From assembly GCA_051294375.1 (NCBI GenBank), contig CM119263.1:20798115-20862114 (forward strand): a stretch of 64,000 nucleotides of DNA, written 5' to 3'. The notes beneath the pieces are model-generated. The model was not told the DNA's origin. It was given only the letters and a program-made list of their open reading frames with translations, and searched no databases. The position numbers and the translations under genes were made by a program. Of this stretch, positions 1-64,000 are shown in pieces; position 1 is the stretch's first letter; each line of letters begins with the position of its first letter. Source of the DNA: Paraspadella gotoi. Taxonomy: Eukaryota > Animalia > Chaetognatha.

Positions 1-273
1 GCTAAATAGTCGGACTATTTTTTTGGCGTAGAGATACACCGATTCACTCATTAAGTTATAAATTTCACTTCATCGTTAAAAAAAAATAATCCATCCAACC
101 ACAAAGCGTGCATATAAAAAATCGACCAATCAGCATTCATTATTTTGCGGGTAATCATTTTGCTACTCATTTGTTTATTAGTTACGAAGAGAAAATTTCG
201 AAAGTTTTTAGAATTAGAATTTTTAAAAAATAAGTAGAATAGTATTAGTTTTAGTACTAGACTAGACTTTGCA

Positions 274-3200
274 ATGCCAAAATACAAAAAGGTTTCAACT
301 CGCAGTCAGGAAGACGACATTCTTGGTAGCTCGAAGCCCTTAAATCCATCTCAATTGCCAACTCTTCGCGATTTTTGTGTCACGCTAAATTAAAAAGGTA
401 AATAATGTGTAGATTTTTGTTAAACAGCTGTTTGTTTTCGTTCATGGCTGATAATTCATAATTTATTTTCTTGTATTATGATCCTTTCATTTCGTTGTGT
501 TTCGAGATTTAATGAAATAGTTCGAATGCGATTTCATCAACAATAATTTATTATTTTATTAGAAATTTATTTTCATTAAAGCTTGAAATAAAAAAGCATG
601 TCTGTTTTTTCTTATGAAAATACAAAAATTCGTTTTTTGAAATCCAACTATTTCATGAAATTTTTTCTTATATAGTTCTTATATATTTCATCTGATTTAA
701 ATTTCAGCTGGAAGGAAATAACCTCAACACCGCGTTTTTTCAATCGGTGGCCAAAGACATCTTGGATGTCTATCAGCGTGCCAACTCTTCTCTTCCGATT
801 TCTGCTTTGGACTGCATTGCGGTGCGAGTGAAACGTGCGTGGAAAGGACTGACACAATGTCACCAATCCCACGGTTCACACTTTCATAACTTTTGCGATC
901 GTCTCGACAAACTCTTTGACATTCTTAACTGTAAGTGTCCAATTACTTTGTGTTCTGATTCGGGATGCGATGGAAACTGTGAATGCAAGCGCATATAGTT
1001 TGCCATTGTTGAAAAAAGCAAATAAAATTCCATCAATCGACTTCGCTTCATCTTCGATCAGCGTAACAAAAGTTCACGAGTTGGAAAAATGTCTATTGGC
1101 TCGGTTGACCGAAAAACCACCAAAACGCTTGAAAAAAAAACTTCAAAGACAAATACAAGTATATTAATATTGTTACATGTCATAATGTTTGCAATCATTG
1201 AAGTATTTTGTTTAATAGGAACAAGAGCGTCTTCAACCCGTCGTAACTCCAAACATTTCAGCTTGCCTCTTAGAGTCTGAATCACGATGTGCTCCTTCCC
1301 GTTTTCTCATCGAAAATGAGGACCTTGGTGACGACTCTGAAAGTTTTGTTTTGGACCACAATAATTTGATTTGCGGAGGTAATTTTTTTCTTTTATTTAG
1401 TAAAATTAATTCATTATGAAATATGAAATAAATTTTTAAATTTACAAAATTGTATATGGTTCAAAAAACAGAAATTTCATTATATTTCATTTATAATAAT
1501 TAAAAATTTAAGCTGTAATTTAGCTTTTTGTCATTCCAATAGTATAAATACAAAACCAAACCATTTAATAATAAAGACGGATAATAACTTATTGTAATTT
1601 ATATAATGGCTTTTTTTACTTTAACAATTAAGAAATATTTTTGTAAATCGTTACAGAAAATCTTCGTCACCTCGACAATCTCGCTCGGGAAGCTGACCGA
1701 TGGCCGTCGGCGTCTGACCGTATGGTCGCCGCTATCGCAACGGCGGTTTTGGTCGATTACGGAATCGTGACAGAAGACAATCAGTCAGAGGCCATCGACC
1801 GTCACAAGGTACGGCGAGCTCGGGAGCGAATTCGAAAGGAACTCCAAAGCGAAGAGACATCAGGCGATGTCGAAGGCTTGTTCTTCGACGGCAAAGAAGT
1901 TGAAACTCTGAAGATGGTCAAAGACGATCAAGGAAGTGAAGAGGGTGAAGGTCAAAGAGGAGCATATTGTTGTCATAAACGATTCCCGAAGGGGAATATC
2001 TGACTCACCTCACTCCAGGAGGAAAAAAAAGCGGCACCAACCACCAAAGCTCTATTTGATTTCCTTGAAGAAAATACTCTGACAGATAATATCAAGTAAG
2101 TAGTTTAACCTAGTTTTAGCTGGCTGTAATAGATACAATATTAATTTTGAAATTATTGTCAACAACGATTTATTTATTACAATGGACCTGCTTTTTCTAA
2201 TTACCCTTACACAACGGAAAGAAAGGATTACATCACAATATTAATTTTTAAAATTTTAAAATTATTTTAAAAATAATAATAAAATTTATTTAGCCGCTTA
2301 TAATAAGAGAGAGAGATAAGAGTCATAATGATTGTTTTCTATTAATGTTATACAAATCACGTTTTTTATATAATATTTAAAAAAATATATCCAACTAAAT
2401 AGTTCTCTTTTACAGGGTAATTGGAGGTGATTCAACTGCCGTGAACACCGGCCATCGAGGCGGTGTGTTTGCCAGTTTGGAACGCATGCTAGGACGGCGA
2501 TGCCTTTGGTCCGTGTGTATGCTTCACACGAATGAGTTGCCACTACGTCATTGATCGCAAAAGAAAGCGGGGAAACATCAGGGAAGTCAACTTTTAAGGG
2601 AGAAATTGGACAGGTTTTACCTAACATTCACAAGTTAGAATGGAAACAAAAATTTCTCCCGATCTTAGATGGCGAAGACATTTTTATTCCCGATGACGTG
2701 GTCGTGATCTTTCCCACACCAAAAGATCTTATATCTTTCTTTTAAATCAATTCGCAATGGTTTTCCCTTGGCAGATTTAAAAAGTCTCACCCCTGGCGAA
2801 ATTTTTCACGCTCGTTTTTGACAACTGCTATACGCTTTTTGTTTCTGCACATGAAAAAAAATTGATTTGACCGATAAAGCTATCCAGTCCGTTAAAAAAA
2901 TTGTTCTTTTTATCATGACGAATTATGCACCTATGTGGTTCCGAATCAAATCTGCGCCATCAATTACGAATGCTCCATTTCATGTTTTTGCTCAACTTCA
3001 ATTTTTAAAGTTGCTGCCAGACGCTTTACGTGAAATAGTTTTTCCTTACATAAAATCCTATTTTGTTCATCCAGAGAACCTTCTGTTAGCATTGGCAGCT
3101 TCTGAAGATAAAAACCATCGAGAATTCGCCGTTAAAAAGTTACTTGATTGAGATTCGTAAAGGATGCGATCAAGGAGATGATACTCCGCGAAATTTTGAA

Positions 3201-3325
3201 CCCCCTTCTCTTAATTTTGATGCAAAGGCAATTTATGATATTATCAGTTGGGATAAAATTACTGTTACTGAACCAATTTTTACGACTAAGTTTAGTATTT
3301 CTGATATTAATCAGTTATTTAGAGA
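274..3325 (+). pseudogene. Decayed, frameshifted and intron-interrupted DNA transposase (hATm-like, hAT superfamily)
   Basis: Fragments in changing frames read NPSQLPTLRD; LAREADR..VSDRMVAAIATAVLVDYGIV..IDRHKVRRARERIR; GLFFDGK; EEHIVVI; IGGDSTAVNTGHRGG; CMLHTNELPLRHL; YAPMWFRIK; YFVHPENLLLALA; RNFEPPSLNFDA. This motif order matches hATm-type transposases. AT-rich intron-like gaps and frameshifts separate the fragments. Confidence 0.75.
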
Positions 3326-4288
3326 ATACATCGTCTTTTTTCCTGGTGGCTCGATTTCGATAATTTCCGGTACCGATCGACGTGGAATTTACGTCTAGTA
3401 TACTGAGATTAAATTTCATTAAAATCGGTTCACGCGTTCAAAAGTATGGGCAAAAAACGACGAAAAATAGCGCCTTCCGAGGGATCAACTTTCGCCGCTC
3501 AAACGAGCGAAAAAGTGTTAACATAAGATTTGAACTACGTAGTACTAATCCTTAGTTCGACCGAATCATCGGTAAAGCCGATATCCTCGTTCCGGGCCAA
3601 TTAGAAATTAACGGAAAATTACGGAGCTGACGACGGAAAGAAAATATTGATATAGGAAACGAATATGTAAAAGAATGAGGTAATATGATTACTGATACAA
3701 CTTAAATAAGTGATTGGATGATAATTTAATACTAATTGGGGGTTAAAAGCGTATATGATTTAGATATTTAAGTAATCATTTTTATTTAATTTTTTTCTTA
3801 AGAATAAGTATTTTTTAAATATTTTTTTGTGTTTAAAATGGGGAGTGCAAGCTGATCCGATATACGTAGAGACCGAGGTCCCTGTCGCCACTTTTTATTT
3901 AACTAAAATTGTTCATGTACAGTTATCTTACATAAGGTAAGTAAAAGTAAATCAAGTAAAAACCCAAAATGGCTGCTCTGGCTGACGGGGTCAATCTTGG
4001 ATCCATGATCAATGATTCTGGGATCGAATCTATAATGGTACTTGGTAATTATTTAATTATGCTCAGTAACTAGGAATAAAGTAGCCCTATTAATAAAAAA
4101 AAAGATGGTGAATCTATTGCAAACGGTAATATTAAATGACAAAGAATAAAAGTATTTTAAATATTAAGCTCCTATCAAATAATTTAAAACAATCTACATG
4201 ACCAGTTCATAAAAGAATACAGTACAAGCATTTATTAATGAATTATCCCCACATATTTTATCAACAAATCCTGCCAGAAATTCCCACA

Positions 4289-4380
4289 TCTTTTTGCTGC
4301 GAATCATCCCCGCGTCTTTTTGCTGCGATTCATCCCCGCGTCTTTTTGCTGCGATTCATCCCGCGTCTTTTTGCTGCGAT
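4289..4380. repeat. Short tandem repeat, ~27-bp unit (tctttttgctgcgattcatccccgcg), 3-4 copies
   Basis: The unit is directly visible in tandem. Confidence 0.8.
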
Positions 4381-4881
4381 CATGTTTGGAATATTGGATT
4401 AGAATAAATCTCGGTTAAAAATTTTTTTTTATTATTTCATTTAATAAAATTAGCAGATCGTTGATAATTACAATAAAATCTTTTTTACAGAATGGACAAT
4501 TGCTTATTTCATCGATGCTTAGTAGCATTTTTATTCATATTATAATTCTAAAAAAAATTTTGTATGCACCCAACACACATTTATTATTATTATCAGTTTA
4601 GTTTGAATTTTTTAATATTTGAATATCATTCAAAATGAATTCACCTGGATGCCGCTTCTCCACTTCCTGGGCCCAATCGTAAACAGCTGGGACCCAGCCA
4701 TCCCCAACACATCAGCTATATTAAAAATATTATTTGTTAAATGCAATTACACAAAAATGACAATGTTATAAGAAAATAAAAATTTAAAAAAACAACCGGG
4801 TGATTTAATACAATTAAAAAATAAGGAATCATGTCTGAAAAAGATTAAAAATAAAACTATTGAATGATAAGGAAATAAAAA

Positions 4882-5622
4882 CCCCCACCCTATTTACCCC
4901 ACCCCAAATTTACCCCCACCCCAATTTTACCCCCACCTCAATTTACCCCAACCCTAATTTACCCCAACCCTAATTTACCCCCACCCAATTTACCCAACCC
5001 TAATTTACCCCACCCTAATTTACACCCTATACCAACCTAATTTACCCCAACCCTAATTTACCCCACCCTAATTTACCCCCTAATTTACCCCAACCCTAAT
5101 TTACCCAACCCTAATTTCCCTCAACCCTAATTTCCCTCAACCATAATTTCCCTCACCCTAATATACCCCTACCCTAATTTACCCAACCCTAATTTACCCC
5201 CAACCTTAATTTACCCCCACCCTAATTTACCCCCACCCTAATTTACCCCAACCCTATTTGCCCTAACCCTAATTTCCCTCAACCCTAATTTACCCTAACC
5301 CTAATTTCCCTCAACCCTAATTTCCCTCAACCCTAATATACCCCACCCTAATTTACCCCCACCTTAATTTATCCCCACCTTAATTTATCCCCACCCTAAT
5401 TTACCCCCACCCTAATTTCCCACAACCCTAATTTACCCCCAACCTTAATTTACCCCCACCCTAATTTACTCCCCAACCTTAATTTACTCCCCAACCTTAA
5501 TTTACTCCCAACCCAATTTACCCCCAACCCTAATTTACCCCAACCCTATTAATTAACCCTAATTACCATACCTAATTACCATTAACCCTAACTTACCATT
5601 AACCCTAACTTACCATTAACCT
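4882..5622. repeat. Degenerate telomere-like minisatellite, ~16-18-bp unit (accctaatttacccc)
   Basis: Dozens of units each contain CCCTAA. The array ends in accctaacttaccatta variants. Confidence 0.9.
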
Positions 5623-8544
5623 ATCTTCTTTTTAACTTACATTTAATCTTATTTTTTTTTAATTTAATTTTTTTTGCATAAACTGTAGATTAAATTCACA
5701 ACAAAATAACGCTGATGAAGACGAATTAGAATCGAAACCTGTCCATTTTTTTCTTTGTTCGTCGACGAAAGGCTTGAGACGGTCAGTGGAAGTCGAGGTT
5801 TCGGCAGACTTCGGCCCGCGAAGTCGAGGCGAAAGAATGGCTCCTCAATAAACGATCTCAAATGGGCTGTCGTAGATTCGCGATGGCCGTCGCGGCGGAT
5901 GAGCGCAAAGCGGCAACTTTGGAGGCCGCTCGGTATCTTTTGGGGATGATTAGATTGAGAAAGCGTCTTCAGTATTCGTATTTGGGCAATAGTTCTTGAA
6001 AACTATCTTTAAAATATATCGACTGTTTTTAACTTAGTCGTGACTCCCGGTCAAAACGCCGCAGTTTTACGAAACATCCAAATTTTCTAAAATTTAAAAA
6101 TAATCATTGCTGAGAAATATTTAAAGTCGATTCTGATAAAACTTGCATAACTTTTAAATTGCTATCTTAACATTGAAAAAATCTTCATAGTTTGCAAATG
6201 ACAGCGTTTTTATACCGGCGCTTGTAAAATAATCACCATGTACTTTGGTAGTCCAGAGATGCTTGAAAGGCATGATTTGTCGGCTTTAGCAGATTGACGA
6301 TCAAATAGTTTCTCTTATTCTCTTTGAAATTATGAAGAGTTTAAAAAGGGTACCTTAATAAGAATAATATAATAAAATAAAACTGAATATGTAACGAACG
6401 ATGTAAGCACAAATTTTGAAATGTGACGAAGTCCGAGCTCAGATATCACGATTCGCGAGTAAAAAAATTACGGGAGCTTGACGGAGACGGCCAAAGTCGA
6501 AGCGATGAAGCGGAGGCCATTTTTTTCCATCATGATATTACGAAGCACGTTTACTTTGGGCAAATAGTTCTCGCAAACTCTATCTAGGACGTCACTCCTG
6601 GTCAAAACGCCGCAGTTTTGATCGATCGATCGGTCCAAATTCTTTAAAAATAACAATAAAACGTATATATTTAACGTAAAATCTAACTTTGCATTATAAT
6701 TTTCGTAAAAAATCGGGCGGGAATAATGTTTTTAAGGGGGAGTTATCCGATGGATCGAAGATAAATTATTAAAAAGACAAAAATTATAGTAAATAAAAAC
6801 ACTCGTCTCGATGGTCATTATTCGCCTTTTTCTGGGTACACAATATGCACCACAATCCAAATTTTTCTAGTGGTCAACTTTTCAAGATATGAGGGTCTAA
6901 AGTGGGAAATCTTAAAAAGGTCGCTCTCTCTCAAAGCAATCAAGTGCTCTCTCAATGGACATTTGGTCATTGATACTCCGGAAATCCATCAACCGAACAA
7001 TTGGCAGTATGCTCTTTAGTCATTTTTTTAAAACTTTAGAAGAGAAGGAAAAAAACAACAAAACAAGAAAAAAATACTATCAATTTGCGCTCGCTTTTTT
7101 ACATAGAAAGCATTGATTGATTTGCCACATCCGATACCCAGAATGTGGCCAAAGACCTGCATTGATGATTGAATGTATAAACTTTATTCTTTATTGTTTT
7201 TTTTTCCAGAGCAGCTTTTTTAGATAACAAAAGTAGTTTATTCCGTTGTGCTGTACAGCAAACATTTACAACAGTCCATAATAATTAATTCAGAAAGAAG
7301 GAAGCTGACCGTCATTAAAGCATACATCATTTCGGATTGACTGAAAAAAACTGGATTAAGAAAAATCGTTTACAGGGTTTTCGTCTCTGTACTTTAATTT
7401 TTTTTCTTGTTTTTTCTCAGAAAGTTTTTGATTTTATTAACGAACAAAGATTGATACAAATTGGATAATTGTCTTTTCGAGCATGACACTAACTCTAATT
7501 CAAGTAATGAATTTGTCTGTTAGAATAAAGGTTTAAAATTGTTAAAATTCAGCACCGAATTTATTTAATTGATTTAAACGGACATGTTTCGGTTTCGGTT
7601 TACAGAACCTTCTTCATGCTGGCTGCTCAGTTAAGGACAGTGTGAAATACATACATATATTGGTGCATTCATAAAGAACGGTGGAGTAGAGAGAGAAGAG
7701 AGAAGACGAGCGAGATAGAGAGAAAGATAATGAGAGAGAGAGGCGAATACCTAAAAAATAAACTTGAAATAAATTCGATTGTCTGACTCAACCAATTTAC
7801 AACTACATTTCTCTTTATGTCGCAAACGCAACGCACTATAAAGAAAAGAAAATGCGTTTAGATGAGCAATGGCGACTGCCATTTCTATTATTTTCTTTGC
7901 CAATTTGTTCTTACACGATTTCTCGTTTACCTTTAGTTAGATGCGCTTTTGCTTCTTGGAGTTACTCTCTCCTTTTCGTTTTACTCCTTCTACCAGATAT
8001 ATATTTACGGCCTATTAGACTTTTGACCCTTTCTCAGCCCATCCAAAAACGGGCTTTTACGGAGTTAGGCCAACCCACGTCACGTCAAGTCCACATTTCG
8101 TCATGATACCGTTTCAGAGAGCTGTTAGGCCAGGCCCTTGAGCCCCGGTACCCGTGACCGCAAGCCTTTCCGCTTCGATACGGCGCCCCGACATTCACGG
8201 CGCTCGCCCATCGGCGGCCGGGTGTCGCGCGCCCCTTTTTCCGACGACGGTTCGAGGGACGTGAGGACGGCCGACTTCGTGACGGGAGAATATACGAGGA
8301 GCCTCACCTAACCCTACGGGTTTTGTTGCAGAAATTTAACAATGACATTTGTCTTGAGAAGAGGATTAGATCTTATACTTTTGTAATCAGAGAAACAGAT
8401 CCAGATCCAGATCCAGTCTCTTACTTAATCATGTTGCCGCCACGATGTCGGGAGGCAACTACCCCTAACTCGTAAACAAAAAATAAATCGGGATATCCCG
8501 AGTTCACGTTTCTTTTCATCGTCTTCATTAATTCGTCGTCGCGT

Positions 8545-8579
<35 letters not shown>

Positions 8580-11500
8580 TCTCTCTCGAGAAAACTGGGC
8601 AAAGTTAAAAACGCCGATAATCGGAATTTCATGACCGTCGGACTTTCAGCCACTTTTTCTCCCTTTTACGTCACTCACGACCAGTACCGCTACGACCATA
8701 ATACAAATTGATTTATCAAACAATAAACAATAATTAATTTACCTTAACAATTTAAATTATATAATCACTCAATCATTCAATTAATCATTGTCGGTGTTAT
8801 CATCGACGTCATCCATGATCGTTGGCTTTTGTCATGGACGAAAAAAAGAAAAGATCTAAAAACAAACAAGTTTTGAGCCAAACATTGCCGAATTTAAATC
8901 AAAATTAATCAATCAATCAACAATATATCTATCAATTCAGGAATCAGTGTTATCATTGTGTTCATCGGCATAATACGTCGTTGTTGCTTTTGTCTTGATG
9001 AAAGGCCTAAATTTTTGGCTAAATACCAGATCTGATCAAATAATACTTTAATTGATTCACTGTTTATCTTTTTTTTTCTTTTGATATCAAGGATAAATGC
9101 AAGCTGAATAAGTTAAACAATTATTTCAATCAATCAATCAATCAATTAATATAGTTAAATTAATTTATCAAAAAAGCCGACTTTGAAAAAAAAGTTTGAG
9201 CAAACAATTTTAATTTATTTAATTAATTAAGTATAAGAAAATAACAATGCTTTAAATAATTAACTATTTAATTACCGTTAATGATCGTTCGCAATCCAGC
9301 ATTGTTTTGCTCATGATTAATTGCTTATTGTTAATTAATTTTTAAGATGACATCTCTGCAAACTATCCTTGATATGAACAACGAGGCGAAGAAGACATCT
9401 CCAGCAATTGATGCTGAACATCATATGAGGCAATGATTTAAAGTAATAATATGGACGTTAACAAGCAAAAACCCGCAAGTCCCACCTACTACATCCATCC
9501 GCAAAAAGTTATTAACGATGTAATAACTATTTGACGAGAAGCTTTTTGGGTATCACATTATTGTCTTAGTATAGTTTATAGTTTTTAATATTTTGATTAA
9601 TATGTTTTTACATGGACCTTTTTTTAAAGATTTGTAGGGCGGTCATTGCCTAGCTTCCACCCCGCCTATAAGCATGACTGTTTCAGTTTGTGACCCGGTG
9701 GCTCATTGAGTAAAGCCATAGCTCATGACCCACTAGGTACCGGGCCAATCCCACCCGTTAAACCTACCCTTGCGGGAAGAGTGAGGACCGCCGTAATCGC
9801 CTGGGGGCGTGGCAAACCTCAGCCTGTTCCATTGTCTGCTAGAGGGGTTTATAGGAAGTTACGGATAGTCATCCTCTGTCCACTAAGCGCACTTATCTAC
9901 AGGTTAAAGGCAGTAAGGGAACTTTTATAAAAACGGAAATTCATCGTCTTGGCTTGAGTTCAACCGCTTGAAGCCCTAACACCTATTAATTTACTTTTCT
10001 CAAAGGATAACGGTTTTTAAAGATATGAAATGGTCTTATTAAAAAAAATTATGTTTATGATGTTATGATATTGTAGGATTATAATAAAGATTTATAAAAC
10101 TATTCATTCACATTAGATTTTTTTATCAACGGGTTCTCTGGAGGCCCGGCTGCCAATGTTCTGTGACAGGGGTAACTTTCAAAATGCCATAGTGCATAAA
10201 TTAATTACAGTATTATAATAAACACTACATCAGCAGATTTGATCTATCGCTGCAAAAAATTTTGAATTTACTGATTTATGATGCAGTTTCCAAAGGTTAT
10301 CAAGATTAGTTTATTGGTTTTTCATGCCAAAGTAATGACAATTTTTTTCTACTAAATAATTAGGTAACTGAAACTATGTGTACAAAATTGTAGTTGAATT
10401 GCAACGTCCGAAGCATAACTCAGACGAAGCCTCAAAAGGAAGAACACGTTTTTAAAAAATTAATAAAAGTGGGTTAAAATTCAAGAGAAGATATGAAATG
10501 AACCAAAATTATTTTACTAAATAAAACGTTTCTCCTGCTGGCACTGTACTTTTAGTAGTAGAACAATTTAATAAAAACAAATAGTTTCTATTGTTGCTAG
10601 AAAAATTGAAATGTTCTTGTGAAATAGATACTGATTGACCAAGATGACGGCCGCCGTTGCGAGCAACGGATAACCGATGTTAAACGAGAGTTGACATAAT
10701 AATGCAAAAATTTTCATTTTAAATAAAGTTTGATTGTCTCGACCTAGATTTCACCCAAGAGATTTTAAACGAGATTTAAACGAGATCCGGCTCTGGCAGC
10801 GTCTGTCCAGCTTCTTTTCTCTCTCTCTCTTCTCTCTCTGTATTCTCTCTCTCTCTTTTCTCTCTCTTTGTTATCTATCTCTCTCTTCTCTCTGTATATA
10901 TATATATAATCTCTCTCTCTCTGTATCTCTCTCTCTCTCTCTGTGTGTCTGTCTCTCTCCGTCCGATCGTTCGTTTTTTGAAAAAAATTGATTATTTTTT
11001 TCCTTCTAAAAACTTTTATTTATCGCCCTTTGTTTCCGCGCTTTTTTTCTCAATGCCTCAAAATCCAAAAATTACAATAACTTACTACCGCAGATTTCGT
11101 GGCCGTTGCGGGCAATGAGTAAACCCAATGCTTAAGGAACATGATCAATAACGCGTTTTCGAATCGCAACGGAACGTTACGTGTATAAAAAAAATCAACA
11201 TGACCAAATTTCACCATGGCGGAAACGTTACGTGTATAAAAACAAGTTTGACAAACAATGCCGAATTGCCCCCCACGATCATTATCATTATTATGAATTA
11301 ATTTAATCATTTAATTAATTAATTAATTTTCTTTCGTATTCAAAAATCGTTTTCCACTTTGTCTTTCGCCTCTCAATCACAAAACAATAATTTGATCACA
11401 AAATTAAACTAATTATTAAATAATTAATTCAAAAATAATTAATTATTATTAATTAATTGACTAATTGTATTAATAATAATTAGCAGCTTGATTTACTATT

Positions 11501-12099
11501 TACTAAAAGAAAATAAAGACATAATCAATATGTGAAATAGTTTTGTTTTTTCATTTTAACTCATTTCCACGAGAGATTCCATCGAAACTAATTTCTCTGG
11601 CTAATCACACACTTCCTACCCACTTACAAAATTTCGAATGTCCATCCCATCCATATCATCAAGTAATTGACATTCAAATAGTGAAATAGATTTTTTTTGT
11701 TTTTTTTATTTTAACTCATTTCCACTTGGAACCAACAAAGTGAATTATGAGCCGCGAATTGCTGTAGCAGATCGGGCTAAAAATAAAATAAATGTAATAG
11801 TTGTGGATCGTCTTGACCTAGATTTCACCACCGTCACTAGGTGACGAGTAAACGAGTTCTGCTCTGCAGCGTCTTTCCAGCTTCTTTCTCTCTCTCACTT
11901 CTCTCTCTCTCTCTTCTCTCTCTTTGTCTCTCTCTCTCTCTCTTCTCTCTCTCTCTTCTCCCTATCTCTTCTTTTCTTTTTTTTACAAAAAAATTGGTTT
12001 ATTCACTTTTTTTTCGCTTTTTTGTGTGAATCAGTGAATCAGTTTAAAAAGTGTTCCTCACTGTAAATCTTGCAAATGGACTTCTCCGTAAGTTTCTGG

Positions 12100-12855
12100 A
12101 TTGATTGATTGGTAGAAGAAAACCGACGACAACAACAAGGAAGAAAACGATAAAACGACGGCATTAGATTACGAGAAAAATGACTACGAAGACGACGAAA
12201 AATGATGACGAAAACGACGATGAAGAAGGACGACGAAGAAGACGTAAAGAAGGGCGACGACGAAGACAAATGTCGAAAATGATGGCAAATCAGACAAAAC
12301 GACGATAAAGGAGACAAAAATAAGACGATGGAAACGACGAAGACGGACGACCAAAACGGACGTCGAGACGATGAACGAAAAAACAACAATAAAGAGCACA
12401 AGAAGACGAACAAACGGACAACGACGAAATGACGGTGAAGACAAAAGACAAAATCGACGATCTAGAAGCGACAAAGGAAGACAAGACTGACACGAAGACA
12501 TCGACGAAAATGATGACAAAAATTGATGACGAAGACGATGAAAATGACGAAGACTGCCAACGAAAATGACACGAAATTGACGGACGACAAAGAGACAACA
12601 AAAACGACGACAAGAATGATGAAGAAAATGATGACACGACAACGACGAAAATTGACGATAAGAGAAATACAAAACTGGACTACGGAGGAAGACGACAAAG
12701 AAGATACGGAAAAACGACGAATGAAATTGCGACGAAGAAGACGACGAAAACGACGACGAAAATGAATGAAGAAAATGACGACACGATGTCGAAGACGACG
12801 ACAAAAAACGAAGACAAAGATGAAAAATGACAATGAAGAAGACGAAAGACAACAG
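12100..12855. repeat. Low-complexity (GAC/GAA/GAT)-rich degenerate trinucleotide region
   Basis: Irregular acgacga/gaagacga runs produce overlapping low-complexity ORFs in several frames. Confidence 0.8.
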
Positions 12856-13880
12856 AGAGGGCGATGAAAATTGGGTGCGTGTTACGATTATAAGTTTTTG
12901 GATTGGGAGAGCTCGCGCTTACCTCCGGCGGCTACCGGACCGATAAGGGGCTGTTTTCAGTTTCTCTCTCCTCTTTTAATATAATTGTTGTGCTCTCTCT
13001 CTCTTTTTCTCCGTTCGCGCTGCTTTGATTCGTGTAAAAAACCTCTGCAGCGCTGTCCAGCAAGCTGTCTAGCAGCTGTCAAGTTTCTCTTCTCATTTTA
13101 ATTTATATGTTTGCTCTCTTATTCTCTCATTGAATGACTCATCATCGTTATCAATGAATGATTATCATCAACATCAATGAATGACTATCATCGATCAATC
13201 ATTGGTTATCATGCACATCGATCATTTGGTTATCATCGCATCAATAAAGTTGGTTATCATCGCATCATTAATCAATTCCTTGGCGGCTTGATCCTTATGC
13301 TTTTTAAGATTTTTACAATTCATTTTCTGTCAAAAACCTAAAATAGGTAAGAACAAAAATCTAAACTTTAAAAAAAAAATTTCAGGAAAATCTAAAAATA
13401 CGGTAAGCCCAAAAATTAAAAAAATAAAATCGAAATTTCGAAAATCTTCCGAAATTTATTTTTTATAAAATCTTTGTTTATTTTGACTTTTTTTATTTTC
13501 TGCTGAGAAAAGAGTTTGTGAGGGTATTTCAGAGATAGTGGCAACTAACTTTTCAAATTTAAAAAAAAAAAAAATTTTTTCTCCAAAAAAAACCCTCTCC
13601 TTTGGAGACAAAAAAAAAGGCAAACAAAAATTAATACATTCAATCGTTCAATTCAGACCCTTGGCTACAGTCTCCGTGGTATCGATTGGCGATCATGACT
13701 GGCTTTCTATGCTAAAATGCCAGCGCAAGATTAAAGGTTTTTTTTCCTTTTTTTTGATTGCACTTTACAAACCAAAGTTCGTGTTGATAATAAATAAAAA
13801 CGCATACTGGCCCAATTGTAGGTCCTTTCTGAAGTATCAACCAGCCATAGTTTCATTATGCTAACTTTAAATACTTTTAA

Positions 13881-14076
13881 AGGGGAGACCTTTTATTAGA
13901 TTTCCAAACTTCCCTTGTCCCTCATATCTCAAAAAAGTTGACCCTAGAAAAATTTTGGATTGGTGCATATTGTAGCACAGGAAAAGGCGAATAAATGACC
14001 ATCGAGCACGAATTTTTTATTTAGTATAATTTTTGTCTTTTAATAATTTTTATTCGACCATCGGGATAACTCCCCT
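13881..14076. mobile_element. Short TTAA-flanked non-autonomous DNA transposon (Kolobok/piggyBac-like MITE); related inverted copy near 6735-6915
   Basis: The ends read ttaa-aggggag ... ctcccc-ttaa. The body matches 6735-6915 in reverse complement. Confidence 0.5.
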
Positions 14077-15344
14077 TAAAATAAAACCTCTGATCGGAAA
14101 CCGCGGGTGGGCTCGACGAAGTGCCATGGCTTTTCGGTTTGGTTCTTGCGGTAACGTAAGTTATGCGCATTCAGCGCCGTGTAAAGATCCCAGAGCGAAC
14201 AAAAGTCGAGGATTTATCGTTTTCATTTAAAAACAGATTGCGCCACGATTGCTCCACGGGAAACAAATGACAATGCCAAAATTGATCTCTCGGTCAGTTT
14301 AAAAGAAATAGTTAGGACGGCGAACGTTGGAAAATAAAGGCCCGAAAAAGCAGTTAATTTTGGTTGTTTAATTAAACAAGCAAGCTTGGTAAAATTTAAA
14401 AAAAAAAAGATACCCTTGTCTTAGCCAAGATTAAGAGTCTTATCTGGACTGTGTTAACCATACCCATGTATTTTAGTATAGTCTAGGAGGGAACCGAATA
14501 AGTCCAAGTTTACGGAATCAAAACCTTTTTTTTCCGTTTAAAAAAACCAGTTTTTTTTTTTTTTTCCCCAAACTTTTTTGGGGTCCATTCGATACATATT
14601 CAAGATGACCGAATTTTAAAATTTGCTCCACCGGCACGGGCTTCCAAGACGCCCGCTTTCGTATATGAACCACATTTATAATATTCTATTTGTTTTCTGA
14701 TGGAAAACTGGGCCTGACAAAAAAAAGCATGAAAACTCGAATCTTGATCCCCGCTCGCCCGAAAACGAATGTTTTCTCTAAGTTATTAGATGTTCCTTGA
14801 AAGTTTCTAATTTTATTGTCATTACCAGGCTGTAGAAAGAATTGGTAAAAGGAAATGACATCTCGCCTGCCACTCTGTGTGCGGATTCGATCGACGCGAT
14901 GGCTTTATAAAGAGCCTGAATTAGGTCACGATTTATTCTTCCCTCTGTTGAACCCAAAAAGGATTTTGCATCTTTGTTTTGCCAAAACAAATATTTATTT
15001 TTTTGTGAATAATTAAACAAAAACCTTTGCAATATTATTACTTAATTTGTTAATAACACATGAGCCAAGAATAACTGACGCTGATTGGCTATAATAGGAC
15101 ACGTGACTTGGCTGAACCAATTAAAAGCCAGTTTTTGGCCGGACCCGGGTGGTACAATTATTAAAATCGATTTGCTATACTGTTCCGAAAATATTTTAAT
15201 ATTTTAATCTATGCTCATGATAGATTATTTGGCGAAATGCTCTTCCATGCCCCCTTGCCGTATGAGCAGAGAATCTCTCTCGCTCTCTCTCTCTCAGGAT
15301 CGGGATCGACAAAAACAACGATAATTTGAACGATGGATTAATTC

Positions 15345-15428
15345 GTTAGGGTTTCGGTTAAGGATAAGGTTAAATTAGGGGATAGAGATTAGGGTTAGGG
15401 TTTGGGATTAGGGTTAGGGTTTAGGGTT
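15345..15428 (+). repeat. Short interstitial degenerate TTAGGG array
   Basis: The sequence reads ttagggttagggtttgggattagggttagggtttagggtt. Confidence 0.75.
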
Positions 15429-16529
15429 GTCTTTCCCTACGCTACTTTTACAACAACAAAAATCTGGCTTGCTGGGTGACTCATTGGTCAGGATCGGGAT
15501 TGACAGAAACGACGACGATAATTTGAACGATGGAGGAAGCAGTTGCGATGGTGAGAGCGACGACAAAAGGAGTTACGCATAAAACGACGATGGAAGCAGC
15601 AAAAGAGACGAGTTTTGTGCGTCTGGTTTCGTCCGCTGCTTCAGGAGCCGCAGCAAGGGGGCATCGATGGAAAAAAGTTCCATTTTTTGGAGAATATTCG
15701 TTTAAAATTAAAATAAAACATAATACCATTCAATCTAAATTAGAATCAGTAAGAAGCGAGAATTTTATTCCTTGTCCTCTTCTCAAGTGTTCATTGTTCA
15801 CACATTGACACAAAAAAAGAAGAAAGAACAACAAGAGGATGAAGCAAAAAAAAGAGAAATTTTAAAAACTGGAGGATAAAGGAAGAGCTGTGGCGTTTGG
15901 CGGCTTCGGGATTGAACCTTTCGTTAGTGATTTAATTCTCATCTTAACGATCGAGGCTAAAAATAGAAATCCTAAAAATATGGGCGGGTGGAGGTGGAGG
16001 TTAAGAGGGTTGAGGGGGGGGGCGAGTGGGGTGGGGAGGAAAGCAATGAGAAGCGAGAAATTTGATCTGCGTAATTACTAATTAAATTGTGTGAGTTTTT
16101 TGTTTTTTTTTTGCTGTGAAATTAAATGACTTCTGGCCGACGGATGTTAAGGCGGGTTATGAAGGGGAAACTTAGTGATGATAATTACCAATTGTGATAT
16201 TACAGTTTTATAATACACATAATAAATAGTTCACGATAAATGGGTGGAGATGTAAAGTTATGTACGAGTAAAACGTGAAATTTTCACTTTAAAAGTCGAA
16301 ATTTTGACGAATTGTCTTCCGAAGTGAGTGACCGAATCACCACCCGTTTCCACCTTAAAAACATTATACCAAGTGACCAAAAACCACTTAATTTATTGCA
16401 TAAATTTACGATTTAACATATGAGCCGTTTGTGATGAAAGTACGAGATAACTCACAAATGCGAACGATGACACATCTGGTAAATTTGTGACTTCGACGTT
16501 CATAAACAAAGGGACCGAACTGTTTTTTT

Positions 16530-17390
16530 TTGTTATCGAGCCATGACCCGCGAAGCCGGTTCAGGCTCTATAATGATTTAGGATTGCAATTGCTCATCTT
16601 TGCTGACGTCGTCGTCGTCGTCGTCGTCGTCGTCCGTCACGCTGTTTTTATATAAAAAACTACTACGCTTTTATAGGTTGGCTGTGACTTACCGTTTTTT
16701 TTAAATAAAAATTATTATGAATTATTATAAAGTTTTACAAAAGTGTGCATCATATAAGTAGTTAAAAATTTAGATATGGCTTCTCATCTTGAAATAGCTT
16801 TGATATTTTCTTATTACATTTGGATTTAAGTATTTTTTGTTTTGAATTTCCACTTCATTATGATTTACTGCAATATGCAAATGAGATTATAGTACTCATT
16901 ATAATATCCAAATTAGTATATAGAAATGCTTTAATCTAATTTACATATTGCAGTATATAATTATGAAGATGAAATTCAAAAATTTTTTTTTCAATCTATA
17001 ATAAAAATGGGAACTCCAAATAACTTTTTAATGAGAAGCATATATCTTAATTTTAATACAAATAAAAATAAAAATCTTTTACAAGCTGCGATTGGAAAAA
17101 ATTTGAAAAATTTCCAATTGTAAACCATTGTACATTTTTTGCCTTTCATTTATTTATTTTTAATTATATATATTTTTTTTTCAGGCGCTGCCTTTCTGAA
17201 TCGTTTAAAAACGAGATCAATCTCTCTCTGTCTTTCTTGCGTGATCGTTCGTTTTTTGAAAAATTCAGATTATTTTTTTCTTTCTAAAAAAAATATATAT
17301 TTGATCAGCGCGCTGCCTTTTCTGAATCGTTTAAAAACGAGTTCAGGCTCTCTCTCTCTCTCCCTCCGTCTCCTCCCCTCTCTCTCTCTT

Positions 17391-17424
<34 letters not shown>

Positions 17425-17578
17425 ATTTTACACCACCGATTTTTTGAAAAATATCTTATTATTCTTTCCTTCTAAAACCTTTTATTATCGCCATTTATTT
17501 TTTTTCTCAATACAAAATCCCAAATTTACATCCGAGATTTTCGTGGATTCATTTTAGAAAAAGGGAAGAATAACTTAT
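16530..17578 (+). mobile_element. Helentron/DINE-like non-autonomous repeat; near-identical copy at ~43015-43921
   Basis: A T-run is followed by a hairpin head (gagccatgacc.gcgaagccggttcaggctc) and a (GTC)n microsatellite. The next ~900 bp are colinear with 43015-43921. Confidence 0.6.
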
Positions 17579-17673
17579 AATGCAGGCAATGTCACATGTA
17601 CATCGACTTGTGTGACAGATAAGCGATACCTGCTATATATCCGGCAATTGCGCGGATTAATATAAATAATATA

Positions 17674-17890
17674 TATTTGGGCAAAATGATTTTTGTTTCA
17701 CAACGAATTTTTTTTATAATATAACGTACATGTTTCGGCTTTGGATGCAAAAATCATTGACCGCTGAAGAAGGCTGGCAACCAAAGCCGAAACAATGTAC
17801 GTTTATATGATAAAATAAAATTCGTTCGATCAAAACAACAATCATTTTGCCCAAATACTTATAACAACGAAAAGAAAGGTTACTACCACT
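17674..17890 (+). mobile_element. Short fold-back Penelope-like non-autonomous element with hammerhead motif
   Basis: Inverted arms lie at ~17674-17743 and ~17781-17856. The motif CTGAAGA-A-GGCT..AGCC-GAAA-CAATGTA is at 17764-17799, followed by the tail acaacgaaaagaaagg. Confidence 0.6.
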
Positions 17891-18747
17891 AAATAATATA
17901 TAATATAAAAATATAACAATCTAAAATTTCATTCAAGATAAAAATTTTTTAAGATGAGGAAATGAAATTTATTTGAATAAGTAAAAAAAAATATTTGGAA
18001 GTCAAAAATATCATAGTCGTTAACTGATTATTGTCAACTGTGGCAGCAATAGAGATTATAATTATAATTATAATTATAATTATAATTTTTTGACCGTTAT
18101 TATTGAAAATAGTTTAGCCTGATATAGGCGACGAGTTTTCATTTTCATACAATCAATATCAATCTCATTTTAGATTTTCAATAATATGCCACAAAAAAAT
18201 AAGGTTGTTCAACCTCATTTAGAACTATAGATGAACAAAAGACTCAGTCTTATTTCAAATTGAAAAAAAAATAGAAAGTTAATTGAAAGCGTCAAGCAAT
18301 AAAACAAATTTATATTTTTATATCACGCTCACTTTTTTTCTTAAATACAAAATCCCAAATTTATTCCGAGATTTTGTGAGATTTTTATGTTTTTTCCCTT
18401 CTAAAAACTTTATAATTATTGATTTATAATATGTATTTCTCTCTCTGATATTTCTCTCCTTCAATCACGAACTCTGATGTCGGAGCTCTCTCTCTCTCTT
18501 CTACTCTCTTCTCTCGTCTTCTCTAATATAACTCATCACGTCAGAAGATGGAATAGAGCGAGCATCGCATCAATGAATTGACGTATCATACGCATCAATG
18601 AATGACTATCATCGCATCAATGAATGAGATTATCATCCGATTCAATGAAGGACTGATACATCGCATCAATGAATGATTAATCATCGCATCAATGAATGAC
18701 GTATCGTCGCAGTCCATCATTTGGTTATCATCGCATCAATCCTTCGG

Positions 18748-20518
18748 GGTGGCTGTGGTATTCCTCCCACACGGGGATTACGCTCCAACTGGATTCCGTC
18801 CCTCACGGGATTTTCCTCCCACGCGGATTCCTCCCATGGCGATTCTCCCACACGGGATTCCTCCCACAAAACGGGATTCCTCCCCGCAAGGGAATCCTCC
18901 ACACGGAATTCCTTCCAAAGGAATTCCTCCCACATGGGATTTCCTCCCCATGGAATTCCTCCCATAGAATTCCTCCCACACGGGATTTCCTCCACACGGG
19001 ATTCCTCCCCAAAGAATTCTCCCACGCGGGATTCCTCCCACACGGGATTCCTCCCACGCGGGATTCCTCCCACACGGGATTCCTCCACGCTGGGATCCTC
19101 CCACACGGATTCTCCCACGCGGCATTCCTCCACACGGATTCCTCCACGTGCGCGGGATTCCTCCCACAGGGATTCTCGACACGGATTCCTCGAACACGGG
19201 ATTTCCTCCCACACGGGATTTCTCCCACGCGTGATTCCTCCCCACACGGGATTCCTCCCACTCGGGATTCCACCCCACACGGGATTCCTCCCACACGGAT
19301 TCCTCACACACTGATTTCCTCCACCTGATTTCCTCGCCACACAGGATTCCTCCACACAGGATTCCTCCACAGGGATTCCATCCCACACGGGATTCCTCCC
19401 ACACGCGATTTCATCCCACACGGGATTCCTCCCCTTAATTGTGAATTAACTTTCTTGTTGCATGTTCTTGTTTCAGGAAAAAATTGATTCATTAAAATAA
19501 ATTTTTGTGTGTGGTAGGAAAGTATTTGATAAAGCTGAATATAAATTTTTTAATGTAATCCGTAGTTGTGGAAAGAGTTCAAATTAGAAAACCAAGAAGA
19601 CACATTTATTGAATTTTTTAAAGTTTCTCTCTCTCTATCTCTCTGATTGATTGATTGATTGATTGACCAAATCATGCCATTGACAAAAATATGCCAGTTG
19701 ACCAAATTCTGCAGGTTAACCAAATTATGCCAGTTGACCAAATTATGCCTGTTGACCAAATTATGCCAGTTTACCAATTTTGTCTCTATTGACCAAAGTA
19801 TGCCAGTTACCAAATAATGCAAGTTGATTAAATATGCAAGTTGACCAAGTTAGCTTATTACCACTTAATTATCGTAGGCAGATCGACATTGTTTGCTCAA
19901 CTTGTTTTTTTTATGGACGTGGGAGAAAATCCCGCGTAGGAGGAATCCCGTGTGAGAGGAATCCGCGTGGGAGGAATCCGTGTGGGAGGAATACGCGTGG
20001 GAGGAATCCCGCGTGGAGAATCGCACGTGGAGGAATCCCGCGTGGGAGGAATCCCGCATGGGAGGAATCCTGTGGGAGGAATCCCGTGGGAGGAATCTCC
20101 GAATGGGAGAATCCCGCTGGGAGGAATCCTGTGTGGGAGAAGATCCGCGATGGGGAATCCAGGTGGAGGAATCCCGCATGGGAGGAATCGCTGGAGGAAT
20201 CCGCGTGGGAGGAATCCATGTCGGAGGAATCCCGTGTGGGAGGATCCCGCATGGGAGGAATCCGGTGGGATTGGAGGATCCCGCTGTAGGAATTCCTGGG
20301 GAGAATTCTGTGGGGAGGAAACCCGTGTGGGAGGAATCCCACGTGGGAGGAATTCCTTTGGGAGGAATCCCGTGTGGAGGAATTCCTTTGGGAGGAATCC
20401 CGTGTGGGAGCAATTCCATTGGAGGAATCCCGTGTGGGAGGAAACCCGTGTGGGAGGAAATCCCGCGTGGGAGGAATCCCGCGTGGAGGAATCCTGTGGG
20501 AGGAATCCCAATGGAACC
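18748..20518. mobile_element. Fold-back/MULE-like non-autonomous transposon whose long TIRs are 17-18-bp minisatellite arrays
   Basis: An array of cacacgggattcctcc(c) at ~18760-19432 faces its reverse complement at ~19917-20510. The termini are GGT...ACC. A 9-bp direct repeat ATCCTTCGG flanks it at 18739-18747 and 20519-20527. Confidence 0.75.
19435..19912 (+). mobile_element. Helentron-associated (HINE-like) fragment between the two minisatellite arms
   Basis: It shares the gaccaaattatgccagtt repeats with 28570-28945. Its 3' end ggcagatc(c)gacattgtttgctcaacttgttt matches 39640-39672. Confidence 0.55.
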
Positions 20519-21025
20519 ATCCTTCGGTTATCATCGCATCAATATTTGGTTATCATCGCATCAATATTGTTATCTCAAAAGTAGGCTCGATCCCTTATGC
20601 TTTTAAGATTTTTTTGTTTTTTGTTTTTTTTTTTGGAAAAGCCACGAGTGGGGAAAATTTGTATCCAAAATCGATAGAACGAGTGAGCGAAGGAAAAAAA
20701 ACAAACGTGGGTCGCCAACGAAGATCGAAAAAGGGGAAAACAAAATATGGGGACTGGGGGGAGGAGGGGGTGGAGTCCTTATCGGTTTGTCGGTCTTTCC
20801 TCTCCGTCGGTCTGAAGCGATGCTAGGGAGAGGGGGGAACGAGGCATGAGTGGGGTAGGGGAAGAGGACGGGTAGAGAGGGTAGTGGGGCAGACCCGAGC
20901 TGCCGGGGGCGGGATGAGGAGCTTTATCGTCGACCGATTTCCTCAAATTTCCCCGCGATCCAATAGAAACGCCAAGGTTGCGAGCATTGAATATGCAGAT
21001 GACTCGCTCTCTCTCCCCCCGAAAC

Positions 21026-21063
<38 letters not shown>

Positions 21064-21157
21064 AAGAGAGAAAGATACAGTTAATAGCCGATTTGGACTT
21101 GCGAGCGCTACCCGCGCAACCATGTTTTATGTACACTGTACATTGTACACTGTGTAC

Positions 21158-22481
21158 TAGAGTGGAGCACTCAAGAACAAAAACAGCTATTTGAATGATT
21201 GAACAATGATATTTAGATGTGAGATAGTATGATTTAACTAGTACAAAAAATATTTGTTCATATTATCTCGGGAACAGAATAGTAAAATATAATATATTGT
21301 AGTAATATCCTTATTAAAAATAGTAAATTTAAAAATATTTTTTTATAAAACTTATAATAAAAGATTCAGATTTCATAAAAAGTTGAATCAAAAATATGTA
21401 CGAAATAACTATCTTTAATATTACGAGGAAATCCAGCTTCTCTACCTTTCTCCCCCATGCTCTTTTGTTCTTTGTTACTGGCATCGAAAATGCCTCCATT
21501 CTCGCGATCGCCACGACATCTTTAGGCTCTTTCCTTTGTTATACCTTAGTACAGAATTCCGAAGGCAGTGTACAGCTGATTCTGATTGGTGCCCGTGATT
21601 TCGATAGATTTCGATTAAGATTCTAATCGAATTCTGGCCACGTGGTATCTTCAGATCTCAAAGTTGTCACTGGGTTTAGTTCTTTTCAGAGCATTAGAAA
21701 CTCTTATTTAGATATCTCGGAATCTTATTTTTTGTGGTGATCGCTGGTTTGGTGGACTTTTCTATGAGAGAAGCAATCTCTATTTGTTTATTTATTGGCT
21801 TCAGAAACAAGTAAGAAAGACTAACTGCTACAGAGCTTATCTACATCACTACTTACTACAGACATTTCGTCAAGTCCTGGGCTTTGCAGTTCGTCGTCCT
21901 TTTCGGCCTTAGCCGACGTCGTTCTGCGCGAGACTTTGTCGGCATCATCTCCAGGGCGTCATGACCGGCGCCATCGTCTCTTCTGCGCCATTTATTCCCG
22001 ATTTCATTTGGTCTTGTATGCGCAGGATAAGCCTAGACAGTTAGAATTCAAAGAAGCCACTTCTCCGAACTTAGTTTCAATATATAAACATGTTATCAAA
22101 ATTCTGTCATCTTCAATGTTTAAATATAAAAAAAAAGGTGAAAATTCCTGACTTTTTTATTCTCTGTAGTAGAAACTTATATATGTTAAAATGTTTAGTC
22201 TTTTTTGTATCTAAACATTAAAATATCATATAACATATTTTATAAAAGTTTCTTTAGTTTTTTTATAGGCGAATCCAAATCAGTTCTTAAAAATAAAAAA
22301 CAAATTATTTTGAAATTTGACGATTTTATAAGGATATACTACATAAAATAATTGAATTTGCTATACTGTGTATTGCTAAAATAATTTTTAAAAGGATTTA
22401 AAATTCATTAATTATATGTCCATAGGCAGCAAAAAAAAGTAATGCTTCCAGATCACTCAATCTTTTCATCACTCCACCCTA
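21158..22481. mobile_element. Non-autonomous hAT transposon, copy 1
   Basis: TIRs are TAGAGTGGAG ... CTCCACCCTA. A perfect 8-bp TSD CTGTGTAC sits at 21150-21157 and 22482-22489. Confidence 0.85.
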
Positions 22482-22554
22482 CTGTGTACAGAGATTGTGG
22501 GAAGAAAAAAGAGGAGATACTCTTTGTTAAAAAGAAAGAGAGAGAGAGAGAAAG

Positions 22555-22616
<62 letters not shown>

Positions 22617-22646
22617 ATAATTAGAAAGAAAGAAAGAAAGAAAGAA
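22555..22646. repeat. (GATA)n and (GAAA)n microsatellites
   Basis: Both repeats are directly visible. Confidence 0.9.
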
Positions 22647-22885
22647 AAAATGGATGAATGCTACATTTAGCGAAAGGTGTTCTCCTTGATAAATGTTACA
22701 TCCAGGAAAAAGTTGTCTACTTTTTGATAAATGCTCAATAAGGAGAATAGTTGTTATCTTTTTAATGTTGCTACAACTGGTGAAAAGTTATCTCCAAATT
22801 GATAAATGCTCAAAAAGGCGTAGTGAAAGTGTCAGAACAAAATTTGAATAGTTGTTCATGAACAATCTTGTACTAACGAACAATG

Positions 22886-23043
22886 AGAGAGTCTTGATTG
22901 AAAGCTTGCAGGGACTTGCTATGTCATTATCTTGTAAGAGTGATGGAGGCCTTAAACCACCAAAGCCTGTCCAAAGTCAGGGGCAAGATGGCTTATTTAT
23001 TAAATGAATGGATAATTTTTATATTGGTTGTACCAATTTCATA
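22886..23043 (+). mobile_element. SINE-like retroposon fragment (family S2); other copies at 23947-24140 (+) and ~42584-42780 (-)
   Basis: The three copies share gagagtcttgattgaaagcttg...ggaggccttaaaccaccaaagcctgtccaaagtcaggg...atattggttgtaccaatttcat. They have a common 3' end and variable 5' ends. Confidence 0.65.
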
Positions 23044-23345
23044 TAATTTTTTTTTGTTTTAATTTCTCAATTTTTGCATATGCCTATATTTATATATACA
23101 TTAGAGTGGAGCACTGGGAAACATAAATTTTATTTGAATGAACAAACAAGGATATTTAGATGTATGATATGATTAAGGCATACAAAAAATATTTTGCTTA
23201 TATTATTTGGGGAACAGTATCATTAATTAAAATATTTTTATAGTAATATCCCTGTGTATAGACTTTCGATTTCGTTGTGTTTCGAATTTAGGGAGGAAAG
23301 CAATATATTTGTTTTGCTTCAACGAATTTTAGGACATTTTTTTCA

Positions 23346-23374
23346 GACATGTTTCGACTCTGAGTCTTCATCAG
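23346..23374 (-). ncRNA. Minimal type I hammerhead ribozyme motif (stem II loop shortened)
   Basis: The minus strand reads CTGATGA-A-GACTC-a-GAGTC-GAAA-CATG-TC. Confidence 0.6.
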
Positions 23375-23424
23375 CATTGTGACAATCAATAATTTTTTTC
23401 TTTTAACATTAAGTTAGAGAGAAG

Positions 23425-23456
<32 letters not shown>

Positions 23457-23740
23457 GAGAGTTTCCAACAAAGAATTGAGAAAGGGATAGTAGTCAGATG
23501 TGAGGAGAGGTGAAGGCAAGGATAGGGAAGAAGAAAGTCAGTTGAAATTTGAAATTGAGGGAATGAGAAAGAAAGAGAGAGAGAGAGGGAGAGAGGGAGA
23601 GTTGAGAAAAGAGCTCAAAATGACCACTATCCCTTTCTCAATTCTTTGTTGGAAACTCTCCCTTTCTCTCTCTCTCTCTCTCTCTTTCTCCTTCTCTCTA
23701 ACTTAATATTAAAAGAGAAAAATTATTGATTGTCACAATG

Positions 23741-23776
23741 CTGATGAAGACTCAAACTGTAGAGTCGAAACATATC
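23741..23776 (+). ncRNA. Minimal type I hammerhead ribozyme motif (loop 3 substituted)
   Basis: The sequence reads CTGATGA-A-GACTC-aaactgta-GAGTC-GAAA-CATA-TC. Confidence 0.6.
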
Positions 23777-24404
23777 CGAAAAAAATGTCCTAAAATTAGT
23801 TGAAGCAAAACAAATATATTGTTTTCCTCCCTAAAGTAATATCCCTATAAAATAATAAATTTTCAAAATATTTTTAAAAAAAAATTTTAGCAAAGATTCT
23901 CATTCTTCATAAAAAGTTAGATCAAATATATAAAATATGTATAGAGAAGCCAGGTTCACTGGGAGTGAATAAATAAGACTGTGAGAGAGTCTTGATTGAA
24001 AGCTTGCAGAAACCTGCTATGTTATTATCTTGTAAGTGTGATGGAGGCCTTAAACCACCAAAGCCTGTCCAAAGTCAGGGACAAGATAGCTTATTTATTA
24101 AATGAATGGATAATTTTTATATTGGTTGTACCAATTTCATGTTATTAAAAATTTCAATGTCTTCAGCGTCAAAAATGGAAAAAAAATATCAAAATATCTT
24201 AAAACATATATTACAAAAGTTTTTTAGTTTTTTCCGGCGAATCCAAAACTGTTTCATTAAATTGAAAAAAATGATTTTGAATTTTTTTGATTTTATAAGG
24301 AATTACTTTATTTTATTTTATATTTTATATTACTTTATTTTATTTTTTTACTATAAAGGAAATTCAATTATTTTAAAAAAAGGCTTAATTATTTTTTATT
24401 ATAT

Positions 24405-24768
24405 CGTCAGCGGATACGGCGATCCAGCCTCCCCCCATTATGATCATCTCGAACACTCTCTCTCTCTCTTTCCCTCTCCCACTCTCTCCCTCCTTCGCTT
24501 ATTCGATCGTGGGCTTGCATCATAGCGAATCACAGGGCAGGGAGTGGGACTAGGGCAAAGGGAATTGTTTCATGGGCCGAGGGAGTAGGAAGGAGGACTT
24601 TGGTTTCAGAATCGAAGCTGCCCTCGGCCCGAATGGTTGTAATATAATCTCTAGCTTAGATATTCACATTGTGCGCTAAACTGTAAATAAATAAATAAAC
24701 TTTTGCTTGTCTCTAATTTTTGTACGTGATTATTTAATACATCAAAGAAACAGTGCATTAAGGCAAAG
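24405..24768 (+). repeat. 5' LTR (364 bp)
   Basis: It runs cgtcagcggatacgg...gtgcattaaggcaaag, with a TATA-like AATATAA at ~24640 and an AATAAA cluster at ~24685-24699. Confidence 0.93.
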
Positions 24769-24798
24769 TGGTGGCAGCGGTGGGATTCGAACCCACGC
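24769..24798 (+). promoter_or_regulatory. Primer-binding site complementary to the 3' 30 nt of tRNA-Leu, including CCA
   Basis: TGGTGGCAGCGGTGGGATTCGAACCCACGC has the reverse complement GCGTGGGTTCGAATCCCACCGCTGCCA-CCA. That is the T-arm and acceptor 3' strand of metazoan tRNA-Leu(AAG/TAG). Confidence 0.9.
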
Positions 24799-25297
24799 AC
24801 ACAAAGCGCAAAGACAACTTCAAGGTAAAAGGGTAAAGAAAAACTAAAACTAAACAAAAAGAGAACAACAAGACAGAAAAGAAAGAAAGTGGAGATAAAT
24901 CCGAAGAAGAAATAAGCCAGAATAGACAGAGAAAGACCCAGTTCTTTCTCAACCCAACCCACCGGGAAAACGCCGGTCGATCGCGCTTCGATCGCCCGGA
25001 GGAGGAAGGGGGCAGACCAGCGCCTGAGAAGAAGCGAACAAACCTAGAAAAGCTCACAACCGCTCAAAATTATTTCCAACTAAACAAGTAAGATTCGAAT
25101 AAAAAGACAAAATAGAAAAAAAAAAGCGAAACGATCTTTTGTTTTCAAAGAGAAAGAGGAAAACACAAGCGAACCCAAGTAAGTGCAAGCGAAAACTAAA
25201 TAGAAAAGAAACAAAAAACCTCATAAGATCAGACAAGGGTTAAAAGAAAAATAAAATTCGATAAGTTTCAAATATCAAATATTAAAACCCAAACAGA

Positions 25298-27181
25298 ATG
25301 CAGACGTTAGTGCTAATCCTCGGGATAGCCACGGTGGCCGCTGGAACCATGCTCGTCGGGGAAAACGGGCATGGAATACTCAAACAAAAGATAGAAGTCT
25401 ACGACTGCAACACCACATCCGACCACACGGCGATCGCATTAGACGAGAGAAAATGCGAACAGGCAAACAAAGTCAAAGAGGAATTACGCACGGCTCACCT
25501 AATATTCCACCCAGATGATCTAGAGCACGATGGGTATGGATGCGATCTGGTCATCGTCGCCACCAGACGCCTTTGCGGAAGGTGGAGCATACAATACCCG
25601 AATATAGATGCAATCGACCACTTCAGCCTGGAAAGACAGGAATGCCTGGACTTACACGCCGGAAAGAGAATCACGCTAAGTAAGATCCCAATTCTCATGA
25701 GCGACAGAGCCGGCGTCCTTCAGCCCATACAGATCGAGGGAAAGGAAGGTACCAACCTGATATCGCACCAAGTGGGAACAACGGACGCGGACGGCAGCTG
25801 CACAGGTGAGTCGCTGAAGTTCCATGGACGGTTGTACACCTCCGAGAACGCCAAGCTGGCATCAAACCTCACCTTGTACAAAAGAAAGGTCAGGGTGGCG
25901 GACAGAGTAAATTCGAAGACGGGATCTTGCGATGTAGCTAAGCAGCAGTGTAGTTATCCAGGAGGGATCATCGTGTGGGATGACGCCCGTTGCCGGGCAG
26001 TGGTCGGCTATACTGGTGGAATGTATCGTTCGCAGGATGGAATCATAAGAGCAGTCTCCGAAGTCGACATTCGAAAGGCCATCAACCGATGCCACGACGC
26101 AAATGGAGCTCCAACACCATGCGGAGATCTGCTGAGGGGAGCAAACCGATTTGGAGGGTGTTGGACGAGTTGCTCGGAAGCTAGGTACCCCGACGCCGCC
26201 CAGGGCCTGGAACGATGCATGGTCATGTGCGGCGGAACCAGCGACGCCGCCTTCACCCTCAGATTGACTGGAAGAAAAACAAGGATCTCCAGCTGCGGGT
26301 TGGTAGTAGACGAAACATCCTCGCCCCATTTCTTTTACGCAGAAGGACGAATCCAGGGCCTAAAGTGGGACACTTCAGTGATGGAGGCGCTCCATGAGAC
26401 GGCGTCAAAATTGGCTCAGGACAATCAAGAGAACATTGATTCTCTCACCAAAGCGGTACGGCATGAGCTCTGCGTGACGCGAGCGCGCGAGGCGAGGACA
26501 GCAGCGATCGAGGCTCACCGTTCGCCAGCAGCCACCACTTTCGTCGATCGCGGCGAAATCGCCGTCCTCCGTGGGGAATTGTTGGTCACCGCGAGGTGCC
26601 GACAAATGCTCGCTCTTCGTCGGGAAACAGAGAAGTGCTTCCAGGATCTGCCCATAACGTTTGGGGGGCGCGAGGCGTATCGCCACGCCATATACCATCA
26701 CGTGATCGATTCATCCTTCGAGACGCCTTGCTCGCCCCCTCCGGTGTATCAGCTAGGAGACAAGTTTGTAGACAATGACGGACATCCGTTCAACAAATAT
26801 CAAACGCTCCGAACCACGCTTCCGGACGCCCAACACCACGTGACCAGCGAGATCTCGATATACGAAGAAGTAGGGAGGTTCATGGACCGTCATGCCAAAT
26901 TCACAGGACAGACCCAGCGATTCAATGAACGCCTAGGCGAGATCACCGCCGGATCGCCGTCATCATTCATCCGGCGGATATTTGGAGATTCGTCGCTGGT
27001 CGAAATATGGAACTGGTTGGTGAACTTGGCTCCTCTCATGGGCATCATCGCCATAGGAGGAGTAGTCGCGTTGTGCGTATGCTGCGGCTGCTGCCAATGC
27101 GCAACTGGCTGCATCAGGCGTCAAGCGGAAGCGGTCGGACGAAATGTCGACGCCTCCACAGGACGGGCCACAGGACGCTAG
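25298..27181 (+). CDS. Viral-type envelope glycoprotein, 627 aa, resembling chuvirus-like class III fusogens
   Basis: The ORF is intact, intronless and GC-richer than its surroundings. It has a signal peptide (MQTLVLILGIATVAAG), Cys-rich ectodomain motifs (EVYDC, C..LCG, DGSCTG, AFTL..CG..ETSSPHFF, HELC, GELLVTARC..RETEKCFQDLPI..TPCS), a C-terminal TM helix and a short Cys-rich tail. Confidence 0.88.
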   Translation: MQTLVLILGIATVAAGTMLVGENGHGILKQKIEVYDCNTTSDHTAIALDERKCEQANKVKEELRTAHLIFHPDDLEHDGYGCDLVIVATRRLCGRWSIQYPNIDAIDHFSLERQECLDLHAGKRITLSKIPILMSDRAGVLQPIQIEGKEGTNLISHQVGTTDADGSCTGESLKFHGRLYTSENAKLASNLTLYKRKVRVADRVNSKTGSCDVAKQQCSYPGGIIVWDDARCRAVVGYTGGMYRSQDGIIRAVSEVDIRKAINRCHDANGAPTPCGDLLRGANRFGGCWTSCSEARYPDAAQGLERCMVMCGGTSDAAFTLRLTGRKTRISSCGLVVDETSSPHFFYAEGRIQGLKWDTSVMEALHETASKLAQDNQENIDSLTKAVRHELCVTRAREARTAAIEAHRSPAATTFVDRGEIAVLRGELLVTARCRQMLALRRETEKCFQDLPITFGGREAYRHAIYHHVIDSSFETPCSPPPVYQLGDKFVDNDGHPFNKYQTLRTTLPDAQHHVTSEISIYEEVGRFMDRHAKFTGQTQRFNERLGEITAGSPSSFIRRIFGDSSLVEIWNWLVNLAPLMGIIAIGGVVALCVCCGCCQCATGCIRRQAEAVGRNVDASTGRATGR

Positions 27182-27219
27182 GAAGACTCGGCGTCAGTCT
27201 AAGACCTGACTCCTCGTCT

Positions 27220-27236
27220 GGGGCGGCGGGGGGGCG
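27220..27236 (+). promoter_or_regulatory. Polypurine-tract-like G-rich plus-strand primer site
   Basis: A G-rich tract (ggggcggcgggggggcg) lies immediately 5' of the 3' LTR. Confidence 0.7.
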
Positions 27237-27596
27237 CGTCAGCGGATACGGGATCCGCCTCCCCCCATTATGATCATCTCGAACACTCTCTCTCCTTCCC
27301 TGTCCCACTCTCTCCCTCCTTCGCTTATTCGATCGTGGGCATTTGCATCATAGCGAATCACAGGGCAGGGAGTGGGACTAGGGCAAAGGGAATTGTTTCA
27401 TGGGCCAAGGGAGTAGGAAGGAGGACTTTGGTTTCAGAAGCGAAGCTGCCCTCGGCCCGAATGGTTGTAATATAATCTCTAGCTTAGATATTCACATTGT
27501 GCGCTAAACTGTAAATAAATAAATAAACTTTTGCTTTTCTCTAATTTTCGTACGTGATTATTTAATACATCAAAGAAACAGTGCATTACGGCAAAG
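27237..27596 (+). repeat. 3' LTR (360 bp)
   Basis: It is colinear with 24405-24768, with roughly 6-7 substitutions and a few small indels counted by eye. Confidence 0.93.
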
Positions 27597-28024
27597 ATAT
27601 ATACAAAAGGGGCAAAAAACATTGTTCCATCGCTCAATCTTTTCATCACTCCATCCTAATAAACATAGTACTTACCATAAAAAATGTAAAAAATTTTAAA
27701 ATAGTTTTTTTTTAGTTTTGAATTCTTCAATATAAAAGTTGATAAAAGAAAATATAAGTAGTGGAGGACGGAATTTTTAGTGAGAAAGAATTCTTTCATT
27801 AAGTTAAATTAATTAAATTATAGGTTAACTATAACAGTTTTTTAGGATTTTGACCCACTTACTAAAATAATTTTCTAAAAAGAGTTATATTTCTTTTTAT
27901 CAACTTTTCGTGATGAATTTGAATCTGCTTTCAAAAATAAGAAAATCTATTTTAAATTTTAACATTTTCTGTGGTAAGTACTATGCAATAAATATGGGCG
28001 TATGCAAAAATTGAGAAATTAACA

Positions 28025-28945
28025 TTTTTAGTCGGATCTGCTTATCAGCAGATCCCGACTCTATAATTCACTTTGTCGGTCCGTCGGTCCGCCCCCTCAA
28101 TATTGTCGGGCACATACTTATATCATGTCAGAACATCGAATTATGATTAATTATGCAAAAAAAAAACGATGTCCGTCCGTCCGTCCGTCCATCCGTCCGT
28201 CCGTCCGTCCATCCGTCCGTCCGTCATCCGTCGCGTCGTCGTCCGTCCGTCCCACCTTGGGTAGGGAAGTGTGTGGTTGAGATGGATATGAAGTTTTGAG
28301 GGAATCGTGCGAGTGGAAATTGGTTTTAAATGGAAAACAAAAAATATATTATCACTATTTGAACGCCATATGCTCATGAGTGGATAGGGCAATTGACTTG
28401 AAATTTTGTATGATGGTAGGAAAGTGTGTGATTGAGCTGGATATAAAGTTTCGATGGAATCGTGCGAGTGGAAATGAGTTAAAATGGAAAAAACAAAAGT
28501 CATATTTACTTGAAGTATTTTTACTTAAATTTACTCAATAATTATTATGTTTATTAAAAATTGGATAGATAAATCAGAATTGAATTTTGTGTGTGGGTAG
28601 CAAAGTATGTGATAAAGCTGGATATAAATTTTTTGATGGAATCGTAGAGTGGAAAAGAGTTCAAATTAGAAAACCAAAAGACACATTTATTTGAATTTTT
28701 TAAAGTTTTTCTCTCTCTATCTCTCTCTGATTGATTGATTGATTGATTGATTGACCAAATTATGCCAATTGACAAAAATATGCCAGTTGACCAAATTCTT
28801 AAAGTTGACCAAATTATGCCAGTTGTCCAAATTCTGCAAGTTGATCAGTTCTGCAAGTTGACCAAATTATGCCTGTTGACCAAATTATGCCAGTTGACCA
28901 AATTAGGCCAGTTGATAAAATTATGCCAGTTGAACCAAATTATCC
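28025..28945 (+). mobile_element. Helentron-associated (HINE/DINE-1-like) element
   Basis: A T-run precedes the hairpin gtcggatctgct...agcagatcccgac, then a (GTCC)n microsatellite and 18-bp repeats. The head is nearly identical to that at 39052. Confidence 0.6.
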
Positions 28946-29934
28946 ATCTCTAACGTCAACGTCTTAGTCACGTGACACTGACGTGTCTCAGCTCCATCGT
29001 CACGCTGTGGCGCAACTCCTGTAGCTTGCCACATATTTGATGGCCGATTGGACGTCAAGTTTGTCCATTAGTATACATTACATATTGTATATATGTTGTG
29101 ACATGAAATTTTTTCAGATGATAAGGGGTCTTCGTTTATATCATTTATCGATTTCCCTTTTAACAAAAAAAAGTTGAAATAGAAAAAGTCGACAATGAGA
29201 GAAGACAGAGATGGATGAAGAGCGACAGCAAGAGAGAGAGAGAGAGCTTTAATTTCCCGCAAGGCACTCGACGTGGTTGTCAACCTTCGTTTTTCCTTTG
29301 AAGAAAAATCCTTTTTTAGTCAAAATAGAAAAAAATGAAAGATTTTTTTTTTCAATGGAGGAGAGACTCTAGTTGAAGGAAGGAAAAAAGGTAAAGGAAA
29401 GGAAGGAAGGTTATAAACAGAAATAAAAGGATGAGGAGTCGATCAAAAAAGGAAAATGAAAGTGAAAGCGCCCGTAGAGACTGCCGTGTATTTCCGTTTG
29501 ATCACGTGACATTCAACCTCCGCTGAATCGGGATTTCGTCTTTTATTCTTTATACGATTTCTTTACAATCCGACTCTTTTAGACAATGAAATCTGAACAT
29601 AATTTACGATCATCTCTGATGATCTCATTGACTAGTATGAATCTTTATTCATTTAAAAAAACGTTAGGCTATCTTCCTCTTTTGACATAGTTAGGACTAA
29701 GCTCTGACGAACAAAGCCCGAGGTTTTTTAATATATTCTTATACCGGCCAAGGTAGAATGATGGCAATATTGTTTATATTAAGTTTCAAAAAAATCGACT
29801 ATAAATATAGAAAATATTAACCAAAATCTTCGGAAAATTCACCCCTTCTTTGGAAGATTTTCGCCATAGAAGATTTTTCCCGAATCTGACTCCCGGTTGA
29901 AAACTCTTAGAATTCCGATCGTTAGCTCCTCCTT

Positions 29935-30400
29935 TACTTTTACTTTAAATAAAAATTTCACCAAAATGGACTAATTCACTTTACCATGATCGTATCATAT
30001 CAAAATAACCTAATAAAATGTAAAGAAAAATTTTGAGAGCCCTTCAGACACTTTGCCAAAGGATTCCAAAATTGGACCTCATTTGTTGAACAGGAACATA
30101 CCTCAGTCACGTTTATATCGTTTTCAAGAAAAAAATCCCTTTCATTTCTATATAAAATCAAAGATGGAAAATTTTTCCGTCCAGAAGCAGTCTATTTGTT
30201 CTGGCTTATTTGATATCAAGATGTTGATGATTTGACAAGAGAAAAAAAATGCGAGCCCTTCAGATGCAACAGGATCGGAATCAAGTGTTTTTTACATCAA
30301 TATTTTACCGGAATTTTTACTAGGAGCATTTATATTTTTTGGTAGTCAGATTTGAACGAAAATCTCCATTGAAAAAGTCTTCCTCGGTCTCTAAGAACGA
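29935..30400. repeat. Interspersed repeat; inverted copy at ~61787-62250
   Basis: The two regions are reverse-complement colinear (for example cagacactttgccaaaggattccaaaatt). Confidence 0.75.
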
Positions 30401-30984
30401 CGTAGACTCCTAACATAGGTAAAATTCTTTGAGTTAAAAATACGGTAAGACATGATTTCTTCGATGCTTATCAATCTAATCGCATTAACAGCCTTAGTTT
30501 TAAAAAAAAGTATGTATTAATTTTTACGGTACAGAAAACTTTTAAAGATTGAATTCCCTATAATAATAATTATAATAAAGCAAACTATTTCCTATTTTTT
30601 TCCTCTCATATCCTCTCTGTTATTCTTTATCGTTACCTTTCTTCTTCACAGCTTTTCATTTTTTCTAACCCTCTTTCCTCCCTTTCATCTCACGTCTTCA
30701 CTTTCAATTTTTTTACCCCCTACCTTTCCCTGCTTCTCTTCCACATTCCTTATCTTTGTTTTCTCTTATTCTCTCCTTCCCTTTCTTACCCCTTCTTTTT
30801 CTTTCAATTTCCCCCCCTTTCCCGCCTTACATTTATCTCCCTACTTTTATCCCCTTTGCCTTCTCTTTTTCCTTTTTTCACCTCATTTTCTTTCATCTTC
30901 CCCTTCTCATCTTCTTGTTCTCCCTTTCCTCTTTCCTCTCACTTATTTTCTTTATTATTATTGAACCAAATCGATGAAAATCCT

Positions 30985-31610
30985 TAGATTCATTATAAGA
31001 AAGAAAATGAACTGTAGCGCATGATTTTTCTTTCAATTTTGGTTGCCTAGCAAATTTAGTTAATCGACAGATTTTGCGGAAAACTTTTCCGCAAAATCTG
31101 TCGATTCTGAGAAAAAACCAAGTCCTGACGCTTTCCATTGGGTTAAAAGGATGCGGTTTTTTTTCATTAATCAACGTCAGTATGTACCTCATTTTTTAAA
31201 ACTAATAAATGAGTTGAAAGGATTCTCTTTATCAAAAATAAATGCACGTCACAAAAAGTCATAAATTAAAAGACATCTTTAAAAATTATTTGTGGCTAAA
31301 CCAAAAAAGTTTTTTTGTTAATTTTATAGATGTTAAAAGCTTATTCAATAACCTATATTTTCTATTAATTTAAATAAATTTAGACAATTTTCGTTTAACA
31401 AATTATAATAAAAACTGAAAATGACACTTTTTGACTTGTAAACTTTAAAATTAATTCATAGGCAAACTATAAATGATTTAAGGAAATAAATTTACCCAGA
31501 GGTGAAGAAGATAAGGAAGAACGGATTTCCAAAGTAAAGTTTTTTTCTCAACTTTCCTTGGCACTCTAATCAGAAGACGAAAGTGAAAATGGACAAAAAT
31601 GGACATGATG
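30985..31610. repeat. Older interspersed repeat; diverged inverted copy at ~54970-55560
   Basis: Anchors ggttgcctagca, ttttccgcaaaa, ataggcaaac and aaaatggacaaaaatggacat are shared in reverse orientation. Confidence 0.6.
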
Positions 31611-32134
31611 TTTTCTCCTCAATGTTGCAAAAATTGTACTTTTGAAACGGGTGGATATGATTTCAACCAATCCCTAGTTTAGCCCAATTTGTATTGTGAT
31701 AGAAATCAAATTAATATTGTAAGTAAAAACTGAACAAGATTGGAAAGAGTTGCTTTTTTGCTAAATGCGACGTTTGTAGGCGGAACCTCTAGTAGTTGAT
31801 TAGATTCAAGCTTCTCAGCAAAATTGTCAAAAGGGCAACGAAGTAAACGAGATATAAGCATTTTAAACGTAAGTGGGACAGAGCGACGGACGGACGGACA
31901 TACCAATCAATCGCACTCGTCTCTCAGTCAGTGACGCGCCAATGACCCGTCACCATCGTCCATGCCCTTCATTTGCATAAACCAAGGGGGGCCAGCTCAC
32001 TTTGAGCTCTTTCTTACTCCTTGAATTTCACTTTAAAGTCACCGAAAAATTATCAGTTTCACATTTCAATTTCAAATTTTCACTTCACTATCCTTTAGCT
32101 AATTATTTATTCATTAGATAATTGTTAAAATTTT

Positions 32135-32238
32135 ATCAACTTTAGTTTTTCAAAGCATTATATCTTTGTTGTACATTGCATATTGTTAATATGCATTGTA
32201 CAACAAAGATATAATGCTTTGAAAAACTAAAGTTGATG
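32135..32238. repeat. Near-perfect ~104-bp palindrome, probably the inversion junction of a fold-back element
   Basis: The left arm atcaac..gcattatatctttgttgtacattgcatatt mirrors the right arm aatatgcattgtacaacaaagatataatgc..gttgat. Confidence 0.85.
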
Positions 32239-32275
32239 CAATGCACAATGTATCTTTATTATTATTTATCCCTGT

Positions 32276-32316
<41 letters not shown>

Positions 32317-32648
32317 TTCTCTCTCTCTCACACCCTTCCTATGAGATATGTCATCTCCCAAATCCTCCGCCCCGCAGGGTGGCTCTAGGGGCGGTCCCAG
32401 GGGGCAGACTATTCCAGGGGGAGCAGCAAAATGGTCATTGAGGGGGCGCCCCTAATAGACCCCTGGGGCCAAAAAGAGCCTGCCCCTGGGGGAAACCCCT
32501 TGGGGAGCAAAAAAGTGCTCCCCCAGGGGCGAGTTAAAGAGAGAGCAAAGTTTAGATAAGAAAATATACTTTCTGACAATGTTATCGTATCTGAGAATAT
32601 CTCTCCCTGTCTGTTACTCTCTCTTTCTCTCTTTCTCTTTCTCTCTTA

Positions 32649-32728
<80 letters not shown>

Positions 32729-33737
32729 TTTTTTCTCTTTTTCTTTTTCTCTCTTTTTTTTCTCTTTCTTTTTCTCTCTCTATCTCTTTCTCTCTCTCTA
32801 TCTTACAAGACTTGTTTTATATAACTGAAAAAATGTACATTTTTTTCAAATTATTGTTAACTCGTTTATTCCATATTTTATCTAAAAATTATAATATTTG
32901 TATTTTTGAACTTAATTATTTTATTTCAATTAAAAGATATAGAAACAAGTTTGATCAAACAATGTATGACGTGGCCACAATAATTTAGTGGTAAAAAGCT
33001 AATCAGTCATCTGTCTTTTTTTTTTCCTTTTTTTTTTTTGATGGACATACTGATGGACTGATAGAGAGAGACATAATTTTTTAAAAAAATATTCATAATT
33101 TGATGTTCAAAAAAGAATTAAATAAATCATAAATAAACAAATAATGGGCGGTAATTGACAGACCTACTTTGTGAATTATGGAGTCCCAAAAAAAACCAAA
33201 AAAACTATTTATCAAGATTTTTAATTTGTGATCAACATTAAATGAGTTCCACATCATGAAATAAATTTTTTTCATTGTAATTAATAATTATCAGATTGTA
33301 GATTGCCTCAGATGAACTCACGTTGTTGAGGAAAGGCTGATGGTTTGAGAGAGAGAGTGAGCAAAACTTTATATCTAGCTCAATCATACACTTTTCTACT
33401 CACACACAAGATTTCATTCCAATCCATATATCTAATCACGAATAATTTGAGTTTAATTCTACCCACACACAAAATTTTATCTTAATTCATCTATGAAATT
33501 TTAAATAGTAGAATAAAGAGTAAGATGGTTTTAATTTTTTAATTCACTTATAAAAATAATTAATTAATTAATTAATTATTAATATCAGTCTTTAAGTCCG
33601 TCCCACATTAGCAAAAGTGTGCAAGTGAAAGTGAAAGTCATATTTACTTGAATGTTATTAAAAATTTTTTCTCACTCTTTCTCTCTTTCTATTTCTCACA
33701 GATGAAATTAATAATTAGCTAATTGTTAAGTTTATTG

Positions 33738-34097
33738 TTAACCAAATTATGCAAGTTGACCAAATTATCCAAGTTGTCCAAATTATGCAAGTTGACCAAA
33801 TTATGTAAGTTGACCAAATTATGCAAGTTGACTAAATTATGCAAGTTGACCAAATTATAACAGTTGACCAAATTATAAAAGTTTACCAAATTATAAAAGT
33901 TTACCATATTATGAAAGTTTACTAAATTATAAAGGTTAACCAAATTATGTAAGTTGACTAAATTATTCAAAAAATGACCAAATTATGCCAGTTGACCAAA
34001 TTGTTATAGTTGACCAAATTATGAAAGTTTACCAAATTCTAAAAGTTGACCAAATTATATCAGTTGACCAAATTATGTCAATTGACCAAATTATGCA
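33738..34097. repeat. 18-bp minisatellite (gaccaaattatgcaagtt)
   Basis: About 20 tandem units. The same family occurs at 19665-19850 and 28752-28940. Confidence 0.9.
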
Positions 34098-34314
34098 TAT
34101 TGGTGTGGGCGCAGCTATTGGTTCATTGATTGATTAATGGAAGTGAAAAATATTATTTTTAATTGTATATTTTATTTTATTAAAAGATGAAAAAAGAAAA
34201 GAGATAGAGAAAGAGAGAGAGAGAGGGAGAGAGAGAGAGAGAAGAGAGGGAGAGAGAAATAGGAGGGAGAGCCATTCCAGGGGGCAGGCAAATTCATGCC
34301 CTTGGGGGCCACCC

Positions 34315-34669
34315 CACTGAGAAAGCTTGTATAGAGAGACCTCCAGGTTAAACTCCCGCTCTTCTCCGGACCCACCAATCGCCTACACTGAGAAAGCTTG
34401 TATAGAGAGACCTCCAGGTTAAACTCCCGCTCTTCTCCGGACCCACCAATCGCCTACACTGAGAAAGCTTGTATAGAGAGACCTCCAGGTTAAACTCCCG
34501 CTCTTCTCCGGACCCACCAATCGCCTACACTGAGAAAGCTTGTATAGAGAGACCTCCAGGTTAAACTCCCGCTCTTCTCCGGACCCACCAATCGCCTACA
34601 CTGAGAAAGCTTGTATAGAGAGACCTCCAGGTTAAACTCCCGCTCTTCTCGGGACCCACCAATCGCCTA
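34315..34669. repeat. Five near-identical 71-bp tandem units
   Basis: Units start at 34315, 34386, 34457, 34528 and 34599. There is one substitution, in the last unit. Confidence 0.95.
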
Positions 34670-34917
34670 TAGGGGAAAGGGGAAAGGTTTTTCTAGCCCC
34701 TGGGGGATTCCCCTGGAGTGGCCCCTTGGGGCCCAAAAAAAGAGGCTACAGGGGGCCGCCCCCAGGCAGTAAGGATTTGCTTGCCCCCCGGGGCCGCCCC
34801 GAGGGGCCACCCCGCGGGGCCGCCCCTAGCAGCGCCCCCGGGGGAGGCGATTCTGAAGGATGACATACTTGCTTCCTATGCACAAACTTCAACTCTATTT
34901 TCACAAACTGTTAAACG

Positions 34918-34952
34918 CTGATGAAAGCTTGAAAAACAAGCCAAAACATGTC
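34918..34952 (+). ncRNA. Degenerate hammerhead motif of a Penelope-like element
   Basis: The sequence reads CTGATGA-AAGCTTG-aaaaa-CAAGCC-AAAA-CATG-TC, with GAAA mutated to AAAA. The family motif aaaattcgttg follows. Confidence 0.45.
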
Positions 34953-35103
34953 TGTTTTTATATAAATAAAATTCGTTGCAAACTAAAACTTTTTCAATCT
35001 CTAAAGATTAATTCACGTGATGTTAAAGATAGTTTCTGATAAAAACGTTGTAAACGAACTTGCTTGGTTAATTTATAAAACCTTAATAAAATAACCAAAG
35101 CAT

Positions 35104-35329
35104 GAAGAGACAGTAATTATTTATAAGCGTTAATGACAGAACCGTTCAATATAAGCAGTCCCTGAGCTTTGGATCAGGCTGTAACACCATATTACAGGCG
35201 GTTTAAGCGCCCCGTCCCTCTTAACTGCTAGGCGGCCACCGGGCTAGAACCCCGGACCTTTGGGTTGGGACGCGAATGACTTGCCTTTGGCACAAATGGC
35301 CGCTAATGAACGGTTGGTGAATTTTAGTC
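35104..35329 (-). mobile_element. tRNA-derived SINE (family S1)
   Basis: The minus strand has a tRNA-like head (gcggcca...ggttctagcccggtggccgc), a structured body and the tail taattactgtctcttc. Further copies lie at 35571-35776, 37059-37153 and 54763-54910. Confidence 0.75.
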
Positions 35330-35570
35330 TAACATATATAATTTTTATATTGGTTGTACCAATTTCATATATTGGTTCTACCAATTTCATACATCTCCCC
35401 CCCCATAGGGAGAAGTCTGTTGTGTCTCTTCAGTGAATTGTTGTTGTTGGTGGAAAGTTCGTCACCAAGTTGAGGCATGTCGCCTGATGGCGGAAAGTGC
35501 ATCGCCAGGTTGAAGCATGTCGCCTGAAAGTGTTGTTGTTGCTGTTGTGTTTGGAAGTCGGACTCACCAT

Positions 35571-35776
35571 GAAGAGACAGTAATTATTGTTATGTGTTAA
35601 TGACAGAACCGTTCAATATAAGCAGTCCCTGAGCTTCGGATCAGGCTGTAACACTGTGTTACAGGCGGGTTAAGCGCCCCGTCCTCTTAACTGCTAGGCG
35701 GCCACCGGGGTTGGGAGACGAATGACTTGCCTCCGGCACCAATGGCCGCTGATGAACGGTTGGTGGATTTTAGTCT
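35571..35776 (-). mobile_element. tRNA-derived SINE (family S1) with an internal deletion in the head
   Basis: It is colinear with 35104-35329. Confidence 0.75.
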
Positions 35777-37058
35777 ACCATAAGCATATAGATATTCCAA
35801 CTGCTTTTGCCAGCAAGCAATTACAATATCTATATCACATACCATTGTAAAATAGTAAACATTAACATCAAATATGAATAAAGTAAACAAACATTAACAA
35901 TGTAAAATATTCTTTGTTAAAGACCAAAGAAATTCAAAGTGGAGAGATTCTAGAAATAGAATTTGTAACAATTATTACTAGTGTTCTCTAGTAGTTTATA
36001 GTCATCTTTTGTTTTAATATACAAATAGTATCATATAGTACAATCATAAGTATAGAAATGGAATATTTATTTTGTAACAAGGCATTGTGACTCAGAAATC
36101 TCAGGAGCAAATCCCGGTATGAATGAAGTCTTTTATTTAAATTTTGAAATAATTGTTTGTAAGTTTATAAAAGTTAGCATTAGTTAATAGTTGTCTCCGG
36201 ATCAATAATAACACCTGACGCTGACGCCTCGAGCTGATATGAAAAGATTGAGGAGGGATCGAATCCTACATTACCTATATTTATTATTTAATAAGGCGGG
36301 CCAAAATTGAACACTTTTTGAATTAGTTCATTGGGATGTTGCACTGAAGCTTTTAAATTTTTATTTATATATAACAAATAACAAATTTTTTGTAAAAAAA
36401 TTATATTTTTTAAGTAACTTTAAGGTATTGAACTAAAGATTATAAAAAAAATTATCTAATATTTTGCAAGTTGGAATATTTTGTTTTTGATGTAAAAAAG
36501 GTTGTGAGTTAACACTATACACATCTTTAGGCTTTTTCCCCCCTCTTGATGACTGTAAAATATCCCAGTTATCTAAAAAAAATTTAAAAACATTATAAGC
36601 TCGTGACAAAGTTATTACCAATTATGAAACAAAATTTTAATTTTTTAAATTACCAAAATGTGACTTTATAGTGCGTTTTTTTGCCCCACAATCGTTCTGA
36701 TTCTTCGAGTTCTATAAACAGATGTAACATGGGAAACGACTTTTATGAATTTCCCATCCCTAATAACTTGTTTATGCATGACAAATCTGCAACAAGCTTG
36801 TAAGGGATAGTCCACAATGAAATTTCAGTTTATTTAAGATGATGCTTAAGTTTTTTTTCGTCTCTGTGACGGGCGAACAAGCTAATATTAATATTCGCTT
36901 CACTCCAGATTCCTATAAAATAATATGAATTAAACAATAATTAAAATTGCTGATTATACATTAATAATAGGTAGGACGAATTACAAATTTTTAGAATTAT
37001 ACTGCTGTTATAATATTTTCTTTATCGTTTGTTTTTTAGATTTAAAGAAATTATGGTG

Positions 37059-37153
37059 GACTAAAATCCACCAACCGTTCATCAGCGGCCATTGGTGCCG
37101 GAGGCAAGTCATTCGCCACCCAACCCAGAGGTCCGGTGGTCGCCTAGCAGTTA
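37059..37153 (+). mobile_element. 5' part of SINE S1
   Basis: It is the reverse complement of 35685-35776. Confidence 0.7.
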
Positions 37154-39051
37154 ATATAGTAAAACAAGTAATCTTGCAATTTTTCATAATATGAAGGATT
37201 GAAATATTAAAGCCGACACATGTCCGTTTTTCTAAATGAAAAATAAAAATCGTTGTCCAAAACTTATTTCAAATATTTCTCTAAATATAAAATAATACTT
37301 AATTCAGTTACGACGGAGAAACTCAATTCGTCACTTTCCTGTTGAAAGAAAGAGAGACAGCAAAAGATAATAAGAAAGAAAGATAGACAGGGAAATAAAT
37401 AGAGAGAGACAGAGAGAGAGAAAAAGACAGAGAAAAAAAATAATAAAAAAAAGGAAAGGGAGAGAGAGTGAGAGAGAGAGAGACTAAGAGAGAGTAGTTT
37501 TAAAACAATCTTCGTGCTTCCTAAAAGGGTAATTCTGGCACCCTATACTGTCGTGTTCATTGCAGATGTAGAAAATACACGACGCATCTCCTGATTGCAA
37601 TTACTGTTCTTTGTTTGTAAAAATTAAGTTATTTTTATTAATAACTCAACAGTGCTAAGTCGTAGAAAGTTGAGAGTGGTCTTAAATTAAAGCTCTTGTC
37701 GCGTAGATAATGTTTGATGTATAACAATATAATTTTATGTGACATTTGTAAAAATTAAGTTCTTCGTTCAGAGGTAAGTAAAAAAAAACAAAAAAACTTT
37801 TAAAAAAAAAACCCTGCCTTTACCAGGAATTTGCTAACCTATCACAGGGAGTGCCTCATAGGTGTACTTTAAAATTTTGCAGGTTTCCAAGATGGCACTT
37901 TTTTTGTTTCTTTTATATCATCTCTGCCTACCGTGTAGAGGCCAAACTTTGTCAATGGGTGGGTCAGAAGTTTGATTTGGGAACCTTTCCAAATGAAAAC
38001 TTCATAACATTTCTGAGAAAAACTTTCAATGGACCAAAATTTTCTAAATGGCTATAAGCATTAGTAATTATTTTTTTAATATTTATTTATAGATAGGAAA
38101 TGTAATTTTTTTAAAAATTTTGTATTTTAAAAGCAGATTCAGATAGCTCATAAAAAGTTGTCTACACAAAGTATAATTCTTTTTTTCAATATTTTGATGA
38201 TAAGTGGGCTCAAAAAAAACTTGGGAAAAACCTTAAAAAATCATCATCATCATCAACATCCGATTTTTTTAGCAGTTTTTACTAATTTTAAGTAATAAAA
38301 CATCAAAATTTTAAAATGTTGTAATTATATTTTTTGCTTAACTTTTTAAGCTCTATCAGAATCAATTAAAAAAACTTAAAATATCCAAAAACAAATTTTG
38401 ACATTATATAGCAATATAATAATATTAATTAGCAAATTACTCATGGTTCGGAACATTTTTGCAAAAAAAATTTTATTACAATAATTAATACCAATAATGG
38501 ATTAGTTTAATGCTGTTCCCATTAAAATTTGAATTTGGTCGGCTACCGCTATTTTAAGAACGGATTTCTATAGAGCTTAAAAAGTTAAATGAAGGTTAGT
38601 ACTACAATTTTTTAAAATTTTGACAATAAATTGGTTGAAAATAGAAAAAACCTTAAAAAATCATCATCATCATCAGCTGAATTTCATTGTTTTTTTTTAA
38701 ATTTTCATCAATAAAACAAAATAATTTTAATCTATTAAAAAAATTGAAAAATTTAAAAACAATTTTAAACTTTATATAGCAATAAAATAATCTTTAAATG
38801 CTTCCGTGTGTTAATTAATAAGATAAATTTTAAAAATTATTTTCATTTTCATTATCTCTATCAGTCACTTAACCATTATTTATTTGAGAGAACTTCTAGT
38901 TTTCAACCTGTTTCGGCCTTTGACGTTAATTAACCGCTGACTTTCTTCAGTATTCAAAAAACAAGAAGACAACAACATCAACCACAAGATACCCCCTAAA
39001 CTAAAGAGACATTAAACAATTTTACATCTTCGTCTTCTCTATTGTTATTAC

Positions 39052-39672
39052 TTTTTAGTCGGATCTGCTAATAAGCAGATCCCGACTCTATAATTCACTT
39101 TGTCAGTCCGTTGGTCCGCCCCCTCAATCTTGTCGGGCATTAACTTATTTCATGTCAGAACATCGAATTATGATTAATTATGCAAAAAAATATGTCCATC
39201 CGTACGTCCGTCCGTCCATCCATCCATCCGCTCGTTCCACCTTAACAAAAAACACCAATTACTGTGATTGGATAGATGGATTGAAATGAAATTTTGTATG
39301 TGGTTAGGGAAGTGTATGATTGAGCTGGATAAGAAGTTTCGAAGGAATCGTCCGAGTGGAAATGAGTTTAAATGGAAAAAAAAACCTGTTTCACTAATTG
39401 ATTATGCTTCTTTTTCTTTTTATATTAAATGTAAATGCAAGATGTATTAATTAATCAAATAATTAATTATTTAAATAGTCAATTAGTCAATTAATGAAAC
39501 AATTATTAATTAATCAGTCAATTAATCAATCAAAACAAACATTTTGGATCAAGTTAATTAATTACTTATTAATTAATTAATTAACTTGAATTTATTAATT
39601 ATTAATTTATTAATTATTTAATTACCGATAATGATCATGGGCAGATCCGACATTGTTTGCTCAAACTTGTTT
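39052..39672 (+). mobile_element. Apparently complete Helentron-associated (HINE/DINE-1-like) element
   Basis: It starts in a T-run with gtcggatctgc and carries a (GTCC/ATCC)n microsatellite. A subterminal inverted copy gcagatccgac lies near the 3' end, followed by attgtttgctcaaacttgttt. Confidence 0.65.
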
Positions 39673-41130
39673 ATTTCCTTCCTTCTCCTCCTTTTTTGCG
39701 TCCTCTTAATTCCTCGTCCTTCTACCAAAATTTGCATAATCCGATTCAAATTGATGTTAATGACTCGAGGTTAAGGAAAACGAGGAAGGGGGGGAGATAG
39801 GGACTAAGATTTTAGCGGGCATTGCGCAGTTTAAGACATCCATCCCTTAGATGTGACCTGGTGGCTCATAGAGTGACCCATTTGGTACCGGGATTGGTCA
39901 CCAAGATGGTACCAAACCTATGGGACGATTGAGGACGGCCGGAAACCGCCGAGGTTATGTTTGTTTGCTGGCAAAGAACTTTCAAACTTTCAAAGATCTT
40001 TAGCCAACTTTGGGACTCAACCAGAAAATGTGTAATGATACAAAAGATCGAAGATTTCATTCCTGCCCTCGACATTTCGTATCGGAATATGTAAACCTCA
40101 TTCTAATCTAATCCCTTTCGAAACTCGTTCGAGAAAGTAAACGAATATCAACGTCAAAGCAATTAAGTTAAATGTTTATTTAATTGGTAATGAAAAAATT
40201 ATAAAAAACACACACGATTCTGTTTTTAAACCAAATACACGCAGCGGGGATCGAAAATAAAAAAAAATTAGATCTCTCGATCGGAAATCGAGATGGTCGG
40301 TATTTCTAAAATGAGAACGACTACTTGTAGAAAACACGTCTGTCAGTGCGTTACGACATACGAAATATAAGATATGGAGAGAAAATTGGAAATGGGGAGG
40401 AGAGAGGGGGGCGGAGGTTTAGCGGCAAATGCCCTTCAACAAATTTATATAAAATTGATCTAAAATCTGAAAGGAACAGTTTTTCAAGTTAAGTCAATTT
40501 TTTTTATTTTCATGCGGTTGAATATTTTGGGTATTTGAAAATTTTGTAAAAATTCAAAGTAAAGTCAGTTGTAAATTACTATTGGCTAAGAAGTAAATAC
40601 AATTAACGTTATGCCATATCTTCGATTGATCTGTTTATATCGATCAAACTATTGATTATACATTAGATACGTACTTACGAATGAAGTTTAAGCTACAAAA
40701 ATATTATTATTGTCCATTAAGTTTGTCCATCCGACAAGTATGAAAAGTTTATGTGAATGAGATTTAAAGTATTAAAACTTTTTTTTTTAAATACTCGTTT
40801 TCAAGATTAATTAGGTTCATTCATTAATGGAAAAAAGCTAAACTTGACGCCGCATCGTCGTTCAATCTCATTTTCTATCAACGCGCGTTTCATCACCATC
40901 CCTTTAAGGCAAAAGCGGTTTTCACAGAGTTCATAGACTTGAGAGAAGATTTTTCCTGAGCAAATCAAATTTATTTTTTCTTGTTTTTTTCTTGGAATAA
41001 AAAAAGTTCGACGATCCCTAAACGAGGAACGACGACCGCGCGGTGTCGCAGCCGTAGGGCCATCGCGGCAACCGCAGTTCCGCCGCGGCAGGGCAGTCAC
41101 GACGCCGCCGCTGCAGAAAGGGTAGGAGCT

Positions 41131-41817
41131 TCACCCGTTGGGCGTGACGAAGCACCACTCCCCGTTGTCGAGGCTGTAAAAGTCGAGGGCGGGAAAGCGG
41201 GCGAGCCAATCCGGTTTGGCGCGAAACCGACTTCCGGTCAAATCGATCATCTTCATGTTGACGAAGATACGAGACGAAGATTCGGGGAGAAAATCAATCA
41301 CGTGACACTCCGCAAAGTCAAACTTTTCAACCTTGGAGGAAAAGAATGTGAGAGTGGGAGGGAAGAGAAGGGAGGGTAGGGTAGGGGAGAGGGAGGGAGG
41401 GAGAGAGAAGGAAGAGGGAGAGATAGAGTCGGAGGGGGGTTTAAGGAATGAAAAGGGATAATGATAATGATAGTGAAGAAAAAATGAGAAAAAAACGCGA
41501 AAAAAGGGAAGCGGGGATCCAATCCTCACTTTTCCCGCCTCCTTCTCCCCAACTTCGCTCATGACCCAAACGATGAATTTCCCCTTGCAGTTGGTCCACT
41601 TGCTGCTCTTGACCAACTCTTGCAGGTTGAGCTTGCCAGCCTCTTTCCGCAGGCTCTCTTCAAGGTTGTGTTTGCTGATGACAAAGTGCCAGTGTTTGGC
41701 CTTCAATTTGAGCCACTTTAGCCCTGAGGGTGGAGAAAAAAGATGTATGTCATTTGAAGCTATTAATTAATAGTATTAAATTTTATTTTAAAATTATATA
41801 CATATCTCCCCCCTCTT

Positions 41818-41861
<44 letters not shown>

Positions 41862-44800
41862 ACTCGGAAGGAGTTCGATCCAATGCGGAATATTCTTCAC
41901 GCCTGATCCTTCGAGATTCACCATCTCCACATTTGCGAAGAGTTTGAGTTTTTCCACGGGTTCGATCACTTCGATTTTGCTGTAGAAAGATGGAGATGTG
42001 ATAGAAAGAAATTGATATGGACCATCAGATAGGGATGGAGATGGACTTCCCTCTGCGTTGGCAAAGCAAGACCGTCCTAGGGTAACCGCGCCAGTGACTG
42101 GAGGCGTCACTGAGGGTCGGAAGCCCCCAAAGCCAACAGTGAGATGCCCCATCCCAATGGGCATCACAGGCAACTCAGCTGTTGCCATACCTACCATTGA
42201 TATCCCCACAACATTTCTCGCCTCACCTTTCATTCAATCGAATCTCCTTGAGGTGAGCGACGTCGTCTGCTTTGACTGAATCCTCGATGATGAGACTTTG
42301 GATGCTGTTGCCTCGAGTCCACGAGTTGCGCCTCTCCGCGCTCAAGTCCAGCGTCTGGTTGAATGGGACATTAAGGGAGGGGTAAAAGCGATTGAAAGAA
42401 TTTGTTCACTTAAAAATTTCTTGCGTAAAAGACAATGCTTTTTTTTACCCTGTTATCTATAAATTCTTTTTAATCGTTCGAGTGGCAACCTCAACATAAC
42501 AACGGCTGAAAGTTCAGAACTTGCACTTTCAACTTCCATTTATAGAACTCGCCAAAGCGACAAATGAAAATTTAAAACTCCTTATGAAATTGGTACAACC
42601 AATATAAAAATTTCCCATTCATTTAAATAATTAAGCTATCTTGCCCCCGACTTTGGATAGGCTTTGGTGGTTTAAGGCATCCATCACTCTTACAGATAAT
42701 GACATAGCAGGTTCCTTCAAGCTTTCAATCAAGACTCTCTCACAATCTTGTTTATTCACTCCCAGACTACCTGGCTTCCCTATCAATGAAGTGGTATAAT
42801 GTTTCAAAGAATGTTTCAATTGTATGAAAAGACCACTCCCTTAAGTATATTATATCAAATTATATTATTATCATTCAATTCTATTCCTTGGTGACTTATC
42901 CTTGCGCATTTCTTACATATTGTACCCCTTATTGACTCAACCTCGTCCTTTCCCTGCGTATTTCTTGAAAATTGTTTTCATTGGCGATTCACCGTGGGAA
43001 TTTCATTTCGCATTTTTATCAAGCCATGACCGGCGAAGCCGGTTCAAGGCTTGATATTCATTCGGGTGAGCTTCTTTGTGACGTAGTCGTCGTCGTCGTC
43101 CTCGTCGTCCGTCACGCTGTTTTTCTATATAAAACTACTACGCTTTTATAGGTTTGGCTGTGACTTACCGTTTTTTAAAAATAAAAATTATTATGAATTA
43201 TGATAAAGTTTTACAAAAGTGTGCATTCATAGTAAGTTAAAAATTTAGATAATGGCTTCTCATCTTGAAATAGCTTTGATATTTTCTTATTACATTTGGA
43301 TTTAAGTATTTTTGTTTGAATTTCCACTTCATTATGATTTACTGCAATATGCAAATGAGATTATAGTACTCATTATCATATTCCAAATTAGTATATAGAA
43401 ATGCTTTAATCTAATTTACATATTGCAGTATATAATATTGAAGATGAAATTCAAAAAATTTTTTTTAAATCTCTAATAAAAATGGGAACTCAAAATAACT
43501 TTTTAATGAGAAGCTATATCTTAATTTTAATACAAATAAAAATAAAATCTTTTACAAGCTGCGATTGGAAAAAATTGGAAAAATTTCAAATTGTAAACCA
43601 TTGTAACATTTTTTGCCTTTCTTTTTATTTTTTTTATTTCTTTTATTTCAGAAAAAAACGAGTTTCAGTTTTTGCACTGACTGTACAGCGGCCTTCAAAC
43701 AGCTGTCCAGCTTTGTCTCTCTTTCTCTCTCTCCTCTCTCTCTTTCTCTTCTGTCTCTTTCTCTCTTTACGATCTCTTGCGTGATCGTTTCTTTTTTGAA
43801 AAATTATGATTATGTTTTTCTCTTAAAAACTTTTATTTCGGGCTTTTTTCTCAATACAAAATCCCAAATTTACATCCGAGATTTTCGTGGATACATTTTT
43901 AAAAAGTGAAGAATAACTTATATTGACATGCATTGTCACATATAAATCAGCTAATGTGACTTATTATATATGCAGCACTTTCGCCGAACAATATGCATTA
44001 CATTTAAAAAAATAAATTTGTAATTTATTATTATTGTAACTTTGAACCGGTTGCCCACTATTGGCAAATTATATCTTAAATAGTAGAGTTGATAAGAGAG
44101 ATATAGTCAAATTAAACATTACTTTTTTTGTTATTCTGAATATTTATACTATTATTAATTTATAAATATTTTTAGTGTATATATTAATCATTTTTATCTT
44201 TTTTTAAATAATAATTATTTGAGTTGTGAATAACTATTTATAAATTATTAAATATGCAAATATAAAATTTGACCTCGGTCTGTTTCTTCCTAAAAAGAAC
44301 AATCAAAAATTTCATTCAAGATAATTTTTTAAAATGAGGAAATAAAATTTTTTTGATAAGTAAAAAAATATTTGGAAGTCAAAAATATTATAGTCGTTAA
44401 CTGAGTATTTTTCAACTATATATTTGTTAATAGGGATTATAATTTTTGGATCAATTATTATTGAATAAGAGTGAAAGAGAGTTTAGTTTTTTTTCTTCTG
44501 AATAGGGGTAGCCCCTCTCAATGGGGTGAATCAAAAATTTTGTATGGGAACATGCTCAAACGAAATTTTATGCTTTTTTAAGTTTACTTTTCAATGTACA
44601 AAAAATTTTTACATGTCTCTATAGTCTCTATATGTCTCTTATACCAATATTTATTTTGTAATATTTTTTTATAGAAAGGAAAAGAGTTCGTCCCTACTCA
44701 TATTCGTCGGAAAATGAGTTCAGCTCTGCAGCGGCGGTCCAGCGGCGGTCCCAGCGGCTTGTCCAGCTTCTCTCTCTCTCTTTCCTCTCCTCTCTCTCTC

Positions 44801-44984
44801 TCTCTCTCTTTTTTTCCTTCTAAAAACTTTTATTATCGCCATTTATTCCGCGCTTTTTTCTCAATACAAAATCCCAATTTACATCCGAGATTTTCGTGGA
44901 TTTTTTCCTTAAAAATTCTGAATATTCTTTATATAAACGAGAGAGACCTAATAATGCGTTTCGTTGGCGCGGAAAACTGTCCAG

Positions 44985-45020
<36 letters not shown>

Positions 45021-46349
45021 ACTCATACACCGCATTTGTTTGTTTTATTTACGATGAATGATTCATCGCGTCAATGAATGACTATCATCGCATCAATGAA
45101 TGACTATCATTTCATGGCTTGATCCTTATGCTTTTAAGATTTTTTGTATATTGTCTTCATTGGTGACTCACCGTCGGCGTTTCCTTGCGCATTTCATGCA
45201 GATTGTCTTTGTTAAGGACGAATCTCCAGTTTCCATCGTCGAGTCGCATCATCGCCAGACCCGTCAATTCCTTCGACCAGGAAGGCACGTCCGCTAACCC
45301 CGTGCCGGTCAACTCCAACACCTGGCCCAAGGATTCAATAAAATACAAAAAAATACAAAGTTAAAATACCAATTAAAGCTAAGAACTATTGAAAATATTC
45401 TAATTCAAATTATTTAACTATATATATTTGCTTCAGGTATACAAAGTAGTGCCATAAAAAAAAACAAACTACGACCTTATTTTTTTCTGTACCAGACCTT
45501 ACCTTGACGTTTTTGAAGGCCCTGAGTTTCTCGGGCGGTTGAACCGTCTTGATCTTGGAGGACATCATCCCCATCTCTTTAACTTTGGAGGCCTCGACTT
45601 CGTCGACGTCGGAGTCGATGATCAAAGTGTTGATGCTGTGACCTTCCGTCCATCTTTAGAAAGGAGAATGATTGTTATGATTCATTAAACGATTAACTGA
45701 TTGGTCAATTGATTGATTGATTAATTTACTAATGACATGATGATTCATTAACTAATTTAATTCATTAATATTGACTGATCGGTATACAAGCAGTATATGT
45801 ATATAATTTGCCTTTCCCATGTTTCTTTTTTTCCCCGATCATCCATTCGGCAAACTTGATTAACTTCCAACCAATGTCGTTTTCCTATTTTCTCGTAACC
45901 CGAGGGTTTCATGAGTTTGCGACCAGCTCCAATTTTGTCAGAACAACAACGAAAGCAACAAAAACTACAACGACAACGCAGAAAAGACAAAATCGAACGA
46001 AGACAACAACAACAACAACAACTGGCCTACAATCCATCCTCCCTTCCAGCGTGAGGCGCGGGCTCCGGTTGTTTTCGATCATGTCCTCAATTTGATCCTT
46101 GGTCACCACGAAGTCCCACACGTCGGTGGAGCGGCGGACCAGCCCGCCCGAGAGCGGTTTGCCTACCCGAACCGTCCGACCGGGGTTGAAAGTGACCCAG
46201 TTGAGTCCGCGAAACTCGGACGCCCAGTCAGGCAGATCGGACAAGCCCGTCCACGTCAGGTTGAGGCTCTTTACGTTGGCGAAGAGACGGAGGAGGTCGG
46301 GCGGGAGGACGGAGATCACGCGGGAGAATTGGAGGTTAATCTCGTGAAC
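41131..46349 (-). CDS. 3' block (7 exons) of a host gene encoding ~110-aa tandem LRR-like repeats
   Basis: Exons 46349-46027, 45653-45503, 45321-45172, 42354-42227, 41979-41864, 41723-41530 and 41331-41131 join in compatible phases. Four repeats follow the pattern I..(V/L).P...L..F.NV..L.L.G.G....P.W...(L/F).GL......W.FV(I/L).K..L.E. Confidence 0.8.
43015..43921 (+). mobile_element. Second copy of the Helentron/DINE-like repeat at 16530-17578 (intronic)
   Basis: It is colinear with 16530-17578 at high identity. Confidence 0.65.
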
Positions 46350-46462
46350 CTGAAAAAAAGATAAATAAATAAATTGTATTAATCCTTTCTTTTTTTGTTT
46401 GTTGAGATTAATTAAAAACGAAAATTTTCGTGGAACAACAATAAAGTTTTTTATTAACTTTG

Positions 46463-46497
46463 GACATGTTTCGGCTTACAACTCAAGCCTTCATCAG
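46463..46497 (-). ncRNA. Minimal type I hammerhead ribozyme motif
   Basis: The minus strand reads CTGATGA-A-GGCTTG-agttg-TAAGCC-GAAA-CATG-TC. The mirror copy at 48336-48371 has a 2-nt insertion in the core. Confidence 0.7.
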
Positions 46498-47338
46498 CAT
46501 TTGAAATCACAAATAATTTATTTCACAAACATTGAGAGAGAGAGAGAGAGGGAGAGTTCCAACAAAGAACTTAGTAAAGGAAAGTGGTCAGATGTGAGGA
46601 CAGGTGAAGATGAGGACAGGGATGAAAAGGAGAGTGAATGTGAAATTGGTGAAAAGGGAGAGAGAGACACAGAGAGAGAGAAATAATAGTACACATTAGG
46701 CAATGTACAACAAAGATAAATAGTATTATAAACTAGACATAACAAAGATTGAAATAAATTAAATTAGGCTGTTTGTGCATTTTTGAAATAGTGAAATATT
46801 GAAAATGAAATGGAAAAGGATAGTTTTTGAGGGATAGTTAAGATAAAGAGGTAAGAGAAAAATAAGTAAGGAAAAGAGTTCAAAATGAGCTGGTCCCCCC
46901 CCAGCCGGGCAAATGAGGGATATTACTGATGAATTCGAGTGGCACTGGGCATTTTTCCAGGTGGGTCATTACCAGATCCCAGCCTAACTAACTCCACCAC
47001 AATACTCTCTCAACCTATGACAGGCCTATGAACCGAAATTCATCAGTAATATCCCTCATTTGCCCGGCTGGGGGGGGGGAACCAGCTCATTTTGAGCTCT
47101 TTTCTTTACTTATTTTTCTCTTACCTCTTTATCTTAACTATCCCTCACAAACTATCCTTTTCCATTTCATTTTCAATATTTCACTATTTCAAAAATGCAC
47201 AAACAGCCTAATTTAATTTATTTCAATCTTTGTTATGTCTAGTTTATATTGTAATGATTCTTTCTTTTTCGTTGTGTTTATGAATTTAAGGAATAACAGA
47301 TTTTTTAAAGTTCAACAACGAATTTTTTATTTCATAGG

Positions 47339-47375
47339 GACATGTTTCGCCTCTGTGGTTCAGAGTCTTCATCAG
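47339..47375 (-). ncRNA. Minimal type I hammerhead ribozyme motif
   Basis: The minus strand reads CTGATGA-A-GACTCT-gaaccac-AGAGGC-GAAA-CATG-TC. Confidence 0.65.
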
Positions 47376-47971
47376 CATCTGACCTAATCAACAAATTTTT
47401 CTCTTTAATGTCAGTTTTTAGAGAGAGAGAGAGAAGAGAGAGAGAGAGAAATAAAGAGAGAGATAAAAGAGGGAGATTCCAACAAAGAATTGAGAAAGGA
47501 CAGTGGTCAGATGTGAGGACAGGTGAAAGTAAGAGGGGGGGGGCCAGCTCTTTTTTGAGCTCTTTCTTTATCTTTATATTTCACTAACATCTTCACTTAA
47601 CTATCCCTAACAACTTATTTTCCCTTTCATATTTCATTCTTAATAGTTAAACTAAGTTATTAATTGATTGTTACTACTAGATTAACATTAAGTTTGTCCA
47701 TTTTTACTTTGTTGTACATTACCAAATGTAACTATTTTCTCTGCCTCTTATTCTTCTCTCTCTCTCCCTCAATTTTTCACCTTTCAAAATTTCAACCAAT
47801 TTATCTTCTTCCTTGCTCTTACTCACCTGTCCTCACATCTGACCACTGTCCTTTCTCAATTCTTGTTGGAATCTCCCTCTTTTTATCTCTCTCTCTATTT
47901 CTTTCTCTCCTCTCTCTCTCTCTCTCTCTAAAAACTGACATTAAAGAGAAAATTGTTGATTAGGTCAGATG

Positions 47972-48008
47972 CTGATGAAGACTCTCAACCACAGAGTCGA
48001 AACATGTC
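47972..48008 (+). ncRNA. Minimal type I hammerhead ribozyme motif (best-preserved copy)
   Basis: The sequence reads CTGATGA-A-GACTCT-caaccac-AGAGTC-GAAA-CATG-TC, with a perfect 6-bp stem II and a palindromic loop 3. Confidence 0.72.
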
Positions 48009-48262
48009 CCTATGAAATAAAAAATTCGTTGTTGAACTTTAAAAAATCTGTTATTCCTTAAAGTCTAGTTTATAATATATTTATCTTTGTACATTGCCTA
48101 ATGTATACTATTATTTCTCTCTCTCTGTGTCTCTCTCTCCCTCTCTCTCTCCCTTTTCACCAATTTCACATTCACTCTCCTTTTCATCCCTGTCCTCATC
48201 TTCACCTGTCCTCACATCTGACCACTTTCCTTTACTAAATTCTTTGTTGGAACCTCTCCTCT

Positions 48263-48296
<34 letters not shown>

Positions 48297-50719
48297 TCTC
48301 AATGTTTGTTGAAAAAATTATTTGTGATTTCAATGCTGATATGAAGGCTTGAGTGTAAGCCGAAACATGTCCAAAGTTAATAAAAAAAATTTATTGTTCC
48401 AAGAAAATTTTCGTTTTTAATTAAGTAAATAAATAAATAAAAAAGAAATAATAAAAAAAACTTAAATAAATAAAGGAACAAAAAGAGGGCTTATGAAAAA
48501 AGGGACAAAAAGGAAAAATTAGCCAAAGAAAGAAAATAAAAAAAAAACAAAAAACGTCGATGGCAGAAAAAAAAGGTAAAAGCTAAAAAAAAGAAAAAAG
48601 CTAAGGTTAGAAAAAGATGATCGGAATGAAGAATGCAGAGGAGAAAAGGTTGATGGTGAAATTAAAAAAAAGAAAGAAGTAATGAGGTTTTAACGATTAT
48701 CTGTCCACGACACGAGTGGAACATGAAACCAAGCGTAAATTTTTTAGATGCCGACGAAGTATTAATTATTTATAATACGTTCTTTTGTCGTTATTTAAAT
48801 GAATATGATTTAATCATTATAACTTCCAAATTAATAGATTAATCAAAGTGAAATGAAATAAGAAAAGGACATCATCAAAGCTAAATTTTATTTTTTTTAA
48901 TTAGAGATGAAAGGGACACAACTCGCTTTCACCATCTATCCCCTCTCGAGTTTCACAATCTCACCATCTTCACTTTTCTCCCTCAAAAGATGATCACCGC
49001 TTTGTTAGTTCGTGCCGCTAAAGAAGGCAGCCAACGGCCAAAAAGGCCACCGCCGCAGCCGCCGCAGCCGCCACCGCCGTAGCCGCCACCGCTGCCGCCG
49101 CCCAAAAAGACATAACAAAGGCGGAGTGGCGCATAAAAACGTCTGCCTTGTTGTTTTTACGGACAAATAGCGGAGGAGTCTCGTCACGAAACTGGTCGCG
49201 GATCGGTACGATCTTGCTCGAAAAGCATAAAGCGAAAATTGTTACTACTGTCGGCGCCGTCGTTTGAAACGTTGACTAAAAGATGGGTCAGTGTCCGCTC
49301 TTATAGAGTCAGGTCGGTTCCGTCGGGTGTGTTATTTGGGGTTGTGGCGGAAAAAAGAGGTTGTGGGGGTAAGGAGAGTGGGATTGCCGTGATGGGTAAG
49401 TTTGCGGAGAGCGGAATAAGGTTGAGCCAGAGAGAGAGAGAGAGAGAGAGAAAAATTGAATGGCAGTAAAAAATTTCGCGGTCGACAGTAAAACGTCCGA
49501 GAGGAGGGAGCAGCGGGCAATGTGACCTTTGGCAACGGACCGTGCAAGATTGCGGACCGGACACTGATGGCGGTGACGTGTGTCTGATTAAATCATGTGT
49601 AATATTGTATATTATAATGTAAAAATATCAACATCTGAATAAAAAAACTTGACGGTCTGTCTCTCTCTCTCTCTCTCTCTCTGCCATTCCTACATCCTTT
49701 CACTAACAAACTTCAAAAAACCTCTTTAAACTCATAAGAAAAAAGAGGGGACAGCGCCACGACCCATGACCCGACCAGAATATGAGACGGGAAGCCGCTC
49801 GACCTATGACCCGAGGTCGGAGATGAGACGAAGGCGGGCGACGCGATTACCTTTGATCTGACCTAAAACAAATGACAGGAAATGCAAAAAATCTCAGGCA
49901 GACATTTTCGTGACCGAAAAGTTTTTCTCTTTGCGTTGGTCGACGGATGACAATTATAATTTATATATGGAGACAAAACTGAAAACATATGAAGATAAAA
50001 AAAGTTACAAGCAATTTAGCTCCATAACAACCTTAGTACGAACGCTGTTCAGTTAGGTCTAAAAAAATGGGAGTTCATCTTCCTCCAACCCAACCCATGG
50101 CATAGAGAGATACCCCGGGATCCGATTTTCCGAAACCAATGGCAACTGACGGAAAAATCTCTCAGATCGTAATAAGTGTGGAGGTAATCCGAACGATCGG
50201 AGAGGCATGTCGACCACTTTTCTCTCAGTAACTTCAGCATTAATTAAAAAACCAATCATGCCAATCATATCTAATCCACTCTGCTTAGAATATCTTATTC
50301 CAAAATAATCAATGTCGTTCCAATTAATGCATCTCGAATAAAACGTCGTACATTTTTTAAATTTGGCAAAAACCCTAATTCGAAATTTCTTATCGTTACC
50401 GATCTTAAATTTTATTTTCTTGAATAAAAAAAAACCAAGAACCTCCAAAAACTATATAATTTGTCAATTTGTTGCTCTTTTTCTTGCTTTTTCTTTCGAA
50501 GAACCGCATATACAAAGTAGTAACCTAAAAATTTATAAATTCATTAATATCATGGCATTCAGAAACAACGATCACCAAGGTTTTTAGTTGCGCCACAAGT
50601 ACTCACTGAGCAACTCTATAAGTCTAGGCGAAAATCTTGTTTAAAAAATCTTAAAAGTATAGTGATCTCGCCAGACCTTACTATCAAAGAAAATTAATGA
50701 AAAAGCACTATAATCTAAT

Positions 50720-51200
50720 TTGCAAGTTAAAAAAATTATGCAAGTTTAGAAAATTATGCAAGTTTAAAAATTATACAAATTGAAAAAATTATGCAAGTTT
50801 AAAATTACATGCAAATTGAAAAAAATTATGCAAGTTAAAAAAAATTATGCAAAGTTAAAAAAATTATGTAAGTTGAAAAATTATGCAAGTTTAAAAAATA
50901 ATGCAAGTTGAAAAAATTATGCAAATTGAAAAAATATATGCAAGTTAAAAAATTATACAAGTTTAAAAATTATGCAAGTTGAAAAATTATGCAAGTTGAA
51001 AAATTATGCAATTTAAAAAAATTATGCAAATTAAAAAAATATGCAAGTTGAAAAAATTATGCAAGTTAAAAAATTATGCAAGTTGAAAAATTATGCAAGT
51101 TAAAAAAATTATACAAGTATTATGCAAGTTGAAAAAATTATGCAAGTTGAAAAAATATATGCAAGTTGAAAAAATGATGCAAGTTGAAAAAATGATGCAA
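50720..51200. repeat. ~19-bp minisatellite (aaaaaattatgcaagttg); second block at ~51995-52245
   Basis: Tandem units are directly visible. Confidence 0.9.
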
Positions 51201-52515
51201 TTTAAGAGGAAAGGTCATTCAGCATAACAATACGTAATCATTGATGTGTTAGAGCTAATATGTCGAGAAATACATTATAGTCATCAGTAATCACAAAGAA
51301 ATAAGTTCTTATTTATTTGTGTTCATTCTGTTTTCAATATTTTTTTTTTAAATGGGTAAATAACAAAATTGTTAAGTTAAATGGGTAAGCACATTTTTTA
51401 AAGATTTGTTTTTTCAATCTGGTTGTTAAAAAATTCTAGTAAGAAGTTAAAACACGGTATGGGATAGTTTTAGAGGGAGAATTGTTGGTTTTTCCAGTCA
51501 TGAACAAAATCTTCAGTTAAAATGATGGTAAAGAAATTCGAGCTACAATGAATCTACACTGAATTTGAAGAGTTGCAGCCAAAACGACTGCAATAATATT
51601 GAATTAAAAATTTGATTAGCAATCTTAAAAACATTTGTAAAAATGTAATAGAGAGACATTTTGATAAACGCGTTCCAGTTAGAAAGAATTCAGGGTTAAA
51701 GTTTAAAAACGTTTGATTTTCAAGGATACAAGTTGAAATTTAAAAAATGTCTCTCTATTACATTTTTCTAATTCAGTAATAAAGAATTCATAAAAATATC
51801 AGATGGATTGGCCTTTTCGTTTGACCTGCAACTCTTCAGATAGGTTTCTTTTTATTTTATATTATAATTAAAACCGATATAAAATGGGGTAGAATGTGAA
51901 AGTGAATACATTTCGGAATCGCCAGGAGCTCAGCTTTTCTGAATTTGTACTCCATTTTAGCCTATTTTGAAGTTGAATTGAATGACCTTTTTCTTAAAAA
52001 ATTATGCAAATTAAAAAATTATGCAATGTTAAAAAAATTATACAAGTTGAAAAAAATTATGCAAGTTGAAAAATTATGCAAGTTGAACAAATTATACAAT
52101 TTAAAAAATTATGCAAATTAAAAAAATTATGCAAGTTGAAAAAATTATGCAAGATGAAAAAATTATATAAGTTTGAAAAAATTATACAAATTTAAAAAAT
52201 TATGCAAGTTAAAAAAAGTATGTAAGTTGAAAAAAGTATGCAGGTTGGCAATATAAAAAGTGTGATGCGACGGACGACAACAATAACGACGACGACGACG
52301 ACGACGACTACGTCACAAATAAGAATCAGAAGCAGCAGCGACGGAGAAAAAGAGAGAGAGAGAGCGACATATAATTAAAGAGAGAGAGAGAAGCTGAACT
52401 CGTCCGGTTGCCTCGGAGGTAGCGCGAGCTCCCCCCAATCTAAAGACTCGGGTTCGCGGCCCTGCTAATTCACAAAAGAAAAGCAAAAAAAAAACTGAAT
52501 AAAAAATTGTTTTGT

Positions 52516-52566
<51 letters not shown>

Positions 52567-54230
52567 AGAGTGAGAAAGAGAGAGAGAGAGAGTTTTCCCA
52601 CCAACGAGACGCATTATTAGGTCACTCTCGTTTATTTTCGGTTTTCCGTGCCTCGCAACGGCGGCTGAAATTGGTTCATGTTGATTTATCACGTAACGTT
52701 TCCGTTGCCATTAGGTCATATTCCTCGACATTGTTTACATTGTTTACATTGTTTTAACCACGAAATCTAGGTCAAGTAAGTTATTGTATTTTGGGATTTT
52801 GTATTGAGATAAAAATAATAAATGGCGATAAAAAAGTTTTAAAAGGAAAAAAAATAATCAGAATTTTTAAAAAATGAACGATCCACGCAAGAGATTCATA
52901 CAGAGAGAGACAGACACACACAGAGAGAGAGACAGAGAGAGACAGAGAGAGAAAAGGCACACAGAGAAGACCAGATGAGAGAGGACACACAGAGGAGAGA
53001 CCGCAAAACAAATTAATTTTTAGAACCGTGATAGAAATAAAATTGTGTTAGTATATGTGATTAATAACATAAACAATAACTTCTATTTTTTTTTAAATTG
53101 AAATAAGAGCTTAGAAGCGCTATAGAAAAAGAAGCCAGTGACTTTTTTTCTATATTTCTATATCGATAGAGTTGTGGAATTGACGGGGAATATTGTAAAT
53201 CACAAGTTTTCGCTTAATCGGACCTCACATTGTGGAGAAATCTTAGGGAAACCCATCAAAATTCACCCCTTTTTTTTCAACATTCTCGCCTTTTTATAGA
53301 TTTTCGCCGATTCTGACTTCCTCTTACAAACTTATAAATTCCGCTAGTTAATTTTTTTCTTAAAAAAGAAGGCGAAGGGAATCCATACTTTCTGTTATTT
53401 TATGATTTCTGGGTAAAAAAATATAGATGAATTACATTATTATTGGGATATTAAGAAAGTAAAATGTCTTGTGAAGCCTGTGAGAGTTAAATAATTAAAA
53501 GATTCGCCTATTTTTATTATGAAAAATGACATTAAGTGAAGTAGTTGAACCGTCTTCCAGCGTCATTTCACTAAACATTCACTGTTCTCTAACAAAAATA
53601 ATGTTACTTTTTGCTGGTGGAAAAGAAAGATAAATAGTTAGGCTGTGATGGGGTGAATAATATTTTGTAGAATTTTGTGAAGCATGCTTGTAATATCAGG
53701 CAAGCAAAGTATTTAGTGAAAAAAAAAATTATATTTCCTTTATCCAAAAAACTTTAAAGTTTTACTATAGTACAATTTAGCCTTTTTTCTTTCAGAATCA
53801 CTAAAAAGAATTTAATTTTCATTTTATTTTATGGGTTTCATTAGTTTTTAAAATTCATTATAATTTTGACTTAGTTTGACACTCACCCTGTAAAGAGGTT
53901 TCAGCAAAAAATAATTCTAGATATTGTAACTTGTATGTGCCCAATGATTATGGCTTCATTTTGTACTATTGCCATCCCTGCTATCTTTGTTTCCTTCAAG
54001 AGATATCAGGAAAACATCAGTTTTTTTTCGTCTCAACCTTCCTTTTAATTCCTTATTAAATAAAAATTTTCATGTTGTCAAACCAGACCATTGGACTTTA
54101 CAATGCGTTGGTTTACTATGAAGAGTTTGGTCAATATGAAAAAGAAAAATTTGGCAAGCTGCTTGAGACAAAGAGGCCTTTCTAATCTCAAATTCGAAGT
54201 TAATATTTTATAATGTTAACATACCCTAGC

Positions 54231-54330
54231 NNNNNNNNNNNNNNNNNNNNNNNNNNNNNNNNNNNNNNNNNNNNNNNNNNNNNNNNNNNNNNNNNNNNNN
54301 NNNNNNNNNNNNNNNNNNNNNNNNNNNNNN
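54231..54330. other. Assembly gap (100 N)
   Basis: A run of 100 N. Confidence 1.
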
Positions 54331-54762
54331 TTTCTTTTTTTCCTCTACTTTTGTCTTCGAGTCTTCGAGTTAAGGACGGAGTTGAAACGGACCACGAAGG
54401 CGACAGGAAACCTTACCCTCGTTACGATCTTGACCATACCCAATTCATTCGTCGAATCGGGTGATTAAATGCTGCTTACTGCTCAACGATCATAAATTGC
54501 GATTTATGATGCATCGAAGCGGTTGCCTAACAAATTAATTTACTACAAATTAATGTAGTGCATTGTACAACAAAAAATTATGTATTACAAGCCTGTTTGA
54601 GAATAAAAAAAATTGAATTTTCCCCCTTAGAAAACTGAGTAAATTTCGGTTCCATTGTTACATTATTTTCTTGAGAGTCAGATTGTATATAAAATAATTA
54701 TATAACAATGTAGTCTCAAAGGTTAAATAAATAAATAAATAAATATATATTATATATAAATT

Positions 54763-54910
54763 GAAGAGACAGTAATTATCGTTATATGTTAGTGACAGAA
54801 CCGTTCAATATAAGCAGTCCCTGAGCTTCGGATCAGGCTGTAACACCGAGTTACAGGCGGGTTAAGCGCCCCGTCCCCCTTAACTGCAAGGCGGCCACCA
54901 GGCTAGAACC
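54763..54910 (-). mobile_element. 5'-truncated SINE S1
   Basis: It is colinear with 35104-35251. Confidence 0.75.
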
Positions 54911-56496
54911 TCTGCTGCATTTTCTAATAAAGAATTGATATAATTTTTGCTACTTTTAATAAAAAAAATTATGTCCATTTTTGTCCATTTTGACTTTTGT
55001 CTTGAGATTTGAACGTCAAGATCATTGAAGAAAATTTTTTTACTCTGGATTTTGGGTACTTCTTATCTTCTTTACCACTGAGTCGGTTAATTTGCCATTG
55101 GTAATCCATTGTTTGCCTATGAATTCATTTTTAAATTGACTAGTCAAAAATTTACATTTTTACATTTCATTACAATTTGTTCTACGAAAATACTTCAAAA
55201 TATCCACAAATCTAATAAAATATTTCATTTCAACGGTGCTTCTGGTACCTAAAAAATTAGGGCAAAAAATTTAATAGTTTTGCAGCAATTAAATTTTTAA
55301 GTCAACTTTTAATTTGTAAAGGATTTGTGAGGTGCCTTTTATTTGAACTAAAACTGGGTTTTTGACTGATTTTATAATTTTAATAGATGAGAAATATAGT
55401 AAGGTTAAAAAAAAACCGCATTCTTTTAATGTAATGGAAAGCATCAGTAATTTTTTTCCTCTCAATCGACAGGTTTTTGCGGAAAAAATTTTCGCAAAAA
55501 TCTCGATTTTTTAAATCTGCTAGGCAACCAAACTTTGAATAAAATCATACGATACTTAATAATTTTTTCTTACAATACATTTTAAATATTTTTATACATC
55601 CAGTATGATATAAATGGAAAAAATGAATGAAAATGAGAAAAAGATAAGAGAAGAGAGAGCATGGGGAAAAAAAGAGAGAAAGAGTGGAAAGAAATTAATA
55701 TAGAGAAGGGGGAGAACGAAAACAATTAAGAGAAAAAAAAAGATAAGAAAGAGGGAAGAAAGGGAATCAGAGAGGGAGAGAAAAGCAGAGATAGAGAGGA
55801 AGAGAAATAAAGGTAAAGGAAGAAAAGAAGGGATGACACAGAAAAATATGAGGACAGAAAAGTCGGAGATAGGGAGAGAAAGAGAGAAAGAGAGAAAAAG
55901 AGAGGGACAGTGAGAAGGTTCAAGAGAGAAAAAAATAGTGAAAAAAATGGAAAAAAGTTTTAAAATATAGCGAGCCGTTTTTGTTTTTTTTTGCCTAAGC
56001 TGTAGTATATCTAAAAAACGCGATAGATCTGACGAGCAATTTAATCTTTAAAAGTTGTCCTTACCATGAAAAATCGTTTTAGTTTCATCTTAATTAGGGT
56101 AGATACCTTAATTAGAATGATTAAGCCTTAATTTCTTTTACCTTAATTTAAGGTAAAAGAAATTATGTCTTACCATATTTTGAAAGCATAGAAATTCACC
56201 CAGTGAGTTCGATGTTATAAGGAGAAAATAACTATAGCCAACCGTTTTTTAAAATAAAGCATGTTTTATATTAATCAGTGGAAACAAAAGAAATAATAGC
56301 TATATAAGCCGAATATAAATCACTGACATATATGCTCCCTCTATTTCCAGAAGACAACACTGACTTCCCCTTCCCAAAATGAGTTATTAGATATAATGAT
56401 AAGTAAAAAATTTTTAAGAAAGCGATACATTGTAGTGGTAGTATTTCATACCCCACTACTCGTCCGAGAATCCGCAGCACCTATGCCATAGGCTAT

Positions 56497-56652
56497 GGCG
56501 CCGGAGGTAGCACGAGCTCCTCCCAACCCAAAGGACTCGGGTTCGCGCCCTGCTGATTCACACAAGTAAAAGCGGGACGGGGCGTCTAACCCACCTGTAG
56601 TGTCGGACTACAGTCCGATCCGAAGTTCGGGACTTTGTGTGCAACGGACGGT
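56497..56652 (+). mobile_element. tRNA-derived SINE, subfamily related to S1; head-only copies at 52402-52473 (+) and 12901-12940 (-)
   Basis: The head ggcgccggaggtagcacgagctc..cccaa..gactcgggttcgcgccc is followed by the core gggacggggcgtctaaccc. Confidence 0.65.
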
Positions 56653-57305
56653 AAACTGCTCGCGGCATCGTTTTCCACAACATATATATATAAATATAGA
56701 TTAAAAAGTAAATCCTTCATAAAACATAAAAATAAAAAATAGTGAAACAAGTAATTTGAAAATTTTCATATAAATAAATAAATTAATTAATTAATTAATT
56801 AATTTTTTTCCTCGAGATGTAATCCGATAAACCAAACCATAGACCGTGACTCATTCATTCACTCGTTTAACCCGGAAGGCAGTCGATCGAAGAAAAGAGG
56901 TTAAGCCTCGCGGGTGAAGCGGCTGGGGTCGGGGAGCTAAACCCGCCCTTTGACATCTTGTCGCCCCTCGCTCTCTCTCTCCCTTCTCTCTCCAGATAGA
57001 GAAGGATTCATTTTCTCTCGTAATAACTGACCGCGGCTTTCCAACTTGCACAGATAATTTCTCGATTTAACGGTTATTTCTTATATTAAGGGAGAAATTT
57101 TAGTTAAGACGAACATTGAAGTATACTTTTTTCCCTGACGATACTCCCGTTTCCTTCTCTCTCATCTTCTCACTCTCCATCTCACTATCAATATCTTACC
57201 TTTTTTCCTCTCCGCTCACGAAGGTCGATAAATTCTGATCTCACCTCCGCGCGATGAAAAAATTCTTCACTTTACAAGAACAAAATTTGCATTTCTTCCC
57301 CCCCC

Positions 57306-57387
<82 letters not shown>

Positions 57388-57398
57388 TCTCTCCTCAC

Positions 57399-57873
57399 CT
57401 CCTCGATCTTGACCTTCCCCGTCCACTTGTTGGTTCCAAAGGGGCAGCAGCTCAAGTCGACAAGCCCCTTCTTTCTCTCCAGCATTTCCTTCAATATTTT
57501 TTTCGAGAGGACGAATCCCCACCTGTCGTTTCCGATCGGCTTAAGCCCTTCGTCCGGCCTGAGTTTCAGCCGATCGACGACGACCGGCGACTTTTCCCTG
57601 AACAGGGGGAAGGAATAATAAATATTAACATTTAAAAAAAATTAACTAAATTAAAAATGAACAAATATTAAAAATTCTAAAAGCTCGCCTAAGAGTCACG
57701 TCCCCGACGTCGATGGCCGAGAGAGCGACGCGATTGGTCGAGGCGGCTGCGGGGGATTTCTGCGTGACTCTCCGATTGGTCGATGTTGTGGGTGTTTTTT
57801 TCGGCGGCGTCTTCCGCCTCGCCGCCGCCGACGCCGCAGCCGCCGCTGTCGACTTTGTTTGTTTGCTCGCCAT
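57399..57873 (-). CDS. Probable first two coding exons (57873-57689, 57597-57399) of the LRR-like repeat gene
   Basis: The ATG at 57873 starts a basic, low-complexity N-terminus (MASKQTK..RRKTPPKK). Exon 2 encodes RWGFVLSKKILKEMLERKKGLVDL..KWT, matching the W.FV..K..L.E...L.L...WT repeat motif of 41131-46349. Confidence 0.65.
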
Positions 57874-58151
57874 TCGCTTCCGGTTTCGGCGATGGATTCT
57901 TTTCTTATTTTTTCTTGTCGGGTTGTTTTGAGAACCGACGGTTTCTTTTTTTTATTATTGGCGGGTACAGAAAGAGGGCGTGCAGCCGGTTAGTGGAGAC
58001 GAGTCTTTATACCCTCCTTTAGCGACATTTTCTTTCATTTCGGCGTCATTTTCGCTGAGCGGAGAAAGTATTTCTTTTGTTTTATTTTTTTATATTTGTG
58101 GGTTTTTATTGAGCGTTGAGTTTTTTAAAAAAGTCCCTTCCCTAAAAAGAA

Positions 58152-58228
<77 letters not shown>

Positions 58229-58467
58229 AGAGAGAGAGAGGAACAAAGGAAGGAAAAAAATAAGGAGAGAAAAATTAAAAATTAGAGGATGAAAGAAAAA
58301 AGGAAATAAATATACAAAAAACATACAAAAAACCTAAACATCAAAAAAATTCATATATTAACGAATAAACCAACAAAGCGCAGAGAAAAAAAGAAAAAAA
58401 GGGACAAAAAGAAAAGAAAACATCGCTGACGTCTTTCTAAAAATATCTCGCTGAGAGGGAAGGAGAA

Positions 58468-58505
<38 letters not shown>

Positions 58506-59836
58506 CCTACCGCTTTCCAACAACGAATCCGCCGCCCGGATGTCATCCCAGCGACGACGCCGAGCGCCTCCATAAAAGGTGCCGCTTTTTTGTCGATGTC
58601 GATTCGTCTTTTGTCTGTGAAGATTAGTTTTTCGGTTTTCAGGACGCAACAGAGTGGAAAGGCGGTAGTAGACGGGCGACGACGACGACGACGACGGCGA
58701 CTTGGATGACGATATCGACGAAAATGACGACAACGATGACGTCGGCGAAGAGAAAAGCAACGTTAATGACAATGACCACAACGATGACGTTCGAGAAAAA
58801 GATATAATTTGAATTTTGAGAGGAAACCACATTGACTAAGATGACGACGACGACGCTGACTCAGCCTTACCACAACGACGACGTCGACGACGACGACAAC
58901 TTCGATTGCAGAAAAGTCGATAGAGAGATCATCCTAAATCAATTGGATGAAAACTAATTTCGTCGAAATATGAGTATGTGGAAAGGACCGGATAGGATAA
59001 CAATAGGATAGGGTGAAAATATGTATAAAATTTGTTAGATATTACAAAGAATAATATGACATCAAGTGGTTTAGAGATCAAGATTTAATTTTGAAGAAAA
59101 TAAAATCAATCAAAACCATATCTGAAGAATTTCCAGGGAGAACTGAAACGCGGAGAACGAGTTCGAGGAGAACGAGGAGAACAAGGAGAACAAATGGAGG
59201 TTTGTGGAGAATGAGAATCGGCGACTATAAGCTAACGAGAGGCTCCTCTTGGAAAAGAAGAAGAGAAAGAATTGAGGACCACAGATAATGAGATCCGTTG
59301 GGAGAATAAAAATTTTCAGAGTCGCGAAATTTAATGAAAAAAAAAGAAAGATTATTTCTGATGTTTAATTAAATTAAAACGCTGTGTTGGAAAATCTTCA
59401 ACATTAATGCTACGCCGGGACAAAGTTTTCTTGACTGGCACCTATTCTCGTCACACTTTTAAAAGGCAATGGATGTTATGACAATTTGATGTTGTCAGAT
59501 ACAAGATAAAAGACATAAAAGACCTGTAAAGACTCTGAGTTGATCGGTTAGATTTTTAGAATTGATACTTTGGCACAAGTATTTTGAAAAATGTCAGTTA
59601 AATATAGTGACGACGACAACCCTCGGGTTTTTATACGTAACAATCGCCAGTGACAGTTTGCATAAAAGTAATGGGATACAAAATGTGTTATTGAGAGAAT
59701 ATATGAGCAAAATGATTAAAAGAGTTTTAATTGAAAAGAATAAAAGAATCTGAAAGACACAAAGGATAAAGGATAAAGGAGGTCGTTCGGTGAGGAACGC
59801 GAATTAATTATCGGAGAAAAGAAGAACAATTTTGAG

Positions 59837-59913
<77 letters not shown>

Positions 59914-59951
59914 TCAAAAATAACAATGATAATAATCTAATTAATTAGTTT

Positions 59952-59953
<2 letters not shown>

Positions 59954-60017
<64 letters not shown>

Positions 60018-60019
60018 TC

Positions 60020-60054
<35 letters not shown>

Positions 60055-60079
60055 TAATATCAATAATAATAATGATAAT
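59954..60079. repeat. (AAT)n microsatellite
   Basis: The repeat is directly visible. Confidence 0.95.
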
Positions 60080-60385
60080 TTCATACAGATATGCCTAGAT
60101 ACAAACCGTGGAATTTCTCGTTAACGTTACGACATCTTTCAAGCCACGTGTCTCGGTCGCCGCTCCTCGAATTAAAACGACGCTTACGCAACGACAATAG
60201 TTTTTGACCTTTTTTTTTTCTAGAAAATACGAGGAAAACTGTAGTACACAGACTATGAAAAAAAGTTTCGAAGGAAAAAATAGAAAAAAAAAACGAGAAG
60301 CTGAAGGAAATAAAGGTAATGACCCGCCTTTTCATTCGGTTAAGCAAGACTGTCCCAGTTGGAATGAAGTCGAGAAGGAAAGGAA

Positions 60386-60442
<57 letters not shown>

Positions 60443-60582
60443 GGAGCGCCCAGAGGCCAAAAACAAAAGCCAAGAGGTCCTGTTCTCAACAGGATGTCGC
60501 GTGACCTAGAGAGAGACTGACGTCGGCGGAAACCGAGGGAAAAAAAATAGATGGGAGGGAGGAAGGGACGAAGGGTGGATGG

Positions 60583-61579
60583 TAGGGCGTTGAAAAATAA
60601 CGAAATATAAACAAATCAAGTGAGGTACATAGCTATTTTAGTGTAATAAAGTCTGTAGAATTCGATGATGATAACCATTTTTTTGTATAGTCTCATCTTC
60701 TTTGTCCGAAATGGCGATTCTTGCGCATATAAGGTGCTATTAAAATGGAGCAAACATTGTAGAGTATAAGAAACTCAAATTATTAAGATTTTATAAAAGC
60801 CATATTTTAACTTACATAATATGAAAATAAAGACCCATATAAATATTTTGGTAAGTTTTTTTAACAAATTTTATATTTTATTAATAGTTTGTGAGCTATA
60901 TTTATTAATAAATAATAATAAAAATAAGCTAAAGTGAAAAAATAAAAATTTTAAATTTTAAAACCGGATTTGAATTCCTTACAAAAAGTTAGTATAAGAA
61001 AGTATAATCCATTTTAAAAAAAAATCTTTCATTAAGTAGGTTAAAAATTATTAAAACTAAATTATTTTGTTTAATTTTTCAATTTTTTCGCTTAAAATTA
61101 TTAGTTTTTTCTGAATATTTGACCAACTTAATGACATAATTTTGATATAAAAAATTATATTTTCTTTATCAACGTTTCCAAAGAATGCAAAATCCATGAA
61201 AAAATTTTTGAAATTATTATTTTTTAACTTTAGCCCAATTTTTACTCATAATTATTAATAAATTATGTTAACTAACTTTTATAAAACATAAAATTTAAAA
61301 ATAAACTTACCAAAATATTTTTATAAGTCTTTATTTTTATATTTCAAAGCTCATATAATTTTTTTAAATTTTTAATAATTTGATTTATCATAACTTATAA
61401 TGGTTTTGCTATTTTATAACAATTTTATAAACATTAAAAACCGCCATTTCCGACAAGAAAGATATAATAATATTACAAAAAAATGGTCATCCCGCGTCGA
61501 ATTCTACAGACTTACATTACACTAAAATAGCTATGTACCTCACTTGATTTGTTATATTTTGTTATTTTTCAACGCTCTA
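60583..61579. mobile_element. hAT-type MITE with long TIRs
   Basis: TIRs TAGGGCGTTGAAAAATAAC ... GTTATTTTTCAACGCTCTA extend more than 80 bp. A perfect 8-bp TSD GTGGATGG is at 60575-60582 and 61580-61587. Confidence 0.9.
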
Positions 61580-64000
61580 GTGGATGGAAAGGAAGGGAGG
61601 AAAGAAAATCATAAAGAAAGATTGAGATGAAGGGAAGAGGAATGGAGAGAATAAAGTTATGGAGGGGAGGAGGATTAGGTAATATTTAAACCAGTACAAT
61701 GCGTCATGTATTTCTCAAAAATTTCTGGAATTGGGGGAAAGCAAAGGAAGAAAAAAAGGGGAGAAAGTAAAAGAATTAGGAGCCGACGTCGTTTTTAGAG
61801 ATCAAGGAAGATATTTTCAATGGAGATTTTCGTTCAAACTACCAAACAATATAAACGTTCCTGGGAAAATTCCGGTAAAAAATCGATGTAAAAAAACTTG
61901 ATTCTGATCCTGTTGTATCTGAAGGGCTCGCATTTTTCTTTCTCTTGTCAAATCATCATCACCTTTGATATCAAACAAGCCAGAACAAATAGACTGCTTC
62001 TGGATGGAAAAATTTTTTATCTCTGATTTTATATAGAAATAAAAAGGGATTTTTTTCCCTGAAAATGATATAAACGTCACTGAGGTATGTTCCTGTTCAA
62101 AAAATGACATCAAATTTTGGAATCCTTTGGCAAAGTGTCTGAAGGGCTCTCAAAATTTTTTTTTACATTTGTTTGGTTTATTTTGATATGATACATCATG
62201 GGAAAGTGAATTAGTCCATTTTTGGTAAAAATTTTATTTTAAAGTAAAAGGCAGTGATTTCTATTTGGGTATTTTCAACAATAAAATTGAAACTTATATA
62301 ACTATTATTAGATACCTCACTCGAGAGCCAATATTAGTTTATTTTTTATATATTTTTATGCCGGTCCTGGAGGATGATATCAATATTCACTTGCAAAAAA
62401 CCGTTTTTAAATTCCTACAATGGTTTCCGAGATATAGTCTAAAACGTCAGCCTTGAAAGGCAAAATTTGTCAGAATAAAATTTTCGAGTTTCTTCTTAGA
62501 TTTCTGACGCGCTAGCACAAACTATTTAAAAAAAAGAGAAAACGTTTTGCTGATTTCTTCCAGCATAATCCATAAATGTGTAAGACGATGGGTACACCTG
62601 AAAGTGATATGTCTCTAGATTACGGAAAATTTTTCTTTAGGTTTTATTTTAAAATTTAGGTATTGTACCAATAGGATAAATTAAGATACTCCCGCTTTGC
62701 CGAAATTTTTATTTAACAAAGATTTGTACTGGGTAGTTCAAATCCTTAGTTCTCTAACTGTAAAAAAAGTTATTTTCTTGAATAACTTTGGAAAGAAAAG
62801 AGGTAGGAATGTGGGTGAGGTATCAATCATGGGACACCTCTCTAAAATAGTTTTATTAAATTTTATCCACAAATCTTTACACAGCTTTTATTTAAATCGG
62901 AGTTAAAAATATAACAGTTTTTTGCAATAAAAATTTCAATGAAGGCATGTGAAATTTTTTTTCTTCTTTCCTAATTTGATAAAGGAAAGACTAAATTACA
63001 TTTTGATTACCATTAAATTTCTCTACACTATAAATTTGCTTGTATTTTTTAGTTAAAGTAAAAAAAAAGCAAAAATTTATGAAGTAGCTGGATAAAATGT
63101 TTTTTTAAATATGAAAAATGATAAATACAAAAATATTTTCAGATTGATATAAACAGTCTGGACGTCTACCTTCTTGTCTGTGAAAAAAAAATTGTCATTT
63201 TTCATTATCTTCAACTGCAAACAAAAAGCTTGACACACTGCTTGTTTATCATAATAAAATTTTAAAAAATTACATAGCTGGCGACATATTTGACAAAGCA
63301 AGACATCATTGTGTTTATTTGTTTTGATAATTTTCTTTTAAATAGAACAACCTTTATACAAGGAATTTAATTCTATTACTTATCATCCGTTTTAATTAAG
63401 AAAAAAAATTTCGCGGAATAGCCCATTGGAAAGGGTTCATTGACTGACTTAATGATCGAATTTTTTAGGTTTCTTTACTGCCCCCATTTCACAAGATTGA
63501 TTATCATGTCAGTATTTCCAGATTATCTGTACCCTTTCTGCAACCTGCATTCTGAATTTTCTTTTTTTCCCTTTCAAATGTATTTAAATAAAAAAAATTA
63601 TTTGAGAGAACGATCGGCATGGAGGATGCCATTGGTAAGCCTTAGTTACCCCACTGCCCGATCGAATTTTTAAACAAGGTTTTTTTAAAATCTATTCGAG
63701 ACATAACACTAACTATTGGTACTATTATTTTTTTTATTTTTTTATGAAATTTTGCGTAATCAGAGAAACGTTTTGCGTGTCAAAAAAATATGGAAAAAAA
63801 AAGAGAAAAACGTTCTGACAAATTTAAAAATTTATGGAGGAATCTACTATTATTTCTTTTTTTTCAACTGATTAATATAAAAAACGGTTGGCTATAGTTA
63901 TTTTCTCCTTATAACATCGAACTCACTGGGTGAAATTTTATGCTTTCAAAATACGGTAAGAAAAATTTCTTTTACTTAATCATTCTTAATTAATGGTATC

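Follow-up and report, generated by a model that had tools for sequence, protein, structure and literature searches.

Envelope (env) genes of the gB type have been described on Ty3/gypsy elements across animals in the accessible part of the errantivirus survey by Chary and Hayashi (eLife 2026, PMC13524379), whose screen demanded pol and a spacing of more than 5 kb between the LTRs. In the BEL/Pao element Anakin, a chuvirus-type class III glycoprotein likewise lies inside an LTR element, and the available text reports BEL-Pao domains in all 63 two-LTR copies, besides 37 solo glycoproteins without an LTR (Dezordi et al. 2020, PMC7642597). The locus analysed here, in a window of 64,000 nt (64 kb) from Paraspadella gotoi, is a 3.2-kb LTR retroelement at positions 24405-27596 with a single intact ORF, an env, and without replication genes. 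Like the HSV/gB-type Ty3/gypsy errantiviruses it combines LTRs with a class III env that has a signal peptide and one anchor, but those viruses, as defined in the part of PMC13524379 at hand, possess gag and pol, and with neither gene the element can be at most a derivative of a Ty3/gypsy errantivirus. A 3.2-kb env-only element could not have been listed by a screen demanding pol and such LTR spacing; screens for enveloped retrotransposons in general seek env beside pol, a design that necessarily misses env-only elements. A first-pass annotation of the window had named Anakin as precedent, which holds for a chuvirus-type glycoprotein within an LTR element, but Anakin is not the closest precedent, since gB-type env had already been described on Ty3/gypsy in the accessible part of that survey. 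Compared with Anakin, the element has two LTRs but no BEL-Pao domains, a 4-bp target duplication and an env of a distant lineage. With confidence about evenly divided, the element is best read as an env-only branch of a Ty3/gypsy-type 'errantivirus' family that depends on a helper, being copied by the Gag and Pol of another element.

Anatomy and insertion of the element

The two LTRs were delimited by their alignment. The 5′ LTR (364 bp, 24405-24768, on the + strand like all element features below except the target duplication) starts with CGTCAG, ends with GCAAAG and contains overlapping AATAAA signals at 24686-24699. The 3′ LTR (360 bp, 27237-27596) likewise ends with GCAAAG, and a contig from the public run X5 starts exactly at 27237. 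Their alignment of 366 columns comprises 352 matches, 6 mismatches and 8 gap columns, a divergence of at most 1.7% by substitutions, part of which is possibly assembly or haplotype noise; its use as a clock was rejected. In run X5 a single 229-nt contig represents the LTR at about twice the interior depth, and the LTRs there may be nearly identical. The primer-binding site, of the tRNA-Leu type and about 29-30 nt long (24769-24798), abuts the 5′ LTR with zero gap, 29 nt pairing with a tRNA-like acceptor strand, T-arm and CCA; no tRNA genes were found in the 64-kb window. A G-rich plus-strand primer tract (27220-27236) directly precedes the 3′ LTR and, with 3 C among its 17 nt, is not purely purine. 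Flank comparison identifies ATAT on both sides (24401-24404 and 27597-27600, without strand) as a 4-bp target duplication. Paralogous hAT sites without the insertion, found in public contigs, back this length: they show 5 letters against 9 in the window. The paired LTRs, primer-binding site, plus-strand tract and 4-bp duplication that the first-pass annotation had listed as a full cis set were thus all located, and its description of the interior, a leader of about 500 nt (measured at 529 nt) followed by one intact 627-aa ORF, was accurate.

The termini of the element are CG..AG and not TG..CA, a feature absent from that annotation, and TTACG is present 6 nt inside the 3′ LTR only. Judged by sequence, the CG..AG ends match no element family tested.

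The insertion splits a non-coding hAT-type MITE (23102-27658, without strand) that has TIRs and an 8-bp duplication with 7 of 8 positions matching. An uninterrupted sister element (21158-22481, likewise without strand) has matching TIRs and a perfect 8/8 duplication. It had been presented as the empty site, and it is indeed colinear with the interrupted copy, but at 76-79% identity over the longer blocks it demonstrates colinearity and not the exact empty site. The accompanying claim of insertion as one unit is upheld by the LTRs and their flanking duplication, the hAT comparison and the empty paralogous sites: the element was inserted as a single unit. The env-only reading is supported by the complete cis anatomy and by a 4-bp duplication that lies cleanly in a dated target.

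Within the element there is no gag or pol ORF, and no RT, zinc-knuckle or protease motifs were found in the 64-kb window. In a Pfam search for signs of the host group, nine candidate frames gave no match above the cut-off. A single HHCC-like pattern, interrupted by a stop, occurs outside the element at ~53.9 kb. Since replication genes are absent, the element is likely mobilised by borrowed helper enzymes. A 4-bp target duplication is typical for Ty3/gypsy errantiviruses. The 12-nt primer site of the element is identical in 11 of the 1512 Ty3/gypsy errantiviruses in the accessible data, 9 of them assigned to tRNA-Leu and 3 of the gB type, and this sharing favours a Gypsy-type over a BEL/Pao helper, as had been proposed before.

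The envelope protein

The ORF (25298-27181) encodes an intact type I membrane glycoprotein of 627 aa, assigned to the class III (gB/chuvirus G) fusogen family; the longest stop-free frame in 200 shuffles had 261 aa. Hydropathy peaks only at aa 1-23 and 572-607, consistent with a signal peptide, an ectodomain and a single membrane anchor near the C-terminus (about aa 574-595, 27017-27082); beyond the anchor come a juxtamembrane stretch rich in Cys and a short tail. The translation contains the motifs YDC, DGSCTG and GE..C..R.T..C..LP, in agreement with the string previously noted (YDC, DGxCxG, GE..C..R.T..C..LP). The PF24664 profile scores 77.4 bits (E 7.9e-22, best stretch aa 314-498) against a curated cut-off of 27 bits. 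A Foldseek comparison with viral fusogens, which the first-pass annotation had suggested as a check, places herpes gB and a chu-related G on top and thereby reveals class III fold similarity: all 42 of the listed PDB matches are herpes gB (best E 2.2e-10), and the top match in the viral library is the chu-related G (best E 2.9e-27). Superposition on herpes gB gave Z 6.6 with rmsd 6.1 over 150 for domain IV, and Z 5.9 with rmsd 4.8 over 137 for the domain I region; over the whole chain the TM-scores are low, at 0.2-0.3, and VIA Z does not exceed 6.8. The top Atlas match reached 0.97, with an Atlas recognition of 1532, under its mark of 2300, and a PDB sequence search with the env protein gave nothing below E 0.08. 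The env is predicted from its modelled structure to be a class III fusogen (gB/Monjiviricetes G).

A cysteine-rich helical insert (about aa 255-315, 26060-26242) was recognised by anchor-to-anchor comparison and in the predicted structure, where it is modelled as helices at pLDDT 54-73. Between the anchors of the comparison lie 108 residues with 8 Cys in the env and 99 with 8 in its nearest homologue cluster, P0036, as against 52-64 residues and 2 Cys in the other 14 rows; the insert, with six cysteines, is common only to the env and this cluster. In the phylogenetic tree, which does not include Anakin proteins and whose deep branches are open and long, the env occupies its own long branch with P0036 (support 99/96). 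With named chuvirus-type proteins it shares about 17-19% identity. As far as sequence can place it, the env is a distant lineage of its own and not a close chuvirus capture; the earlier designation 'chuvirus-like' stands for the fold family but not for close kinship. A homologue protein search with the env (lengths 344-1098) and with the alignment (57-1255) returned no match, and no related locus was found in viral contigs or, with a DNA pattern and the homologue P0007 as queries, in metagenome contigs.

Leader and relatives in public contigs

The leader (24769-25297, 529 nt) is A-rich (47% A) and contains neither an ATG nor an ATG-initiated ORF; its ATG depletion was dropped as evidence (p=0.11 under a dinucleotide model). 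No gag or pol remnant was found in it. Contig depth and pieces delineate a block at 24908-25020, conserved in many relatives, with a CGATCG-loop-CGATCG hairpin; we infer it to be a candidate packaging or dimerisation signal, although the stability of the hairpin is not above that of shuffles (z -0.36, -1.0 and -1.7). By contig depth, the following segment (25020-25082) is bridged by no listed relative and is one possible site of a lost gag-pol. The env-proximal leader (25082-25297) is ~80-86% identical in diverged relatives by contig alignments. It holds two donor-like GTAAG motifs (an estimated ~0.6 expected by chance), and a weak CAG precedes the ATG. A possible short intron in the 5′ UTR (donor-like 25179, CAG 25294-25296) is a weak lead: its acceptor has no pyrimidine tract, and the joints listed include no exact splice product of it.

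Contigs of the same organism from four runs (X1, X2, X5 and X9, the last perhaps of RNA) and three studies contain near-identical pieces of the element in every run. Exact pieces of 389-522 nt have about the depth of single hAT junctions, and a near-identical second env, as from a recent full-length parent, is not evident in the contigs. Among relatives, 14 of the 17 listed ORF differences are synonymous, where 24-30% would be expected (p of about 1e-5 or below), and third codon positions account for 28 of 39 listed env difference sites (p 1e-6). The listed env differences are the best-supported subset, 12 of the 17 falling within one 82-nt stretch; within it, they demonstrate codon-level constraint on env among the relatives. 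Some relatives are broken, with frame-changing indels near 26572-26635 or a joint from 25020 to 26441.

Several contigs bear on the layout of these relatives. In run X9 a relative ~7% diverged (record 32) links the env end to the G-rich tract and the LTR start. In X2 one relative of the 80-86% identity class is continuous over 25167-25286 (record 13) and another reaches 25285 (record 12), with ~87 letters between by subtraction of record lengths. Some relatives therefore likewise have a short leader 5′ of env, and the presence of the env-proximal leader in diverged relatives indicates that gag-pol does not directly precede env there. Joints into the env start have 20-21 letters on their short side, below the 31-letter standard. 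Relative to the exact copy, the depths of the leader block and the env start are 28 and 28 in X2, 16 and 17 in X5, and 17 and 21 in X9; run X1 disagrees (18 and 3), and leader bins in X2 reach about 80-fold, contig depth not being equivalent to copy number. At 25040-25064 the depth falls to approximately that of the exact copy in X1 and X2 and to 0 in X5 and X9, and no relative among the listed contig matches bridges 25020-25082. The relatives could consequently be full-length with gag-pol at this position, in which case the env constraint would be silent on env-only copies. The contig matches, none of which spans a second whole copy, revealed neither a gag-pol helper nor another env-only insertion flanked by a duplication of its own. 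A 1869-nt contig in X9 (record 26) contains the leader block and about 1750 nt that do not align to 24740-25480.

Competing explanations and comparison with known elements

Under the helper-dependent reading, a gag-pol-env ancestor would have lost gag-pol and retained the LTRs, primer site, leader block and plus-strand tract. Env would be translated from the first ATG of the LTR-driven RNA, and the same RNA would be packaged by means of the conserved leader block; with tRNA-Leu as primer, a helper that duplicates 4 bp would then reverse-transcribe and integrate it. The env would be retained because particles from the same cell carry both Env and its RNA, the gene thus aiding its own cell-to-cell spread, and the element might lend its helper an envelope.

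A real though somewhat doubtful possibility is that the element is a one-off or dead-end deletion derivative of a gag-pol-env errantivirus, or its reverse-transcribed spliced env RNA, with full-length relatives and an env intact merely through youth. The wide distribution of gB-type env on Ty3/gypsy (accessible part of PMC13524379) and the production of errantivirus env from spliced RNA (available text of PMC12992720) are in line with such an origin, as are the small sequence divergence of the LTRs, the internal deletion form with the 25020-26441 joint and the 1869-nt X9 contig. Moreover, a junction at 25020-25082 would be expected to give the observed depth profile over 24908-25390 (deep, single, deeper, deep). 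However, a near-identical parent env is not evident, the diverged relatives show the env-proximal leader and not a pol end before env, and the leader is free of gag or pol remnants. Everything that speaks for the helper-dependent reading applies equally to a true two-part retrovirus, in which env-only and env-less gag-pol segments share LTR, primer site and leader block and depend on each other for cell-to-cell spread. Env-less sharers would predict a leader block far deeper than env, as in X1 and the deepest X2 bins, the 1869-nt contig is a candidate partner, and engineered retroviral vectors split into gag-pol and env exist (available text of PMC10940750), but no gag or pol sequence at all was seen, and the matching depths of leader and env in X5 and X9 leave little room for many env-less copies; we give this explanation a small probability. 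The broader proposition of a natural invertebrate two-part retrovirus, in which an env-only segment maintained by selection in diverged copies and an env-less gag-pol segment bearing unusual CG..AG ends are co-packaged and co-infect, is unlikely. Least probable is a co-opted insertion whose env was kept by the host as a fusion or virus-blocking gene, mobility being now irrelevant. The near-identical pieces in all four runs and the absence of an exact empty allele among the joints shown would suit it, and the accessible text of PMC7642597 proposes mosquito solo chuvirus-type glycoproteins as domesticated; those solo genes lack LTRs, though, whereas the element here retains every mobility signal in intact form, its LTRs share at least 98% identity by substitutions, and the env constraint is seen across diverged paralogues rather than for this locus.

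A lone deletion would do no more than mark an errantivirus lineage, so far undescribed, that has odd ends and a distinct env. Stable env-only families would make infectivity a shared good carried on its own replicon; 'env-less' retrotransposons might then spread from cell to cell after all, and env could pass between lineages with no need for recombination. The element is a small natural test case for the persistence of an env gene.

No description of a natural env-only LTR family was found in the largely open-access literature searched, which covered part of Table S5 of PMC10084718 and part of the tables of PMC13524379. In the accessible rows of that Table S5, two Jingchuvirales glycoprotein loci are entered with paired LTRs but without a gag or pol domain, spanning 5.6 kb in Bemisia tabaci and 12 kb in Aphis craccivora; they carry an 'incomplete' label, the available text does not treat them as env-only elements, and they are possible unremarked precedents. 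Among elements with unusual termini, the 5′ CGTCA is a listed variant of Troyka, whose LTRs of 100-400 bp fit the element and which has non-autonomous forms, but in the accessible part of that description (Kojima 2025, PMC12440569) Troyka ends in CG, duplicates 3 bp with one reported 4-bp exception and never carries an envelope, whereas the element ends in AAAG, duplicates 4 bp and has an env; membership was rejected on the 3′ end and the 4-bp duplication. With cis signals intact and replication genes gone, the element has the layout of a member of a non-autonomous LTR family. It resembles the plant TR-GAG, LARD and TRIM elements, which are stable LTR elements that keep their cis signals, have no gene or one, and are mobilised in trans, but the gene retained here is env, a category missing from that classification in the available part of PMC6022998.

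Structure and insertion of the element

The first-pass annotation placed an LTR retroelement at 24405-27596, and this position is confirmed by paired LTRs with ATAT on either side. Of the 366 columns in the alignment of the 5′ and 3′ LTRs (24405-24768 and 27237-27596, plus strand), 352 match, 6 are mismatched and 8 contain gaps; both repeats start with CGTCAG and finish with GCAAAG. The CG..AG termini (24405-24406, 27595-27596) differ from the usual TG..CA and were matched by none of the families tested. A Troyka-like TTACG lies 6 bases inside the 3′ LTR end (27586-27596), where the 5′ LTR has TTAAG. In the primer site directly 3′ of the 5′ LTR (24769-24798), 29 nt align on the minus strand to the acceptor strand, T-arm and CCA of a tRNA-like structure; Rfam assigns this match, at E 3e-5 and under the gathering score, to the tRNA-like portion of tmRNA. 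The site spans about 29-30 nt of the tRNA 3′ end, the entire T-arm included, and so exceeds the 8-18 nt given for primer sites in the available text of PMC13524379. The interior consists of a 529-nt leader (24769-25297; 47% A, without ATG), a single ORF of 627 codons (25298-27181), for which 200 shufflings gave a longest stop-free run of 261 residues, and a 17-nt G-rich tract (27220-27236) immediately 5′ of the 3′ LTR. Overall this is a genuine LTR element, intact and with env as its only gene, whose termini are unusual and whose predicted class III env is distinct.

A non-coding hAT-type copy (23102-27658) is interrupted by the insertion; it carries terminal inverted repeats, and its 8-bp duplication matches at 7 of 8 positions. 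The sister copy at 21158-22481, previously taken as the empty site, does retain an intact duplication (8/8), but is only 76-79% identical across its longer blocks, and the 4-bp length is better supported by empty hAT copies in public contigs. These connect both flanks with 5 letters between two anchors versus 9 in the window, which fits the proposed ATAT target duplication. The clean duplication and the presence of both LTRs indicate that integrase inserted complete LTR-to-LTR DNA; to this extent the proposed insertion as one unit stands, while an already short interior at that time is only what we infer.

A short inverted-repeat element (27664-27985) begins directly 3′ of the interrupted copy. 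Nested elements of inverted-repeat (foldback or MITE-like) type, with many AG/CT runs and related to one another, are found within that copy (23287-23835) and at 46534-48375. A 165-200-bp repeat with 90-95% identity is present in both orientations (22884-23048, 23941-24146, 42584-42783, 35338-35371). Minisatellite arrays comprise a 16-bp unit with CCCTAA (4860-5515), the 15-16-bp GGATTCCTCCCAC in two opposed arrays (18759-19450 and 19909-20453), the 18-bp TTGACCAAATTATGCAAG (19644-19832, 28733-28956, 33702-34120, 50675-52274) and a 71-bp tandem (34244-34669). The minus strand at 41100-46350 can be read as a spliced host gene of several exons and leucine-rich-repeat-like character, where four tested frames were without a Pfam match, and an assembly gap of 100 N occupies 54231-54330.

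Fold and lineage of the glycoprotein

The env protein has a hydrophobic N-terminal peptide, a single C-terminal anchor and 27 cysteines. Its score for Pfam family PF24664 (Monjiviricetes_fusion), 77 bits, exceeds the cut-off of 27, and the nearest Atlas clusters bear this family or rhabdovirus G families (0.97), with an Atlas recognition score of 1532, short of the level taken as strong evidence. For an AlphaFold2 model built from 38 sequences (mean pLDDT 76, pTM 0.54), the top Foldseek matches were herpesvirus gB in the PDB (E 2.2e-10) and chu-related glycoproteins among viral models (E 2.9e-27). Whole-chain TM-scores are low (0.2-0.3; VIA Z up to 6.8) and the matches to individual gB domains compact, so that the domains agree but are arranged differently in the model.

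A search of 1.84 billion protein representatives gave 35 homologues at E <= 0.001, nine of them at E <= 1e-10. Among the 20 looked up for source and name, the eight closest are unnamed or 'hypothetical' and come from ENA or JGI/IMG contigs (longest per cluster 0.7-5.6 kb); those that carry a name (Wenzhou crab virus 2, Blattella germanica chuvirus 1, Rice Mononega-like virus and an Aethina tumida locus) match weakly. A tree was built from 16 rows at least 450 aa long, P0001 and P0037 being omitted as near copies of the homologue P0036. In it the env protein pairs with P0036 on a long branch (support 99/96), the deep branches being open. An insert of about 45 residues with six extra cysteines is common to the env protein and the P0036 cluster and missing from the other 14 long rows. 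Profile, fold, tree pairing and shared insert together make the env protein a predicted class III fusogen of distinct lineage. The earlier description as a chuvirus-like fusogen therefore holds for the class III fold, but the weak matches to named chuviruses and the protein's own long branch speak against close chuvirus kinship, and on these comparisons it is not a close capture from a chuvirus.

Relatives and the likely mode of propagation

Nine public runs of one organism, from three studies, contain the stretch or part of it, and contigs of four (X1, possibly the source of the assembly, X2, X5 and X9) were aligned. Exact or near-exact interior pieces are present in all four, the exact ones at approximately single hAT junction depth in X1 and X2, and numerous contigs match at 80-95%. 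Of the ORF differences among the best-supported rows listed, 14 of 17 are synonymous versus 24-30% expected, 12 of the 17 falling in one short stretch, and third codon positions account for 28 of the 39 difference places in this subset over both contig comparisons. Env is accordingly under coding constraint somewhere in the element's family. Certain relatives are disrupted, either near 26572-26635 by indels that change the frame or by an internal deletion with the joint 25020->26441.

On the 3′ side the relatives match the env-only layout, since a 7%-diverged X9 contig runs from the env end through the G-rich tract into the LTR. A lone deletion, or a copy of spliced RNA, from a full element is a rather unlikely origin: relatives at about 80-86% cover 25082-25286, one continuously across 25167-25286, and others join up to 25285 with a short side of only 20-21 letters, so that env is preceded there by leader-like sequence rather than a pol end. 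Still, 25020-25082 is bridged by none of the listed relatives from the four runs, and the gag-pol of a full-length parent could sit there. The leader block at 24908-25020, which contains a palindromic hairpin, is common to many copies; its depth, in multiples of the single-copy value and not equal to copy number by the alignment tool's own warning, matches that of the env start in X2 (28/28), X5 (16/17) and X9 (17/21) but not in X1 (18/3), with the deepest X2 leader bins at about 80-fold. Leader length varies at 24828-24908, one deeper form (X5, X9) being longer by roughly 370-410 nt. A 1869-nt X9 contig joins the leader block to about 1750 further letters outside the aligned stretch; it could represent a helper or else an env of greater divergence. 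At 24764-24769, in X1, X5 and X9, three contigs each agree with the primer site and the five LTR bases preceding it but not with the sequence further 5′. They may belong to other LTR families sharing this end and primer, and are thus candidate helpers.

We give about even chances to a helper-dependent env-only element, whose RNA would be packaged, reverse-transcribed and integrated by a helper; its established basis is the cis signals, insertion as one unit, fold family and constraint in the family. The LTR would drive an RNA with env as the first ORF past the primer site, helper Gag would package it via the conserved leader block, tRNA-Leu would prime reverse transcription and the helper integrase would make the 4-bp duplication. 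Selection can retain an env gene carried by such a passenger RNA provided that the particles containing this RNA are coated with the env product. The two-part retrovirus-like system suggested earlier, in a broader sense that takes in part of this helper-dependent reading, is improbable; an obligate two-part system is less probable again, and co-option of env the least probable of all. A Gypsy-like helper, also suggested earlier, is favoured: the helper is likely of Ty3/gypsy type because 11 of the 1512 errantiviruses of PMC13524379 have an identical 12-nt primer site, nine assigned to tRNA-Leu and three with gB-type env in the data available.

Comparison with known systems

Defective retroviruses carrying env are found in vertebrates. 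A natural env-only LTR family is not described in the literature searched, most subscription journals being outside its coverage. The accessible text of PMC13524379 reports gB-type env on Ty3/gypsy elements across animals in the orders gag-pol-env, gag-env-pol and env-gag-pol, from a screen in which pol was required and the LTRs had to be separated by more than 5 kb. Plant classifications, as far as PMC6022998 is available, include LTR elements that retain just gag or lack genes altogether, and none that is env-only. Troyka has the 5′ end in common with the element, but membership was rejected since 3′ end, duplication and env all mismatch its description in the accessible part of PMC12440569. 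In the Anakin study (PMC7642597, available in part), two-LTR copies have BEL-Pao domains and solo glycoproteins lack LTRs, in contrast to the two LTRs around env alone seen here. Two rows of Table S5 of PMC10084718, in the portion available, show a glycoprotein locus flanked by an LTR pair, with neither gag nor pol domains listed, and could be precedents that went unnoticed. Engineered split gag-pol/env vectors, as presented in the accessible text of PMC10940750, are a working analogue of a two-part system.
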